From contig JBDRQD010000006.1 in the NCBI GenBank assembly GCA_043826455.1, positions 29,049-93,048 on the forward strand: a DNA stretch of 64,000 bases, written 5' to 3'. The notes beneath the pieces are model-generated. The model searched no databases. It was not told where the DNA came from and worked only from the letters and a program-made list of their open reading frames with translations. Below, piece by piece: positions 1 through 64,000 of this stretch; position 1 is the first letter of the stretch, and each line of letters starts with the position of its first letter. The DNA is from Candidatus Bathyarchaeota archaeon. Lineage in GTDB: Archaea; Thermoproteota; Bathyarchaeia; TCS64. Position numbers and translations under genes: made by a program.

Positions 1-106
1 AGGCCAGGGCCTCGTATACGTCCTCCACGGTTTTGATGAAGTGGCTCTGGGCGAGGATGATGTTGCAGCCCTCGGGCACCTTGAGCTTAACCATTTTCAG
101 CTCCAA
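1..106 (-). CDS. Adenosine-specific kinase family protein (N-terminal part, runs off the window)
   Basis: Own translation of the minus strand gives [35 protein letters not shown]; the [20 protein letters not shown] motif is typical of this family. Confidence 0.75.
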
Positions 107-185
107 CGCGTTTCACGCCTGAATCTTGGCGGGCTGCGCTTTTAACTGGTTCGTAATCCATAAGTCTCTGGCCGCGACTGGTTCC

Positions 186-824
186 ATGATGTCTGGGGAC
201 CGCAAGGAACCGGATGACCTGGCCGAGAGGATCACCGGCTGGCACTACAGTCTGGGGTGGGGGGACGGCTCGGACAGCGTGGCACCCTACGTGCCCACCC
301 CCATGAACGTGGTGCACGAGATGCTGAAGCTGGCCAGGGCTGGGCCGGGGGACGTGCTCTACGATCTCGGCTGCGGGGACGGCAGGATCATCCTGGCCGC
401 CGTGGAGGAGTACAACGTGGACAGGGCCGTGGGGTACGAGATTAACCCCCAGATGGCTGAGGCCACCAGGATGAAGGTGTACGATAAGGAGCTACAGGAC
501 CGGATCGCGGTGCTTCAGGCAGACTTTTTCGGGGAGGACCTGTCGGAGGCCTCTGTGGTGACGCTGTACCTGACCACGTCGGGTAACGCCAAGCTGAGGC
601 CTAAGCTGGAGAAGGAGTTGAGGGTGGGGGCCCGGGTGGTTAGCCACGATTTCCCGGTCTCGGACTGGGTTCACAGCCGGGAGGAGGAGCGGTTCTACAT
701 GGTGGGCAGCCACAAGCTGTTTCTGTACGAGATCCCTGAGGCTTACATGCTGGATAAAAAGGCCCCGGAGGGGGACAGCTGGGACCGGCTGCGGCGGATG
801 TTTGAGCGCCGCGACTCCCGTTGA
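186..824 (+). CDS. Class I SAM-dependent methyltransferase
   Basis: APYVPTP, LYDLGCGDGR (motif I), VVTLYL, RVVSHDF; start moved to ATG at 186. Confidence 0.85.
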   Translation: MMSGDRKEPDDLAERITGWHYSLGWGDGSDSVAPYVPTPMNVVHEMLKLARAGPGDVLYDLGCGDGRIILAAVEEYNVDRAVGYEINPQMAEATRMKVYDKELQDRIAVLQADFFGEDLSEASVVTLYLTTSGNAKLRPKLEKELRVGARVVSHDFPVSDWVHSREEERFYMVGSHKLFLYEIPEAYMLDKKAPEGDSWDRLRRMFERRDSR

Positions 825-852
825 CTGTGGCTGTACCTTTCAGGGAAAAATT

Positions 853-1785
853 TTAGTAGACGCCTAGGGCTAGGGCGATGATGGCCATCCTGGCGTAGAT
901 GCCGTGCTTCATCTGCCTGAAGTACCAGGCGTTGGGCAGGTCATCCACGTCGGTGCTGATCTCGTTGACCCTGGGCAGGGGGTGCATGATGGCCACGTCC
1001 TTCTTGCCGTGCTTCTGGACCATCCGTCTGTCCATGATGTAGCTGTCCTTGACCTTGTCGTACTCCTCCTGGCTGGCGAACCGCTCCCGCTGCACACGGG
1101 TCATGTAGACCACGTCCAGCTTGGGCATGGTCTTGGGCAGATCGGATACCTCGACCACCTCTATCTTGTCCTTGACCTCCTCGATGACCTCAGGCTTCAT
1201 CTTCAACGCATCAGGGGCTATGCAGTAGACCTTGACATCATAGTTCCGGAGCGCCTTCAGGAGGCTGTGGACGGTGCGCCCGTTCTTCAGGTCCCCCACC
1301 ATGCCTACGGTGAGGCCGTCGATGCCGCCTTTGGCGTAGCGTATGCAGTGGAGGTCCAGCATGGTCTGGGTGGGATGCTCCCAGGTTCCGCTGCCTCCGT
1401 TGATGTAGGGGACGCTGCTCACCTTGGCTGCGCGGAGGGCGGCGTCGTTGTCGGGGTGCCTCATGGCTATGATGTCTACGTAGTTCATGACGGTGCGTAT
1501 GGTGTCCTCGAAGCTTTCGCCTTTCTTGGCGCTGCTTGTCATGGGGTCGGCCACGGTGGTGACGTTGCCGCCTAGCCTGAACATGGCTGACTCGAAGCTG
1601 AGCCTGGTGCGGGTGCTGGGCTCGAAGAAGAGGCTGGCCAGGACCTTGCCCCGGGCCATGTCCGAGCCCTGCTTCTCTAGGTCCACCATCTCGTCGGCCA
1701 CGTCCAGGATGAAGTCTAGTTGGGCGCGGCTGTAGTCGCTCATGCTGATGAAGTGCTTGCCTTTGAAGTCGGCTTTACTAACCAT
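853..1785 (-). CDS. pyrB: Aspartate carbamoyltransferase catalytic subunit
   Basis: FFEPSTRTRLSFE, HPTQTMLD, GDLKNGRTVHSL, MTRVQRER, MHPLPR. Confidence 0.97.
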   Translation of the reverse strand: MVSKADFKGKHFISMSDYSRAQLDFILDVADEMVDLEKQGSDMARGKVLASLFFEPSTRTRLSFESAMFRLGGNVTTVADPMTSSAKKGESFEDTIRTVMNYVDIIAMRHPDNDAALRAAKVSSVPYINGGSGTWEHPTQTMLDLHCIRYAKGGIDGLTVGMVGDLKNGRTVHSLLKALRNYDVKVYCIAPDALKMKPEVIEEVKDKIEVVEVSDLPKTMPKLDVVYMTRVQRERFASQEEYDKVKDSYIMDRRMVQKHGKKDVAIMHPLPRVNEISTDVDDLPNAWYFRQMKHGIYARMAIIALALGVY

Positions 1786-1889
1786 GGGGATGTTTTGGTT
1801 TGGTGGGGATATATTTGTTGCCGTGGTTGGTTCTCAATTGGACGTTGTGCTCCATAATTTTTATAATATAAATTATGTTACAGTTTATT

Positions 1890-2210
1890 ATGCCGCTGGA
1901 AGACTTCTTGATGCCTGGGGAAAACATCAGGTATTCGAGCGCGTCGCCGGTTGAGTATCAGGGGGCGCAGTACTTTTTCTTGATCACTGACAGGAGGGTT
2001 CTCTGGCACAGGCAGCAGGGACTAGTTTTCAAGAAGGATAATGTAATCTCCGAGAACATAAGCGAGATAGTAGACATGTCCTACTCTGAGAAGGGCCTTG
2101 TCTCGAAGAAGGGAATAGTTAACATCACCACCTCAAGGAAGAAACTCGAGTTTTCGGGTGCGAAGGACTCGATCATGGAGATCTACAAGGAGCTCCAAAA
2201 CTTCATTTAA
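1890..2210 (+). CDS. Small PH-like (bPH) domain protein
   Basis: LMPGENI...FLITDRRVLW...GLV...I..I......GLVSKKGIVNI pattern of prokaryotic PH domains. Confidence 0.6.
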   Translation: MPLEDFLMPGENIRYSSASPVEYQGAQYFFLITDRRVLWHRQQGLVFKKDNVISENISEIVDMSYSEKGLVSKKGIVNITTSRKKLEFSGAKDSIMEIYKELQNFI

Positions 2211-2211
2211 T

Positions 2212-3108
2212 TTATGTGACAGGTTGACCGAGCAGCCCCTGCGGTTTGAAGTACATTGTCAGAGTCATTACGGCTATGGGCACGAGGGGCCTGTACTCGC
2301 CCATCCAGACGCCTATGGTGTGGTTAGCCCACACGATTAGCGTGATTTCAACCACTCCCATGATTAGGCCCCCCACCGCGGCCCCTCTCATGCTTCTCAC
2401 ACCTCCCAGTAGGCACGAGGCCAGGACTCCTGTCATGAGGGTGGTGCCCATTGCTTGGGGCCATACGAACCATATGCTCCCGTAGGCCCCCGCCAGCCCC
2501 GCCAGGCCTCCAGCCAGGGCCCAGGCCCGCCATCTGACCCTGCTCGGGTTGACGCCTTGCACCATTGCTAGATCGGCATCGTCAGCCACGGCCTTAAGGG
2601 AGGCCCCGATGATAGTCCCCTTGAGCAGGCGCTCATGGAACAGAACCGAGACGACGGCGATAACCGTGGATACTATGAATACGCCTGGGACCCACCCCAC
2701 GGTGAAATCGTAATTTGGCAGGCTGAAATACTGAGCATATGCACCGAAGTGGGTCATCAACCAGTACGAGTAGCACTCCACGAGCGTGGACAGTATGATT
2801 CCTGCGGCAATGAGCGCCAGGGTTACATACACGGGGCCCCTGCGCCTCCTCAGCAGGGGCTCGACCACCAATGCGCAGCAGAGGGCGCCTGTCAGCCCGC
2901 AGACAGTGAAGGCTGCGGGTAGGCTCAGGTAGACCTGGGCTCTGAGCACCCTAGCCACGGTGAACCCCGTGTAGGCTCCGATGGCAGCCGTGGGCCCGAT
3001 GGTGAGGTTGAAGGTGTCCGATGTGAGGTATGTGAGGGTGTGGGCCTGGGCCATGAGCACCAGCATGGACGCGTAGATGAGGGTGTTCATGAGTAACGCG
3101 ACGCTCAT
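2212..3108 (-). CDS. Branched-chain amino acid ABC permease (LivH-like), orphan
   Basis: Multi-TM protein; G.SLKAVADDADLAMVQGVN, LAGLAG, LLGGVRSMRGA, KPQGLLG. Confidence 0.8.
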   Translation of the reverse strand: MSVALLMNTLIYASMLVLMAQAHTLTYLTSDTFNLTIGPTAAIGAYTGFTVARVLRAQVYLSLPAAFTVCGLTGALCCALVVEPLLRRRRGPVYVTLALIAAGIILSTLVECYSYWLMTHFGAYAQYFSLPNYDFTVGWVPGVFIVSTVIAVVSVLFHERLLKGTIIGASLKAVADDADLAMVQGVNPSRVRWRAWALAGGLAGLAGAYGSIWFVWPQAMGTTLMTGVLASCLLGGVRSMRGAAVGGLIMGVVEITLIVWANHTIGVWMGEYRPLVPIAVMTLTMYFKPQGLLGQPVT

Positions 3109-3156
3109 ATAAAGATGGAGGCGACAGTAAACGTTTTAACGTTTATGGGGGGCGTT

Positions 3157-4023
3157 TCAGAAGCCCATGCGCCACCCTGCGCCCAGCTCCAAGTAATCCT
3201 CCCCGTAGCTGTCCCTGAAGGCGCTCCGCGCCAGTTCCCCGCTGCAGTGGGTCGGCGCAGCCTTCTCGACCCCCAGGCCCTTGAGCTCGGCCACCAGGCC
3301 GTCCAGGCTGGCCTTGTCCGCGCCGCCCAGGTGGAAGCCGCCGAAGACGAAGCTGACATCCAGGCCCGTCGCCTCCTCGGCCGCCTGGACCAGGTTCTGG
3401 ACCCCCGGGTGGCTGCACCCAGTGATGAGGACCAGCCCCCCGCCAGTGTTAACCATGAGGGCCTGCTCGTCGGGATTAAAGTCCAGCACCCTTGTGGTGG
3501 CCACGCCGGGGCAGATGAGTGTCGCGTTCCACGTCTCCATCAGGGTGGCTCCGCTGTCTCTCACCCTGCTCTTGATGTGGTAGGGGAACGACTCGGGTAG
3601 GTACACCGTCATGTCGCTGTTGGCCTCCAGCACCAGGCCCAGGCCCCCCACGTGGTCCCAGTGCTCGTGGCTCAGCACCAGGTAGTCGACCTCAGCAAGG
3701 TCGACGCCCAAAGCCTCCACGTTGTGGGCCAGCACCTCGGGGTCTCCCCCCGTGTCGAAGAGAACAGTGTCGTCCCCCAGCTCAACCAGGCAGCTGAAAC
3801 CCCACTCTGTGGCGCAGCTTCCGTTGAAAGGTATGTTATCGTAGAGGATGGTGAACCGGCCGCTACGCTCAACCAGGGCTAGGGCTGTCTCTCCTTCGCC
3901 GGCCTGGTCCCAGCCCAGGAGACCCGGAGCCAGAAAGTAACCCGCGACGGCTGCGGCGACCACGAGGGCGAAGCCCGCCACCCATCTACCGTTGAGCCTC
4001 ATAAACCAGACATAAGCGGCCAT
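3157..4023 (-). CDS. MBL-fold metallo-hydrolase with N-terminal membrane anchor
   Basis: EWGFS, LFDTG, LSHEHWDHVGG, ITGCSHPG, FGGFHL, PTHCSG; hydrophobic N-terminal segment. Confidence 0.85.
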   Translation of the reverse strand: MAAYVWFMRLNGRWVAGFALVVAAAVAGYFLAPGLLGWDQAGEGETALALVERSGRFTILYDNIPFNGSCATEWGFSCLVELGDDTVLFDTGGDPEVLAHNVEALGVDLAEVDYLVLSHEHWDHVGGLGLVLEANSDMTVYLPESFPYHIKSRVRDSGATLMETWNATLICPGVATTRVLDFNPDEQALMVNTGGGLVLITGCSHPGVQNLVQAAEEATGLDVSFVFGGFHLGGADKASLDGLVAELKGLGVEKAAPTHCSGELARSAFRDSYGEDYLELGAGWRMGF

Positions 4024-4081
4024 TCATTAAAGGGCATTCAATGAACCGTCTTTGGGTGTAAAGACGCGTCTTGACAGGTGA

Positions 4082-4516
4082 CTAAGTCTCAGGGTAGAGC
4101 CCTATTTCTCTAAGGAACTCTCTGAAGGAGGGCGTCAGGTCTATCCCCAGGAAATCCGCCGGCTCCACCCACCTGGCCTCCAGGGCATCATCCATGGCAG
4201 TGGCCTCGCCCTCCATGACCCTAGCCAGCAGCTGAACTATGATGAAGTGGTACCGGACCCGCCCCTCGTCGTCCCTGACGATCTTGTCCACCACACCGAT
4301 CCTGTCCACCACCTCCACCCTGAGCCCCGTCTCCTCCAGCGCCTCACGAACCGCCGCGTCCCTGACCCTCTCCCCCACCTCCACCAGGCCACCGGGCACC
4401 GTCCACAGCCCAGCGTCAGGCTCGGCCCCCCTCCTGATGAGCAGAAACTTGCCGTTCCTCTCGATGAGGATGCCTACGCCCACGATGGGCCTCTCAGGGT
4501 AAAGCCTGCCAGACAT
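4082..4516 (-). CDS. NUDIX hydrolase
   Basis: Nudix box PGGLVEVGERVRDAAVREALEETGL; start at ATG 4516. Confidence 0.92.
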   Translation of the reverse strand: MSGRLYPERPIVGVGILIERNGKFLLIRRGAEPDAGLWTVPGGLVEVGERVRDAAVREALEETGLRVEVVDRIGVVDKIVRDDEGRVRYHFIIVQLLARVMEGEATAMDDALEARWVEPADFLGIDLTPSFREFLREIGLYPET

Positions 4517-4546
4517 ACAGCTTAATTGCAGCACCCAGCAGCTTAT

Positions 4547-6067
4547 TTAGTCGTCGGCCACCTGCTCCCGCCCCGCGGCCTCCATGTGGATGAACCTGCT
4601 CATGGGCGTGCTCAAGCTGCTAGCTGGGTACACCTCAGGCAGCACTTTCACCCAAATGGGGAACCTGCACCTGAGCGCCGTCCCCTTAACTATGGCTTCA
4701 CCCGGCGGAAGGTAGCCTATGAGCTCAGCGAACTCGGCCCCCATGATCTCAGCCATCCTCGCCTTATCAACGTCCTCCAGGCTGTGACACACCACGTTAT
4801 TCGCACACTGGGTCACCACCGTCTTCTCCACGGTGCTCAGCCTCTGGGTCACCGCCCACAGCCCCACACCGTTCCTGCCGCCATTAGTCGCGATCTCCTT
4901 GATGACCCCCAGCAGCTTGCCCCTGCTCTCCTTCTCACCGATCTCAAAGACGCCCCGCTGAGGGGCATAGTACATGGCCTCCTCCAAGACGATGATGCAC
5001 CCGAACTTGCGGTTCTCCAGGGCCTCCCCGAAGATGCGGCGCAGAACCTGGGCCACCACCAGGTGCTTCTGGTCCCAGGTGTCCTTCCCGGCGCTCAGGT
5101 CCATGATCACCACGTGCCTGTCCCGGAGCAGCTCCACCGGGTCCAGGGTCTCCATGTCCCCGTCCGGGATCAGTCGGCTGATGCCCACGCTGTTCACCAC
5201 CTGCATCCTGTACGCCTCGAACTCCTCCGGCTTCTTGTTGAACCCCAGCCTCTCCAGGTGAACCTGATCCAGTGCCCTGCGCAGGTTCGCCTTGGTCACC
5301 GTCGCCTGCTGCGCGTACAGAATCTTCAGGGCGTGGATGAGTATCTTGGCGTTCCACCAAGTCTTCTGCCACCCGAACTCCGCCACGTAGTCCTCCCAGG
5401 GGATGCCCCCTGGCTCGAAGAACCTGCTCCAGGGGACACGCAGAACCTTGTCTGAGCCGAGACGCTCCTGTAGGCTGCTGTACTCCCCGTCCTTATCCAC
5501 TATGAAGAAGCGGACTGGGGGGTCCGCAGCAGCGGCTCTAGCCACCATGGTCACCGCCGTGGTGGTCTTCCCCGTCCCCACCGCCCCACATATCAGGCAG
5601 CTCTGCCGGATCAAGCTGTACATCCCCAGCTCCACGTCTAGGTCCGTCCCTGGGTCCGTCCCCAGCAGTATCCTCCAGTCGCCGCTGGGCTTGGTGAACT
5701 GGGCGATGACATCCCTCTCGGCCAGGTACACGGGCGTGTTCGGCTGAAGCGGATACCTCAACGGCCTGAGGCTGCCCCCCTCATCCATCCACCCCCACTG
5801 GTACGCCTGAGCATGAAGCGTGCTATCCTCAAAGTCGTTGATGACTCTGCCGTCCCTGAGGAGGGCCTCCTCGTACTCCCTGACCCGCTTATGGGGGTAC
5901 ACCCGGGTCACCTGGTAAACCACGGGGCACCCGTTCTTAGGGTGCTCCATGTACACTAGGTCGCCCTTGGCCAGCTCCAGGCCCCTGAGGAGCAGCACAG
6001 TGATCTCGCTGATGCCGTACTCGCCCGTGGCGCTGTACGTGTGCCCGACCCTCAGCCCACCATCCAC
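4547..6067 (-). CDS. HerA/FtsK-family ATPase (HerA-like)
   Basis: N-terminal HAS-barrel-like region, Walker A GAVGTGKT, IVDKDGEY, Walker B IIVLEEA, TQR motif, LPPGEA. Confidence 0.85.
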   Translation of the reverse strand: MDGGLRVGHTYSATGEYGISEITVLLLRGLELAKGDLVYMEHPKNGCPVVYQVTRVYPHKRVREYEEALLRDGRVINDFEDSTLHAQAYQWGWMDEGGSLRPLRYPLQPNTPVYLAERDVIAQFTKPSGDWRILLGTDPGTDLDVELGMYSLIRQSCLICGAVGTGKTTTAVTMVARAAAADPPVRFFIVDKDGEYSSLQERLGSDKVLRVPWSRFFEPGGIPWEDYVAEFGWQKTWWNAKILIHALKILYAQQATVTKANLRRALDQVHLERLGFNKKPEEFEAYRMQVVNSVGISRLIPDGDMETLDPVELLRDRHVVIMDLSAGKDTWDQKHLVVAQVLRRIFGEALENRKFGCIIVLEEAMYYAPQRGVFEIGEKESRGKLLGVIKEIATNGGRNGVGLWAVTQRLSTVEKTVVTQCANNVVCHSLEDVDKARMAEIMGAEFAELIGYLPPGEAIVKGTALRCRFPIWVKVLPEVYPASSLSTPMSRFIHMEAAGREQVADD

Positions 6068-7107
6068 TCGCCCTCACCCCAGTACGGCGCCAGCGGAGAA
6101 ACGTCCCCCGTCTCCCGGCCCACCCTGCTTATTATCTCGCTGAAAACGTCGCCGATGAAGCGGCGGCTCACCTTCACCTCTTCGTCGGCCCGGACGATGG
6201 GCAGCGGTATCCCGCTCCAGATGCTGGTCGCGTAGCAGTAGTCGGCCACGTCGTCCACGGCCCCCAGGCAGAACGCGGGGAGGTCCACCCTGATGGGGGG
6301 GAGGTCCCACTCCTGGGTCAGCCGACAGTAGAACCCGTACACGGGCTCCTGAACCACGTCCATCATCTGGCTCCCCCGGGATGCCATCCGCATCGCCGTC
6401 CGGGGGCTGAAGATGTCTGTGCGCTCCCCTGGCATCAGTGTCTGGTGCATCAGGTAGCTGTCACTCAGGTCCGTCTCGGCGCCCAGCCCCAGGTAGTGAA
6501 CCAGGTACCGGGCGCTGGGTCGCTTCACCACCCCGGCCACCGTCACCCCCCGGTCCCTGCACACCCTGAGTAGCCCGTTCAGGGCGTCCACCAGCCGCCG
6601 CCTGTCCTCCTCGCAGCCGGCGGCCCCCCACCAGCCGCTCAGCGCCAGGGGCCCGTCCACCAGCATGAGCTCCACCTCGCCGCCCCCTAGCAGGAACTCC
6701 CTGGCGGTCTCGTAGAGCCTGGCCTCCCGGCGTAGGTTCACCGACCCTGCGAAGCCCACGCCCACCGAGTAGGGCTCGCACATGCTTTCGGGGGGCAGGT
6801 AGAAGCGGCCTCCCTGGGGAAGCGTGTAGACCAGGGCGCTGATTACCGCGTACTGCCTGGAGGCCATGGGTATCACCTGGCTCCCCGCGTCCACACCAGC
6901 CACCCACGTGTACGCCTCCCGCTTCCTTAGAGGCACCACATCCATCTCGCTCCTGATACGCTCCGCCAGCTCCCTGACCAGCGGGGCCTCGGTCAGCACG
7001 TCTCCCGTGATCTCGGCCAGGAGCAGGTTCCTTATGCTGAGGCTGAGGCTTTCGGCCTGCGGCCTGGGATCAGCCAGCTCCCCCCGTTCCTTAACCGCGA
7101 GCACCAT
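6052..7107 (-). CDS. NurA-family nuclease
   Basis: VAGVDAGS, LMLVDGPL, GVVKR and GIPLPIVRAD motifs; overlaps the herA-like start. Confidence 0.8.
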   Translation of the reverse strand: MVLAVKERGELADPRPQAESLSLSIRNLLLAEITGDVLTEAPLVRELAERIRSEMDVVPLRKREAYTWVAGVDAGSQVIPMASRQYAVISALVYTLPQGGRFYLPPESMCEPYSVGVGFAGSVNLRREARLYETAREFLLGGGEVELMLVDGPLALSGWWGAAGCEEDRRRLVDALNGLLRVCRDRGVTVAGVVKRPSARYLVHYLGLGAETDLSDSYLMHQTLMPGERTDIFSPRTAMRMASRGSQMMDVVQEPVYGFYCRLTQEWDLPPIRVDLPAFCLGAVDDVADYCYATSIWSGIPLPIVRADEEVKVSRRFIGDVFSEIISRVGRETGDVSPLAPYWGEGEWMVG

Positions 7108-7306
7108 GATACCACGTCCGTTGAAACCGTTGACGTACAACACTTTTTTTCCACCGTATTTAACCCTTGCGATCGCTTTGAGCGTAATTTCTGATAAACC
7201 AGGTTTTATTTATATACTCAGAAATTAAGACGCTCGCCCATCTATGTCTATCAATGTAAAAACGCATGGACCCCAAAAGTAAAGTTAAATACCACTTTAC
7301 ATAGAT

Positions 7307-7567
7307 ATGACAACTAGAAAGATGAGTAAGAACCAGAGCCTAAAGGACACCATTTTCAAGGAGTTTCTCAGGAACCCGGCCCTTGGGCCCACCGAGATGG
7401 CGGAGAAGCTGGGCGCCAACTACAACAGCGTAAAGGCTGCTTTCGCCAAGCTCGCCGAGGAGGGACTCCTCGAGCGCTCAGGCAGAGGTAACTACGAGCC
7501 CAGCGTCCCGGGCATCCTCCTCAACCTCATGGCCCGCGTGGAGGCCCTGGAGACGAAGGCACCATGA
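7307..7567 (+). CDS. Small winged helix-turn-helix protein (1 of 5)
   Basis: GPTEMAEKLGANYNSVKAAFAKLAEEGLLERSGRGNY. Confidence 0.8.
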   Translation: MTTRKMSKNQSLKDTIFKEFLRNPALGPTEMAEKLGANYNSVKAAFAKLAEEGLLERSGRGNYEPSVPGILLNLMARVEALETKAP

Positions 7568-7824
7568 GCGAGACCTGGGACAAGGTCCTCAAGGACGTCT
7601 CACCCACCACCAGCCAGTTCAAGGTCCTAGTCTACCTGGCCTTCCGGGGCCCCAGCCAGCCCAGCGACATCAGCAGCGAAACGGGCATAGCCCCAGGCAC
7701 CGTACGGCCAGCCCTTCGCACCCTCCTGGACAAGGGCTACGTGGCCCAGCAGGAGGACGGCAGCTACAGGAGCCTCGTCCCCTTCACAGACGTCGTCTCC
7801 CACCTGTACGCGGCTCAGAAGTAG
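7564..7824 (+). CDS. Small winged helix-turn-helix protein (2 of 5)
   Basis: QPSDISSETGIAPGTVRPALRTLLDKGYV...GSY; ATGA overlap with the upstream gene. Confidence 0.8.
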   Translation: MSETWDKVLKDVSPTTSQFKVLVYLAFRGPSQPSDISSETGIAPGTVRPALRTLLDKGYVAQQEDGSYRSLVPFTDVVSHLYAAQK

Positions 7825-7838
7825 CCGGAGGAAAAGCC

Positions 7839-8090
7839 GTGGGTTCCGAGGAGCTCGAGGGCCTGAAGCGGGCGGACAGCCAGAGGGACGTCTTCCTCAT
7901 GTTGGTCCAAGGCGGAGAACCCATGAGTAGCCAGGAGATAGCCGACAAGCTTGGGCTCACGGTGAACGCCGTCAACATTGCCCTCTTCAACCTCAACAAG
8001 AAGGAGCTCGTTGAGCGGGTGAGCCGAGGCGTATACAGGTACCGGCTCGGCCCCATCCTGGTGGAGCTCCTGAAAAAGTACTTCGAGTGA
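7839..8090 (+). CDS. Small winged helix-turn-helix protein (3 of 5)
   Basis: MSSQEIADKLGLTVNAVNIALFNLNKKELVERVSRGVY; GGAGG SD-like sequence upstream. Confidence 0.8.
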   Translation: MGSEELEGLKRADSQRDVFLMLVQGGEPMSSQEIADKLGLTVNAVNIALFNLNKKELVERVSRGVYRYRLGPILVELLKKYFE

Positions 8091-8344
8091 CCCGCATGAA
8101 GCTGGATGAGTTGGACCCCGAGACCTCGGCCTTCAAGATACTGGTCCACCTCACCTTCCGGGGCCAGCCCATGAAGCCGATAGACATCAGCAGGGAGCTG
8201 GGGGAGAACAGCAGCAGCGTCCGGGCTAGGCTCGCCGAGCTCAAGCGGGACGGCCTGGTGGACTCCACCGGTGACGGGTACGTGGCTCTCACCACCACTT
8301 ACGACATCTTGATGAAACTTTATAGACAACCAAAGGAAAAGTAG
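8087..8344 (+). CDS. Small winged helix-turn-helix protein (4 of 5)
   Basis: MKPIDISRELGENSSSVRARLAELKRDGLV..GDGY; GTGA overlap with the upstream gene. Confidence 0.8.
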   Translation: MTRMKLDELDPETSAFKILVHLTFRGQPMKPIDISRELGENSSSVRARLAELKRDGLVDSTGDGYVALTTTYDILMKLYRQPKEK

Positions 8345-8355
8345 GGTGAAGTAGA

Positions 8356-8673
8356 TTGTCTGAACAGCAACTGGGGGAGATGAAGGAGAAGATGGAGACC
8401 TTAGTAGGGCTGCAACGGGCGCCCAGCCAGTTCATGGTCTTCTACCACCTGCTCGGCACCTCCAAGACCATGACGGTGAAGGAGATCAGCGACGAACTGG
8501 TTCTCACCCCCAAGGCCACGGAGAGGGCCGTAGCCAAGCTCCTGGAGAAGGACATGATCCAGAGGAGCCCCTTCCGGGACGGCGGCTACAACGTGGACGC
8601 CAAGGGCGTCACGTTGATGCTGCTGGTAACCACCATGGAGCTATACCAGGAGCAAAAGAAGAAGAAAGGCTAG
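8356..8673 (+). CDS. Small winged helix-turn-helix protein (5 of 5)
   Basis: MTVKEISDELVLTPKATERAVAKLLEKDMIQR...GGY. Confidence 0.75.
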   Translation: MSEQQLGEMKEKMETLVGLQRAPSQFMVFYHLLGTSKTMTVKEISDELVLTPKATERAVAKLLEKDMIQRSPFRDGGYNVDAKGVTLMLLVTTMELYQEQKKKKG

Positions 8674-9137
8674 TCCCGGCCGAGCCTGGGGAGGACCTCC
8701 TCCTCGACCCACCTGACGCCCTTCATGGTGAGCCTGTACGCGCTACCCTTACCCTCCGGCTGGAACACGTGGCCTCTGCGCCTCATCTCGTGGAGCCTTG
8801 CAGCCACCGTGATCTTCTTGCCGCTGCTGGCCAGCCGGTCCCGAATCGCCTTGCCAGTGGCCTCATGGTTCCTCATGGCGTACATTATCAGGCCCACGGC
8901 CTCATAGTGGCTCAGCTCCTCCCGCGTCACGATCGTCGGCCCATCTCGGCCCACCCTCACGATGCCCTCCAGGACATCCTCGGCCTCCGCCGCGGCCACC
9001 TCGGCTAACCTGCCCTGGACAGCGGCCACGAACTCCCCGGTGAGCCAGCCCAGCCCCTCCATGACCTCCTCCGGGGACCCTCCTGAGACCTCCAGTTCAC
9101 CGTACCCGGTCTTGACCCGCACCTTAAGCCGTGGCAA
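8670..9137 (-). CDS. Two-domain protein: N-terminal beta-hairpin/helix plus C-terminal wHTH
   Basis: C-terminal TVAARLHEMRRRGHVF...YRLTMKGVRWV; N-terminus resembles that of the neighbouring gene. Confidence 0.65.
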   Translation of the reverse strand: MPRLKVRVKTGYGELEVSGGSPEEVMEGLGWLTGEFVAAVQGRLAEVAAAEAEDVLEGIVRVGRDGPTIVTREELSHYEAVGLIMYAMRNHEATGKAIRDRLASSGKKITVAARLHEMRRRGHVFQPEGKGSAYRLTMKGVRWVEEEVLPRLGRD

Positions 9138-9573
9138 CCTTGGCCTCCTCCACGTTCAGCAGGTACAGGTAGCCCCGCTTACTGTCCTTCCACCTGCGGA
9201 GGCTCCCCTTCTTCACCATCCAGACAAGGACGCCGCTGAGGGTGGTCTTGGGGAAGAATATGGCGTTGGCCTCCATGGCCTTCCTTAGCTCCCCGATGGC
9301 GCGGGGCGTCTTCCCCCAATCGGACCCCAGGAGGCTCTGCACGGCCTCACTGCACTGGTTGGTCCTTGAGATGTTAGGATACTTCTCTATGGAGGCCCCA
9401 GCCTCGGCCTTAGCCGGCTTGGGGTGGGGCACCTCAGCGTTGAAAGCCTTGGACACCTTACCTATTATGAGGTCCAGGTCGTCCAGGGTGGCCAGCACCT
9501 CCTCCTTGGCTCCCCCCAGCTCCACCTCCACGTTGCCTATCCTGACCTTGAGGCGGAAAGAGGGCTCAGACAT
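9124..9573 (-). CDS. Two-domain protein: N-terminal beta-hairpin/helix plus C-terminal wHTH
   Basis: PRAIGELRKAMEAN...TTLSGVLVWMVKKGSLRR...GYLY; TATA-like TTTATAA near 9618. Confidence 0.65.
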   Translation of the reverse strand: MSEPSFRLKVRIGNVEVELGGAKEEVLATLDDLDLIIGKVSKAFNAEVPHPKPAKAEAGASIEKYPNISRTNQCSEAVQSLLGSDWGKTPRAIGELRKAMEANAIFFPKTTLSGVLVWMVKKGSLRRWKDSKRGYLYLLNVEEAKVATA

Positions 9574-9627
9574 GGCAACACCCAGAACTTCTGATACCAT
9601 AATAAGCTCTAAGACCGTTTATAATAC

Positions 9628-11526
9628 TTATGGGGATTGGGTTTTATCCTTCAGAGCCGCCTGGAGCAGCCTCTGAACGTCCCTAGGCTGAGCCCTGCCC
9701 CGCACCTGCCCCATGACCACCCCCATGAGCGGCCCCATAGCCCCCATACCCCTCTCAGCCACCAGGCCCGCCCTCTCCTCCACCACAGCCCCTATGAGTG
9801 CCTCCAGCTCAGAGAGGCTCATGGCCTCCAGCCCCAGGGCCTTCAACGCGTCCCTGGCGCCGCTGCCCGGATGCTTGGCCAGCCAAGTCAGCACGTCGGG
9901 TAGTGCCTCCTTGGCCGTGGACCCCTCCTTGACCAAGGCGAAGGAGCCCCGGATGGCGTCGTCTGTCAACGCCTCCACGGGGACGCCGTCGCGCCTCAGC
10001 CTAGTCAGGTCCTCCGTGAGGGTGACAGCCAGTAACGTGGTGCTGTGGCCTTCGGCAGAGAGCTCCTCGAAGAGGCCCATGTAGTCCGAGTCCACAGTCT
10101 GGGTGGCCAGCTTCTCGTTGAGCCCATGCTCCTTCATGAAGCGCCTGAGCTTCACCTCAGGCATCTCGGGAAGCCTCACCCTCAGCGCACTGATCCTCTC
10201 AGAAGTGATCTGGACGGGCTTGACATCCGTCTCAGGGTACATCCTGGCCGCCCCGGGGCGGGGCCTGGTGAACCGGGTAGTCCCGTCCGGGTTGGCAGCC
10301 CGAGTCTCGGCGGGCACCCCCATCAGGGCCATCCGGGCCCTGTCCACTACTGCCACCAGGGCGGCGGCGCACTTGTCGTGGTCGTCGGCCACGATGACAG
10401 CCGCGTCCCCCTCAGCAGCGTCCACTGCCTCTCTGAGGGCGCTGACCTCCTCCTCGGTGACGCTGTACCCGGGGAGTTCATCCGTGTGGAATATGCCCTT
10501 CACGTTGCCCATGAACTTGGCGTGGTCACTCATCTCGGTGCCCAGCCTCCTCCCAGGGCATAGCTCCTTTCCAGTGAGGCCCGCAAAGCCGGGCAGCTTG
10601 ACAGCCAGCACGACGCCGCCCTTCTTGAGGGTGCCGCCCAGGACCTTGCTCTTGGTGCCCTTGAACACGCCCGAGACGTCCACATGCTCCTTCTTTAGCT
10701 GGTTCCCCTTTACTCCCCGTTTCTTGAGCTCCTCCGTGATCTCCAGGAGGGCCGCCTGGCGCATGGCCTCGTACTCGACCACCGTAGGCAGCAGCCCCAG
10801 GTCCTGGACACCCTTGATCTCTATGATGGCTCCGCCCCGGATGCTGACGTTCACGTCCTGCCTGATGGTGCCCAGACCCCTCCGCACCATGCCCGTGGCC
10901 CTGAGGATGCCGCCTATGCGGGCAGCCGCCTCGTAAGCCTCCTGAGGCGTGTGTATCTCGGGGGCCGTGGTGATCTCTATGAGAGGGATGCCCAGCCGGT
11001 CCAGCCTGTAGGTGATGGTGTCCCCCTCCTCGCTGATCTTCCTCGCCGCGTCCTCCTCTACCGCCACCTGCTCCAAGTGGATCGTCTTGCCCGCGGCCTT
11101 GATCTCCCCGCCCAGGCTGACGACGCTGGTGCGCTGGAAGCCACCCGTGTTGCTGCCGTCCACCACCGTCTTCCTCATGACCTGAATCTCGTCAACAGGG
11201 GCACCCCCCGTCATCAGTGTGAAAGTGAGGGCTATGTCAACGGACTCCTCGTCCAGGGGCCCCGGAGGCTCCTCGTCCATCTCCACAAGGCAGTTAGTCT
11301 CGTGGTCCGCCAGATAGATGATGGTCTTGCCCTTGAGGAACTCGAAGAGGGCGGCGGGGTCGATCTCCCCCAGCTCGGACTGACTGGGCCTGAGCCTCCG
11401 CGTGAATGTGTAGTCGGGCTCCCTCTCGCTGAGCCTGGGGGGGCACGAGCAGAACAGCTTGTGCCGCGTGGCCAGCTCCTGGTGTATCTCTATGCCCACT
11501 GTGAGCCCCAGCTTCTTGTAGTCCAT
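9628..11526 (-). CDS. gatE: Glu-tRNA(Gln) amidotransferase subunit E
   Basis: GIEIHQEL, VDGSNTGGFQRT, RLDRLGIPLIEITT, GLGTIRQDVNVSI, PGAARMYPETD. Confidence 0.97.
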   Translation of the reverse strand: MDYKKLGLTVGIEIHQELATRHKLFCSCPPRLSEREPDYTFTRRLRPSQSELGEIDPAALFEFLKGKTIIYLADHETNCLVEMDEEPPGPLDEESVDIALTFTLMTGGAPVDEIQVMRKTVVDGSNTGGFQRTSVVSLGGEIKAAGKTIHLEQVAVEEDAARKISEEGDTITYRLDRLGIPLIEITTAPEIHTPQEAYEAAARIGGILRATGMVRRGLGTIRQDVNVSIRGGAIIEIKGVQDLGLLPTVVEYEAMRQAALLEITEELKKRGVKGNQLKKEHVDVSGVFKGTKSKVLGGTLKKGGVVLAVKLPGFAGLTGKELCPGRRLGTEMSDHAKFMGNVKGIFHTDELPGYSVTEEEVSALREAVDAAEGDAAVIVADDHDKCAAALVAVVDRARMALMGVPAETRAANPDGTTRFTRPRPGAARMYPETDVKPVQITSERISALRVRLPEMPEVKLRRFMKEHGLNEKLATQTVDSDYMGLFEELSAEGHSTTLLAVTLTEDLTRLRRDGVPVEALTDDAIRGSFALVKEGSTAKEALPDVLTWLAKHPGSGARDALKALGLEAMSLSELEALIGAVVEERAGLVAERGMGAMGPLMGVVMGQVRGRAQPRDVQRLLQAALKDKTQSP

Positions 11527-12857
11527 CACGCGGCACCTCCAAGGTACGGCGTCCTGGGGTTGAACTCCCCCACCAAGTTCGCGGTCAGCAGCCTCTTAGC
11601 CTCCTCATGGTCGTCGGTCTGTCCCAGGCACCACTTGAGCTTCACGTAGGCCGTCTCCCCGTGCATGTCCCCCAGGGGCACCGCGCCCCGGTCCACCAGC
11701 TCGCGACCGTGGCTGTAAACGTTGAGGTTGACGCGGCCCCAGATGCACTGGCTGGTGATGCCCACCACCACGCCTTCCTTTCTGGCCCTCGCCACGGCGG
11801 GCCAGAGGTTCTTGTTCACCTGGCCCAGGCCCGTGGCCTCGATGATGAGCCCCCTGTACCCCTCGTCCAGGTAGCGCTCCAGGAGTGTGAGGCTGAAGTC
11901 GGGATGGAACTTGATGAGCGCAACCCTGTCGCTGAACCTGTTGAGGAGCCTGGGCTCGCACTCTTGGCGCAGCCTGACCCTGTCGTTCAGCATCTCCAGC
12001 TTCCCGTCCCGGTACCTTGCCAGGGGCCAGTCGTTCACCGGCTGGAAAGCGTACCTTGCGCTCGTGTGGCACTTCCGCACCTTGGTGCCCCGGATGTAGG
12101 AGATGCTGTCGTCGCTGGTGCCCTCGTGGAGCCCCACGCAGACCTCCGCGAAAGGCGCATTAGCCGCGGTGTATACGCCCCCCATGAGGTTGGTGGCGTT
12201 GTCGCTGCTGGGCCTGTCACTGCTCCTCTGGCTCCCCACGAAGACCACGGGCACGGGCAGGTCCTGGAGCGCGAAGCTGAGGGCCGCGCTGCTGTACGCC
12301 ATGGTGTCCGTGCCGTGGGTGAATATGACCCCGCTGGCCCCCGCCCTGATCTTGTCGTGCGCTCGCTTCGCCATTCCCGCCCAGTGCTCGCTGCCTATGT
12401 CCTCGCTGAAGACACTGTACAGGATGTCAGCCTCCACGTCAGCCACCTCCGTCAGCTCAGGCACTATGCCCAGGAGGTCGCGGCTGGTCATGGCAGACAC
12501 GACGCCGCCGGTCACGTAGTCCACCCTGCTGGCGATGGTTCCCCCGGTGCTGATGATGCTCACCCTGGGCAGCCCCTTCTTGGCCTGGGGTAGCGGCGGC
12601 TGCCTGAACTCGGGCTTCGGCGCCACACCCACCTTCTCTATCTTCATCCCGCTGGTGTAGGCGACGCCGATGTTGTACCCCGATTTGAGCTTGATGACGA
12701 GGTGCCTGTCGTCGTAGCTCTCAACCCTGGGCATCAGGCTCCCTTCGTACCGCTGGTTGTTGACAGTGACTGCCAGCTTGTCCCCTATCTCCGCCCCCGC
12801 CCCGGCGAGGGCCTCACGCAGTTTTCCGCGGTACCCGGTGAGCCTGTCCTCAGTCAT
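11526..12857 (-). CDS. gatD: Glu-tRNA(Gln) amidotransferase subunit D
   Basis: KLKSGYNIG, STGGTIASRVDY, HGTDTM, GSQRSSDRPSSD; adjacent to gatE. Confidence 0.97.
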   Translation of the reverse strand: MTEDRLTGYRGKLREALAGAGAEIGDKLAVTVNNQRYEGSLMPRVESYDDRHLVIKLKSGYNIGVAYTSGMKIEKVGVAPKPEFRQPPLPQAKKGLPRVSIISTGGTIASRVDYVTGGVVSAMTSRDLLGIVPELTEVADVEADILYSVFSEDIGSEHWAGMAKRAHDKIRAGASGVIFTHGTDTMAYSSAALSFALQDLPVPVVFVGSQRSSDRPSSDNATNLMGGVYTAANAPFAEVCVGLHEGTSDDSISYIRGTKVRKCHTSARYAFQPVNDWPLARYRDGKLEMLNDRVRLRQECEPRLLNRFSDRVALIKFHPDFSLTLLERYLDEGYRGLIIEATGLGQVNKNLWPAVARARKEGVVVGITSQCIWGRVNLNVYSHGRELVDRGAVPLGDMHGETAYVKLKWCLGQTDDHEEAKRLLTANLVGEFNPRTPYLGGAA

Positions 12858-12902
12858 GTGAATCAGAGAAGTTTACTCTCTTCCGATTAATAATAGGCGT
12901 GG

Positions 12903-13208
12903 TCAGATCATCTGGAGGTAGGTGCGCTTGGTGGGCCTGTAGTTGCCTGGGCCCAGAAGCGCCTGAAGCCTGTTCCAGAGCTCCGTGATCCTTGGGTCCT
13001 CCCTGATGGCCGAGGACACCATCTTGTAGTGGTCTTGGTCGCTGAACCTGTTGATCTCCAGCCACCTACGGGGGTCCTTCTCGTCCCTGTACAGCTCGAC
13101 CTTGAGGCAGCCCAGCTCCAAGTATATATCGATGGCCTGCTTCTCCAGCTTCACGTACTCTATGCTCTTCTCCTTAGGAATCCGGTACTGGTAGACCACC
13201 GTGTACAA
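12903..13208 (-). CDS. ABM-like dimeric alpha-beta barrel protein
   Basis: About 100 aa; GCLKVELYRDEKDPRRWLEINRF pattern. Confidence 0.55.
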   Translation of the reverse strand: MYTVVYQYRIPKEKSIEYVKLEKQAIDIYLELGCLKVELYRDEKDPRRWLEINRFSDQDHYKMVSSAIREDPRITELWNRLQALLGPGNYRPTKRTYLQMI

Positions 13209-13253
13209 TGCGCTCCCCCAGACTAGGGACACGGCTCGGGATAAAAACGCATC

Positions 13254-14816
13254 TCACAGGGGCTTAGATACGTATGGGCCGTCCTTCACGTAGCCCAGCC
13301 TCCGGTAGTACTCCTTGGTGCCCAGGGCGCTCATCACCACCATCCGCTTCATGCCGCGGTCCGCGGCCGCCCTCTCAGCCTCCTCCATGAGGGCCTCTCC
13401 CCAGCCCCTGTGCTGCCAGTCAACCCCAGGCGCGCCCACGGGGGTCATGCTCCCGTAGACGTGGAGCTCCCGCACCAGGCCCGTGTCCACGGTGATCTCG
13501 GGCCTGAAAGCATCCTCCGAGGGTAGCCTGAGCCTGAGGAAACCCACCAGGACGTCGTTCTCAGGGTCCTCCACACTGATGAAATCCTCGGTTCCGCCCG
13601 ACGCCTCGTAGACTCTGTGGACCATGTCCAGGGCTTCTGGCTCCACGCCCTCCCTGGCCCTGTGCCCCGCCTCCCTGCACCTGATGCACCGGCACCTTGA
13701 GCCGCGCTCCCTGAGCCGCTCTTGGGCCAGCTGCCGGAGGTTACTCTTGTCCACACCGGCCTCGATCTGGTGGACAGGGATGTCCCTCTGGACCCTCATT
13801 ATCCTGACCCAGGGAGGTACCATCTCCTTGACTCGAGCCACCAGCTCTGCGGCCTCCTCGGTGGCTAGGGGCGTGTACTCACCGCGCCGCCACCACTCGT
13901 ACAGCTTGGTGCCCTTAACCACCAGGGTCGGGTATATCTTGAGCATATCAGGCTTGAAGGCCGGGTCCTCGAAGACCCTGCGGAACCCCTCCAGGTCCCG
14001 CTCAGGGGTTGAGCCCGGCAGCCCAGGCATCATGTGGTAGCAAACTTTCAGGGCCGAGTCCTTCAGCCGACGGGTCCCGTCCACCACGTCCCTAACCGTA
14101 TGGCCCCTGTCCACCAGCCTGTAAAGGTCGTCGTAGATGTTCTGGACCCCCACCTCCACGCGGGTCACCCCCAGACCCAGCATGGCGTCGATGTCCTGCT
14201 GCGCTAGGCAGTCGGGCCGGGTCTCCACGGTTATCCCCACGTTCCTGATCTCTGAGGAATCGGCTTGGAGCTTGGCCTCCTCCAGGCTCCCCGACTCTGC
14301 GCCGTTCATGGCGTCCAGGCAGCCCTCCACGAACCACTCCTGGTAGCCGCGGGGGCTGGCCGGGAAGGTGCCCCCCATGATGATGAGGTCGACCTTGTCC
14401 ACGGTGTGGCCTATGGCGCGCAGCTGCTCGATGCGGCTCCGCACCTGAGCGCCTGGATCAAACATGTTCTGGGCGCCCCTCATGGCGGCGGGCTCGTGAC
14501 CCGTGTAGCTCTGGGGGCTCCCCGCCTCCGGGCCACCCGGGCAGTAGGCGCACCTGCCGTGGGGGCAGGGATACGGCTCCGTCATGACGGCCACCACGTT
14601 GACGCCGCTGATAGCTCGGGACGCCTTACGCCTCAGCAGGGGGATGAGCCGCTCCCGCTCCTCGGGCCTCAGCGCCGCGATGATCTCCGAGTTGCCGGGA
14701 ATCCTGCCCAAGGAATACTTCCTCGTGGCCCTGTACTTGGCCACGTCCAGGTCCTCCCTGGTAGGCTCATCCAGGTAAAGAAGCGTCTCAATTATCTCTC
14801 GGAGAGCGGCGTCCAA
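13254..14816 (-). CDS. elp3: Elp3 radical SAM/GNAT tRNA U34 modification enzyme
   Basis: CPHGRCAYCPGG, SYTGHEP, ETRPD, KIYPTLV, RVQRDIP, CRCIRCRE, RELHVYG, QHRGWG; start moved to TTG 14816. Confidence 0.95.
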   Translation of the reverse strand: MDAALREIIETLLYLDEPTREDLDVAKYRATRKYSLGRIPGNSEIIAALRPEERERLIPLLRRKASRAISGVNVVAVMTEPYPCPHGRCAYCPGGPEAGSPQSYTGHEPAAMRGAQNMFDPGAQVRSRIEQLRAIGHTVDKVDLIIMGGTFPASPRGYQEWFVEGCLDAMNGAESGSLEEAKLQADSSEIRNVGITVETRPDCLAQQDIDAMLGLGVTRVEVGVQNIYDDLYRLVDRGHTVRDVVDGTRRLKDSALKVCYHMMPGLPGSTPERDLEGFRRVFEDPAFKPDMLKIYPTLVVKGTKLYEWWRRGEYTPLATEEAAELVARVKEMVPPWVRIMRVQRDIPVHQIEAGVDKSNLRQLAQERLRERGSRCRCIRCREAGHRAREGVEPEALDMVHRVYEASGGTEDFISVEDPENDVLVGFLRLRLPSEDAFRPEITVDTGLVRELHVYGSMTPVGAPGVDWQHRGWGEALMEEAERAAADRGMKRMVVMSALGTKEYYRRLGYVKDGPYVSKPL

Positions 14817-14854
14817 GTCGAGTTGAAGAAAAACAGGTTTGTTAAAAAGGTTAT

Positions 14855-16048
14855 CTAGAGGATTGTGAGGCTCTCGATGTCCCTGGGGTAGTAGGTGAGC
14901 CACTCGCAGCCGTCCCCGGTCACCAGCAGGGTGTCGCTGTGCCTGAAACCAGCATACCCCAACTCGTAGACGCCGGGCTCTATGCTCACCACCATCCCCG
15001 GCTCCAGGGGCTGCGGGTTCCCCTGATCCAAGTAGGGAGGCTCGTGGCCCAGGAGGCCCAGGCCGTGGCCCGAGTGGTGCCTGACCAGCTCCCAGTAACC
15101 TGCATCCCTAATCACCTTGTTAGCCGCTTTATCCACGTCGGCGCAGGTGTTCCCCGGCTTCAACGCGTCCGCGGCCGCCTCCTGGGCCCTGCACATGACC
15201 TTGAAGAGCTTCCCCATCTTGGCGGTGGGCTTCCCCACGATCATGGTGCGCTCCAGCTCAGAGCCGTAGCCCCCCACGTCGGCCCCGGCCCCGGTGACGA
15301 GGACGTCCCCCTCCTCGATCATCTTACCGATGCTGATGCTGTGAGGCATCGCAGACTTCCAGCCCACCTGGCCCCTGTACCCGGCGCCGCAGGGCCGCCC
15401 CTTCAAGGTCTCATACTCCGGCCCCAGCGTCTTCTTCATGATACCTGAGGCCTCCAGAGTGGCCATGAGACTCACCTCGGCGTCCCAGAGGCCGGGCCTT
15501 GTGTACTCCTGAAGGAGCTGGTGGGCCAGGTTGCCCCACTTGCAGCTCTCCCTGATGAGCTCCACCTCCTCCTCCGACTTGAGGAGCTTCATGTCCCACA
15601 TGTACTGGTCGTCCTTCACCAGCTCGGCCTCCTTCAGCAGGTCCTTGAGGGGCGTGCCCACGTACCCCATGGTGCCCCCGGCCCCAGCCGGGTTATCTGT
15701 GCCTATCCGGGCCTTGCCGAGGTCCCTGTCGGTGATCCACTGGGCGAACCGCTCTATGGGGTGCTTCTCCCCCGGGTAGTCCAGGTAGGTGAGGCAGTCG
15801 CCCACGAGGGGCGTCTGGTGGCGCAGGTGGTCGGCCTCCAAGAGAGGTCCCATGAATGTGGGCTTGCCGTCGGGCTCCACCAGGAGGGCGGCGGGGCGCT
15901 CCGTGACCATGTGGTAGAAGTGGCTGAGGTAGAAGATGCTGGTCCCGTTGGTGACCAGGTACGCGTCCATGTTCTCCTGCTTCATGTGTTCTCTGAGCTT
16001 CTCCAGCCTCTTCCCGTACTCTCTCCAGCTTATCCTGAGCTTGGGCAT
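14855..16048 (-). CDS. M24 Xaa-Pro peptidase family protein
   Basis: Creatinase-like N-domain; HHSGHGLGLLGHEPP, SIEPGVY, GFRHSDT. Confidence 0.9.
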   Translation of the reverse strand: MPKLRISWREYGKRLEKLREHMKQENMDAYLVTNGTSIFYLSHFYHMVTERPAALLVEPDGKPTFMGPLLEADHLRHQTPLVGDCLTYLDYPGEKHPIERFAQWITDRDLGKARIGTDNPAGAGGTMGYVGTPLKDLLKEAELVKDDQYMWDMKLLKSEEEVELIRESCKWGNLAHQLLQEYTRPGLWDAEVSLMATLEASGIMKKTLGPEYETLKGRPCGAGYRGQVGWKSAMPHSISIGKMIEEGDVLVTGAGADVGGYGSELERTMIVGKPTAKMGKLFKVMCRAQEAAADALKPGNTCADVDKAANKVIRDAGYWELVRHHSGHGLGLLGHEPPYLDQGNPQPLEPGMVVSIEPGVYELGYAGFRHSDTLLVTGDGCEWLTYYPRDIESLTIL

Positions 16049-16117
16049 CTCGAGTCAGAGAAAACTGGGGTTTAGGAGATAAAACATCATCGAGGAGGTA
16101 AAGATGGGTGCGCCCCG

Positions 16118-17554
16118 CTACTGGGGCTGCTTCTTCAGCTGGTCCAGCGGTGGCTTCAGGCCAGCGGGGAGGGGGCATATGTATTCGCGGCTCTTCATCT
16201 GCCTGGCCCACTCGTCCTTCGACCTCTGAAGCAGCTTCTTATCCGACAGGAGGTCGATGACGGTGCCAGCCATCACCTTCGACGCGAATACGGTGCTCTT
16301 CTGGCCTAAACTTGTGCCGTTACTAGCCGTGTTCTGCCAGCTGTGGCCCGCCGCGCCCACGATGGTGTAAACGGTCCTGAACTGGACCGTGGGCGTGTTC
16401 CAGGCCACGTCGGCCACGTCGCTGCTGCCTCCCCCCTTGGTGCCCTCCCCGACGGGGTCGTATATCCTGGTGTTGAGGTTCACATCCATGAGGTCCATGG
16501 CGTCGGGCAGGCTGCTGCTCATCAACCCCACCTTCTTCTTCTCGCGTGGGATACTCTTAGCCAGCTCGGCGGCGAACTCCTCCTCATCCTCCGAGTAGGT
16601 GGGCGCACCCACCAGCCTCATGTTGGCTATCGCTGTCTCGCCCAGCACACGGTTCTCCATGCCGTTGTGGACGCCGCTCAGGAACGTGACCTTGTGGGTT
16701 GTGCCCACCATCTTGTCCGCCCCGTCCGCGATGTCCAGTATCTTTAGGTAGTACATATCCACAAGCTCCCGCTCCGGCGCCCGCACGTAGTACCAGCTGC
16801 GGGCGTAGGGGGGCACCACGTTGGGCTCGTGGCCCCCATCCTCCACCACGTAGTGGATCCTAGTCTCCTGGACCACGTGCTCACGCATATAGTTAACCCC
16901 GATGTTCATGAGCTCCACGGCGTCCATGGCGCTCACCCCCTGCTCGGGGCTGCCCGCCGCGTGGCTGGCCACCCCATAGAACTCGAACTTGACGCTGTTC
17001 ATGGCGTTCCCGCTGCGGAGGCTGACGCCGTTGAAGCTGCTGGGGTGGTGGCCAACGCAGGCGTCCACGCCGTCGAAGACGCCGTCACGGACCATGAACA
17101 CCTTGCCGACGAGGGTCTCCTCGGCGGGGCAGCCGAAGACCTTCACGGTGCCCTTCACCAGGCCCTTGTCCATGGCCGCCTTGACCGCCAGTGCGCCCCC
17201 CAGGGCGGTGACGGCGTAACCGTTGTGGCCGCAGCCGTGGCCGGCGCCCCCCTCCACCAGGGGCTCCTTGTAGGGCACCGGCTTATTGCTGATGCCGGGG
17301 AGGGCGTCCAGCTCACCCATGACCCCTATGACCGGCTTCCCCTTCCCGTAGGTGGCCACGAAGGCGCTGGGCATCCCGGCGACGCCCCGCGTCACACTGA
17401 ACCCCTCCTTCCTGAGGACATCCGTGAGGAGGTCGGCGGTCCTGTTCTCCTGGAGGCCCACCTCGGCCAGCTCCCATATCCGCATGTGGTGGTCCACCAG
17501 CATGCGTTCGTGCTGGTCGACCCAGTCCCACGCTACTCGCTTAGACTCTGACAA
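16118..17554 (-). CDS. M20 amidohydrolase, AbgB-like
   Basis: GELDALPG, GHGCGHN, GCPAEE, HAAGSPEQG, GGSSDVADV, GHSWQ. Confidence 0.9.
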   Translation of the reverse strand: MSESKRVAWDWVDQHERMLVDHHMRIWELAEVGLQENRTADLLTDVLRKEGFSVTRGVAGMPSAFVATYGKGKPVIGVMGELDALPGISNKPVPYKEPLVEGGAGHGCGHNGYAVTALGGALAVKAAMDKGLVKGTVKVFGCPAEETLVGKVFMVRDGVFDGVDACVGHHPSSFNGVSLRSGNAMNSVKFEFYGVASHAAGSPEQGVSAMDAVELMNIGVNYMREHVVQETRIHYVVEDGGHEPNVVPPYARSWYYVRAPERELVDMYYLKILDIADGADKMVGTTHKVTFLSGVHNGMENRVLGETAIANMRLVGAPTYSEDEEEFAAELAKSIPREKKKVGLMSSSLPDAMDLMDVNLNTRIYDPVGEGTKGGGSSDVADVAWNTPTVQFRTVYTIVGAAGHSWQNTASNGTSLGQKSTVFASKVMAGTVIDLLSDKKLLQRSKDEWARQMKSREYICPLPAGLKPPLDQLKKQPQ

Positions 17555-17670
17555 ACGTCACACCTGGTATAGGTTGGGGGAGGTTGTATTAACCTGTAAC
17601 GAGTAGAGTGGAGTCGAGGTTCGTATACTGGGTCAACCGCTTTCCCCCTTTTTTGTGTCCAATCAACACG

Positions 17671-17922
17671 TAATGGTACCGTTTTCTCTTAGTTAGCGAC
17701 CCTGAAGAAAATCCGGTCTTCTGGAGATGGGTGTGGTTCAGCGGAAAGAAGTAATGGTACCATTATTCTCTGGGAGTTATGGGGCCATCACGTTAACAGG
17801 AGATAATGGTACCATTACTTCACTGAGGTGAGCGCCACTTTGAAGCTGGCAGACAAAAATTGTACCATTTCCCCGCGGAGAGTAAGGCGCCACTAAACCA
17901 TCACAGTATAATGGTACCATTT
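17671..17922. repeat. Array 1: five 14-bp palindromes, consensus WAATGGTACCATTW
   Basis: Copies start at 17671, 17752, 17804, 17857 and 17909 (spacings 81, 52, 53, 52); the first and fourth have one core mismatch each. Confidence 0.9.
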
Positions 17923-18030
17923 TACTCTAGATGAGCCATCGACTCCACTCGGAAGCGTGAACACGGTCCAGTGCTTGCCTGATCCATCTCGTCGGGTCCT
18001 CATGAAAAGGAAATAAAAACTACGATGTTT

Positions 18031-18561
18031 CTAGGCGGTCACCGGCTTCGGCGTCGCGAGGCCCCTCCTCTCCCTCAGGGCCCTCATCTCGTTGGCCAGG
18101 TACTCCACGGGCTCCAGGTAGTCCGGGTAATCGTTGCGCCTCCTGAACTCCAATGCTATGGGTCCCATCTTCTCCCAGTACCTCTGGACGCCTGAGGGGT
18201 TCAGCTCGTGGAGGAGCTCCAGGTCCAGGAGGCCCCTGCGCACCAGGGCCGCGAGGCTATTGTAGTAGTTGCGGGCTACGCGCCTGGCCACGTTGGCCTC
18301 GGGGTTCTTCAGGGGGCTGTACTTTTCCCAGTACTCGTCGTAGCTGCTCCACTGCCACCGCCAGAGTATCTCCGTCAGGGCGTCGTCGAACTTCTCGTCT
18401 GTTATGTACTTGACTAGGCTGAGGTGGTGCTCCGCCCGCCGCGTATTAACCTCCACTAATTTAACTGCCAGGTACTGTCGGGAGAAGTACACCATGTAGG
18501 CTACCCCCAGGGTGAGGGCGAAGCCGCCCAGGGTCAGGGACACGCTTTGAAGGTCAACCAT
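18031..18561 (-). CDS. Membrane-anchored hypothetical protein (DUF4760-like)
   Basis: N-terminal TM; YYNSLAALVRRGLLDLELL...WEK...EYLANEM pattern. Confidence 0.6.
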   Translation of the reverse strand: MVDLQSVSLTLGGFALTLGVAYMVYFSRQYLAVKLVEVNTRRAEHHLSLVKYITDEKFDDALTEILWRWQWSSYDEYWEKYSPLKNPEANVARRVARNYYNSLAALVRRGLLDLELLHELNPSGVQRYWEKMGPIALEFRRRNDYPDYLEPVEYLANEMRALRERRGLATPKPVTA

Positions 18562-18673
18562 TTGGGTCAGAGGAGACTTGGAGCGATGTTGGGATAAGAT
18601 TATGGTTCCACGGTAAGCCCGGAACTACCTCTTAGGAGTATAATTATAATGCCACCGCCCTGCACCAATACAC

Positions 18674-19228
18674 GTGACCCAAGCCACCGAGGACACCCTA
18701 AGGAGAATAGAGCAGTCAGCCGGGAGAAGGTACCTCCCCATCATCGGGCGCGAGAAGGGCAGGCTCCTAGGCGAGATCGTCGTCAAGCACAAACCTAGAC
18801 GGGTGCTGGAGGTGGGGACCCTGGTGGGGTACTCCACCATCCAGATGGGGAAGACCATGGGTGGCGACGCCGAGATAGTGACCATCGAGGTGGATCGGGA
18901 TGAGGCGGAGGCTGCGAGGGAGAACATCCGAGCCTCTGGGATAAAGCCCAGGGTGACGGTGATCACCGGTGACGCCCTGGACGTCATCCCGAAGCTTGAA
19001 GGAACCTTCGATCTGGTCTTCCTGGATGCCGCCAAGCACCAGTACCTGGCCTACCTGAGACTGGTGGAGGACAGGCTGGGAGCCGGCGCCGTGGTGGTGG
19101 CCGACAACGCCGGAATCAGCTCTAGGGCAATGAGAGAATATCTGGAGTATGTCCGGGGCTCCGGAAGGTACAGCAGCGAGTACATCCCCGTGGGCTGGGA
19201 CGGTGTAGAGGTCAGCGTCAAATGGTGA
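18674..19228 (+). CDS. O-methyltransferase (COMT/CCoAOMT-like)
   Basis: VLEVGTLVGYS, GDAL, FDLVFLDAAK, VVADN. Confidence 0.9.
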   Translation: MTQATEDTLRRIEQSAGRRYLPIIGREKGRLLGEIVVKHKPRRVLEVGTLVGYSTIQMGKTMGGDAEIVTIEVDRDEAEAARENIRASGIKPRVTVITGDALDVIPKLEGTFDLVFLDAAKHQYLAYLRLVEDRLGAGAVVVADNAGISSRAMREYLEYVRGSGRYSSEYIPVGWDGVEVSVKW

Positions 19229-19334
19229 CCGGCTCAGGTTCAAGGTAACTCTCTCAAACGCTTCATTGGTGTCCTCACGTGATGGATCAATGTTAGATAA
19301 TCGCCTTAAACCGGGTCCCCGACCAGACACAGGC

Positions 19335-19610
19335 ATGATCCGGTTCAGCAGAACCAGCTTCGGCCAGTGTCTGGGCTTCCTGACCTGCGTCCGGGACGGC
19401 CTGTCCGCCCGCGGCATCAAGGAGAGGCTGGGCCTCAGCAGGTACAGCTATGAGTACACCCGTAACAGGCTCCTTAGGCTCAGGCTCGTGGTCTACGACG
19501 GGGACCAGTTGCTTCTCACAGACAAGGGCCTGAACGTGCTTACCTACAGCGCCGATGCATCAGCCGGCCATGACGAAGCTGAGCTGAAGATCGCTCAGCA
19601 GCCCCCTTAG
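19335..19610 (+). CDS. Small wHTH-like protein
   Basis: LSARGIKERLGLS...LLRLRLV...LLLTDKGLNVL; 3' end overlaps the convergent gene by 51 bp. Confidence 0.5.
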   Translation: MIRFSRTSFGQCLGFLTCVRDGLSARGIKERLGLSRYSYEYTRNRLLRLRLVVYDGDQLLLTDKGLNVLTYSADASAGHDEAELKIAQQPP

Positions 19611-19847
19611 TTGATTCACCTCGTCCTCTGAGGCAAGAGCCGCCAACTGATCGACCAGGACGCTCACCGAGTCTATGGCCACCTTGGCCCGCCTCAGGTC
19701 CTTCACGGGTTCAGCGTCCTCCTTCACTGGCGCCCCCAGGTAATCAAGAGCCTTGCCGGCGAGGGCCCCTATGAAGAATCGGAGCAGCTGGTCCACCTCC
19801 AGATATTTGAGGTCGTAGGACTGCACGTCCTCTCTCTCAGAGCTCAT
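19560..19847 (-). CDS. DUF1844-like protein
   Basis: KALDYLG...KDLRRAKVAID...LSDLQLSFV. Confidence 0.7.
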   Translation of the reverse strand: MSSEREDVQSYDLKYLEVDQLLRFFIGALAGKALDYLGAPVKEDAEPVKDLRRAKVAIDSVSVLVDQLAALASEDEVNQLRGLLSDLQLSFVMAG

Positions 19848-20111
19848 GCACCATATCTGGGGTGTCAACGGAAAAACTCATCCAATGGAGGACCCCATGA
19901 AGCACCTGTTCGAAGGTAAAAGCCGGACCGGTGTGTGGCGTTGTACCTCACGCGAAGGTTTTTTAACCGCGGTTCAGGGGCGAATCTAAGTAGTCTTAGT
20001 CTCCTTTTCTCCAAACTGGCGCTAAGACTACTAACGTCTAAGCAAACGTCACCCCTCTCAAGAGACTTGTCAGCCACCGGATGGAGGAGCTGCTCATTAA
20101 TCACAATGGAC

Positions 20112-20405
20112 TCAAACTAGGAGGAGGAGCCTGTCATCCAGGCTGCGGAGCCGCTTCACCGAGTAACCCCTATCCCGTAAGCCGCCGACAACGAACTCCA
20201 CTTCGTCCCCGCCCAGGGGCCTAGCCACCTCGGCCTTCACGGCGAAGAGAGGCTCCTCAGGGCTGTAGACATCCACGCCCCTGCGTCTGGTGACGGATAC
20301 GCTGTACTCTCGGATGCCGAGGTGGAGGAGGGCGCCCTCCACAAGCCTGTGGACCTCCTGTCTCCGCTCCTCTATGTAGGAGCCGACGGCGTCACCTTTA
20401 GGCAA
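20112..20405 (-). CDS. Hypothetical protein
   Basis: 97-aa ORF overlapping the upstream PRTase stop, with typical codon usage. Confidence 0.55.
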   Translation of the reverse strand: MPKGDAVGSYIEERRQEVHRLVEGALLHLGIREYSVSVTRRRGVDVYSPEEPLFAVKAEVARPLGGDEVEFVVGGLRDRGYSVKRLRSLDDRLLLLV

Positions 20406-21015
20406 GGCGCCTGCGCTCTATCTCGGCCTGTACTTCCCTTATCTGGTCGCGGCTGAGGTCTATGCTGAAGCTGGACTTGAGGCGCCTCTTGACCTCCTCC
20501 AGGTTCCCTGCCCCCTCGGCGGCCTTGGCCACCAGGTTGCACATGTCCTCCACGAAGTTCCAGGGGAAGACCACCCACCGCCACGTGATCTCGTCCCCAT
20601 AGTAGTCGGGCACGAACTTGCTGCCCATTATGTGGCGGAGGGCGGCGGTCCTGATCTCGGCGGGGTTCTTCTCCCTGACGTAGTCCACGGCCAGCTTCAT
20701 GCTGTCCCCTGTGTCTGTGATGTCGTCCACCACCAGCACCCTCCTGCCGGTGAGGTCTATGTCGAAGGGGTACTTGATCTGGGCCTTGCCGTCGGGGGTC
20801 GCGGTGACCCCCCAGTGCTCCACCTTGAGGCTCACCAGGTCCTTCACCCCCAGGTAGTCGCAGAGGACCCTACTGAGGACCCAGCCGCCCCGGGCCAGGC
20901 CCACCATGAAGTCGGGCCTGTACCCGGACTCTATTATCTTCTTGGCGACCGCCTTTCCGAGGCGGTCGAAGAGGCCCCAGTCCATGACTTCGCACTCGAA
21001 CTTATCCCCAGGCAT
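20398..21015 (-). CDS. Type I phosphoribosyltransferase
   Basis: GLARGGW, VLVVDDITDTGDS, VVFPW; start moved to ATG 21015. Confidence 0.9.
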   Translation of the reverse strand: MPGDKFECEVMDWGLFDRLGKAVAKKIIESGYRPDFMVGLARGGWVLSRVLCDYLGVKDLVSLKVEHWGVTATPDGKAQIKYPFDIDLTGRRVLVVDDITDTGDSMKLAVDYVREKNPAEIRTAALRHIMGSKFVPDYYGDEITWRWVVFPWNFVEDMCNLVAKAAEGAGNLEEVKRRLKSSFSIDLSRDQIREVQAEIERRRLA

Positions 21016-21077
21016 AACGTAGAAAAAAGAAGGGACGATGCTTAAGACAGTTTGCCACCCAGGCGCCCAGCCTGAGC

Positions 21078-22079
21078 CTAGGATAACCCGAGGAGCCGCC
21101 CCGGGTTGTCCTTCACCATGGCACCGATGTCCGCCTCGGGGACACCCAGGTCCATGAGGCAGGCTATGAACTCTCGGAGCCCCTCCACGGGGGTGGGCAG
21201 GGTGTAGACGCCGAAGTCTGTGCATATTATGCAGCGCTCGGCTCCCAGCTCCTTCATCTGGGCGGCCGCCTGCTTGACGCCTCCGCCTACCTCGCCGCTC
21301 ATCCCCTCGTCTATGCTGGCGTACTCCCGCTCCACGTAGTAGTGGGTCTTAGGGATGGTGGTGGTGTGGGTGTACGCCGCCAGCGTGTACTCTATGTAAG
21401 CGCCCCTCCCGGCCATGTAGCTGAGCTCATCCAAAGTGGCCTCCTTGACCACGGCGCTGGACACCACCACCCGCTCGATCCCATACTCGGCAGCGTAGTC
21501 CACCAGCCTGACGGCCTCGGGCACCGAGACGTGGCCTGTGATCATGTAGACGTGGGGGTGAGCGGCGATGAGCCGGAGTATCTCGTCCAGATCCCTGCTG
21601 GGTGCTCCCTCGGGGACCCTGATACAGGTGTCCAGCTCCCTCATGAACTCGGGGAATAGTTCGCTGAGGGGCTTGAAGACGCCATCCACGACGCGGCCCT
21701 CCCTCGCCGCCTGGTACAATGTGCTGTGGGCGCCGAAGCTGACGTACTTCGCCCCGTCACCGTAGTAGAGGGCGGTCTTCACGGCTCTGGGGTTCATTCC
21801 ACCGTACACCGTGTTGAGGATGAGGCCGCCGTAGGTCTGGAAGTCGGGGACGGCCCTGTTCACCAGCCAGGCCGTACCGTTGCTCATCTCAAAGACGTCC
21901 ATGAAGACGATGGCCCTCATCCCGGCGTCCCTGGCCTGGACGGCGGCCTGGAAGGGGTCCACCCTGCGGGGGCTGCTGAAGATGTGGGGCCCGGCGTGGA
22001 CGTGGATGTCTATGGCGCCCCTGAGGAGCTCCTCGGACCTCTGGAGGGTCCTGCCCTCAGGTAGAAACCTGTCCCTCAA
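21078..22079 (-). CDS. Amidohydrolase-superfamily TIM-barrel protein (DUF6282-like)
   Basis: AIDIHVHAGP, GGLILN...GGMNP, TGHVS, CTDFG, NPGRLLG. Confidence 0.75.
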   Translation of the reverse strand: MRDRFLPEGRTLQRSEELLRGAIDIHVHAGPHIFSSPRRVDPFQAAVQARDAGMRAIVFMDVFEMSNGTAWLVNRAVPDFQTYGGLILNTVYGGMNPRAVKTALYYGDGAKYVSFGAHSTLYQAAREGRVVDGVFKPLSELFPEFMRELDTCIRVPEGAPSRDLDEILRLIAAHPHVYMITGHVSVPEAVRLVDYAAEYGIERVVVSSAVVKEATLDELSYMAGRGAYIEYTLAAYTHTTTIPKTHYYVEREYASIDEGMSGEVGGGVKQAAAQMKELGAERCIICTDFGVYTLPTPVEGLREFIACLMDLGVPEADIGAMVKDNPGRLLGLS

Positions 22080-22205
22080 ACCGTATCAAGGATATCACTC
22101 GTCGGTGGAATATAGTATCTACTTCCCGTCACCATTTCCACCCCTGCGCCGAACGCTCGCGCGGTTTAAAGGCAACCTTTCCAATAGGGTTACCGGTGAG
22201 GATCG

Positions 22206-23012
22206 GTGAGGTACTGCTCTAAATGCGGTAAGGAGAACAGCGACACAGCCGAGTTCTGTAAGCACTGCGGCGAGAAACTGGCCGGCGTCACCTACGTGAA
22301 GCCCAGGGGTTCGGGCTGGGACGCGGGCCGCGTCATAGTCACCATCATCGGCGTCGTCATGATCTTCACGGCTTTCGGCCTCGTCATGGGGGGCGGCAGC
22401 CTCAGGTTCATCAGGGGCACCATAATGGACGATGAGGGCTTCATCGTGAGCGGTGTGAAAGGGGTGTCCTCTTCCTCCTACGCTATAGTTTTCCAGAACC
22501 TGGACGTGCACATCGACGACGAGGCGAGCAGGGTGATGAGGGCCATGGGGGGTGACATTGTGTTCAAGTTAGAGGCTACAAGCGGGGACCCGTCCAAGGC
22601 CGTGTTCCTGGGGGTGGCGCAAGACTCGTACGCCGCCGCCTACCTGGGCCAGGTGGAGTACGACAGGCTTGTGAGCTCCAGATGGGAGTACGACCCCTTC
22701 GTCAACGATTTCCCGGAGTACACCCTTAGCAGGCACCCCGGCTCGGCTCCCTCAGGGCCGCCCACCATGCACAGCTTCTGGGTCGTCCACCAGTACGGGA
22801 CGGGGAGCCAGGTGCTCACGTGGAGGCCGACCACGGGCAGCTACTGGGTCGTAGTGATGAACGAGGACGCCTCGGCTGGGGTGGACGTGGACGTCAAGCT
22901 GGGTGTGAGGGTTCCCCTCATTGAGAGCCTAGGGGGGATACTGCTGTTCAGCGGCATCATCATAGGGCTCATTGGCGGGTTCATCATCTACCACGCCGTC
23001 ATACGCAGGTGA
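22206..23012 (+). CDS. Zinc-ribbon membrane protein
   Basis: CSKCG...FCKHCG at the N-terminus, two TM segments, GSYWVVVMNED. Confidence 0.75.
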   Translation: MRYCSKCGKENSDTAEFCKHCGEKLAGVTYVKPRGSGWDAGRVIVTIIGVVMIFTAFGLVMGGGSLRFIRGTIMDDEGFIVSGVKGVSSSSYAIVFQNLDVHIDDEASRVMRAMGGDIVFKLEATSGDPSKAVFLGVAQDSYAAAYLGQVEYDRLVSSRWEYDPFVNDFPEYTLSRHPGSAPSGPPTMHSFWVVHQYGTGSQVLTWRPTTGSYWVVVMNEDASAGVDVDVKLGVRVPLIESLGGILLFSGIIIGLIGGFIIYHAVIRR

Positions 23013-23096
23013 AGCCAACCTTTTTCTAGCACCTACCCGATCCTGTGACGGAGAGGCGATGAGGCTATAACCCTCGCCGCTCAAGGTGAATACGAG

Positions 23097-23507
23097 ATGG
23101 AGAAAGACTACAAGAACATGCTGGAGCGCGCCTACTCCCAGCTCCCCGAGGACACTGGGCCCCTGGACAGGTTCACTGTGCCCAGGGCGGACGTCCGTCA
23201 GCAGGGAAGGAGGAGCGTCATCGTCAACTTCATGGAGATAGCTGAGGCATTGCGTAGAGACCCCGACCACCTGATGAAGTTCATACTCAACGAGACTGCC
23301 ACCAGGGGCACCCTGGACGGCAACAGGGCTATGCTGCAGGGCAGGTTCAACGCCGAGACCATCAGGAACATCGTGGACATCTACACCAACAGGTATGTCA
23401 TCTGCCCCGTGTGCGGCCGCCCCGACACCCACATGGTGAAGGACAGGAGGCTCACCTTCCTCCAGTGCGACGCCTGCGGCGCCAGGAGCAGCATAGGGAA
23501 GGCCTAG
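23097..23507 (+). CDS. eif2b: Translation initiation factor aIF-2 beta
   Basis: NFMEIAEALRRDPDH, YVICPVCGRPDT, CDACGA. Confidence 0.95.
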   Translation: MEKDYKNMLERAYSQLPEDTGPLDRFTVPRADVRQQGRRSVIVNFMEIAEALRRDPDHLMKFILNETATRGTLDGNRAMLQGRFNAETIRNIVDIYTNRYVICPVCGRPDTHMVKDRRLTFLQCDACGARSSIGKA

Positions 23508-23509
23508 CG

Positions 23510-23809
23510 TTGGGCAGGGTCTACGTCAAGTCCATGCGCCGCGGCAAGGACACCGTGGTGGCGGTCTGCGACGAGGAGATCCTGGGCGCGACCCTTGAGG
23601 GGGGCAGGGTGCCCTTCACGGTGAGCGAGGGCTTCTACAAGGGAGTCCTGGGCGACGTAGAGGAGGCCCTAGAGGCCATGAGGCGGGCCACCATCTGCAA
23701 CCTGGTGGGCAAGAGGATCGTCGAGGCGGCCATCGGGTGCAGGATGGTGCACGAGCGGGCCGTAATATACTTCGGTGACGTGCCCCACGCCCAGATAGTG
23801 AAGCTGTAG
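23510..23809 (+). CDS. DUF424 family protein
   Basis: VAVCDEEILG, FYKG, NLVG, VPHAQI; the usual neighbour of aIF-2beta; TTG start at 23510. Confidence 0.85.
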   Translation: MGRVYVKSMRRGKDTVVAVCDEEILGATLEGGRVPFTVSEGFYKGVLGDVEEALEAMRRATICNLVGKRIVEAAIGCRMVHERAVIYFGDVPHAQIVKL

Positions 23810-23857
23810 GGATAATCTCTTTTAGCCGTACGGTCACTTCCTTACGGTGAAGTTTTC

Positions 23858-25111
23858 TTGGACTACAAGGTCAAGGACATTGGGCTCGCTGAGCAGGGCG
23901 AGCTGTTGATCGACTGGGCCACGGACCACATGCCCGTCCTGGGGCTCATCAGGAAGAGGTTCGAGAAGGAGAAGCCTCTGAAGGGTGTCCGGCTGGGCGC
24001 CGTACTCCACTGTACCAAGGAGACGGCGGTGCTGGTGCGGACCCTGGAGGCGGGGGGCGCCAAGGTGGCTATCGCCGGCTCGAACCCCCTGTCCACCCAG
24101 GACGCGGTGGTGGCTGCTTTGGCTGCGTCAGGCACCCCGGTTTACGGCTGGAGGGAGCAGACCAAGGACGAGTACTACTGGTGCATCGACCAGCTCCTAG
24201 AGTTCAAGCCCCAGGTGACCATGGACGACGGCTGCGACCTGGTGAGCAGACTCCACGAGAAGGCGCCTGAGCTACTGGGCAAGGTCAAGGGTGGCAGCGA
24301 GGAGACCACCACGGGCGTCATCAGGCTCAGAGCCATGGAGAAGGACGGTGCGCTGAAGTACCCCATGGTGGCCGTGAACGACACCCCCACCAAGCGCCTC
24401 TTCGACAACAGGTACGGGACAGGGCAGAGCACCATTGACGGCATCCTGCGGGCGTCCAGCGTCATGATCGCGGGCAAGACCTTCGTGGTATGCGGCTACG
24501 GCTGGTGCAGCCGAGGCATAGCCATGAGGGCCAGGGGCATGGGCGCCAACGTCATAGTCACCGAGGTGAACCCTACCAGGGCCTTGGAGGCCGTGATGGA
24601 CGGGTACAGGGTGATGCCGCTGCAGGAGGCGGCGCCCATCGGCGACATCTTCGTCACCAGCACAGGCAACGTCAACGTCATCGACGGGCACCACATGGAG
24701 AAGATGAGGGACGGCGCCATGCTGGCCAACAGCGGCCACTTCAACGTGGAGATCAACATCCCGGCCCTGGAGAGCCTGTCCAAGGGCAAGCGCAGGATGC
24801 GGTCAGACCTAGACGAGTACAGGCTCAAGGACGGCAGGAAGATCTATCTGCTAGGTGAGGGCAGGCTGGTGAACTTGGCCGCGGCGGAGGGCCACCCCAG
24901 CGAGGTCATGGACCTGAGCTTCGCGGACCAGGCGCTGATAGCGGAGTGGCTGTGGAAGGGGCCCAAGCTGGCGGTCAGGGTCTACGATGTGCCCTCGGAC
25001 ATCGACGCCATGGTGGCCAGGCTGAAACTAGAGTCCATGGGCGTGGGCGTGGACAAGCTGACCGAGCAGCAGCTCAAGTACATGAGCAGCTGGCGTGAGG
25101 GCACCACCTAG
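23858..25111 (+). CDS. ahcY: Adenosylhomocysteinase
   Basis: [37 protein letters not shown]. Confidence 0.97.
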
Positions 25112-26322
25112 CTGAGGCAGACACCGTCCTCAGTGCCCCGGAGAATCCCCCTCTCCACCAGGAACTCTATGCTGTTCTCGGTCTCCCCGGGGGTGAAGCC
25201 CTGGCGGCTCATCTCCCGGACCAGCCACGACGGCTGGTAGAAGAAGCCCGGAATCTTTATGGTGCGCACTATCTGGCGGCTGCACGCCTTGATACGGCTC
25301 TCGTTGCTCATCAGCGGCCCCATAATGGTCTCCACGCGGCTGGTGAGGGGCGCCGCCGGAATGCCCAGGCTGTTCTTCACGTGCTTGTAGAAGTCCTTGG
25401 TCATGCTTCCGCCGTGGAAGGTGAGCACCCGCTTGGGCTTGCACCTGCGCGTGTAGCTCATCAAGCTCCGGTAGTCGGCGTGGTCGCTGAGGGGAAACGC
25501 TGTCCGCTTCTTGCCCATGATGATGGCCCAGCCCGAGGCAAGGGCCTCATCGGCGTCGCCGGCTGTGATCTTGCTGCCCTTGGGGGTGACTATGGCGCAC
25601 TTACCGGAGTCTATGAGGTCCAGTCCCTCCGAGCTTTTAGCGTCCACGCTGTCCAGGTTGTAGCCAAGCTCCCTGTACACGTCCGTGACGGGCGTCGCGC
25701 TCTTAGCCGTCACCGCCGGGAGGTTGGTGTACTGGTTGAGGATGCTGATGATCTCCTGGGCGTTGCCTATGCTGTCCGTCTTGAACACCGGTATCCTGCC
25801 GCTGAGCACCGTGTTCACCGCCCACTGGTATATCTCCACGGCCACGTCGTCCCTCTTGGGGAAGCTGAACATGGGAGCACCGAAGGTGGTCTCCACTATC
25901 AGGATGTCACAGTCCACGGGGGGCGCAGGGTCCATGGTGAAGGTGGTCTCGGTGCACAGGTCGCCGGTATAGAGCACCGTGCCCCCCGGGGTGTTGACCT
26001 CGTACATGACGCTGCCCAGGACGTGGCCGCTGTTGTGGGCCCGGACCTCTATGTCTCCGATGGCTATCTTGCCCCCCGCCTTTACAGGCTCCAGGTTCTC
26101 CAGGCGCTTCCACCCCATTGCTCCGAGGAGCCGTAGCGTCTCAGTGGTGGCGTACTTGGTGCGCTCGGGGTGCTTGAAGGCCGCGGCGTGGTCGGCGTGG
26201 GCGTGGGTGACGAAGGTCGGGTAGCTGTGGGTGTTGCGGGTAGGATCGAGTACGATCCCCTGGTCTCCGTACTCTACCACCACTCCGCCGCTGAAACGTA
26301 CCTTAAGATCCACTTGGGCCAC
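25108..26322 (-). CDS. MBL-fold RNA-processing exonuclease-like protein with C-terminal extension
   Basis: THAHADH, SGHVLGS, YTGD, ETTFG, LSDHAD, TFHG. Confidence 0.85.
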
Positions 26323-26390
26323 CGGACTGAATCATTATAATTCTGGTGAATTGTCCCAATAAGGAGTGCGGCGTTATTTATACCCGCTGG

Positions 26391-26765
26391 TCACCGGGTC
26401 TGCAGCATAAGTATGGCCTGGGCCAGGTCTCCGCCGCTCTGCTCCAACGCTGCACGGGCCTTCTCCATGCTCACGTTGGCCTGCTGCGCCACCAGGAGCA
26501 CGTCCTCCTCAGGGATCTCGGGGGGCGCCTCCTCCGCCACCTCCTCAGCGGGGGCAGCCTCCGGCTTCCTTGTGGTCTCCCTGCCGCCCACCACGTTGTA
26601 CATCTTCTGGCCCTGCACGTTCATGCTGGTGACGGCGGGACCCTCGATGATGATCTCCCTGGTGTCGCTCTGGAGGATGACTCGCTTGATGTCACCCAGC
26701 TCATCCATCTTCATGCCCATCTGCTGCATCATGCGGCGGGCCCGCCTAGAATCCATCCTAGCCAT
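26391..26765 (-). CDS. nac: Nascent polypeptide-associated complex protein
   Basis: RRMMQQMG, NAC barrel, UBA tail EDVLLVAQQANVS...GDLAQAI. Confidence 0.95.
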   Translation of the reverse strand: MARMDSRRARRMMQQMGMKMDELGDIKRVILQSDTREIIIEGPAVTSMNVQGQKMYNVVGGRETTRKPEAAPAEEVAEEAPPEIPEEDVLLVAQQANVSMEKARAALEQSGGDLAQAILMLQTR

Positions 26766-26859
26766 GGCGTGTTCGCAGAATATGAAGGGCAACTGGAATT
26801 TAAATCATGAAGGGTACGCCTTGAAGAATTGAAAAGAGAATAGATGGAGGAAAGAGAGG

Positions 26860-27699
26860 CTAAAGGGTCTTGGCGGCTGCCTTCACCGTGTTCCTGAGGA
26901 GCATGGCTATGAGCATAGGGCCCACACCGCCTGGCACCGGGGTGATAGCGGACGCCTTCTCCATGGCGGCCTCCGCGTCCACGTCCCCGAACACCTTCTT
27001 GCCCTCGTAGTTATTGCCGTTGTCGATTACCACGACGCCCTTCTTCAGCATGTCGCCCGTGACCCCGTGCTTCGTGAACATCTCGGTGCTCACCACGTCG
27101 GCCTGCCTCACCAGCTCAGCCAGGTGGGGGCACTTGGGGCCCACCACGGTTACGCGTAGCTTCAAGTTGGCCAGCACAGCGGCCAGAGGCTTGGATAGGA
27201 AGTTGGATTTGCCAACAACCACCCAGTGCTTGTTCTCAGGGTCGATGCCGTACCTCTTCAGGAGCTCCAGGATAGCCTCGACGCCCGCCGGCATATACGC
27301 CTCCTCACCCATGAGCAACTTGCCCAGGGTGTTGGGGCACAGACCGTCCACGTCCTTCCTAGGGTCGATGGCGTCCACCGCAGACAGCTCGTCCAGCCCC
27401 TCAGCCAAGGGCAGCTGCACCATGATGCCGTGGATCTTGGGGTCCTTGTTCAGCTTGCAGATGAGGGCTACAAGGTCCTTCTGGGTGGTCTTCTCCAGGT
27501 GGTGAAACTCGGCGTAGAGGCCCAGCTCCTCGGCCTTCTTCGCCTTCATGCCCACGTAGCGGGCGCTGTACTTGTCCTCGCCCGTGAGGACAAGGGCCAG
27601 GCCCGGTGTGACTCCCTTGGCCTTGAGATCGGCCACCTGGGCGGCCAGCTCCTGCATCACCGTCTCGGTGGTCGCCCGCCCGTCCAATATTGTGGCCAT
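26860..27699 (-). CDS. folD: Methylene-THF dehydrogenase/cyclohydrolase (divergent)
   Basis: S..YV..K, HGIMVQLPL, KDVDG, ITPVPGGVGPM. Confidence 0.9.
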   Translation of the reverse strand: MATILDGRATTETVMQELAAQVADLKAKGVTPGLALVLTGEDKYSARYVGMKAKKAEELGLYAEFHHLEKTTQKDLVALICKLNKDPKIHGIMVQLPLAEGLDELSAVDAIDPRKDVDGLCPNTLGKLLMGEEAYMPAGVEAILELLKRYGIDPENKHWVVVGKSNFLSKPLAAVLANLKLRVTVVGPKCPHLAELVRQADVVSTEMFTKHGVTGDMLKKGVVVIDNGNNYEGKKVFGDVDAEAAMEKASAITPVPGGVGPMLIAMLLRNTVKAAAKTL

Positions 27700-27700
27700 C

Positions 27701-29377
27701 TCAGCTCAGCCCCTTTATGACGCCGTTCTCGTCGATGTCCATGTCGTCGGACGCAGGCTTCGACGGCAGCCCGGGCATGGTGTTGATGTCCCCGCAGTAA
27801 GCCACTATGAAGCCGACGCCTGTGGCGGGCTTCAGGTTCCTGACGGGCAGGATGTATCCCTCCGGGGGCATCCCCTGGATGTCCTCGTTGTCCGTGAGGC
27901 TCAGAGGCGTCTTGGCCATGCAGATGGGCATCTTGTCGAAGCCCAGCTTCTCTATCTTCCTGAGGGTGCTCCTGGCCTCGGAGCTCAGCTCGATGTCCGC
28001 CACCTTGTACATGCCCTGGGCGATGGCCCTGATCTTGTCCTCCACGGGCATCTCCAGGTCGTAGAGGTAGTGGAAGCTGCTGCCCTTCTTGACCTCCCTG
28101 AGCACCACCTCGGCCAGCTCCTTGCCGCCGACCCCGCCCTTCAGCACTGTGTCCGTGAACGCGGCGGGCACGCCCTCCTTCTTGGCCCAGTTCAGGATCA
28201 CGTCGATCTCCTCCGGGGTATCCGTGTAGAAGTGGTTCATGCAGACGACGACACGCAGACCGAACCTCTTGGCGTTGTCCACCTCGTTGGCCAGTATGGG
28301 CAGGCCCGCCCTCACCTTCTCAGGGTTGGGTTCCTTCAGGTCCTTGTACTTGACGCCGGCGTGGCGCTTCAGCGCCTTGATGGTGGCCACGATGACAGCC
28401 AGGTCGGGTTTCAGGCCGCCAGCCCTGGACGCTATATTGCAGAACTTCTCCATGCCCAGGTCGGCTCCGAAGCCGGGCTCCACGATGACGTAGTCCGTGA
28501 GCTTGAGGGCCGTCTTGATGGCTGACAGGCTGGGGCAGCCGTGGGCGATGTTGGCGAAGGGGCCGCCGTGGATGATGGCGGGAGTGTTCTCCAGGGTCTG
28601 GACCAGGTTGGGCTTCACGGCGTCCTTCAGTAGGATGGCTAATGCGCCTATGCCGCCTATGTCCTTGGCCTTGACGGCCTCACCCTTCTTGTTGTAGGCC
28701 ACTGTGATCTCGCCCATGCGCCTCTTCATCTCCATGAGGTCGCTGCTGATGGCGTGGATGGCCGTGATCTCGGAGGCCGTGGTGATCTCGAAGCCCGTCT
28801 CGTATGGGACGCCGTCGTTCTTGCCGCCGAGGCCCGCGACTATGTTACGGAGGAAGCTGCTCTCGATGTCCAGCACCCTCTTCCACATCACCTGCTTCAT
28901 GTCGATGTTCAGGTCGTTGCCCCTGAACACGTGGTTCTCCATGAGGCTGGTGAGCAGGTCGTGGGCCACAGTGATGGCGTGGAGGTCACCAGTGAAGTGG
29001 ATGTTGATGTCCTCCATGGGTAGGACCTGGGCGTAGCCGCCCCCGGCCGCTCCTCCCTTGATCCCGAAGACGGGGCCGAGGCTGGGCTGACGCAGAACCA
29101 CGATGTTCTTCTTGCCCAGCTTACCCAGCGCCTGGGCCAGGCCGACGGCCATGGTGGTCTTACCCTCACCGCTCTTGGTGGGGGTGACAGCTGACACGAT
29201 GATCAGCCTGCCGTCAGGCTTGTCCTTCCTGTCCGTGAGGACGTGGGACTTGATCTTGGCTTTATACTTACCATAAAGCTCTATGTCATCCTCTTTGAGC
29301 CCGAGGCTCGCAGCGATCTCCGTGATCGGCTTGAGCTTGGCGCTCTGAGCGATCTCTATGTCCGGTGGAATAGCCAT
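27701..29377 (-). CDS. fhs: Formate--tetrahydrofolate ligase
   Basis: GEGKTT, GGAAGGGYAQV, HFTGD, HGGPFANIAHG, GFGADLG, MPGLP. Confidence 0.95.
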   Translation of the reverse strand: MAIPPDIEIAQSAKLKPITEIAASLGLKEDDIELYGKYKAKIKSHVLTDRKDKPDGRLIIVSAVTPTKSGEGKTTMAVGLAQALGKLGKKNIVVLRQPSLGPVFGIKGGAAGGGYAQVLPMEDINIHFTGDLHAITVAHDLLTSLMENHVFRGNDLNIDMKQVMWKRVLDIESSFLRNIVAGLGGKNDGVPYETGFEITTASEITAIHAISSDLMEMKRRMGEITVAYNKKGEAVKAKDIGGIGALAILLKDAVKPNLVQTLENTPAIIHGGPFANIAHGCPSLSAIKTALKLTDYVIVEPGFGADLGMEKFCNIASRAGGLKPDLAVIVATIKALKRHAGVKYKDLKEPNPEKVRAGLPILANEVDNAKRFGLRVVVCMNHFYTDTPEEIDVILNWAKKEGVPAAFTDTVLKGGVGGKELAEVVLREVKKGSSFHYLYDLEMPVEDKIRAIAQGMYKVADIELSSEARSTLRKIEKLGFDKMPICMAKTPLSLTDNEDIQGMPPEGYILPVRNLKPATGVGFIVAYCGDINTMPGLPSKPASDDMDIDENGVIKGLS

Positions 29378-29437
29378 AGTGTTTCAAGGAATAGATGTGA
29401 GCCCGCTTAATAACTTTCAGGGGAAAAAAATGGGGAG

Positions 29438-31051
29438 CTACATCCCCTCGTGCAGAACCTTGTACTCCTTCTCCGGACCCGGCTTAGTGAGACTCCACTC
29501 AAAGCCACGCTGTGTGGTGACGTACTCGGGCCACGGCAGGTCTATGGGAGGGTAGAAGTCTCTGGGCAACAGGGGCGGCACCCACTTGCTGCCCCCTACG
29601 CCTCCTCCCGTCCTATCCTCGAACTCCTTCCTAGCCGCGGCCAGGTCCACCGGGTGGGTCAGCAGGTCAACGATGGTGGCGCCGATGGTCTTGGACGCCG
29701 TGACGATGCCCGGGTCCACGCAGGCCGAGTACCCGTTTAGGGCGTAGCTGGCCCACGCGGGCAACGGCTTGTCGGGGTCAGGGTTCCTTAGGACCGCGTT
29801 GGCCGTGTTCAGCCGCGTAGACGGCGCCGTCCACTGGTAATCCACGTAGTCGTCTGAGCCCTGGTGCGTCACCCACTGGGGGAACATGTACCTGATATCC
29901 TTGTCTATATAGTCGATGGGCTGGACACTCTGACACGCCTCCGTGAAGGGATCCTTGGTCGCCTCGAAGCCCAGGTTCTCCTGAAGCTTTCTGCCGAACT
30001 CCCTGGCCTCCTCGCTGAACTTGGGTGGCCCCACCGTCTCTAGGTTCCTGAACAGGACCTCGCTCAGCTTCTTGTTGCTGAGCCCCGTCCTGGTGCGGGC
30101 TATGATGCGCTTCGTGACCCTGGTGCCAGTTATCTGGGCCACCCCCTTGGCCGTGTTGTCCAGCACCCGCTCTATCTGCTCCTGCATCTCTAGGAGCGGG
30201 GCCCTGTGGGCGTACTGGATCTGGCTTATCCTAGGGGGCAGGTTGTCCGAGGTGGCCTGGCCCCCTACCATTATGTACTCGTTGAGGGTCCAGTAGGCCG
30301 TGTAGGGGAGCATGGCGTCCTCCACGTACTTCGTGGCAGTGTACATTAGGCACACGGCGTCCAGGGACGCCGGTATCCTGCCCCCCGCGTGGCCCAGTAT
30401 CCTGAAGGGCACGTTCTTGGGCCTGAACCAGTTCTCGGGGTTCACCGTCTCGAAGGTGTACAGGGTGTTCCAGTAGCTGGCCGCGTTGATCTCGTACCTC
30501 ACCGTGTTGTAGCCGGCGGGGTGGTACGGGATGCTTGCGTCGAAGTCGTCGAAGTAGCCCTTGGCGGCGTGCACCGGCTTGGAGCCGCACACCTTCTCCG
30601 CGGGCTCCCCGAGGAACTTGAGGGTGCCCTTCAGCCCGTGCTTCTCCATGGTGTGCTTGGCCGCCAGGAACCCGAAGAGGGCGCCTGTTCCGAGCCCCGA
30701 GTGGGGGTCCGTGTGGCCAGCCGCGTAGGGGTGCAGGTTCTCGTCCCGGGGCTTCCGGTAGGGGACCGGCGCCTGGCTGCAGTCGGGTACCGCATCGTAC
30801 TCGGCGAAGCCGCCTACGACGGGCTTGCCCTTGCCCCAGACGGCGCAGAAGGCCGTGGGCATCTCGCCGCTGCCCTCCTCCACCTTCCAGCCGTCGTCCC
30901 GGAGGAGCTTCACGTAGGCCGCCGCCGACCTGTACTCCCTGAAGGCTGGCTCGGCTAGGCGCCAGATCTCCATGTGGAAGTCTGAGAGCCGCTTCCTGTT
31001 CTCGTCAACGTAGTCCAGGGCGGTCTTCTTCTCCTTCTGAATCTTACTCAA
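29438..31051 (-). CDS. M20 amidohydrolase, AbgB-like (divergent)
   Basis: AEYDAVP, GHTDPHS, GEPAEK, GSDD; aligns along its length with 16118-17554. Confidence 0.8.
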   Translation of the reverse strand: MSKIQKEKKTALDYVDENRKRLSDFHMEIWRLAEPAFREYRSAAAYVKLLRDDGWKVEEGSGEMPTAFCAVWGKGKPVVGGFAEYDAVPDCSQAPVPYRKPRDENLHPYAAGHTDPHSGLGTGALFGFLAAKHTMEKHGLKGTLKFLGEPAEKVCGSKPVHAAKGYFDDFDASIPYHPAGYNTVRYEINAASYWNTLYTFETVNPENWFRPKNVPFRILGHAGGRIPASLDAVCLMYTATKYVEDAMLPYTAYWTLNEYIMVGGQATSDNLPPRISQIQYAHRAPLLEMQEQIERVLDNTAKGVAQITGTRVTKRIIARTRTGLSNKKLSEVLFRNLETVGPPKFSEEAREFGRKLQENLGFEATKDPFTEACQSVQPIDYIDKDIRYMFPQWVTHQGSDDYVDYQWTAPSTRLNTANAVLRNPDPDKPLPAWASYALNGYSACVDPGIVTASKTIGATIVDLLTHPVDLAAARKEFEDRTGGGVGGSKWVPPLLPRDFYPPIDLPWPEYVTTQRGFEWSLTKPGPEKEYKVLHEGM

Positions 31052-31110
31052 AACACCACCAAGACTACGTTGGGCGCCAGTATATAGAACATTTACCTGG
31101 CGAGAAGGAA

Positions 31111-31317
31111 AAATGGTACCATTAATCTTCGGAAATATTTAGGTCAAGAATAATGGTACCATTTCTAGGTGGGGACGAGCACCACGATGAAGCGGGCGGA
31201 TCAAAATGGTACCATTTTCCCTAACGCGGGATGCCACCATGAAGCGGGTAAACAAATGGTACCATTATTCCAGAGATTATTGGCATCTTGAAACCAGTTC
31301 AAGGTATGGTACCATTA
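31111..31317. repeat. Array 2: five 14-bp palindromes, consensus WAATGGTACCATTW
   Basis: Copies start at 31111, 31151, 31204, 31254 and 31304 (spacings 40, 53, 50, 50); the last is slightly degenerate at its 5' end. Confidence 0.9.
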
Positions 31318-31390
31318 AATTTCCCTTGATAAACCAAGGTCTTTGCCCCGAAAACTTATCTTGTGAACAGTCAACTTGTAGACAGTCAAG

Positions 31391-32230
31391 GTGAATGAGT
31401 TGGTTACAGTTACCTTCGTAAAGATAGGTTACATAGGCACGACGACCCTCGTCGACGCCCTCCTGGACGAGAGGTCCGCCCGGGCGGACATCAAGATACG
31501 GATAATATCCAGCGGCGTCAACATGGACGAGGCCGAGGGTGAGGCCGTGGCCAAGATCGCTGCAGGCGTCCCGAGCGACCTGTACGTGGCCATATCCCCC
31601 AACGTGGGGCTGCCGGGCCCCGCGAAGGTCAGGGAGGTCCTGAAGAAGACGGGCAAGCCCATCATAGTGATAGGGGACGAGCCCAGCAGGAAGGCCGTGA
31701 AGAGCTTCCCCGAGGAGGGCATAGGCTACATAGTCATCTACGGTGACCCCATGATCAGCGCCAAGGCGCCGTTCCTGGACCCCGTGGAGATGGCCCTCTT
31801 CAACGCCGACGTCATACGGGTGCTGGCCGTGACGGGGGCCTTCAGGCTGGTCCACACGGCCATCGACAAGGTGATAGACGAGCTGAAGGAGGGCAAGAAG
31901 CCCGTGCTCCCCGAGCTGATCATCAACAAGACGGCCGCTCTAGCGGCCAGCGATATCCAGAACCCCTACGCCTACGCCAAGGCCATGGCCGCCTACGAGG
32001 CGTCCAAGGAGGTGGCCAGCCTCAGCACCGAGGCGGTCTTCAAGATCGAGGACAGGAACGAGGCATTGCCGGTGCTGGCCGCGGCCCACGAACTCATGAG
32101 GATGGCGGCCAAGCTGGCTGACGAGGCGCGGGAGATCGAGAAGGGCAACGACACGGCTGTGAGGCTAGCCCACTATAAGAAGGGGGACCTCAGGCGCCGG
32201 GTGAAGCTCTTCGACGAGCCCGAGAAGTAG
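31391..32230 (+). CDS. mtd: F420-dependent methylene-H4MPT dehydrogenase
   Basis: KIGYIGT...LLDER, SPN...PGP, DPMI...FLDPVEMALFNAD, NPYAYAKAMAA, EAREIEK. Confidence 0.9.
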   Translation: MNELVTVTFVKIGYIGTTTLVDALLDERSARADIKIRIISSGVNMDEAEGEAVAKIAAGVPSDLYVAISPNVGLPGPAKVREVLKKTGKPIIVIGDEPSRKAVKSFPEEGIGYIVIYGDPMISAKAPFLDPVEMALFNADVIRVLAVTGAFRLVHTAIDKVIDELKEGKKPVLPELIINKTAALAASDIQNPYAYAKAMAAYEASKEVASLSTEAVFKIEDRNEALPVLAAAHELMRMAAKLADEAREIEKGNDTAVRLAHYKKGDLRRRVKLFDEPEK

Positions 32231-32231
32231 G

Positions 32232-32711
32232 CTACCTGTGCCTACTTCTCCCTCGCCTAACCTTTACGGCTGCCCCGGTCCTGAAGCTGAGCATCTCCTT
32301 TTTTATCAGCAGGGCCTTACCCACGGCAATCACTTCTTTCTGCGAGTCCAGGACCACCACCTCGTCCCCCGGCCTTATGGCGTCGCCAGCGTCCACCACG
32401 TGCTTGGCGAACACGTTCCTCCCCTCCTCCACGGCCTCCACCACGTCGTCTAGGATGGTCACGGCGTAGCCGAAGCCCTCCATCGCCTCAGCTAACCTCC
32501 TGGCCCCCGCGATGGTCAGGGTGAACAAGGCGTCGTTAGGCCTGTAGTTGGCCACCAGCACGCCCCCCGCCTCCAAGTGCCTTGGTTTGCCCGTGTTCTT
32601 GGAGTACTCGATGACCGTGTCCTCCGGGAAAAGGGCTTCTCCTGCCCCGCGGCCGAACTGGAAGTCAGCCACAGCCCTAAGCCTCTCCACGTCCTCTTTC
32701 ATCAGCCTCAA
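32232..32711 (-). CDS. PUA-domain protein (TGT C-terminal-like)
   Basis: VADFQFG.G, GRNVFAKHV, IRPGDEVVV, AVKVRRG. Confidence 0.85.
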   Translation of the reverse strand: MRLMKEDVERLRAVADFQFGRGAGEALFPEDTVIEYSKNTGKPRHLEAGGVLVANYRPNDALFTLTIAGARRLAEAMEGFGYAVTILDDVVEAVEEGRNVFAKHVVDAGDAIRPGDEVVVLDSQKEVIAVGKALLIKKEMLSFRTGAAVKVRRGRSRHR

Positions 32712-32765
32712 CCATGTCGCTGAGGATTTATAAGCCCAGCCATAAAGTCTCTATGAGGTTCATAC

Positions 32766-33281
32766 ATGCGCTGCGAAGTATGTGGACGCGAGATATTCGG
32801 GCAAGTCTACTACAGGGTCATAGAGGGAGGTAAGATGACGGTCTGCTCCGGGTGCGCCCAGTTCGGCGCACGGGACTGGGACCCCAAGGAGAAGACGGCT
32901 CAGCAGTCTCGTAGGGGCCCCTCCAGGTCGGCGGCGCCCCCGCGCCCCAGGAGCGACATAGAGGTGGCGGAGACCTTCGAGCTGGTGGAGAACTATGGGG
33001 AGCTGATACGCAAGACCCGGCAGAGGAAGGGTATGAAGGTGGAGGACTTCGCCAAGAAGCTCAACGAGAAGGAGTCCGTTGTCAAGAATCTGGAGAAGGA
33101 GGAGCTGAACCCCAGCATGGCCCTCATCAAGAAGGTGGAGAACGAGCTGGGCATCAAGCTCCTGGAGCTGGCGCCCACGGCGTCCGGCCCAGTCCTCGCC
33201 AAGCCCATGGGGCCCAGGACCCTGGGCGACATGATCAAGATAAAGGTGCCCAAAGACGAGGAAGAGGAAGAAAAGCGATAA
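32766..33281 (+). CDS. Archaeal multiprotein bridging factor aMBF1
   Basis: CEVCG...IEG...VCSGC zinc ribbon plus HTH_3 (YGELIRK, FAKKLNEKESV) and TLGD tail. Confidence 0.92.
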   Translation: MRCEVCGREIFGQVYYRVIEGGKMTVCSGCAQFGARDWDPKEKTAQQSRRGPSRSAAPPRPRSDIEVAETFELVENYGELIRKTRQRKGMKVEDFAKKLNEKESVVKNLEKEELNPSMALIKKVENELGIKLLELAPTASGPVLAKPMGPRTLGDMIKIKVPKDEEEEEKR

Positions 33282-33853
33282 ACCCAGCCATCGTCGTCAC
33301 GGGGACCCCGGGCACGGGGAAGACCACCTTCTCCAAGCTGCTATCCGAGCGGATCGGAGTCAGGCACATTGAGCTGTCAGCCTACGCCTTGGAGCGCGGG
33401 CACATCCTGGAGAGGGACGCTGAGAGGGACACATCCGTGGTGGACATGGAGGCTCTCCGGAGCAACGTATCAAACATGCTGGATGTTGAGACCCTCATCT
33501 TGGACGGCCACTACGCCCACGAGCTTACATCCCCAGACTCCACGAGGCTCGTATTCGTCCTCAGGAGGGCCCCCTGGACGCTCCTGGGGGAGCTCCGAGG
33601 CAGAGGATACTCACAGGAGAAGACCTGGGAGAACGTGGACGCCGAGCTCCTGGCCGTGTGCCTCAGCGAGGCCCTGGAGAGGTTCCCCCCGGGCAAGGTC
33701 TGTGAGCTGGACACCACGGGCGCCCAGCCCCAGGAGACCCTGAAGATGGGCCTGGCCGCCCTGGAGAGAGGGAGCTGCCCAGGGGCGTACACGGACTGGG
33801 TGAGCCGGCCAGAGACAAACGAGCTTCTGAGGGTGAGGCCATGTACCTCATAG
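33278..33853 (+). CDS. Adenylate kinase family (AK6/Fap7-like); probable ATA start
   Basis: In-frame P-loop IVVTGTPGTGKTT lies upstream of the track's TTG start; LILDGHY, RGYS..K..EN. Confidence 0.85.
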   Translation: MNPAIVVTGTPGTGKTTFSKLLSERIGVRHIELSAYALERGHILERDAERDTSVVDMEALRSNVSNMLDVETLILDGHYAHELTSPDSTRLVFVLRRAPWTLLGELRGRGYSQEKTWENVDAELLAVCLSEALERFPPGKVCELDTTGAQPQETLKMGLAALERGSCPGAYTDWVSRPETNELLRVRPCTS

Positions 33854-34065
33854 CCAGGTGCCCCAGCTGCGCCAAGATCATAATGGCTAACGAGGCAAAC
33901 AAGACCAGGTCGTGCCCCCACTGCGGGGCCCGCGCCGACCTCTTCAGCCTCAGGGTGCTGGCCAGGGCCAGAACCAGCCAGGAGGCCGTGGAGATCATCC
34001 AACACTTAAAGGAGAGGCAGGGCGACGAGGAATGGGTGCCCCGGTTCAAGAAGTTTAAAGTATAG
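33841..34065 (+). CDS. Zinc-ribbon protein (DUF1922-like)
   Basis: CPSC...KTRSCPHCG. Confidence 0.7.
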   Translation: MYLIARCPSCAKIIMANEANKTRSCPHCGARADLFSLRVLARARTSQEAVEIIQHLKERQGDEEWVPRFKKFKV

Positions 34066-34151
34066 CTGCGTTTCTCGGCCCCCAGCCGGATAGGAATGTT
34101 TTTGATTTTTATATGAGAGATGGAGATAGGATAGGTTTAGAGGTAATCGAT

Positions 34152-34574
34152 TTGGCCGCTATAACTGGTAGAAGGTTCTTCGAGGAGCTAGGCCAGCTCG
34201 TGGACAAGCCGGTGGTCGTGGAGGACACGTCCGGCAAGACCTACGAGGGCACCCTCCTCGGATTTGACAGCCAGAGCATGAGCGTGGCCCTGGGCGATGT
34301 GAAGGGAACGCAGGGGACGCTGTACCACAGGCTGGTGCTGACGGGAAGCATTATTGCCAAGATCATGGCCACGGACCGGCCTTTCAACCTGGACGGGCTG
34401 AGGGAGCGCCTGGATAGGGTCTTCCCCAACATGGTCCAGTACTTCGCCGAGGCTGGCGTCATCGTGGTCATGAGCAAGATAAGGGTGAATGAGACCGGTG
34501 TGATAGAGGGCACGGGCCCGGCCGCGGACAGGGTCCGGGACATCTACAACAGGTTCATCGCCGAGACCACTTAA
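34152..34574 (+). CDS. Long Lsm/Sm-like RNA-binding protein (SmAP3 type)
   Basis: Sm1-like motif GKTYEGTLLGFD plus C-terminal Lsm_C-like domain (IRVNETGVIEGTGPAADRV). Confidence 0.85.
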   Translation: MAAITGRRFFEELGQLVDKPVVVEDTSGKTYEGTLLGFDSQSMSVALGDVKGTQGTLYHRLVLTGSIIAKIMATDRPFNLDGLRERLDRVFPNMVQYFAEAGVIVVMSKIRVNETGVIEGTGPAADRVRDIYNRFIAETT

Positions 34575-34690
34575 CCCATTTTTTAAACAGGTTCAGCCTT
34601 TCTACTCGGCTCTCACGGTCTCTCCGCCCACAGGCGGAACAAGTATAAGTCGCTGTGCAGAACCTTGAATTGAAGGTACAGAGTGAAGCC

Positions 34691-35023
34691 ATGAGCCAGC
34701 CACAGCTAAGGATGCACCAGACCATAGGCGGGTACACCTTCGAGGGCCCATACATGACAGTGGATCACCTGCCGAGTGCACCCGGACTATACGCCGTGGT
34801 GTGCAGCGACCAGAGAGGATACTACCTGCTGGATGTGGGCTACTCCTCAAAGATCAGGACAGCTGTGAAGAGGAGCACCCGGAGACAGTGCTGGGAGAAC
34901 AACAGGAGAGGGGTCATGATGTACGCCTTCCTGGTGGACTCGCAGCTGGATGAGACCCAGTACAGGGCCGTCGAGAAGGAGATAAGGAGAAGGTACCCGA
35001 AGCTGCCCTGCGGACAACGGTAA
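34691..35023 (+). CDS. Small GIY-YIG-like protein
   Basis: LPSAPGLYAV...LLDVGYS...VEKEI...P.C. Confidence 0.5.
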   Translation: MSQPQLRMHQTIGGYTFEGPYMTVDHLPSAPGLYAVVCSDQRGYYLLDVGYSSKIRTAVKRSTRRQCWENNRRGVMMYAFLVDSQLDETQYRAVEKEIRRRYPKLPCGQR

Positions 35024-35054
35024 GCATAATACGCTGTACCCTATTTCTCAGAGC

Positions 35055-36635
35055 ATGTCGTTTGAGCTCAGGGACCGGGACCTCATGGGCAGGATAGGCC
35101 GCCTCCGCACCAAGGGCGGAGAGGTGGAGACCCCCGCCTTCATGCCCGTCATCAACCCCTTCCTCCAGAACCTGGCCCCCAAACGGATGCGCCGGGAGTT
35201 CGGGTGCGACATCGTCATCACCAACAGCTACATTATCCGCAACCAGTTCGGCGACATCCCCGACCTAGACGTCCACAGGCTCCTAGACTACGACGGCGTC
35301 GTCATGACGGACAGCGGAGCCTACCAGATACTGGTCTACGGTGGTGTCGAGGTGACCCAGACCGAGATAATAGAGTTCCAGAAGAGGATAGGCTCAGACA
35401 TCGCGGTCATCCTGGACATCCCTACGGGCTGGGACGTGCCACGGAGCACCGTGGAGTACACAGTGGAGGAGACATTGCGCAGGGCCAGGGACGCCCTCCC
35501 CCTCATAGAGGACTCGAACGCCCTGTGGGTGGGCCCCGTCCAGGGGGGCCGCCACCTGGACCTGGTTGCCAGGTCCGCTAACCTGGTGGGCGGGATGCCT
35601 TACAGCATCCACGCCCTGGGCAGCCCCACGGAGGTCATGGAGCGGTACGTGTACCCGGTGCTGGTGGACATGACCATGACGGCCAAGCTCAACCTGCCCC
35701 CCGACAGGCCCCTCCACCTCTTCGGCGCCGGCCACCCCATGATCTTCGCCATGAGCGTCGCCATGGGCTGCGATCTCTTCGACTCGGCCGCCTACGTCCT
35801 GTACGCCAAGGACGGCAGGTACCTCACCGTCAGGGGCACAGTGCAGCTCCAGGACCTCCAGTACCTGCCCTGCAGCTGCCCAGTGTGCAGAAGCCGCTCG
35901 GCCCAGGACATCAAGGACCTGCCAAGGGGGGATAGGCAGCGCCTCCTCACGGAGCACAACCTCCACGCCACCATGTCGGAGATGAGCGTCGTGAAGCAGG
36001 CCATAGTGGAGGGTGGCCTCTGGGACCTAGTGGAGGCCAGAGCAAAGGGCCACCCCCAGATGACAGCCGCCCTGAAGAGACTCTCAACGTACAGGGATAA
36101 GCTGGAGGAGCTGAGCCCCGGGTTCAAGGGCCACGGGGTCTTCTACTACGACTACCACAGCCTGAACAGGCCCCAGGTCACCCGGTACCAGGCCCAGCTC
36201 AAGGCCAACTACGGTAAGCCAGAGGGAAAGACCACGGTGATCCTGCTCCCTGCCCCAGCCACCAAGCCCTACAACACGTTTCCCGGGTTCCTGGAGCTGA
36301 AGAGGAGGCTGGATGGTAAGCTGGTGGACGCCCACGTATGCTTCTTGGCGGCTCCCTACGGCGCCGTCCCCGAGCACCTGGCGGAGACGTACCCCCTGTC
36401 CCAGTACGAGATAGCGGAGCCTTTGGACGCTGAGACCCTGAGCTTCACGGCTGAGAAGGTCCTGGAATATCTGATGCCCACGGGCCACAGCAGGGTTTTG
36501 CAGGTCTCATGCGGCTCTGAGCTGGACACAGCGGTGGAGGAGGCCCTGGGGGCTCTGGGAGATGCCCACAGGGTCATCCACGTTGACAGCCCATGGGGCG
36601 GTGAGGCAGCTGAGGCGCTCCTCAGAAACCTGTGA
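35055..36635 (+). CDS. tgtA: Archaeosine tRNA-guanine(15) transglycosylase
   Basis: MTDSGAYQ, LDIPT, VQGG, HLFGAGHP, DLFDSAAY, CSCPVC, EHNL. Confidence 0.95.
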   Translation: MSFELRDRDLMGRIGRLRTKGGEVETPAFMPVINPFLQNLAPKRMRREFGCDIVITNSYIIRNQFGDIPDLDVHRLLDYDGVVMTDSGAYQILVYGGVEVTQTEIIEFQKRIGSDIAVILDIPTGWDVPRSTVEYTVEETLRRARDALPLIEDSNALWVGPVQGGRHLDLVARSANLVGGMPYSIHALGSPTEVMERYVYPVLVDMTMTAKLNLPPDRPLHLFGAGHPMIFAMSVAMGCDLFDSAAYVLYAKDGRYLTVRGTVQLQDLQYLPCSCPVCRSRSAQDIKDLPRGDRQRLLTEHNLHATMSEMSVVKQAIVEGGLWDLVEARAKGHPQMTAALKRLSTYRDKLEELSPGFKGHGVFYYDYHSLNRPQVTRYQAQLKANYGKPEGKTTVILLPAPATKPYNTFPGFLELKRRLDGKLVDAHVCFLAAPYGAVPEHLAETYPLSQYEIAEPLDAETLSFTAEKVLEYLMPTGHSRVLQVSCGSELDTAVEEALGALGDAHRVIHVDSPWGGEAAEALLRNL

Positions 36636-36844
36636 ACACCCACCCTTGGGGCAGGTAGCCCGCGCCGAGGCTCCTTTACAGAGCCCTAAAAGATAACATT
36701 AAAGAATGAGTGCACAGAAATAGTTGCGTCCCCCTAGGCGGTTCAGGGATGCTTGGCTGCGAGGGAAAGGATTGAAACGGTTCACGTGAGCGGAACCATG
36801 AGTTACGCGGTGTACTGTTTCGACTAGGTTAGGTTACAAAGAGA

Positions 36845-38104
36845 ATGGTTAAACTCAGTTTCATGGGCGGCTGCCATCGGGTTGGAGGCAACGCCGTCAT
36901 AGTGAACACAGAACAGTCCAACCTCCTACTTGAGTACGGGGTTAAGCCGGGGACACCCCCGGAGTTCCCTGGCCACGTGAGGGCTAGGGACGTGGACGGA
37001 ATAGTGATCGGTCACGCCCACCTGGACCACAGCGGCGGCGTGCCTCTCTTCTACTTGTCGGAGAAGAAGCCCTACTTCGCTACGAGGGCTACGAGTGAAC
37101 TCACCCAGATCCTCGTCAAGGACATGATAAAGCTCAACAGCTACTATCTGCCCTTCGAGTACCTGGAGCTGGACAAGATGAATGAGTGCCGCAACGACCT
37201 CAGCTACGGCCAGGAGGTGAAGATGAAGGACATGGAGTTCAGCCTCATGGACGCTGGCCACATACCGGGCAGCGCCATGGTGGACATCAGCGCGGGCGGC
37301 AAAAAAATCCTATACACCAGCGACTTCAACACGGTCCCCACAAGGATATGCAACAACGCCAGGCTCCCCAAGAAGAAGTACGACACCGTAATCATAGAGT
37401 CCACCTACGCCATGCACGAGCACCCTGATAGGAAGCAGCTGGAGGAGGACTTCGTGAAGGACATCAAGTCCACCATCAACAACGGGGGCAAGGTGCTGAT
37501 ACCCGCCTTCGCCGTGGGCCGCAGCCAGGAGATCATCAACATCCTCCACGCCCACAAGTTCGACGGGTACATCCTTCTGGACGGCATGGCCAGGGCCGTG
37601 AACGAGGTCATGCTCGGTGAGCCGGAGGCCGTGAAGACGCCCAACAGCTACAAGAAGGCCATGTCCAGGGTTCACGAGATCAGGGGCTGGAGGGACAGGC
37701 GCCAGGCCCTGAGGAAGGCCGACGTCATCGTGGCGCCCTCAGGCATGCTCCAGGGGGGCACGGCCATGTTCTACATGGAGAAGCTGGCCCTGGGCTCAGA
37801 GAACAGCATATTCCTGGTGAGCTTCCAGGTGCCCGGCACCGGCGGAGCCAAGCTCATGGAGACAGGCATGTTCCCCATCAAGGAGAAAGATGAGAAGGTG
37901 GCGGCCAAGGTGAAGCACTTCGACTTCAGCAGCCACAGCGGCAAGACGCTCCTCCAGCAGTTCCTCAGAGGCCTCAAGGGTAAGCCCGACATCTACGTGA
38001 TCCACGGCGAGGAGGAGAGCTGCGACTTCCTGGCCGAGTGGGTCCGGGACGAGCTGGACATGAAGGGAGTCGCGCCTAACCAGGGCGACGAGTTCACCGT
38101 CTAA
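36845..38104 (+). CDS. Beta-CASP MBL ribonuclease (no KH domains)
   Basis: HAHLDHSG, AGHIPGS, ESTY, PAFAVGRSQE, SGMLQGG, FSSHS, IHGE. Confidence 0.9.
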   Translation: MVKLSFMGGCHRVGGNAVIVNTEQSNLLLEYGVKPGTPPEFPGHVRARDVDGIVIGHAHLDHSGGVPLFYLSEKKPYFATRATSELTQILVKDMIKLNSYYLPFEYLELDKMNECRNDLSYGQEVKMKDMEFSLMDAGHIPGSAMVDISAGGKKILYTSDFNTVPTRICNNARLPKKKYDTVIIESTYAMHEHPDRKQLEEDFVKDIKSTINNGGKVLIPAFAVGRSQEIINILHAHKFDGYILLDGMARAVNEVMLGEPEAVKTPNSYKKAMSRVHEIRGWRDRRQALRKADVIVAPSGMLQGGTAMFYMEKLALGSENSIFLVSFQVPGTGGAKLMETGMFPIKEKDEKVAAKVKHFDFSSHSGKTLLQQFLRGLKGKPDIYVIHGEEESCDFLAEWVRDELDMKGVAPNQGDEFTV

Positions 38105-38128
38105 CCCTTTTAACTAAATCTTTATATC

Positions 38129-39439
38129 GTGCACGCTCCGTCCCTACTCGATTTCACTTTGGCTCAAAGGGCGGGTCAGGAGTACTCGATAAGGCAACTC
38201 ATGAAAGGCAACATACTGGTTCTCACGGTGAGCCGCATCATCTGGAGCATGAGCATGAGTGTGGTCAACCCGTACCAGCCCCTCTTCATACAGGCCCTGG
38301 GGGGAAGCAAACCCTTGATAGGGCTCATAACCGCCCTCGGCAGCGCCACCGGCATGATCTTCTACCCCCTGGGGGGGTACCTGGCGGACAAGTCCGGGCG
38401 AGCCAAACTGGTGGGCTACGCCACCCTCCTGTACGCCATGAGCTTCATAGTGTTCATCATGGCCCCCACGTGGCAGTGGGTGGCCGTCGCCATATCCTTC
38501 CAGCAGCTGGTTCTATTCTACATGCCCGCCCTCAACGCCATAATGGCTGACAGCATACCCCCAGGCGCCAGGGGAAGAATCCTGAGCATCACCATAGCCA
38601 TCCCGGAGGCTGTAAGGATACTGGCGCCCTTCATCGGTGGCTGGCTCATAGAGACATACACCCTGATCCCCGCCATGAGGCTGGGTTACATGCTCAGCTT
38701 CGGGATGGCCTTCATGGTTGCCGTCATGAGGATAAGGTATCTGAGGGAGACCATCGAGAAGCAGGAGTTCAGGTGGGACATCCCCAAGATATTCAGAGAG
38801 AGCTACAGCAACGTCTGGGAGAGCATCAAGTGGATACTGGCCAACATGAGGGGCTACAGCCTGATAGCCATGATGCTCATCTTCATCGCCAGCCTAGTCC
38901 AGCCCTTCTGGGTGGTTTACGCCACCGAGGTAACGGGGCTGACGCCCCTCCAGTGGGGCCAGCTAAGCCTCATAGCCGGGGCAGCCAAGGTGGCCATAAG
39001 CCTCACGGTGGGTGGGCTTGTGGACAGGCTAGGCCCTAAAAAGTCCATGGTGATAAGCCTCCTCATAGGGGCCCCCGCCATGCTGGCCTTCCCCTACGCC
39101 AAGGGCTTCGTCGCCTTAACCCTAGTCTACGTTGTGCTGGTGCTGGGAAACGCCTTCATATGGATAAGCAGCGGCGTATACCTGGCAAACTCGATACCCA
39201 GGGCCGTGAGAGGCAGGATAATGGCCGGCCTAGGCCAGGGGGTAAGCCTGGGGGTGAGCGGCGGCGGATACGCCCAGGGCTTTATCCTGTTCCTGCCCGG
39301 CATGATCGGTAGCGTTGTGAGCGGGTTCATCTACGAGATGAACCCTATGTACCCCTGGTACCTGAACGTGGCCGTGATGGTGCTGTGCTTGCTCATGGTG
39401 CTGAGGCTGATGAGGGAGCCCTCCAAGGCTGAGGTTTAA
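38129..39439 (+). CDS. MFS transporter
   Basis: About 12 TM segments; GGYLADKSGR and GGLVDRLG motif A repeats; exact start uncertain. Confidence 0.9.
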   Translation: MHAPSLLDFTLAQRAGQEYSIRQLMKGNILVLTVSRIIWSMSMSVVNPYQPLFIQALGGSKPLIGLITALGSATGMIFYPLGGYLADKSGRAKLVGYATLLYAMSFIVFIMAPTWQWVAVAISFQQLVLFYMPALNAIMADSIPPGARGRILSITIAIPEAVRILAPFIGGWLIETYTLIPAMRLGYMLSFGMAFMVAVMRIRYLRETIEKQEFRWDIPKIFRESYSNVWESIKWILANMRGYSLIAMMLIFIASLVQPFWVVYATEVTGLTPLQWGQLSLIAGAAKVAISLTVGGLVDRLGPKKSMVISLLIGAPAMLAFPYAKGFVALTLVYVVLVLGNAFIWISSGVYLANSIPRAVRGRIMAGLGQGVSLGVSGGGYAQGFILFLPGMIGSVVSGFIYEMNPMYPWYLNVAVMVLCLLMVLRLMREPSKAEV

Positions 39440-39494
39440 TCGAAACCATTAAAACCAAGCACTCAGTCTTTTCTGGACGCGGAGATAAAACAAA

Positions 39495-39689
39495 ATGCCC
39501 ATCGAAGTTATGGACAAGGAGGAGTTCGTGGAGCTCTCCAAGAGCGCCTCCGAGTGCAAGGTCAAGAAGAACAAGGACAACACCAAGCTCAAGCTGAGGA
39601 CAGGCAGGTACATGTATACCATCAAGCTGGAGCCCAAGGAGGCCGAGGAGCTGGTCTCTAAGCTGGGCTGCCCCACCGTCCAGATCTAG
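39495..39689 (+). CDS. rpl38e: Ribosomal protein eL38 (L38e)
   Basis: MP...EF...KVKKNKDNTKLKLRTGRYMYT..EAEEL matches the eL38 pattern. Confidence 0.85.
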   Translation: MPIEVMDKEEFVELSKSASECKVKKNKDNTKLKLRTGRYMYTIKLEPKEAEELVSKLGCPTVQI

Positions 39690-39774
39690 GCGCCAAATCA
39701 ACCGGTTTTACTCATAAGCTTCTCGCTATATGTTATTGGTGAGATGAAAAAATATAGTGAAAAGAGGTAACAGC

Positions 39775-40026
39775 TTACTTCTTTTCCAGATAAGCGATGT
39801 TGTTAACAACTGAGACTTCAATCTTATCTTGAATGTCTCTGGCGTCAATTCTCTTCTTAAGCTGCGTCCTCAGGTAGTTGGCGTCTTTTCCCGGTACTTC
39901 AACCTTCACAAGGTCGTGGCTGTTTTTTAGGAAGCTGTCGATGATAGGGTCGTACTTGCTCCCTTTCCTGTACTTTCTTGATGGCTTTTTCTCAACTGGC
40001 TTTAAATCGAATTTAACGTCACTCAT
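39775..40026 (-). CDS. Small Lys/Arg-rich hypothetical protein
   Basis: 83-aa ORF with its own AT-rich promoter (TTTATATAA near 40060). Confidence 0.7.
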   Translation of the reverse strand: MSDVKFDLKPVEKKPSRKYRKGSKYDPIIDSFLKNSHDLVKVEVPGKDANYLRTQLKKRIDARDIQDKIEVSVVNNIAYLEKK

Positions 40027-40187
40027 TTCTTGCGCCTGTTATTTCATGTATTTCTTGTATTTATATAAGTTGTCATTGATGTTTTATGAGTAAATGGTTA
40101 TTCTATAATGTTGAGAATAAGCAGTAAACCTGGCTATTACATAAAACGTTTACCCAGTGTATGCTAAACAGTGATCAAAAAAGGTGA

Positions 40188-41324
40188 TCATAGGCAGACT
40201 CTTTTTATAGTCTCCTTGAACGTCCTCACACCCGCATCCAGCTGCTCCAAGGTTATATACTCGTCAGCCGTGTGCGCCTGATCGATGCTCCCAGGGCCGC
40301 AGATGACCGTAGGTATTCCCGCCCTGGTGTAGTCCACTGCCTCGGTGTAGTAGGGTGCGCCAACGGGCTCTGTGCCCAGGAGGTCTTTCAGTGTCTTCAC
40401 TATGACACTGTCCAGGGGTACGTTCAGCGGCTCCCCGGCTCTGTGGCTCAGAATCTCAGCCTTGAACTGGGGGTCTCGCTTACTCAGCCGGTCTATGATG
40501 TCCTGTATCCATTTGCGGGACACCGCAGGGTCCTTGTGGGCTGGGATGAGCCGCATGTTTAACGTGAGCTTCGCCTGGTCTGGGATAATATTGGCCTTGA
40601 AGCCCCCCGTCATGAGCGTGCACTCCACAGTTGTGGGCCCCAACAGCGGATGCCTCTCCTGGTCTAGCTTGGATTGGAGCTCCCGCAGGGCCATGAGGAA
40701 GTCCGCTGCCTTCTGCACGGCGTTGACCCCCACCTCAGGGCGACTGCTGTGGGCGGCGCGGCCGTGGATCACGACCTCGGCTCCTCCACCGCCCTTGTGG
40801 ACGGGTATTATCTCCATCATGCTGGGCTCAGGTATCACCCCGTACATGGCATCTTTCGTTGTGATGAGCCCCTCCTTCAGAATGCGGGTCACGTACCAGC
40901 CCCCCGTGTCCTCCCCCGCCGTGAAAGCCACGGTGAGCTGCCGCTTCAGAGGCTTCCTGGAAAGCTCCTTCACAGCCTGAAGGATACATGCGTCGGGACC
41001 CTTCATGTCGCAGGCCCCGCGCCCATACAGTTTCCCGTCCTTCACCACCGGGTCGAAAGGCCCAGAGACCTTCCACAGCGCAGGGTCCCCGGATAACACG
41101 ATGTCTATGTGACCTGACAGCACGAGGCCCGGGCCCTTCCCGGAGCCAAGTTTGCCGACAACGTTGGCTCTGTCCTTCTCCACCACCTGTAGGTGGGTCT
41201 CTGCTCCCAGGTCCTCCAGGTAGTCGCGGATCCACTCCGCGCAGGGCTGCTCCTTGGCGGGGGGGCCGCTGGTGTCGAACCTGATGAGCTCCTTGGCTAT
41301 GTCCACTACGGTCAAAGGTGTCAC
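40188..41324 (-). CDS. M20 ArgE/DapE-family deacylase
   Basis: SGHIDIV, GRGACDMKG, GRAAHSS, GPGSIDQAHTADE. Confidence 0.9.
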   Translation of the reverse strand: MTPLTVVDIAKELIRFDTSGPPAKEQPCAEWIRDYLEDLGAETHLQVVEKDRANVVGKLGSGKGPGLVLSGHIDIVLSGDPALWKVSGPFDPVVKDGKLYGRGACDMKGPDACILQAVKELSRKPLKRQLTVAFTAGEDTGGWYVTRILKEGLITTKDAMYGVIPEPSMMEIIPVHKGGGGAEVVIHGRAAHSSRPEVGVNAVQKAADFLMALRELQSKLDQERHPLLGPTTVECTLMTGGFKANIIPDQAKLTLNMRLIPAHKDPAVSRKWIQDIIDRLSKRDPQFKAEILSHRAGEPLNVPLDSVIVKTLKDLLGTEPVGAPYYTEAVDYTRAGIPTVICGPGSIDQAHTADEYITLEQLDAGVRTFKETIKRVCL

Positions 41325-41352
41325 TAGCTGAGAAGTGGAGTCGAATTGTTAT

Positions 41353-42117
41353 TTAGGGTTTGAGAATGGGTTCCCGTGGCCGCAGGCCGAGGTACCCCCT
41401 TATGTTGTATATGTGCTCCCTCTCGTGTTCTAGGAACCGTCTCAGGACCTTGTGGGCGGTCCACCTCTCGTCCGGGTACGAGGTGTACTCGGCTCGGGTG
41501 AAGACCCTGTCCCCTTTGCTGGGTGCCACCTGTCTCAGGGTCTCCACGCATCCGCGGCGTACCGTCTCCAGGCGCTGGAACACGGGCAGTCTGTCGGCCT
41601 CCTCCACCCTCATTCCAAGACTGGACTCGTAGACCCTGTCAGCCTCCGAGCCGAGGCGGGATACGTAGAACTCCTCGGCGTTGCACACGTGGCTCAGGAT
41701 CTGGGCTATGTTCCGCTTTTTCCCCGGGGGCACTACGCTCATGGACTCAGCGGAGAGGCCCCGGACCTGAGCCAGCAGGTCGCTTCTGTTGTATCCCATC
41801 CGTTTGACGCATTCCTCCAGGAGGCGGGGGGACACGGCTTTGAAGTCGTACCTGAAGAGGGCGACCTCACCCCCTGATTCTCCAAGTTGACTTACCCCAG
41901 TCACCTCCTCGGCGACCGTGATCTCCGGGGACTCTACTCTGGGCGGCGCCTCACTGTGGCGCCTCAGCCACTCGTGGTGGTACACGAGTTCTTCCTCAAG
42001 CTCAACGAGGGCCTGGTCCCTCGTGGTGGCCCTCGCGTGGGTGCCCAGGTGCTCAGTGAACCGCCCGTACCACAGGCCCGTGGTTCCCGTCTCCAAAGCG
42101 GCGTAAACCTTCGCCAT
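41353..42117 (-). CDS. HicB-like N-domain fused to a DinB-like domain
   Basis: N-terminal GTHARATTRDQALVEL; DinB-type ILSHV..AE..Y and RRFLEHEREH. Confidence 0.7.
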   Translation of the reverse strand: MAKVYAALETGTTGLWYGRFTEHLGTHARATTRDQALVELEEELVYHHEWLRRHSEAPPRVESPEITVAEEVTGVSQLGESGGEVALFRYDFKAVSPRLLEECVKRMGYNRSDLLAQVRGLSAESMSVVPPGKKRNIAQILSHVCNAEEFYVSRLGSEADRVYESSLGMRVEEADRLPVFQRLETVRRGCVETLRQVAPSKGDRVFTRAEYTSYPDERWTAHKVLRRFLEHEREHIYNIRGYLGLRPREPILKP

Positions 42118-42198
42118 GGTGCCTCAGCATTGGAGGTGTCGCTGGTCCGTGATAAACGTAGCCCGCTGATCAATAGTGTTTAAGTTGTTGCGCTGTGG

Positions 42199-42480
42199 AT
42201 GAAGATGATGTCTAAGCGCCTCAGTCTGGCGGCTGGGCTTCTCGCGGCAGCGGTCTACATACTGGTGCCTACGCCCGACGAGGCCGTGATCCACCCCGCT
42301 GTGGGTGGAGCCCTGTACATTTACTTCCAGGTGGACCCGCTAACGGGGCTCCTCGTCTCCGTCGCCGTCTACAGGCTGGCGGGCATTGCCTGCCTGGCCG
42401 GCGCGTTGCTGCTCGGGGGAAGAGACGCCCTCCGGATGCTGAGGGAGAAGCTCAGGGTAAGGGTTGGTGCTCCCACCTAG
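42199..42480 (+). CDS. Small membrane hypothetical protein
   Basis: Hydrophobic 93-aa ORF with PTPDE motif. Confidence 0.5.
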   Translation: MKMMSKRLSLAAGLLAAAVYILVPTPDEAVIHPAVGGALYIYFQVDPLTGLLVSVAVYRLAGIACLAGALLLGGRDALRMLREKLRVRVGAPT

Positions 42481-42835
42481 AGCTAGACACGGGTTCTAAC
42501 TGCCGCAGGCGAGTTCAACAGCCCTGCAATCCCAGAATTCTACAGCCAACTCGTGGCCGAGGGTGAGAGCACCGGCAGACAGCCGAAAAAAAGGGTAACA
42601 CCCCGAATAAACCGATGGCTCAACCAGTGCAAACAGTAAAAGAAACAGCCCCCCCCATCGTCACACCCCACGCCGAACAACGAGCACGGCGGACACCGCC
42701 TCCCACCGCCACCGCCTAAGAACACGGAAAAAGCCTCCAAACCCGAAAACAACCCCGAAAACAGGGAACCGCGGTGGCGGTGATGGGACCCCCCCCCCTC
42801 CCCCCCACGCGCACACACAGACAAACAGAGGAGAA

Positions 42836-42914
42836 TGGTGCTCCTGCCGGGATTTGAACCCGGGTTCTCCGACTCGAAAGGCCGGAATGCTTGGCCGGTC
42901 TACACCACAGGAGC
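42836..42914 (-). tRNA. tRNA-Glu (TTC), encoded CCA
   Basis: GCTCCTG acceptor stem, anticodon arm CCGGC-CTTTCGA-GTCGG, T-arm CCGGG-TTCAAAT-CCCGG, ACCA end. Confidence 0.95.
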
Positions 42915-42934
42915 GCGTACCAGTGATAAGCCTG

Positions 42935-42980
42935 CGGCCCTTTTATAAGTTAACCGTCGGGGGGCATTTTTATATCTGCG
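42935..42980. promoter_or_regulatory. Back-to-back TATA boxes for the divergent tRNAs
   Basis: TTTTATAA at about 42941 and TTTTTATA at about 42967, each roughly 25-35 bp from a tRNA 5' end. Confidence 0.55.
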
Positions 42981-43001
42981 TCTTCTGTTTATGGTGGGTG
43001 C

Positions 43002-43079
43002 GGGCCCGTAGCTCAGTTTGGCTAGAGCACCCGGCTCATAACCGGGTGGTCATGGGTTCAAATCCCTTCGGGCCCACCA
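43002..43079 (+). tRNA. tRNA with CAT anticodon, probably tRNA-Ile2 rather than Met
   Basis: GGGCCCG acceptor stem (Ile type), CCCGG-CTCATAA-CCGGG, TTCAAAT loop, ACCA; one T-T mismatch in the T-stem. Confidence 0.88.
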
Positions 43080-43222
43080 ATAACATCTTCTCCTACCCCA
43101 GGATGAAGGATCCGGCGGCGACGGGCCCTAGCAGGATGAGCGCTAGCTTTCAAGAGGAACCGGCTTCACAATAACAGTCATTGAACATACGATAATTGTT
43201 AATATCTGCCCCATGATTTCAT

Positions 43223-44074
43223 GTGATAATGGAGTTAGCGGACCACAAGAGGCGGCTTAAAAACCGCTATGTGTGGCTCATTACGCTACTTGGGATCATG
43301 CTATACTTACACTCATTCATAATTCAAATCCATCCGCTGATCTTCCTCGTGTGGCCTCTCAGCTTCTGGTTGATGATCGAGGTTTTGGTCAGGTTTAAGG
43401 AAAAAAGGTTCATGGTTCTCATGTTCTCAGCCACATTCATCGCGTACATGATAGTCACCCAGTTTCTAGTGGTGGAGAAACCGCAGGGCATATTCTTCAA
43501 TCTTGAACCCGTTCATAACATGTCCACAATCTCCTACCTAGTCTTGGCGGAGGCGAGCCTCTTCTTTCTCTACGATGCGCTGATCACTCGTTCAGTGTCC
43601 TTCAAGGATGTCCCCGCCTACATCGGCTTTGCGTCGGTTATACCATGGCTGTCACCCGCCGTCATTGAAGCCATAATTCTCATGCGGTGGTCTCTGAATG
43701 GAACATTCTCCGCGATGACGACTGGAAAAGGCATAGGAGGCGCCAGTCTAAATGACATTCTATTCTACTATGGTGGCAGAAACTTTGCGGTATCCTCTGC
43801 ACTCTTTTACGCAGGGATGCTGATTTTGTACATTTCACAGAGAATGATTCAACAACATGAGGAAAATATGTTCAAGAGATCGATGGCTGCAAAGGACGAG
43901 GAATGGATAATCCATGTCTGGGAGAACCCCCTGACACTACTGGGTGAAGAGGAGCAGGAGACGTTCTTAAACGACCACAAGCACCTCGGAAGAGAGGACC
44001 AAAACGAGATCTTAAGAAAAGAGACCCTACCAGCCAAGGGAATTTTACTGATCGACCCCAGCTCACTTAGCTGA
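43223..44074 (+). CDS. Multi-pass membrane hypothetical protein
   Basis: Several hydrophobic segments plus soluble C-terminal tail; lower GC. Confidence 0.6.
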   Translation: MIMELADHKRRLKNRYVWLITLLGIMLYLHSFIIQIHPLIFLVWPLSFWLMIEVLVRFKEKRFMVLMFSATFIAYMIVTQFLVVEKPQGIFFNLEPVHNMSTISYLVLAEASLFFLYDALITRSVSFKDVPAYIGFASVIPWLSPAVIEAIILMRWSLNGTFSAMTTGKGIGGASLNDILFYYGGRNFAVSSALFYAGMLILYISQRMIQQHEENMFKRSMAAKDEEWIIHVWENPLTLLGEEEQETFLNDHKHLGREDQNEILRKETLPAKGILLIDPSSLS

Positions 44075-44597
44075 TATATGACTTGTAGGCGCTAACCGGG
44101 TGGAAATTCATGTTTTGGTAGTATTTCCGGATTGGAGTCGAAAAATGGATCACGCTTCTTATCCTCCACTCGAGGTCCGACTCTATAGAGTCTGAGAGAC
44201 GTTCGATGTTTGACCTTGGAACGGCGATGCTTGTCGTGAATGTTTTTTCCTCAAAAGGTTTTAGAGGAACATCGACTGGGGGCGCGTACGCTGCGACCCC
44301 GATATACTCCTCACCGCCGCCAGTGATTATGTAAAGCTGACACTGAATCGAAGAAAACTTCAGACGGGTATACGTTGTCGGGTTTTCAACTGAGAAAGTC
44401 AATGCTATGTTAATCTTGTCACCCTCAGGGTAGTGGACCATCTCATCAATGGTGACAGTGACTTTGTTCATCGAGGTTAGGAGCCCCATGTAATCGATGA
44501 AATTCATCACGATGAGCCCAGCCGACACCACAACTGCGGCTGTGAAGACGTATGTAAGCAGTCTGAGCCGTCTTTCCTTGTCTCTCATCGGATTCAC
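44067..44597 (-). CDS. Single-TM protein with beta-rich (LEA_2-like) domain
   Basis: N-terminal TM; FSVENPT motif. Confidence 0.55.
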   Translation of the reverse strand: MNPMRDKERRLRLLTYVFTAAVVVSAGLIVMNFIDYMGLLTSMNKVTVTIDEMVHYPEGDKINIALTFSVENPTTYTRLKFSSIQCQLYIITGGGEEYIGVAAYAPPVDVPLKPFEEKTFTTSIAVPRSNIERLSDSIESDLEWRIRSVIHFSTPIRKYYQNMNFHPVSAYKSYIS

Positions 44598-44629
44598 TTA
44601 GAGCATCAAGAGATATAAGATTAAAACCT

Positions 44630-45061
44630 TTGACGTATGAGTATCACTGGGAAAAGGTCGAGCCGTGCATTAGCGTGGGATCATTGAAACACATGCTCTT
44701 GGTGGCCCTCGGGTGGGCGGTCTTTCACAGTCATCTACAGTTCACCGTCCTCATCTCTGAGAACAACGGCATCCAACCGACATGGTTTCTTCTAGTTTTA
44801 TTCATGGCGATTGTTGCATCTACTCTGTTGGAAGAGTTGGAACAGGCGTTGAAAACGTGGCTGGTATCTATAGTGGTCTCAGTTACACTTGTCCTGCTGC
44901 TTGTCACGTTCCCCATAGCCTTTGGTATGCTCAATACTCAGTTCGCTCCTTTGATCATCGTTGGATCGATTCAGCCCATGGCCACCACATTGGTGATAAC
45001 TGCGCCCATCAACCTGTTTGGGTGCTTCTTTGGTCAAGTTGTAAGAAACAAGTTAATCTAA
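44630..45061 (+). CDS. Small multi-TM hypothetical protein
   Basis: About 4 hydrophobic segments. Confidence 0.55.
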   Translation: MTYEYHWEKVEPCISVGSLKHMLLVALGWAVFHSHLQFTVLISENNGIQPTWFLLVLFMAIVASTLLEELEQALKTWLVSIVVSVTLVLLLVTFPIAFGMLNTQFAPLIIVGSIQPMATTLVITAPINLFGCFFGQVVRNKLI

Positions 45062-45064
45062 AGA

Positions 45065-46057
45065 TCATATGTGGTTGAGGTGGCAGGCCACCATGTGACC
45101 GCCGCCAATATCCACGAGCTCAGGCTCGAGTTTAGAGCATATGTCCTTGGCCACCAGACATCTACTGTAGAACCTGCAACGCCTGGGCGGATTGATGGGG
45201 CTGGTAACCTCCCCAGTTATGTTCACTTTCTCCTTTCTGGCCGCCGGATTCGGCACGGGCGTCGCCTCCAAGAGCGCTCGCGTGTAGGGGTGCACCGGGT
45301 TCTTGACGATCTCGTCGCTGGTTGCCATCTCCATGATCCTGCCGAGGTACATGATGGCGATCCTGTCGCAGAAGTGCCTGGCCACGGCTAGTTCGTGGGT
45401 GATGAAAAGGTAGGATCTGGTTAACTGTTTCAGCTCCATCATGAGGTTTAGTATCTCGCCTCGGGTGGAGGTGTCCAGCATGGAGACAGGCTCATCCGCC
45501 ACCACGAAGTCGGGGTGGATTATCAGGGCTCGGGCTACAGCTATTCGCTGCCTCTGCCCACCGCTGAGTTCATGGGGGTAGCGGAACATGAAGTCCTCGG
45601 GGGGAGTCAGCCGCACACTCTCCAGAATCTCAGCCACCTTCTTCTCTTTATCAGCCTCGTTCTCTATGAGGTGATTGACTTCGAGGGGCTCCGCCACCAG
45701 GTCCAAGACTGTCATTCTGGGGTTAAGTGACTCGTAGGGGTCCTGGAATATGATCTGCATCTTGGGCCTAAGCTGTTTCATCTCGCTAGGGGAGAGTGAG
45801 ACTATGTTGGTGTCTCTGAAATATATCTCGCCGTTCGTGGGCTCGATGAGGCGGATCAGGAGACGGCCGAGGGTGGTCTTCCCGCAGCCACTCTCTCCGA
45901 CCAAGCCGAGAACCTCGTCTTGATTTATATCGAAAGTCACTTTGTCGACTGCGTGGAGGTTCAAATCCTCCTTGGTGAAAAGCGAGCTAATTAGGCCTCT
46001 CCTTATGGGGAACAGTTTCCTGAGTTCTCTGACTCTGATTATTGGGTTTTCGCTCAA
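45065..46057 (-). CDS. Oligopeptide/dipeptide ABC ATPase (OppF/DppF)
   Basis: GESGCGKT, QDPYESLNP, LSGGQRQR, ADEP, C-terminal CRFYSRC...VACH; TTG start at 46057. Confidence 0.95.
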   Translation of the reverse strand: MSENPIIRVRELRKLFPIRRGLISSLFTKEDLNLHAVDKVTFDINQDEVLGLVGESGCGKTTLGRLLIRLIEPTNGEIYFRDTNIVSLSPSEMKQLRPKMQIIFQDPYESLNPRMTVLDLVAEPLEVNHLIENEADKEKKVAEILESVRLTPPEDFMFRYPHELSGGQRQRIAVARALIIHPDFVVADEPVSMLDTSTRGEILNLMMELKQLTRSYLFITHELAVARHFCDRIAIMYLGRIMEMATSDEIVKNPVHPYTRALLEATPVPNPAARKEKVNITGEVTSPINPPRRCRFYSRCLVAKDICSKLEPELVDIGGGHMVACHLNHI

Positions 46058-47034
46058 ACTAGGTCGCCTCGCGGATGGTGGCACGCCACATGGTGATTCT
46101 CTGATATCCTCCTCATCTCCGGAGGCGGCTCCTGCCTGCAGATCTCGGTGGCCGCCTGGCACCTGGGGTGGAACCGGCACCCCAGTGGCGGATCGAGGAG
46201 GTTGGGCGGCGCCCCGGGTATGAACTCGAAGGTGTTTTTCCTTTCCTCATCCTCTACCGTCGGGAAGGTGCTGATTAACCCGTGCGTGTAATGGTGCTGG
46301 GGGCTCCTGAATACCTCGTTGATCTCTCCCCCCTCGATGATTCTCCCCGCGTACATGATGTTCAGGTAGTCGCAGAGTTCGGCTAGGACAGAGATGTCGT
46401 GGCTGATGACTATCAGGGAGAGGTTCATGTCCTTCTTGAGCCCTCTCAGCAGGTCCATGAGCTGCTTCTGCACGATTACATCCAGCGCGGTGGTGGGCTC
46501 GTCGGCTATGACGAGCTGGGGGTTACAGGCTAGGGCCATGGCGATCATCGCCCTCTGACGCATGCCTCCGCTGAACTCGTGGGGGTAATGGTTCCCCATG
46601 GCTGGGTCGATTTCCACCCTTTTAAGGAGGTCGCGCGCGATCTCGATTCGTTCGTTCTTTTTCTTTTTCTTGTCGTGGAGCTTGATGGCTTCGTCTATCT
46701 GGTCCTCGACTTTGAACACCGGGTTCAGGGCGTTCATGGCCCCTTGAAAGATCATGGAGATTTGTTTCCATCGAACATTCTCCCTGAAATCCTTCTCATC
46801 CAGGGTGTAAATATCGTCGCCCTTGAACACCAAAGTCCCGCTCTCTATCGCCCCGTTCGAGGGGAGAAGCTTCAGGAAGGAGAGTCCGAGGGTGGTCTTA
46901 CCGCACCCAGACTCCCCGGCCAAGCCCACGGAGCTCCCTTCTTCTACTGTAAAGTCTACGCCGTCGACCGCCTTCACAACACCTTTCACGGTGTGGTAGT
47001 ATACTCTCAGGTCTGAGACTTCGAGGATGTTCAT
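46054..47034 (-). CDS. Oligopeptide/dipeptide ABC ATPase (OppD/DppD)
   Basis: GESGCGKT, FSGGMRQR, ADEPTTALD, GCRFHPRC. Confidence 0.95.
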   Translation of the reverse strand: MNILEVSDLRVYYHTVKGVVKAVDGVDFTVEEGSSVGLAGESGCGKTTLGLSFLKLLPSNGAIESGTLVFKGDDIYTLDEKDFRENVRWKQISMIFQGAMNALNPVFKVEDQIDEAIKLHDKKKKKNERIEIARDLLKRVEIDPAMGNHYPHEFSGGMRQRAMIAMALACNPQLVIADEPTTALDVIVQKQLMDLLRGLKKDMNLSLIVISHDISVLAELCDYLNIMYAGRIIEGGEINEVFRSPQHHYTHGLISTFPTVEDEERKNTFEFIPGAPPNLLDPPLGCRFHPRCQAATEICRQEPPPEMRRISENHHVACHHPRGDLV

Positions 47035-47035
47035 C

Positions 47036-48535
47036 TCAGCGCCTCCTGAGTCTTGGGTTCAGTATCTCGTCGAGAGAGAAGCCCATCATGACGAAGCTGA
47101 CTGCTAATAGGGAGATGCAGAGCCCGGGGGGAATGACCCAGTACAGCTCCTTTATGGCGGCATAGTACACTATGTCGTGCAGCATCTGACCCCAGCTCAT
47201 GATGCTGGGATCGCCTAGGCCCAAGAAACTCAGGGCCGCCTCGGCGGTTATGGCTGCAGGAACACTTGTGGCCAGGCTCACATATACGAGGCCCATGACG
47301 TTGGGTAGGATGTGCCTGATAGTAATGTGTGTGGTGGAGCCGCCTGCGGCGCGGGCGGCTTCAATGAACGCCCTCTCTTTCAGGCTGAGGACCTGGCTTC
47401 TTACGGTTCGGCTGAATCCCATCCAACCAAGCAGGCTGATGACCAGTATTATGTTGATGATGCTCTGACCCAGAATGGCGATGAGGATGAGGAGCAGGGG
47501 AAGGAACGGGATCACTAAGAGCATGTCTGCGAAGCGCATCGACACCTCGTCCACTAACCCACCTGTGAAGCCTGCGAAGAGACCAACCACTAATCCGAGG
47601 CTCACAGAGATGAACGCGGACAGCATACCCACGAAGAGAGATATCTTCGCGCCGTGGGCCAGCTGACTGTACACGTCTCGGCCCCACTGGTCAGTGCCCA
47701 GAAAGCCGTAGCATGTGCCCATCAGCTTGATGTCAAGGTCATCGACGTAGATCCGGGTGGCTGCTGTCGAGTCTGGGTTGATGTTTTCGAAGGATGCCTC
47801 AAAGAAGTATTTGTATTCACCTGGCTCATGGAATATCTTGAGAGCTGGGTCAGCGAACACTCCCTCAGGGAAGATCATCTTCACCTTAATCGAGTACGAG
47901 TCCACCTTGTACTCGGGTTTTGTCCAATCAACGTCCCTATTGACGGCTCTCTGCCATAGGACGTACTCTTCACCTTTTGTGTCAGCCAAGACGAGTCTGA
48001 TGTTTATACTTGTACCCTCAACCCCCTCGGCCTTGAAACTCAAATCACCTGTAAACCTCTTGGGGGAAGAGGAATACTCCCAAGAGAAGGCCTTGGAGAC
48101 TATGATGTCTGCGGAGGGCTCTCCGTCAACTTTATTCAAACTGATGAGGATTGAGCCGGGTCCACTTCCCCCCGCATGGCCCTCCATGGAGTGCGTGACG
48201 GTGAAACTGCTCTCGGAGCTTGCCTCTATGTCCCAATCTTTCAGTTTCTCGGAGTCCCCAAAGCCAACATCAGTTACAGGGTTCAAGTTGGGCACCAGGT
48301 GTTCAAAACCGGGTAGATGCCTGAACCAGGCGGGGGGAACCCTCCTTCCCCCCACATCCCAGTCATTCACAGGATGGTTTTCAGTTAACATCGGGCCGAT
48401 GAAGGCGAAAAGGAAGAAAAAGAAGATCAAACCTATGCCGAGCAGTCCCTTTTTGTTCTGTCTATAAACTCCCCAGAACCCTTTCGCCTGGTTCAGCAAG
48501 AGGTTGAATCTTTTGCGGCGGGTTGACAACGTCAT
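47036..48535 (-). CDS. Oligopeptide ABC permease (OppC) with large extracellular insert
   Basis: LGTDQWGRD, EAARAAGG, HILPN, LSFLGLG, LNPRLR. Confidence 0.93.
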   Translation of the reverse strand: MTLSTRRKRFNLLLNQAKGFWGVYRQNKKGLLGIGLIFFFFLFAFIGPMLTENHPVNDWDVGGRRVPPAWFRHLPGFEHLVPNLNPVTDVGFGDSEKLKDWDIEASSESSFTVTHSMEGHAGGSGPGSILISLNKVDGEPSADIIVSKAFSWEYSSSPKRFTGDLSFKAEGVEGTSINIRLVLADTKGEEYVLWQRAVNRDVDWTKPEYKVDSYSIKVKMIFPEGVFADPALKIFHEPGEYKYFFEASFENINPDSTAATRIYVDDLDIKLMGTCYGFLGTDQWGRDVYSQLAHGAKISLFVGMLSAFISVSLGLVVGLFAGFTGGLVDEVSMRFADMLLVIPFLPLLLILIAILGQSIINIILVISLLGWMGFSRTVRSQVLSLKERAFIEAARAAGGSTTHITIRHILPNVMGLVYVSLATSVPAAITAEAALSFLGLGDPSIMSWGQMLHDIVYYAAIKELYWVIPPGLCISLLAVSFVMMGFSLDEILNPRLRRR

Positions 48536-48546
48536 GTTTATTCCCC

Positions 48547-49515
48547 TCAATATTTTATCCTCGGGTCGATGTACCCGTAGATGATGTCTACGATGAAGTT
48601 GCAGACTACGGTGACCAATGCGAAGATGTAGAACAATGCTTGAAGCACCGGGTAGTCGGTGAACTGGATGGCGTTCCAGGTGTAAAGCCCTAAACCTCTC
48701 CAGGAGAACACGGTTTCCGTCAATATCGCGCCGTTCAGGAGACTGGGTATCTGAAGCGCGACGTTGGTCACCAGGGGAAGCATAGCGTTACGGAATGCGT
48801 GCTTGAAGAGCACGCCTCTCTCGGTCACCCCTTTCGCTCTAGCAGTCGTGATGTAATCCTCGTGAAGGGTCTCAAGCAATGTGCTTCTCATCATCAGCAG
48901 CCAGTACCCGTACTGGAACAGGAACAGGGTGAGTGCGGGGAGAAAGAGGTGCCATGCAATGTCAAAAGCTTTCACTATGGGGTCTAATGGTGGCGGTCTT
49001 GACATCGTCCCTGCTAGTGGAAAGAGGCCGAAAACATATCCTCCGATATAAATCATGAGTAGTCCCATCCAGAAGGTGGGTAGAGCGTAGCTGAAAAGTG
49101 AGATTGTGACCGAGGTTAAATCGAATAGACTCCCACGCTTGTATGCTGCGTAGATTCCGAAGACTGTTCCGAAGATGATGGCGAAAAAGAGGGATACACC
49201 CATCAGGACAAGGGTGTTGGGGAGCCTTTCAACGATCTCTCTAGACACTGGCTCTAATGAGTAGTAGGAGTACCCAAAGTCCCAGGTAAGGGTGGATTTG
49301 ATGTAGCGGATGTATTGAACATGCAGTGGCTCCTGTAACCCCCAAAGCTCTATGAGACGCTCAACCATCTCGGGTTCGAGCCTGGACCCACTGGCCACCA
49401 CCTGGATTGGGTTACCCGGAGCCATTCTAAAGATAACGAAGTTAAGAGAGAGCGCGAAGAACAGAAGAATGAAGCTGTAGAGTACCCTCTTTAATATGAA
49501 TGTCTTCAGAGTCAT
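48547..49515 (-). CDS. Oligopeptide ABC permease (OppB)
   Basis: PGNP, DYITTARAKG, HAFRNA, ETVFSW.GLG, DYP, DPRI. Confidence 0.95.
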   Translation of the reverse strand: MTLKTFILKRVLYSFILLFFALSLNFVIFRMAPGNPIQVVASGSRLEPEMVERLIELWGLQEPLHVQYIRYIKSTLTWDFGYSYYSLEPVSREIVERLPNTLVLMGVSLFFAIIFGTVFGIYAAYKRGSLFDLTSVTISLFSYALPTFWMGLLMIYIGGYVFGLFPLAGTMSRPPPLDPIVKAFDIAWHLFLPALTLFLFQYGYWLLMMRSTLLETLHEDYITTARAKGVTERGVLFKHAFRNAMLPLVTNVALQIPSLLNGAILTETVFSWRGLGLYTWNAIQFTDYPVLQALFYIFALVTVVCNFIVDIIYGYIDPRIKY

Positions 49516-49602
49516 CTACTTTCCATCTAGAATTTAATGCATACCCTTTAAAAGTTGGTGATGTCGGTGCAAGAATATTTAAAAAAAGGGAGAAGATTTT
49601 GT

Positions 49603-51531
49603 TTATTGTTCGCGTCTCGACATGTATATTGCGACTACGCCTACCAGTATGGCGATTGCTATGGAGGCGTATCCAATTGTCGAAGCGCTGCTCAGTCCTG
49701 CTTCCAGGGATGAGATCTTGGACTCCAGAGACGACAATTTAACATTGAGGCTGGCTATGTCTCGAGCCGACGCCTCGCTGGCGGTGGCTGTCTTGGCCAA
49801 CAGTTCCTCAAGGCTAGCTATCTCCTTAGCCTGCTTGGCTATGGTGGGGTCTTTGAAGTAGTCCTCGTTCGCCACAAGGTGGACGTATTCGCCTGGGACG
49901 TACTCCACAAACTTCCAAGGTCCAAGACCGATCAGTGTCCCTTCTTTCACTGGGTCGTAGTCCTGCCAATTGGCGCCTACGTCCTCCCAGATGTGTTTGG
50001 GGAGTACGGGTACGCTATTGATGTAGTGGAACGCGAAATAGCTGGTTGTGTTCTGGTACACTTCAAGTGTGTAGTCGTCGACAAGTACCAGTTTCTCGAT
50101 GAATTGTACACTGGGCAGGTATCTTGGTACGCCGTATTCACGTATGTACTCGTAGGTGAATTTCAGGTCCTCAGCAGTGAAGGGTACGCCGTCGTGCCAC
50201 TTCGCGTTCTTGACGAAGTGGAAGGTCACCTTGACGCCGTCGACGCTAGTGGGGCTAGTCCAGTCATCGATCTCCCAGGACTCGGCCAGCCAGCCCCAGT
50301 CTTCACTGATATCGTACGGGTTGTATGTGTACGGACTTTCATAGATCTTATCCAGGACCTCCCACGTGTAGGTCCATGCAGCGGTCAGTGGGTTGAGGGT
50401 CTCTATGTCAGATTTTATGCCGTATTCGATTCTTCCGCCGTAGCTTTCAGCCGCGGGGTGCATGTTGAAGCAGCTCCACCAGCTGTTGATGCCTGTCCCG
50501 ATCATGTTTACAACTCCGGTCCAGTCAGCCCTGTAAGCCTTGACGCCGATGTGCCCGTACATGGGTATGCCGGGTACTTGTTCAGCCAGTATCACCTGCA
50601 TTGCGAACGCAGCTTCCTTCACCTCTTCGAAGGTGCTGGCCGTCTTCAGTATGTCCCCCCATGCGTCGTATGTGCTGTTGACGAAGCCCGGATAGTTGTA
50701 GCCACGCCACCCGCCTACGCAGTCAGGGTCGAACTCCTTGCTGTGGTAGAAGTCTGTGAGGTGATCAGGGTCTCTTGTGATGCCCCATCCACCCGTGTAG
50801 ACGTTCCACGCTCCTTCAGGGGTGTTCATGACCGCATTTGCGCAGACGGCCCTCTCAACGGCTGTTGCCCCGGACACTGGAACGCCTAGGGCTATTAACT
50901 CCTGGGCGAGCCATTCACCAGCCTGCTTCCGCTCCGGGTCATCGATGCGTATGTAGAAGAGCACCTCTGCCATGTTTTCGCCAGTTACAGGGTCGTTCCG
51001 TATGCCGTCACCATCGGCGTCCTTGAATCCGCCTTTGTCTAACTCGGCTGCCGCCTTCACGGAGCTGTACTCGTATGTCCTGATGTTTGGGTTAGCCCAG
51101 CCACCCAGTACGACCGGTACGGGGCTGTCCAGAGCGTATCCAAAGCCTTGCAGAACGTCAGTCTCAATCCGAGCCTTGTCAACAAGGTGGGCGAGCGCCC
51201 TCCTGAAGTGGACGTTGCTCGTTGGCCAGCGTTGGCAGTTAATGTCTATCAAATAGTATCCGAGGTCTGCGGTGCTAGCGGTTTCGATGTTGGGGTCAGC
51301 TAGTGCGTCTGCAACCTTCTCGGCGGGGAGCTCCCAGTCCATGAGGTTGATCTCACCTGTCTTCAAGGCTAGGTACTCTGCCTCAGGGTTCAGGTAGATC
51401 TTAAAGAACAAATCGTCCGCCCAGGGGCCCGTCTTCACCACCTTGTCTTCAGCGAAGACAGGTATGCTTGGTAGGGAAAGAGACATCAGTAGTATGATTA
51501 CTAAGAATTTCACTAATTTAGTTGGTTTCAA
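49603..51531 (-). CDS. Family 5 solute-binding protein (OppA) with C-terminal coiled coil and TM anchor
   Basis: Signal peptide; FRRALAHLVD, KWHDGVPFTAED, GLGPW; hydrophobic C-terminus. Confidence 0.92.
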   Translation of the reverse strand: MKPTKLVKFLVIILLMSLSLPSIPVFAEDKVVKTGPWADDLFFKIYLNPEAEYLALKTGEINLMDWELPAEKVADALADPNIETASTADLGYYLIDINCQRWPTSNVHFRRALAHLVDKARIETDVLQGFGYALDSPVPVVLGGWANPNIRTYEYSSVKAAAELDKGGFKDADGDGIRNDPVTGENMAEVLFYIRIDDPERKQAGEWLAQELIALGVPVSGATAVERAVCANAVMNTPEGAWNVYTGGWGITRDPDHLTDFYHSKEFDPDCVGGWRGYNYPGFVNSTYDAWGDILKTASTFEEVKEAAFAMQVILAEQVPGIPMYGHIGVKAYRADWTGVVNMIGTGINSWWSCFNMHPAAESYGGRIEYGIKSDIETLNPLTAAWTYTWEVLDKIYESPYTYNPYDISEDWGWLAESWEIDDWTSPTSVDGVKVTFHFVKNAKWHDGVPFTAEDLKFTYEYIREYGVPRYLPSVQFIEKLVLVDDYTLEVYQNTTSYFAFHYINSVPVLPKHIWEDVGANWQDYDPVKEGTLIGLGPWKFVEYVPGEYVHLVANEDYFKDPTIAKQAKEIASLEELLAKTATASEASARDIASLNVKLSSLESKISSLEAGLSSASTIGYASIAIAILVGVVAIYMSRREQ

Positions 51532-51869
51532 TGTATATCAGATACAAAATGGACGGAGAACTATAAAAAATGTATATACCCATGCCTTAAAATTGAAGGT
51601 GAAAATGATTGTAGGAATATTCACATGTTGTTATCTAAATGGTTAGCTAAGTAGTTACTCAACATTAATGAATAATCAAATTCACAGGCGCAAAGGAATT
51701 CATGGTTCGGAGGAACTGGAACACGCTCCAGGGCTCGCAATCAGTTTATATACCGGTGCCAGTGGGGGCGAGGTTTCAGCCCGCACGGATAGAAAGACTT
51801 TAAATGCTTAGCCTCGTTACAGTCGTAGAATCCAAGGAAAACTTGGCATCAATCTTAACAGTGAAGACT

Positions 51870-52691
51870 ATGAGCGACGAAAAGAAACCTGAGGTCCTCG
51901 AAGAGAAAGAGGAGAAGGTCGAGGAGCAGGAAGTGGAGGCCCCTGAGGAGGCTCCAGTGGAAGAGGAGACGGCCGAGGAGCCCGAGGAGGAGGTCCACTA
52001 CGAGAACGCCGTCAACAAGGGAGACTTCATAAAGCTGGAGATGACCGGCACGGCCGAGGAGACCGGCGAGGTCTTCGAGACCACCAGCGAGGAGCTGGCC
52101 CGGGAGAGCGGCATACACAGCGAGGAACGGGTCTACGGGCCCAGGCTCGTCATCGTGGGGGACGGCTTCGTCCTCCGCGGCCTGGACAGCAGGCTACCTG
52201 GGACGCCCTTCGACGAGGAGAAGGAGATACAGGTCCCCGCCGAGGAGGCCTTCGGCGAACGGAACCCAGCCAACGTGCAGATGATCGCCTACAGGGTGCT
52301 CAGGAGCAAGGGAGTGACCCCCGCGTTGGGGGCGGAGCTGGAGATCGACGGCAGGCCGGCCATCATCAGGAGCGTGGGCGCGGGCCGCGTGCAGGTGGAC
52401 TACAACCACCCCCTGGCGGGCCGCAACATAATCTACAAGGTGAAGGTCGCGGAGCACATCACCCACGAAAAGAATAAGATGGAGGCCCTCATAGGCCGCA
52501 GGTTCCTGGGCATCGAGCCAAGCGAGTTCGAGGTCAAGAAGACCAAGAAGAAGCTGAGGATCGGCGTACCCGACAAGATATTCTTCGGGGAGAACATCCA
52601 GATAGCCAAGCGGGGCGTAGCCCTGGACATCCTCAAGTACTTCCCTGACCTGGAAGAAGTCGAGTACTACGAGACCATCAAACGATCCTAG
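51870..52691 (+). CDS. Long-type FKBP peptidyl-prolyl isomerase
   Basis: GEVFETT, EEAFGER, VQVDYNHPLAG; acidic N-terminal extension. Confidence 0.92.
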   Translation: MSDEKKPEVLEEKEEKVEEQEVEAPEEAPVEEETAEEPEEEVHYENAVNKGDFIKLEMTGTAEETGEVFETTSEELARESGIHSEERVYGPRLVIVGDGFVLRGLDSRLPGTPFDEEKEIQVPAEEAFGERNPANVQMIAYRVLRSKGVTPALGAELEIDGRPAIIRSVGAGRVQVDYNHPLAGRNIIYKVKVAEHITHEKNKMEALIGRRFLGIEPSEFEVKKTKKKLRIGVPDKIFFGENIQIAKRGVALDILKYFPDLEEVEYYETIKRS

Positions 52692-52702
52692 GGGTTAATC
52701 CC

Positions 52703-53884
52703 TTGAGGCCCGAGGCAGCCGTGGTGGGCGCAGGCCCCGCCGGACTCCTCGCGGCCACACGTATCGCTGAACACGGTTTCAGCGTCCAGGTTTTTGAGGA
52801 GCATCAGACCATAGGTGAGCCCAGCCACTGCGCCGGACTCATCAGCGTCGAAGGCCTGGGGCGGCTGGGCCTACGCCCAGACCCGTCGTTCCACCAGAAC
52901 ACCGTGTACGGTGGTAGGATATACGCCCCCAACGGCGAGTGCATCGAGGTGGTTGACAGCAGACCCAGGGCGTACGTGGTGGATCGAGCCGCCTTCGACA
53001 GGCACCTGGCTGAGAGGGCCGCGGACAAGGGGGCAGAGCTCATCCTTGGCCAGAGAGTGGAGGCCCTGAAACTTGGGGAAGCTGCCTCGCTGCGGCTGGG
53101 GGTTCACACAGTTGACCCGGGAGTCGTAGTCGATGCCGAGGGGCCAGGGGCCAGGCTTCTACAGGCAGCGGGACACAGCACTGGGCAGAGGGGCATCATT
53201 AGCGGCTTCAACGTGGAGCTTGAGGGAGTTGAGCTCGACAGGGGCATCGTTGAGCTGTGGTTCGGGAAGCGCCTGGCGCAGGGGTTCTTCGTCTGGGTCA
53301 TACCGACAGGCGACGGCTCAGCCAGATGCGGCCTCGCCTTGAGAAGCGGCGGGCTGGAGGCCCTCAAGGGCTTCGTTGAGAGGCGCTTCGGCTTTGGGCC
53401 GCCCCTAAAGATCAAGGCTGGCAGGGTGTGCACAGGGGGACCCGTCAAGCGCACAGTGTACGGTAAGCTACTTCTCGTCGGGGACGCGGCGGGCCAGGTG
53501 AAGCCCACCACGGGGGGAGGCATCGTATTGGGCGGCCTCTGCGCCGGGGTGGCCGGGGACGTGGCATCGGAGTACATCAGCGGGGAGGCGCGGGACCTGG
53601 CCCAATACGAGAAGAGGTGGAGGAAAGAGTACGGGTTCGAGCTGAGGGCGATGCTTGCCCTGCGGCGGCTCTTGAACAAGCTGAGCGACGAGCGGCTCAA
53701 CAGGGCCTTGGAGGCCTTCAGTGAGGAGGACCTCCAGTCCAAGGCTCAGCGTCTTCTGGAGACGGGAGACATGGACATGCAGTCTGGGGTAATCAGGGAG
53801 GCCTTGACCGACCCAGCCATACTCGGCGCCCTGGCGCGGAGCCTCGGGCGCTTGGCCCTCGGTGAGGTCCTCTCCCTTCTCTAG
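52703..53884 (+). CDS. Geranylgeranyl reductase family flavoprotein
   Basis: GAGPAG, HCAG, DRAAFD, WVIP, VGDAAGQVKPTTGGGI. Confidence 0.9.
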   Translation: MRPEAAVVGAGPAGLLAATRIAEHGFSVQVFEEHQTIGEPSHCAGLISVEGLGRLGLRPDPSFHQNTVYGGRIYAPNGECIEVVDSRPRAYVVDRAAFDRHLAERAADKGAELILGQRVEALKLGEAASLRLGVHTVDPGVVVDAEGPGARLLQAAGHSTGQRGIISGFNVELEGVELDRGIVELWFGKRLAQGFFVWVIPTGDGSARCGLALRSGGLEALKGFVERRFGFGPPLKIKAGRVCTGGPVKRTVYGKLLLVGDAAGQVKPTTGGGIVLGGLCAGVAGDVASEYISGEARDLAQYEKRWRKEYGFELRAMLALRRLLNKLSDERLNRALEAFSEEDLQSKAQRLLETGDMDMQSGVIREALTDPAILGALARSLGRLALGEVLSLL

Positions 53885-53924
53885 CCCAGAAAATTTACTA
53901 TACTCATTGCGCTAAGCATCCACC

Positions 53925-54776
53925 ATGACCTGGTTCGGCTCAGACGACCTCAAGTACGAGGTGGTGGAGGGCTGGGGGAGGCTCCCCCAGGGGTGGAGAT
54001 TCGGACACGTAATAGGCGTAGCCGTAGACCGCCACGACAGAGTCCACGTGTTCCACAGAGGCGAGCACCCCGTAGTCGTCTTCGACGCTGAGGGCGGCCT
54101 CCTGGGCCACTGGGGCGACGGCGTCTTCGCGACGCCCCACGGCATCCACATCCAAGGCGAGAACGTGTACTGCACCGACAGCGCCGACCACACGGTGAGG
54201 AAGTTCACACTGGAGGGAGGGCTCCTTAGGACCTGGGGGACCCCCGGGGTGAGCGGATACTACGGCGAGCCTTTCTACAGACCCACCGACGTGACCTTGG
54301 CGCCCAACGGAGACATGTACGTCGCAGACGGGTACGGCAACTCCAGGGTCCACAGGTACAACGAGGCCGGAGAACACGTGCAGACCTGGGGCGAGTTCGG
54401 CCGAGGCGCAGGGGAGTTCGACATACCCCACGACGTGTGGGTGCACAGGGACGGCAGGGTCATGGTGGCCGACAGGGAGAACAACAGGATACAGTTCTTC
54501 TCTCCCGATGGCGAGTACCTGGACCAGTGGACGGGGCTCCTGCGGCCCTGCAGCGTCTACGTAGATGGGGACGACATGGTCTACGTGGCTGAGCTGAGGT
54601 CCAGGGTGAGCGTCCTGAACATGGACGGCGAGGTCGTCGCCAGGTGGGGCGGTGAGCCCAGCGGCAAGCCCGGGCTGTTCATAGCTCCCCACTGCGCATG
54701 GACCGACTCCAGCGGCGACCTCTACGTGGGCGAGACCCTGCAGGGAAGCAGGATACAGAAGTTCAGGAGACATTAG
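53925..54776 (+). CDS. NHL-repeat beta-propeller (PAL-like)
   Basis: Repeated PHG/PTD/PHD...YVADG/ADREN motifs. Confidence 0.88.
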   Translation: MTWFGSDDLKYEVVEGWGRLPQGWRFGHVIGVAVDRHDRVHVFHRGEHPVVVFDAEGGLLGHWGDGVFATPHGIHIQGENVYCTDSADHTVRKFTLEGGLLRTWGTPGVSGYYGEPFYRPTDVTLAPNGDMYVADGYGNSRVHRYNEAGEHVQTWGEFGRGAGEFDIPHDVWVHRDGRVMVADRENNRIQFFSPDGEYLDQWTGLLRPCSVYVDGDDMVYVAELRSRVSVLNMDGEVVARWGGEPSGKPGLFIAPHCAWTDSSGDLYVGETLQGSRIQKFRRH

Positions 54777-54789
54777 CATCACCCCGGCC

Positions 54790-54987
54790 ATGGGCGCCAG
54801 CGAGGATACGGGCCTGCACCCCAGAATCGCTGAGAGGTACAAGGGCTTCGACATCTGGTACGACCCCGTCAGAGGCATCTACTACGCGTCCCACTGCGAG
54901 CACACAAAGAGGACGGGGAGCCTAGCCGAGCTCAAACGGTGGCTGGAGGCCGAGAAGAGAAGCGGCGACCCCTATCCTGTTAAATAA
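54790..54987 (+). CDS. Small hypothetical protein
   Basis: 65-aa ORF co-oriented between two genes, with typical codon usage. Confidence 0.45.
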   Translation: MGASEDTGLHPRIAERYKGFDIWYDPVRGIYYASHCEHTKRTGSLAELKRWLEAEKRSGDPYPVK

Positions 54988-55016
54988 GCCTTGAAGCACA
55001 GTCTTACACGGTTTCT

Positions 55017-56270
55017 ATGGGTCGCAACAAGAAGTACGACGGCTACAAGGCATACAAGTACCTTGAGCCTGGCCGCGATTACCGGGAGTTCAAGCTCCGG
55101 AAGGCAGTCATCGACGAGTGGTGGGAGCCCGTCCCCCTAGGCAAGGCCGAGGAGGAGAGGTTTGAGGAGGTCATGGGGAAGAACGTGGTCATGGACCTCC
55201 ACGCCCACCCCGACATAAGCCCCCTGGACCCCAACCAGAACAGGGACTTTGACAGGGAGGGACGCAACTTCCTGGCCTACGAGGCTCTGGCCATGAGTGG
55301 CCTGGACTGCGTCTTCGATAACATGATGGATGGCAGCAGCTTCATCAACACCAAGCATGGGTGGGACTGGAACAGCTCCATCCATGACCTGGGGATGAGG
55401 CTCTGCGACATAGGCCACCAGGACTTCCTAGTCCACTGCAGGAGGGCTGAGGACATAGAGCACGCCCACAAGGAGGGAAAGCTGGCGTGGGTGGCCGTCC
55501 TGGAGTCGGCGTCCTGCATAGAGAACGAGGTAGACCGCCTGGACATCCTCTACGGTCTGGGCGTCCGAAGCATAGGTGTCAACTACAGCGAGTCCAACAT
55601 GCTGGGCAGCGGCCTCAAGGAACACCTGGACGGGGGCCTGACGGACTTCGGGTACGACGCCCTGGTCAGGATGAACAAGCTGGGGTTGCTGGTGGACGTA
55701 AGCCACACCAGTGATAAAACTGCCCTGGAGGTCATAGAGTTCAGCAGGGACCCTATAATCATCAGCCACGCGGGGGCCCGGGCGCTGACCCCCACCACAA
55801 GGATGTTCCCCGACGAGGTCATCCAGGCCCTGGGTGAGCGGGGCGGCGTCATGGCCATCGAGGCTGCGCCTAACCTTACAGCCACGGAGAAGCACCCCTT
55901 CCACAGCATAGAGAGCTACATGGAGCACGTGGAGTACTGCATAGACCTCATCGGCATCGACTACGTGGGCTGCGGACCCGACACCAACTACGGGGACCAC
56001 GTGGGCCTGTACCTCACCAACCTGGAGAACAGCGGCAGGCTGGGCCTGGGCCACTACAGCCGGCCCGGCAAGGGCGGAGAGAAGAAGTACCTGGGCATCG
56101 ACATGAACGTGGAGCAGTTGAAGGAGCTCAAGTACGTGAGGGGCATGGAGAACCCCAGCGAGTGCCTCCAGAACGTGTGCAGGTGGATGATCAAGCACGG
56201 GTACAGTGACCAGGAGATAAGTAAGGTCGTCGGCGGAAACGGCTTGAAGCTGGTGAAGAAAGTCTGGTAG
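55017..56270 (+). CDS. M19 membrane dipeptidase family
   Basis: DLHAH, GLTDFG...MNKLGLLVDVSH, ISHAG, GPD, GGN. Confidence 0.9.
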   Translation: MGRNKKYDGYKAYKYLEPGRDYREFKLRKAVIDEWWEPVPLGKAEEERFEEVMGKNVVMDLHAHPDISPLDPNQNRDFDREGRNFLAYEALAMSGLDCVFDNMMDGSSFINTKHGWDWNSSIHDLGMRLCDIGHQDFLVHCRRAEDIEHAHKEGKLAWVAVLESASCIENEVDRLDILYGLGVRSIGVNYSESNMLGSGLKEHLDGGLTDFGYDALVRMNKLGLLVDVSHTSDKTALEVIEFSRDPIIISHAGARALTPTTRMFPDEVIQALGERGGVMAIEAAPNLTATEKHPFHSIESYMEHVEYCIDLIGIDYVGCGPDTNYGDHVGLYLTNLENSGRLGLGHYSRPGKGGEKKYLGIDMNVEQLKELKYVRGMENPSECLQNVCRWMIKHGYSDQEISKVVGGNGLKLVKKVW

Positions 56271-56311
56271 CACGGCACCAGGCCAACAACCCCCCTTTTT
56301 ATGCGCTGAAG

Positions 56312-57004
56312 CTATGACTCGAAAAGCCTACCGTATCCCTTGGGAGCCTCCAGGCCGGCCCCGTTCAGGGAGGCCCAGAGGCCGGCCTGGTTACTGGTAA
56401 CCACCGGCAGCCCCCACTGGGACTCCATCCTCTCTATGAGGTGGACCACGGGAAGACTCGTGCAGCTGAAGAGGAGGACCTGGGCGTCCCGGGCCGCCTG
56501 CTCACCCAGCTCCAGGATGGTCTCGTCCTTAGCATTAGCTATCTTGTAGGCATCGTATAGGCCGAGACCATTTATGGAGGAGACCTTCAACCCGTGGGCC
56601 TCCAGGTACCGTTTCTCAAGCCTGTTGAGGGCGTTCGAGTAGGGAGTGACCACACCCACCACCCCGCAGCCCAGGGCCCTTATGGCCTCGACGACGGCCT
56701 GGTTGACGGTGACCACCTTAGCCCCAGTGTTGAAGTGTATCTGATCCATGAGGATCTGCTCCCAGTCCACGCCCCCAACGAGGGAGCACGTGGAGCACCC
56801 ATACACTATGACGTCGACGTGAGCCGAGGAGAGAAGCTCGGCCTCCCTCTGCACGTCGCCCATCATCTTCATGAGGGCGTCGTGGGTGAACTCTGTGAGC
56901 CTCATCCTGGCCGAGTGTATGGACACGCCCTGGGGAGCCATCCTGTAGAACTCTGGCTCCATGGTGATGTTGCTCGAAGGCACCAAGAGCCCTACGCGAT
57001 ACAT
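56312..57004 (-). CDS. Maleate cis-trans isomerase / Asp-Glu racemase family
   Basis: GLLVPSSN, VYGCS, VTPY, FSCTS, PVVTSNQA; start at ATG 57004. Confidence 0.88.
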   Translation of the reverse strand: MYRVGLLVPSSNITMEPEFYRMAPQGVSIHSARMRLTEFTHDALMKMMGDVQREAELLSSAHVDVIVYGCSTCSLVGGVDWEQILMDQIHFNTGAKVVTVNQAVVEAIRALGCGVVGVVTPYSNALNRLEKRYLEAHGLKVSSINGLGLYDAYKIANAKDETILELGEQAARDAQVLLFSCTSLPVVHLIERMESQWGLPVVTSNQAGLWASLNGAGLEAPKGYGRLFES

Positions 57005-57077
57005 CCAATAACATCGTTCAAAGTTGGATATATAGTAACCTGAGCCCACATGTGCAACACGTATAAGCTGAGGGACC

Positions 57078-58901
57078 TCACCTGTGCTCAGCCATCTTTT
57101 CGTCCTCAGGGACCACAATGTCTTCAATGGGGGCTTGGTCAACGTCGGTGGGCCAGTTGTAGGGTATCAGGAAGGTGAACGACGAGCCCACATCCTCCTT
57201 TGAAGAGACATATATCTCCCCGCCGTGGGCCTCCACAATCTTCTTACATACAGCGAGGCCCAGGCCTGTTCCCTTGGCCTTGGTGGTGAACAGGGGCTGG
57301 AACATTTTGCTCATGTTCTCCTCCGAGATACCTACGCCCGTATCCGAGACAACAATTTTAGCCATCTCGTTCACCACGGAGCCCTCTACGATGAGGAACC
57401 CTCCGTCGGGCATCGCCTGGACAGCGTTGGTGATGAGGTTGGTGAACACGCGCCTCAGGAGGCCTCCATCAGAGTATATACGGTGGAGCCTCATGTCGAA
57501 GCTCACCGAGACATCCACGTTCTCGGGCATCTGGATGGATGCTATCACGTCCACTGCGATCTCCTCCAGGTCCGTATCCTCGGGTTTGACGTTGACGGTC
57601 TTCGAGAAGTCCTGGAGGTCTGAGACTATCTTATCCATGTACACGGTCTGGGACTTCAGCTTGTCCTCGATGAACTCCAGCTCCTTGACGTCCGCCTCTT
57701 CCAGTCTATCCCTGATCAGCTCTATCCTCTTCTTGAGCCTGGCGCTGAGGAGGTAGACTACCTGGAGGGGGTTACGGAGGTCGTGGCCCACCATGGCGGA
57801 GGTCTGGCCTATGGTGGCCATCCTCTCGCTTTCCCTGAGGCGGCGCTGGTAGTCGTTGAGGGCCTGGAGCATGTCGTCGATGTTGACGGAGAGGGCGGCC
57901 AGCTCGTCGTCCCCCTTGATGACGACGTTCCTGAGGTCTATCGCGTGGGGGTCGATCTCGCTGACCTCTTTGCTCAGCTTCACCAGGGGAGAAAGTATCA
58001 TGCGGTTCATGGTGAGCAGGGCTATCAGAGCGATGACTACACCCACCAGGAGGCTGGTGACCACGAAGTATGAGACCATCATGAGGCTGTGCTGGAAGAC
58101 GTCTCTGGCCGCATCCACCTCCAGGAGCAGGGCGGGTTCACCGAACATGGTGTTGACCACCGTGTAGCTTAAGATGGACTCGTAGCTGGGCCTCTCGACA
58201 ACTATGGGCGCCCCATCTGACAGGCGTGTAAGTACACTGCTGAGATCACTGCTCCCCTGTACGGTGCCGAAATCGATGAGCTTCAAGGATAGGAAGGTTA
58301 CTTGTTTCAGCCTCTCCACTTCCAGGGTGTCGATGAACCTGCCGCAGATCAATGTACCAACTATAGGCCCCTTCTTCTCGCTTGTCAGGATGGGGCGGGA
58401 GGCCACCATGTACGGGCCTTCAAGGGAGTCCAGGAGCCCCACCACCTTGTCGTCCACTCTATCATGCGTCTTCAAGGAGTCGATGCTGGTGATCTGCTCC
58501 ATGACCGAGCTGGGGAAGGGGATGCTCCGCAGCCTCATAATGTCGAAGGCCTTGGTGTACACCACCCTGCCGTTGAGATCCAGGAAGGCCATGAAACTGA
58601 TCCTGGACTCCACGAAGGTGGACATCAGGAGGGCGTTGTCTATGAAGTGGGTTATGTTGCTCTTGATGAAGTAGTAGGCGTTGTCCCAGGCCGCGTAACT
58701 GTGGGTCACCTCGTCCAGCTCGTTCATCCTCAGCTCGAGGGCGTGGAGCCCCAGCTCCGTCTGCTTCTTGATGTTGGCGTCCTCCAGCTCCAGGAACCCC
58801 TGCATCAGGAACGTGTTGGTGGTCAGGAAGAACCCCATGAACACGAGCATGTAGCTCAACCCGAAGACTATGAACAGCTTCTGCCTCAGCTTCAAGGTCA
58901 T
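57078..58901 (-). CDS. Sensor histidine kinase (CHASE4-HAMP-HisKA-HATPase)
   Basis: YAAWDNAY (CHASE4), DDEL..L (HAMP), GHDLRNPL, NLITNAVQA, DTGVG, GTGLGL. Confidence 0.93.
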   Translation of the reverse strand: MTLKLRQKLFIVFGLSYMLVFMGFFLTTNTFLMQGFLELEDANIKKQTELGLHALELRMNELDEVTHSYAAWDNAYYFIKSNITHFIDNALLMSTFVESRISFMAFLDLNGRVVYTKAFDIMRLRSIPFPSSVMEQITSIDSLKTHDRVDDKVVGLLDSLEGPYMVASRPILTSEKKGPIVGTLICGRFIDTLEVERLKQVTFLSLKLIDFGTVQGSSDLSSVLTRLSDGAPIVVERPSYESILSYTVVNTMFGEPALLLEVDAARDVFQHSLMMVSYFVVTSLLVGVVIALIALLTMNRMILSPLVKLSKEVSEIDPHAIDLRNVVIKGDDELAALSVNIDDMLQALNDYQRRLRESERMATIGQTSAMVGHDLRNPLQVVYLLSARLKKRIELIRDRLEEADVKELEFIEDKLKSQTVYMDKIVSDLQDFSKTVNVKPEDTDLEEIAVDVIASIQMPENVDVSVSFDMRLHRIYSDGGLLRRVFTNLITNAVQAMPDGGFLIVEGSVVNEMAKIVVSDTGVGISEENMSKMFQPLFTTKAKGTGLGLAVCKKIVEAHGGEIYVSSKEDVGSSFTFLIPYNWPTDVDQAPIEDIVVPEDEKMAEHR

Positions 58902-59284
58902 AGCACCTTGCCGGTGCCCACCCCAGCCACGTGAGGGGCGAGGGCGCCTCTCACGGCGGTTAAAAGGGCGTCGTTGCTAACGGGCTTCAGGAGTATGTCT
59001 CTCACGTGGCCGGGTCCACGAGCTTCCTCCGATAGATAATAGCCTGTGAGGTAGAAGATCACCGCCGACTCGTCTAAGCGGTTTAGCTCCAAGGCTAGCT
59101 CGTTTCCCTTGGCGTCCGGGAGCATATAGTCTAATAAGATTACGTCGTACTGGTTCTCCCTGGCCTTCTCGAGGGCCTCTTGGCCTGTAAGCGCTGTCTC
59201 TACCCTGTACCCTTCATCCTCTAAAACCAGTTTCGTGAAGAGGAGTATGTCCTCATCATCATCTACCAGCAGGATAGAGCTCAT
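58898..59284 (-). CDS. Single-domain response regulator
   Basis: ILLVDDD, LLDYMLP, LTGY, KP. Confidence 0.92.
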   Translation of the reverse strand: MSSILLVDDDEDILLFTKLVLEDEGYRVETALTGQEALEKARENQYDVILLDYMLPDAKGNELALELNRLDESAVIFYLTGYYLSEEARGPGHVRDILLKPVSNDALLTAVRGALAPHVAGVGTGKVL

Positions 59285-59401
59285 CTCAGGTTGGATCCGG
59301 GTTTTCTATATTATTTCAATTTAAAATGAATATGGAAAGCAACTCCAACATGCGTGAGCCTGTCATGTGCTGAGAATTGCGCTCATCTGACAGGGTTGAG
59401 G

Positions 59402-59896
59402 TTAGACTGCCTGCATCATCGGCGGCTCGACGACATCGAAAATATGTGACTCGTTGATGACGGATCTGGCGGCTGTGAGGAGGGACTCCGGGTCTATGGG
59501 CTTCATGAAGAACTTGGTATCGAAGCCCCTGTTCACGACGTTGGTCTTGGCGTCGTTGTAGCCGCTGATGAAGATCAGCTTCATGGAGCTGTTCGTCTCC
59601 AGCAGCTTCATGGCCAGCACATCGCCCTTCATGCCCGGTAGGTTAAAGTCCAGTATGGCCAGCTTGAACCGCATCTCCCTGATCTTTTCCATGGCCTCAG
59701 ATGGGTTGGAGGCGGTCTCGACGCAGTACCCCTCGCACTCGAAGAGCATCTTGTAGCACTCTAGGATGTCCAGGTCGTCGTCAACGACCAGCACGTTGCA
59801 GGTGTCGCGGCCGTCCTCTAAGCAGTGAGCCTTCTCCTCAATAACCCCTGTACCCGTATTTTCTATAATATTTTTTGAGGGTTCGGCTTCCAGCAA
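59402..59896 (-). CDS. Single-domain response regulator with N-terminal extension
   Basis: VLVVDDD, ILDFNLPGMKG, ISGY, KP; start uncertain. Confidence 0.88.
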   Translation of the reverse strand: MLEAEPSKNIIENTGTGVIEEKAHCLEDGRDTCNVLVVDDDLDILECYKMLFECEGYCVETASNPSEAMEKIREMRFKLAILDFNLPGMKGDVLAMKLLETNSSMKLIFISGYNDAKTNVVNRGFDTKFFMKPIDPESLLTAARSVINESHIFDVVEPPMMQAV

Positions 59897-60128
59897 TGTA
59901 GTTATGAATCCATATTAGATGTATAATAAGAACGCCCTGGAACGATGTGGAACATATTGTTCTCTCTTTATACGTGTTTTCATCCACATTTTTATTGGCT
60001 GCAACAAATACATAGATTTTTAGTCGTGTTTATTGTTCTTGATGATATCTCCATCTAATAGTCCAGACATATGGTAGTGGAATTCATATAAATAATATAG
60101 TGAATCTGGTAAAGTTCTCCAGAGCCCC

Positions 60129-61118
60129 ATGGGTGATGCACGGATAGCCCTAGCCATGACGATGGTGGCGACACTACTGTTACCCATCGTCTACGGCGCC
60201 CAGGATTATACCCCCCAAGGCCTGACCTTGACGGTGTTCCCCGACGGAACGGCCAAGGTGGAGTACGCCGTGGAGTCGAACCCCAACAGGCTTCGCGTCG
60301 CGGTGCAGCTCTTCGGGGCACCCTTCATCAACATGGTCATAAGGGATGAGACGGGGAACCCTCTGGGCTCCACGGCCTCAGGGGACACCGTTACGGTGGA
60401 CAGCATAGGCGCCTCGCAGCTAACCTTCAGCTATTTTTCCAGAAGCCTAGCCTCACAGGAGGGGCCTACATGGTGCGTGAACGTAACATCCCCCGTCGAG
60501 ACCAGGGTGGTGCTGCCTGAGGGGGCGGCCCTGTTCGACATGAGTGAGGTGCCCATTAGGATCGGGGCCGCGGGAAGCTGCCAGTACATCGACTTCAGCC
60601 CCGGGGAGATATGCGTCTACTACATGGTGGGGCTGCTGAAGGTCCAGGAGGAGGCCCTGGAGTCCATCAACAAGACGGAGGCCTATATTGTTGAGAAGGA
60701 GGCTGAGGGCTACATTCTAGGCGAGGCGGGGGCGGCCCTGGAGCAGTCCAAGAGCCTTTTCGCGGAAGGAGAGTTCCTTGCCTCAAGGAACGGCGCAGTG
60801 GACGCCTTGGATGTGGCCATGATCACCGTGGACCGGGCGATCTCGGCGGCAGACATGGTGGAGAAGGCGCAGGCGGCAGTCGACCAGGCCGCTCTTGAGG
60901 GCCAAACTAAGGGATTGAACCAAGCTGAGGCGGGTCTGGCCTCAGCCCAGGCACTATACTCCAGTGGGGAGTACGTTAAGGCGACGGCTGCTGCGGCTGA
61001 GGCTTACCAGAAAGCTGTTTCAGCGAGCAAGCCTGTGGAAAACCCGTTTACCAGTCAACTCATTATCGCAGGGGCTGTTTTATCTTTTATCGGGTACTTT
61101 TTCTTTAAAAGCCTTTAA
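60129..61118 (+). CDS. Exported protein: signal peptide, beta domain, Ala-rich helical region, C-terminal TM
   Basis: Hydrophobic N- and C-termini; LTVFPDG, VVLPEGA. Confidence 0.7.
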   Translation: MGDARIALAMTMVATLLLPIVYGAQDYTPQGLTLTVFPDGTAKVEYAVESNPNRLRVAVQLFGAPFINMVIRDETGNPLGSTASGDTVTVDSIGASQLTFSYFSRSLASQEGPTWCVNVTSPVETRVVLPEGAALFDMSEVPIRIGAAGSCQYIDFSPGEICVYYMVGLLKVQEEALESINKTEAYIVEKEAEGYILGEAGAALEQSKSLFAEGEFLASRNGAVDALDVAMITVDRAISAADMVEKAQAAVDQAALEGQTKGLNQAEAGLASAQALYSSGEYVKATAAAAEAYQKAVSASKPVENPFTSQLIIAGAVLSFIGYFFFKSL

Positions 61119-61513
61119 AAACAGACTCTTTTAACCATTTTATTCTTATTGTGGCGATTTTTTAGGCGTGCAGCATATATTATTGGGGATAAATTGTTCT
61201 ATGCCATTCTATGGGGTTCTTATAATAGCACTTTAGGGGGACGACTACCCGATGAAGACGAAGAAGAAACAGACAACGAAGATGTAAACAATAAGGATTA
61301 ATAATCTATTTTTAAACTCTATATTAAAAATCTATAGACTTTTTACGGCAATATTAATAAAGAGGGCGTGAAAAACGTTTATTTAAGTATATGGGGTGAT
61401 AAAATGCGTTTTTTTGTTGGAAACGGCGTATTTATGTGGATAAATAGTTCCAGATCGTTCCACGGCGTTCTTATAATACCACTTTCGAGGCATAGGGATC
61501 AAGTGCGGTAGAG

Positions 61514-62743
61514 ATGAGACTAAAAATACTCGCCCTGTTACTCCTGGCAGTGTTACTTGCCGCACCGTTTGCCATCGTGGTGAACGCGGAGGCAGACAAC
61601 GGGGTGGGTGAGTCAACACAAAGCGATGAAAACATTGACGGTAACGTAGGCAGCGGTAGACACGTCTCGCAGGAAGTCTACGAGTCCATGAGGGCGGCGG
61701 CCGAGGAGAGAAGGGACCAAGCCTTTTCCATGTTAGAGAAGGACATCCCACTATCGGCGCTGAACAGCTTGAAGATGGCCTTGGACGCTATGGACGAGGC
61801 CCAGGAGGCCCACGACACGCAGGCCTCGGCGCAGCTGTACCTCCAGGCCCTGAAGCATTTCAGGAACGCCTGGAACCACCTTGAGGGCGACGACGTTAAC
61901 CTGAAGCTATTGTTGGGAGAAGCCGACGAGGAGACCAACCCCGTCGACGAGCTTGACCCAGGCCTTGAGGAAGGCATCAAGGAGGCCAAGCAGCAGCTTC
62001 TGAACAGGTTCCAGAGCAACTTCCAGGAGAGACTTGATTCCATGTATTCGCACGTCGAAGACCTAGAGGGCATGCTCTCCTCAGGCGACTCAGCCAAGGT
62101 AGAGACGGCCCTCACGAAGGCTCGGGAGAAACTTCTGAGTGTACAGGAGAAGTTACAGAGAGGAGCAATCAACGAGGCGCTGGACGACCTCGACGTAACT
62201 ACTCAGGAGCTGGATAAGGACTTCGATGGCATGGAGGACGACGACGCATCAGAAATGTTCAAGAACGTAGACAAGTTGGAAGCCAGGATCCAGAGGATGG
62301 AGAACAAGAAGGACAAGTCCGGCGACGACGACGAGACGGGTGATGACGCGGTCATCAATGAGCTGAAGGCTAAGATACAGAAGAACAAGGTTGAGTTCAA
62401 GGAGAACAAGGGCAAGCCTGAGAACAACGGCAAGCCTGAGGACAACGGCAACAATGGAAACAACGGCAACAACGGAAAGCCTGAGGACAATGGAAACAAT
62501 GGCAACAACGGAAACAACGGCAAACCCGAGGACACAGGAAAGCCCGAGAACAACGGGACCCCAGTAGACAACGGGAAGCCGGAGGACAACGGAAACAATG
62601 GCAAGCCTGAGGACAATGGAAACAATGGCAACAACGGAAACAATGGCAAACCCGAGGACACGGGTAACAAAGGTAACAACGGAAATCCCGATAACAACGG
62701 ACAATCCAGAGACAAAGAGAACAAGGGGAAGAAAGACAAATAA
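61514..62743 (+). CDS. Secreted helical/coiled-coil protein with G/N/K-rich repeat tail
   Basis: Signal peptide MRLKILALLLLAVLL; charged helical core; GKPEDNGNNGNN repeats. Confidence 0.75.
   Translation: MRLKILALLLLAVLLAAPFAIVVNAEADNGVGESTQSDENIDGNVGSGRHVSQEVYESMRAAAEERRDQAFSMLEKDIPLSALNSLKMALDAMDEAQEAHDTQASAQLYLQALKHFRNAWNHLEGDDVNLKLLLGEADEETNPVDELDPGLEEGIKEAKQQLLNRFQSNFQERLDSMYSHVEDLEGMLSSGDSAKVETALTKAREKLLSVQEKLQRGAINEALDDLDVTTQELDKDFDGMEDDDASEMFKNVDKLEARIQRMENKKDKSGDDDETGDDAVINELKAKIQKNKVEFKENKGKPENNGKPEDNGNNGNNGNNGKPEDNGNNGNNGNNGKPEDTGKPENNGTPVDNGKPEDNGNNGKPEDNGNNGNNGNNGKPEDTGNKGNNGNPDNNGQSRDKENKGKKDK
62411..62700 (+). repeat. Coding tandem repeat (GKPE[DN]NG(NNG)n)
   Basis: About eight GKPE/GTPV units separated by NNG triplets, with synonymous variation between copies. 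Confidence 0.9.
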
Positions 62744-62890
62744 TCCCCTTTTTTCTCATCAATTTAATGAATATAAATAATTGACGCCCAGTTAGACTAC
62801 TTCAACTGGATCACTCATTCTTTCATGGGTTATCCACGAGTCATGTTGACTATTTCGTTTGTGGGATGGAAAAAAGGGTGGGCTCTGTGT

Positions 62891-63358
62891 TCACCGTTTC
62901 CAGTCGTTGAGGGCCTTCCTTATGTCCAGTATCTTGCCCAGGTGGTAGGCGTTGTGCTCTATGATTATGGTGATCTCCCTGAGATAGGTGTACTCGGAGT
63001 CGGGTATGCAGGAGCACAGGTCGATGCTGGGGTCATGGACCAGCTTCACCGCCTTCTCCTGGTCGTCGAAGAAGCCCTTCACCGACTTCTTCCACATCCC
63101 GTCAGTGACCTCTACTCCGGGCTTGGGCCAGAACCCGTCCGGCCACTCAGGGGACTCCCAGACGGGCTCCAATGCGTAGTAGAGGAGGTCCTGCTGGGCT
63201 ATGCGCATGTGCTCTAGTTCTTCGTAGACTGAGTGGAGCTGGGGGCTGGGCCTCACGTTTCTCAGCTCGGGCTTGACGCCTTCCAGGGCCTTCTTGAAGG
63301 ACACGAAGGCTTGGCCGCCTTTCAGTGATTTAGCCAGGTGATCTCTCAGAACGTCCAT
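62891..63358 (-). CDS. DinB family protein
   Basis: HSVYEELEHMRIAQ, WPDGFWP, EHNAYHLG. Confidence 0.85.
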   Translation of the reverse strand: MDVLRDHLAKSLKGGQAFVSFKKALEGVKPELRNVRPSPQLHSVYEELEHMRIAQQDLLYYALEPVWESPEWPDGFWPKPGVEVTDGMWKKSVKGFFDDQEKAVKLVHDPSIDLCSCIPDSEYTYLREITIIIEHNAYHLGKILDIRKALNDWKR

Positions 63359-63844
63359 CTCGATTCCTCGCTTGTCGTTCCTGCTGGTTAATTGTCTTCG
63401 TGCTTATTATCTCAGTACCATGAATCACCGTTGTGTGCTGCGCCGTCGATCTTTTAATCACAGGAAAATCATGTGAGATTGATATACTTCAGACGCCGGA
63501 TGCTTGTAAATAATACAATCCTGATTCAGGGATTCTATTTATTTCAAGCCCGTCTTCTTTCTAGGAAAACGGTATTTTCTGCTGGTTCTGCATCACTGAA
63601 CTCCCCACGGATATCATACCACGCATATTGGATGCAGTCTAAGCCCTATTATCAACCAGCCAAATACTGGTCTTATGTATTTTAATGGTCAAAAATTCTA
63701 CGGATTCTGGGCAATATTACATGGTTGCGCGTGTCAGCCATCCAATATTTTTATTCTAACTTCACAATTAGTACAAGTGAACTCTTATGGTTGATCCAAT
63801 TGTAAACGCACGTGAAAAAGAGAGTATATTTAGTTGGATTGAGG

Positions 63845-64000
63845 CTAAGAATTATTATGACTTAGTAATTTCGACTCAATTAAAAAATCGTATTTTGATT
63901 CATCACGATGATCAATTCCGTACAATTTCATGTATCTTTCAGCGTCAGTGGTGTCACGTTTGGCACTAAGAATCATAACTTCTTCAACAGAATTTGCTTG
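63845..64000 (-). CDS. C-terminal end of a cytidylate-kinase-like protein (partial, enters from outside the window)
   Basis: Own translation ...KRDTTDAERYMKLYGIDHRDESKYDFLIES... resembles the R...RY...YGID....YDLxIDT tail of Cmk-like proteins. Confidence 0.5.
   Translation of the reverse strand, partial: QANSVEEVMILSAKRDTTDAERYMKLYGIDHRDESKYDFLIESKLLSHNNS

Follow-up and report, generated by a model that had tools for sequence, protein, structure and literature searches.

Locus organization

The analysed window is a 64,000-nucleotide stretch of one contig of the source genome (G000), in which a sequence-only reading had proposed a nurA-herA-nudix gene set divergent from a cluster of small winged-helix genes. 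All ten open reading frames of that arrangement (nudix, herA, nurA and h1–h7) were found, together with three conserved segments between nurA and h1, as follows.

4082–4534, minus strand: nudix gene (PF00293, 79.7 bits, over the Pfam cut-off)
4547–6067, minus strand: herA, a paralogue of the 'T' clade, 506 aa (Pfam DUF87 over cut-off)
6052–7143 as open reading frame, likely 6052–7107, minus strand: nurA paralogue (PF09376, 52.3 bits)
7157–7163, minus strand: putative TATA-like box for nurA-herA (TTTAAATA columns conserved across the alignment of 62 gaps)
7180–7235, no strand: 56-bp candidate control element (inverted arms around a TATA-like box, outer GAGC/GCTC ends)
7273–7291, plus strand: second AT-rich motif before h1 (conserved block in the gap alignment)
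7307–7567 as open reading frame, likely 7322–7567, plus strand: h1, single winged helix with a C-terminal helix (Pfam winged-helix family)
7564–7824, plus strand: h2, winged helix (TrmB/MarR_2/IclR over cut-off)
7839–8090, plus strand: h3, winged helix, weakly Lrs14/Sta1-like (Pfam winged-helix family; NF040939 below cut-off)
8087–8344, plus strand: h4, winged helix (Pfam winged-helix family)
8356–8673, plus strand: h5, winged helix (Pfam winged-helix family)
8670–9137, minus strand: h6, two-domain protein (C-terminal winged helix in the predicted structure)
9124–9573, minus strand: h7, two-domain protein (C-terminal winged helix in the predicted structure)

The nurA gene overlapped herA by 16 nt. 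From alignments, nurA probably starts at ATG 7107, its open reading frame reaching GTG 7143, and h1 probably at ATG 7322. The gap between them (7108–7321) was AT-rich as described, with 37% GC against 58–68% in the genes, and the motif at 7273–7291 may be a second promoter or operator for h1. The convergent stop codons of h5 and h6 overlapped at CTAG 8670–8673, an arrangement that is typical and not fixed (over 47 loci the gap had a median of −4 and ran from −74 to +145). GC3 of the module genes was 0.81–0.89, equal to that of gatE, gatD and pyrB, and Rfam gave no matches within 3500–11000. The nudix gene lay 3′ of herA in most loci of the host's order, often with insertions between, and was missing from some (e.g. 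L049, L056 and L076); nudix-like genes also adjoined the module in L073–L075 and L079 and, by eye, in L135–L137. It is a loosely linked passenger or accessory gene.

A paralogous NurA-HerA pair

HerA matched PF01935 (DUF87) with 43 bits against a cut-off of 23.2 and was alignable to the solved HerA 4d2i, and its K167 (Walker A), E362/E363 (Walker B), R398 and T407-Q408-R409 were invariant in 21 of 21 sequences. The NurA score exceeded its family cut-off of 21 bits, and D85, E140, D163 and K207 were invariant in all 20 sequences, so that the catalytic motifs of both proteins are intact. These four residues would correspond to D58, E116, D133 and K202 given for Sulfolobus solfataricus NurA in the available text of PMC3326311, a correspondence drawn by motif because the profile search retrieved no solved NurA; the position matching Y298 is apparently Ile. 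A weak Pfam match to FtsK was also recorded for HerA.

A canonical nurA-herA-mre11-rad50 operon was found on a separate contig of the same genome (G000:C15). Against the canonical HerA model NF040937, with a cut-off of 800, the HerA of the window scored 43.2 bits and the C15 copy 170.5 bits. In a quick, unrooted tree, the T clade and the group of canonical HerA with the C15 copy each had 100% SH-aLRT support; this was the second of two quick trees and was built without the K clade, which joins by long branches, and without 20 other rows. By these comparisons, the window's pair is a paralogue of the mre11/rad50-linked pair and not the canonical pair relocated, which disposes of the concern that it might be the genome's only, orthologous HerA-NurA. 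The reported absence of mre11 and rad50 from the window was borne out, both genes lying at C15 behind the second nurA-herA. The description of the pair as stand-alone holds within the host's order, where the locus lacks mre11/rad50, but not beyond it, since seven related loci had mre11 nearby; close orthologues with a neighbouring mre11 were those in L074, L079 and L097. A search for mre11 in five genomes of the order, with a distant query and no positive control, gave no match and carries no weight. HerA orthologues were present in 40 of 40 genomes of the order.

Compared with the canonical HerA-NurA complex of S. solfataricus (PDB 4d2i; PMC3326311), the pair shares gene adjacency, the motor motifs of HerA and, in NurA, an acidic triad and a lysine, as far as the available text of that source describes them. 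The Walker B motif is EEAMY here and EEAH in the canonical set, and the arginine-finger motif is GGRNG instead of EGRKFG. The separate HerA clade, the apparent Ile and the locus without mre11/rad50 in this order set the pair further apart, and winged-helix partners and a control element do not belong to the system as described in that text.

Two families of winged-helix proteins

A profile of h3 had matches in 39 of 40 genomes of the order and in none of 111 other genomes of the class, and by sequence search h1–h5 are found only in the host's Bathyarchaeia order. A gene-neighbourhood survey upheld the proposed synteny, as h1–h5 adjoined nurA-herA in 49 of 50 informative loci; inserted genes interrupted h4-h5 in 7 of 53. 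The five genes encode single-domain winged helices and are paralogues in fixed order (HHalign 99.6% for h2-h4 and 98.6% for h3-h5) with differing recognition helices, that of h1 including a conserved YNSVK region. They share size and fold class with Lrs14/Sta1 of the Sulfolobales (NF040939 and NF053606), the best NCBIfam matches for h3 and h5, but at 24–27 bits against 80–90 the membership cut-offs were not reached (h3, 26.7 bits for NF040939 with cut-off 90; best NF053606 score among h1–h5, 24.1 bits with cut-off 80), and unlike those proteins h1–h5 form five fixed-order paralogues limited to one Bathyarchaeia order. A 230-aa protein found among h6 genes elsewhere (h9) was considered as a fusion of h1–h5 and rejected (HHalign at most 5.6%).

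No Pfam match over cut-off was obtained for h6 or h7, and no solved structure matched either protein over its full length, by profile or by fold. The h6 model (pLDDT 87.4) comprised a hairpin-helix N-terminal module, a long helix, a second hairpin and a winged helix, and that of h7 (pLDDT 79.6) a hairpin-helix N-terminal module, a flexible linker and a winged helix. Residues 70–155 of h6 resembled winged helices of the PadR/MarR type (79 aligned, best Z 10.6, rmsd 2.4), and h7 also gave winged-helix matches (69 aligned, best Z 9.9, rmsd 1.9), so the C-terminal domains of both predicted models have a winged-helix fold; in the search for a solved fold like that of the N-terminal module (residues 1–60), the match lists were taken up by the winged helix. 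The sequence-only reading of h6 and h7 as two further winged-helix genes was therefore right as to that domain, but they are two-domain proteins and not extra copies of h1–h5.

The two proteins are homologous to each other (HHalign 95.6%), and h7 to h8 (99.3%), whose genes face nurA in other lineages. The h6 family comprised 365 clusters at 50% identity and occurred in 121 of the 301 phylum genomes sampled, while it was not found in the other 180, whole families included. By sequence, h6/h7 is a phylum-wide, undescribed family. A nurA-like gene lay within 3 kb of h6-family genes in 27 of 40 loci and gatE in 15; the other 13 loci had no nurA within that distance, a point against the explanation favoured below. 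Outside the class the figures were 17/20 for nurA and 2/20 for gatE, within it gatE was near in 13/20 and nurA in 10/20, and in held-out loci a nurA-like gene was near in 16/20. The family accompanies three HerA clades, all outside the canonical group. In the host's order, h7-h6 is transcribed separately and can be absent or moved: no h6 was found next to the cluster in L017 or L065, and in G026 h7-h6 lay on another contig. Because h1–h5 and h6/h7 are thus two families of differing range, the earlier idea of one assembly of all seven winged-helix proteins has no support. A complex prediction of h7 with h6 returned the verdict 'no answer' (score 0.02, mark 0.32) and is silent on pairing either way. 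In G107, a further nurA-like/herA pair beside cdc6 was preceded by a 135-aa protein in a similar layout, which was not counted as a family member because its profile match was at most 2.2%.

A conserved element and its second site

The 56-bp element has arms at 7185–7194 and 7218–7227 in inverted orientation, 23 nt apart, and contains a TATA-like box at 7209–7216 (plus strand). It was present in 61 of 62 loci of the order, always 56 bp long and at a conserved spacing of 16 nt from the TATA-like box of nurA. When only the arms were scored, it reached 51.2 at the locus, and the genome's next-highest site had 4.8; each genome held one full copy. Scans of loci from outside the order did not find it, a restriction that parallels that of h3/h5.

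The core of the element recurred at G000:C81:7796–7840, in a region with no nurA-herA nearby, where its TATA box points, at promoter distance, at the following gene.

G000:C81:7858–8106, strand not given: candidate co-regulated gene for an 80-aa protein (element core upstream)

A matrix trained on the 56-bp element only located the core 16–20 nt upstream of this gene in 16 of the 19 loci held out, and the same matrix matched 1 of the 3,715 regions that precede G000 open reading frames of at least 150 aa. The element core before this distant gene is a sequence feature new to this study. A search recovered the gene from no more than 26 of the order's 40 genomes, a point against the explanation favoured below, and from none of six genomes outside the family; its product had no Pfam match. 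Q75 and L78 at the C terminus of the protein were invariant in 11 of 11 sequences, and measured against the PIP-box motif QxxhxxAA (PMC4929162, available text), position 7 was often H, Y or F and position 8 usually not aromatic, so the protein appears to end in a partial PIP (PCNA-binding) motif. It is similar to TIP, the PCNA inhibitor of Thermococcales, as far as the available text of PMC4929162 describes it, in being small and lineage-restricted with a terminal PIP-like motif, but the C-terminal motif here has the Q and the hydrophobic position 4 without the two aromatics, and no Pfam match points to homology.

In G000, neither the canonical nurA nor other repair genes were found to be preceded by anything element-like, and this is therefore not a broad damage regulon. 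According to the available text of PMC6061795, the Orc1-2/DDRE damage regulon of Sulfolobus, in which nurA and herA are damage-induced, has the motif ANTTTC. At this locus both element arms contain a promoter-proximal AATTTC hexamer, but the 6-bp match is weak and lies here inside a 45–56-bp inverted repeat that each genome has at two sites only, and the likeness is a lead only. The G000 genome yielded one Orc1/Cdc6 gene.

Boxes at matching promoters in other lineages

Where h8 is divergent, WTGNNCAW occurred just before the nurA TATA box with 41 matches in 17/17 loci (shuffles, mean 6.4) and, in held-out genomes, 25 matches in 9/9 (mean 3.4, maximum 10); arrays of WACGTW preceded h6 operons with 47 matches in 20/25 (mean 11.7) and, held-out, 35 in 9/18 (mean 4.1), both motifs having been chosen by eye and some of the genomes held out being close kin. 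Neither was enriched in the nurA-h1 gap of the host's order, so no h6/h7 site was identified there. Scans of G000 for WACGTW and WTGNNCAW pairs gave scattered matches.

Interpretation

The conserved synteny and the paralogy to the canonical pair make a dedicated module, as first proposed, well supported. A second NurA-HerA, winged-helix proteins and a shared control sequence point to an unstudied DNA-maintenance circuit. The explanation we favour, with a probability of about one half, is a chromosomal, vertically inherited accessory NurA-HerA end-processing machine, probably serving genome maintenance, under dedicated winged-helix transcriptional control. By analogy with the characterised complex, HerA would form an ATP-driven ring feeding DNA ends to a NurA dimer. 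The h1–h5 proteins, each with its own conserved recognition helix, may form heterodimers or a heteromer that would bind the 56-bp element at its two arms, which are unequal and flank the TATA box, and thereby switch the h1–h5 operon, the divergent nurA-herA(-nudix) operon and the distant 80-residue gene together. The h7-h6 proteins could be an older partner set of oligomerising DNA-binding proteins, which in other lineages would recognise boxes of their own at the corresponding promoters. The trigger, the weakest step, would most likely be DNA damage or replication stress. Of the roles proposed earlier for the winged-helix proteins, regulation receives direct sequence support from the position and recurrence of the element. 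The HerA orthologues in all 40 genomes of the order, the mre11 near seven related loci and the partial PIP motif of the 80-residue protein also speak for the favoured explanation. Seven dedicated factors for two promoters are unusually many, which counts against this explanation.

We consider it somewhat unlikely that the winged-helix proteins, above all h6/h7, are instead physical subunits, a DNA-binding adaptor loading or gating the HerA-NurA ring, with the boxes serving self-regulation only. Tight, co-directional h6-h6-h6-h7-nurA-herA operons (L073, L078, L080 and L087), overlaps of h6-type genes with nurA-herA in many lineages and a DUF87 ATPase fused to an h6 domain (P0078, L162) fit such a role equally well, and the linkage retained over three distant HerA clades and the several diverged paralogues per operon, like those of heteromeric complexes, argue for it. 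In this order, however, h7-h6 is separate, missing or moved, the second element copy has no nearby nurA-herA, and h6-like domains are also fused to kinase and TIR domains, so the ATPase fusion is not specific. That the winged-helix proteins are self-regulating chromatin or transcription proteins riding in a conserved gatD-gatE / nurA-herA region, with no common job, is quite unlikely: gatE is the more frequent neighbour within the class, several h6 operons have no herA nearby (L131–L134, L138–L141) and h3 and h5 are weakly Lrs14/Sta1-like, but outside the class the gatE link is nearly gone while that to nurA is kept, the link outlasts changes of orientation and HerA clade, and the spacing between the element and the TATA-like box of nurA is conserved.

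A module for DNA transfer or defence, with NurA-HerA making or destroying foreign or donor DNA, would have precedents, in the available texts, in NurA-HerA pairs beside type III CRISPR loci (PMC6546367) and in the proposal that HerA-NurA prepares DNA for Ced/Ted transfer (PMC9905601), and HerA had partial PADLOC and NCBIfam matches. These systems, like anti-phage HerA pairs and the CedD/CedB ATPases, share a HerA-family ATPase with a nuclease partner or DNA-transfer role, yet every match was far below the curated cut-offs (NF042943, 53.9 bits against 800; CedD, 28.1 against 600), NurA had no PADLOC match, and no cas or Ced-type membrane channel genes were seen in the flanks (window 1–16000). 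The module occupies a fixed chromosomal site among housekeeping genes in 40/40 genomes of the order, its GC3 equals that of gatE, gatD and pyrB, no HerA or h6 relatives were found on viral contigs and no h6 relatives on plasmids; the defence role suggested earlier loses its footing, and this explanation is very unlikely.

HerA belongs to the FtsK-HerA superfamily. With the weak FtsK match and one full element copy of invariant length per genome, a segregation or resolution pump with the element as a single dif-, parS- or ter-like landmark is conceivable, but the core recurs as a putative promoter of an unrelated gene and the element was not found outside the order, making this most improbable. 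An origin or terminus position of the locus likewise had no support: it lay ~85 kb from cdc6 in the single complete chromosome of the order that was checked, and no common chromosomal position emerged from three genomes of other orders.

Significance

To our knowledge, little is known of the regulation and targeting of archaeal double-strand-break resection outside the Sulfolobales, and we know of almost no genetics in the abundant Bathyarchaeia. The literature searched, with subscription journals and supplements outside its scope, held no description of this arrangement. Its candidate regulators, the defined site of 56 bp, the putative second target gene and the boxes particular to each lineage make the module testable with purified proteins and short DNAs, the host ungrown. 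A broader and doubtful conjecture is an ancient Thermoproteota genome-maintenance circuit in which heteromeric winged-helix complexes would bind or sense DNA as well as load a NurA-HerA machine dedicated to the circuit; in this order a five-subunit heteromeric regulator would also run an SOS-like mini-regulon that links the processing of ends with a replication brake, a small protein binding PCNA. If true, a heteromeric winged-helix regulator made of five paralogues would be an unusual one among archaea. The h6/h7 proteins add a phylum-wide family, lacking a Pfam model over cut-off, that stands alongside three non-canonical HerA clades.

Gene content and conservation of the module

The sequence-only reading had placed ten ORFs in the module, namely a nudix gene, herA, nurA, five small winged-helix genes (h1–h5) and two further genes containing a winged helix (h6 and h7). 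All ten were recovered at the same positions, as was the overlap of the h5 and h6 stop codons at CTAG, although relatives differed in the h5–h6 gap (47 loci; median −4, range −74 to +145). The Nudix, HerA (DUF87) and NurA proteins exceeded the Pfam cut-off and h1–h5 were assigned to winged-helix families, while no Pfam family above the cut-off was found for h6 or h7. The predicted structures of h6 and h7 (pLDDT 87.4 and 79.6) start with an N-terminal hairpin-helix and end in a C-terminal winged helix, which matched the fold in solved structures with Z of 10.6 and 9.9, respectively. Alignments favoured 7107 and 7322 as the likely starts of nurA and h1. Records of relatives were nearly all titled Bathyarchaeia or Bathyarchaeota.

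Profile comparison separated two gene sets. The h1–h5 genes were mutually related (h2–h4 99.6%, h3–h5 98.6%), each with its own conserved version of the recognition helix, and the h3 profile had matches in 39 of 40 genomes of the order TCS64 versus 0 of 111 others. Homology along their length linked h6 and h7 (95.6%), and h7 also proved homologous to h8, an h7-like gene facing nurA elsewhere (99.3%). No module protein reached the curated Lrs14 cut-off.

Synteny between the winged-helix cluster and nurA-herA, on which the sequence-only reading depended, was upheld: among the 50 order loci whose sequence extends 3.75 kb or more upstream of herA, h1–h5 were present in 49, h7 in 48 and h6 in 45, to which tblastn added one further h6-bearing locus. 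Locus L035 had none of h1–h5, h6 or h7 nearby, and in genome G026 h7-h6 adjoin gatE on a separate contig. In most order loci the module is flanked by gatE and gatD together with one ABM-like and one elp3-like gene (9628–14903 in the window). An unrelated 257-aa gene splits h4 and h5 at L013:6937–7710, L016:6962–7735 and, along with other genes, L022:2665–4309. Three loci in records titled as bacteria (L001, L005 and L038) share the synteny with HerA identities of 75–96%, and their contigs were probably misbinned.

A paralogue of the canonical NurA-HerA pair

The genome of the window (G000) contained two DUF87 and two NurA matches, and the other pair starts a nurA-herA-mre11-rad50 run at C15:207495–213686. 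The window's pair is a paralogue and not a relocated canonical pair, and it differs from the canonical system in both operon context and orthology. In a quick, unrooted tree of 39 rows, built after dropping the K clade along with 20 more rows, the C15 HerA clustered with NF040937-type HerAs (SH-aLRT 100%), whereas the window's HerA fell in clade T (100%) beside another non-canonical clade, I (99%). A quick 83-row tree recovered T and I, with K long-branched and the C15 HerA unplaced. T-type HerA was found in 40/40 order genomes, with a close orthologue in 3/111 others, and canonical-type HerA in 39/52 order genomes by a single-protein query, rates that come from different methods and are not strictly comparable.

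The HerA motor motifs were invariant in 21 aligned sequences, as were D85, E140, D163 and K207 in 20 aligned NurAs, which correspond by motif to the catalytic residues given in an excerpt of PMC3326311; a conserved NurA tyrosine appears to be replaced. Winged-helix partners were not described in the available portions of PMC9905601, 10.1101/2024.09.27.615169, PMC5797428, PMC6546367 and PMC7554672, and none of the papers listed by literature searches seemed to describe them. The module is a real and apparently undescribed form of the NurA-HerA machine.

The h6/h7 family across the phylum

The h6 profile matched 365 clusters, and it had matches in 121 of 301 Thermoproteota genomes, with whole families lacking any. 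We fetched 40 h6 loci, picked among the listed best matches to cover different families, and found a nurA-like gene within 3 kb of h6, followed by herA, in 27 and gatE in 15, using profiles built partly from the same loci. Outside the class Bathyarchaeia, nurA-like genes were near h6 in 17/20 loci versus 2/20 for gatE; inside the class, the counts were 10/20 and 13/20. Pfam independently identified DUF87 in 8/8 partner HerAs tested and NurA in 5/8 partners. Of another 20 loci, 16 had the pair next to h6, and three of the four misses stop at a contig edge; kin among the loci are not independent. The partner HerA belonged to clade T, I or K, with the winged-helix genes co-directional or divergent, and mre11 lay within the fetched stretch at seven loci (L074, L079, L093, L097, L136, L145 and L146).

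A putative control element shared with a second locus

A GAGC...GCTC element was found in 61 of 62 nurA-h1 gaps (7180–7235 in the window) and measured 56 bp every time in a search that tolerated 54–58. With an arms-only matrix, the window's element scored 51.2 versus 4.8 for the next-best genomic site, and the element was found in none of the out-of-order loci scanned. A 21-nt identity revealed a second site at G000:C81:7796–7840, within the following feature.

G000:C81:7796–8106 (L271:1797–2107): element core and a gene of about 80–82 aa

The core pattern gave 45 matches in 34/41 family genomes, the majority at the nurA locus, versus 5 for the reversed control. In the second context, seen at 13 loci, the arms enclose a TATA box directed toward the 80-residue ORF, which is usually convergent with a PF01261 gene, presumably endonuclease IV to judge by its motif. 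A matrix trained solely on the nurA-locus element exceeded a score of 10 in 16 of 19 held-out regions upstream of the 80-aa gene, against a background of 1/3,715. The sites end 16–20 nt upstream of the modelled start, and the three misses were a degenerate site, a second paralogue and an out-of-order match. This recurrence of the core at a fixed distance before the 80-aa gene marks the element as a putative promoter-operator common to at least two loci.

The 80-aa gene occurred in 26/40 order genomes, all of a single family, with one weak match among 111 others. Its protein had no Pfam match and 19 homologues, all named just 'hypothetical', and its C-terminal end, Q-x-x-L, partially fits the PCNA-binding motif as defined in an excerpt of PMC4929162. 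Two similar, low-scoring AT-rich sites were also seen at G000:C77:33826 and C5:1799, one of which precedes a 204-aa protein resembling a helix-turn-helix protein.

Other lineages carry other boxes, both picked by eye. Loci in which h8 faces nurA have WTGNNCAW boxes directly next to the TATA box (41 matches in 17/17 loci versus a shuffle mean of 6.4; held-out, 25 in 9/9 versus 3.4), and WACGTW arrays lie upstream of h6 operons (47 in 20/25 versus 11.7; held-out, 35 in 9/18 versus 4.1, one genus contributing most). Neither was enriched in the order's own nurA-h1 gap. One box type per type of winged-helix set is the pattern that self- and operon-regulation would be expected to produce.

Proposed role and alternatives

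We assign a probability of about 0.5 to the module being an accessory end-processing machine within a small regulon. Here we infer DNA binding and complex formation by h1–h5, whose heteromer would bind both element arms flanking the TATA box and jointly regulate nurA-herA, the 80-aa gene and the h1–h5 operon itself, together with the activity of the machine, which may work like the canonical archaeal HerA-NurA resection machine, and its trigger, probably DNA damage or replication stress. As a weak lead, the AATTTC hexamer in the element is the same as that of a Sulfolobus damage element in the available part of PMC6061795.

That the winged-helix proteins instead serve as a physical adaptor is possible at clearly lower odds, and the two readings are not exclusive. 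A conserved neighbourhood without shared function seems unlikely. We hold DNA transfer or defence to be improbable: no module protein reached the curated cut-offs for anti-phage HerA or CedD, HerA and h6 relatives were not found in the viral contigs searched, nor h6 relatives in the plasmids searched, and the module's GC3 resembles that of housekeeping genes. A segregation landmark is the most improbable reading.

Further arrangements

At L093:2653–16720 (G042:C1), two pairs stand in tandem in the single run gatD-gatE-h6-h6-h6-h7-nurA(K)-herA(K)-nurA(I)-herA(I)-mre11-rad50. A conserved 230-aa gene with no Pfam family ('h9') lies on the opposite strand amid h6 genes at L139, L140, L141, L147, L149, L151, L152, L158, L159, L223 and L224. 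Enlarged I-clade HerA genes of 836–1,400 codons (L153:12133–15288, L158:2562–5156, L159:2842–5352 and L224:10594–14793) possibly contain inteins. Fusions of h6-type domains (P0008, P0078 at L162:7772–9172, P0150 and P0143) involve protein kinase (two copies), DUF87 ATPase, CAP12-type TIR and AAA-like domains. Outside the class, a T-like nurA-herA pair has no winged-helix neighbour (L207:6468–8890, G189:C1). A further nurA-like/herA pair is head to head with cdc6 (L201:5485–10595, G107:C1), downstream of a 135-aa hairpin-helix and winged-helix-like gene in which no h6/h7 homology was found, and the region is flanked by genes that we take to encode both DNA polymerase D subunits.
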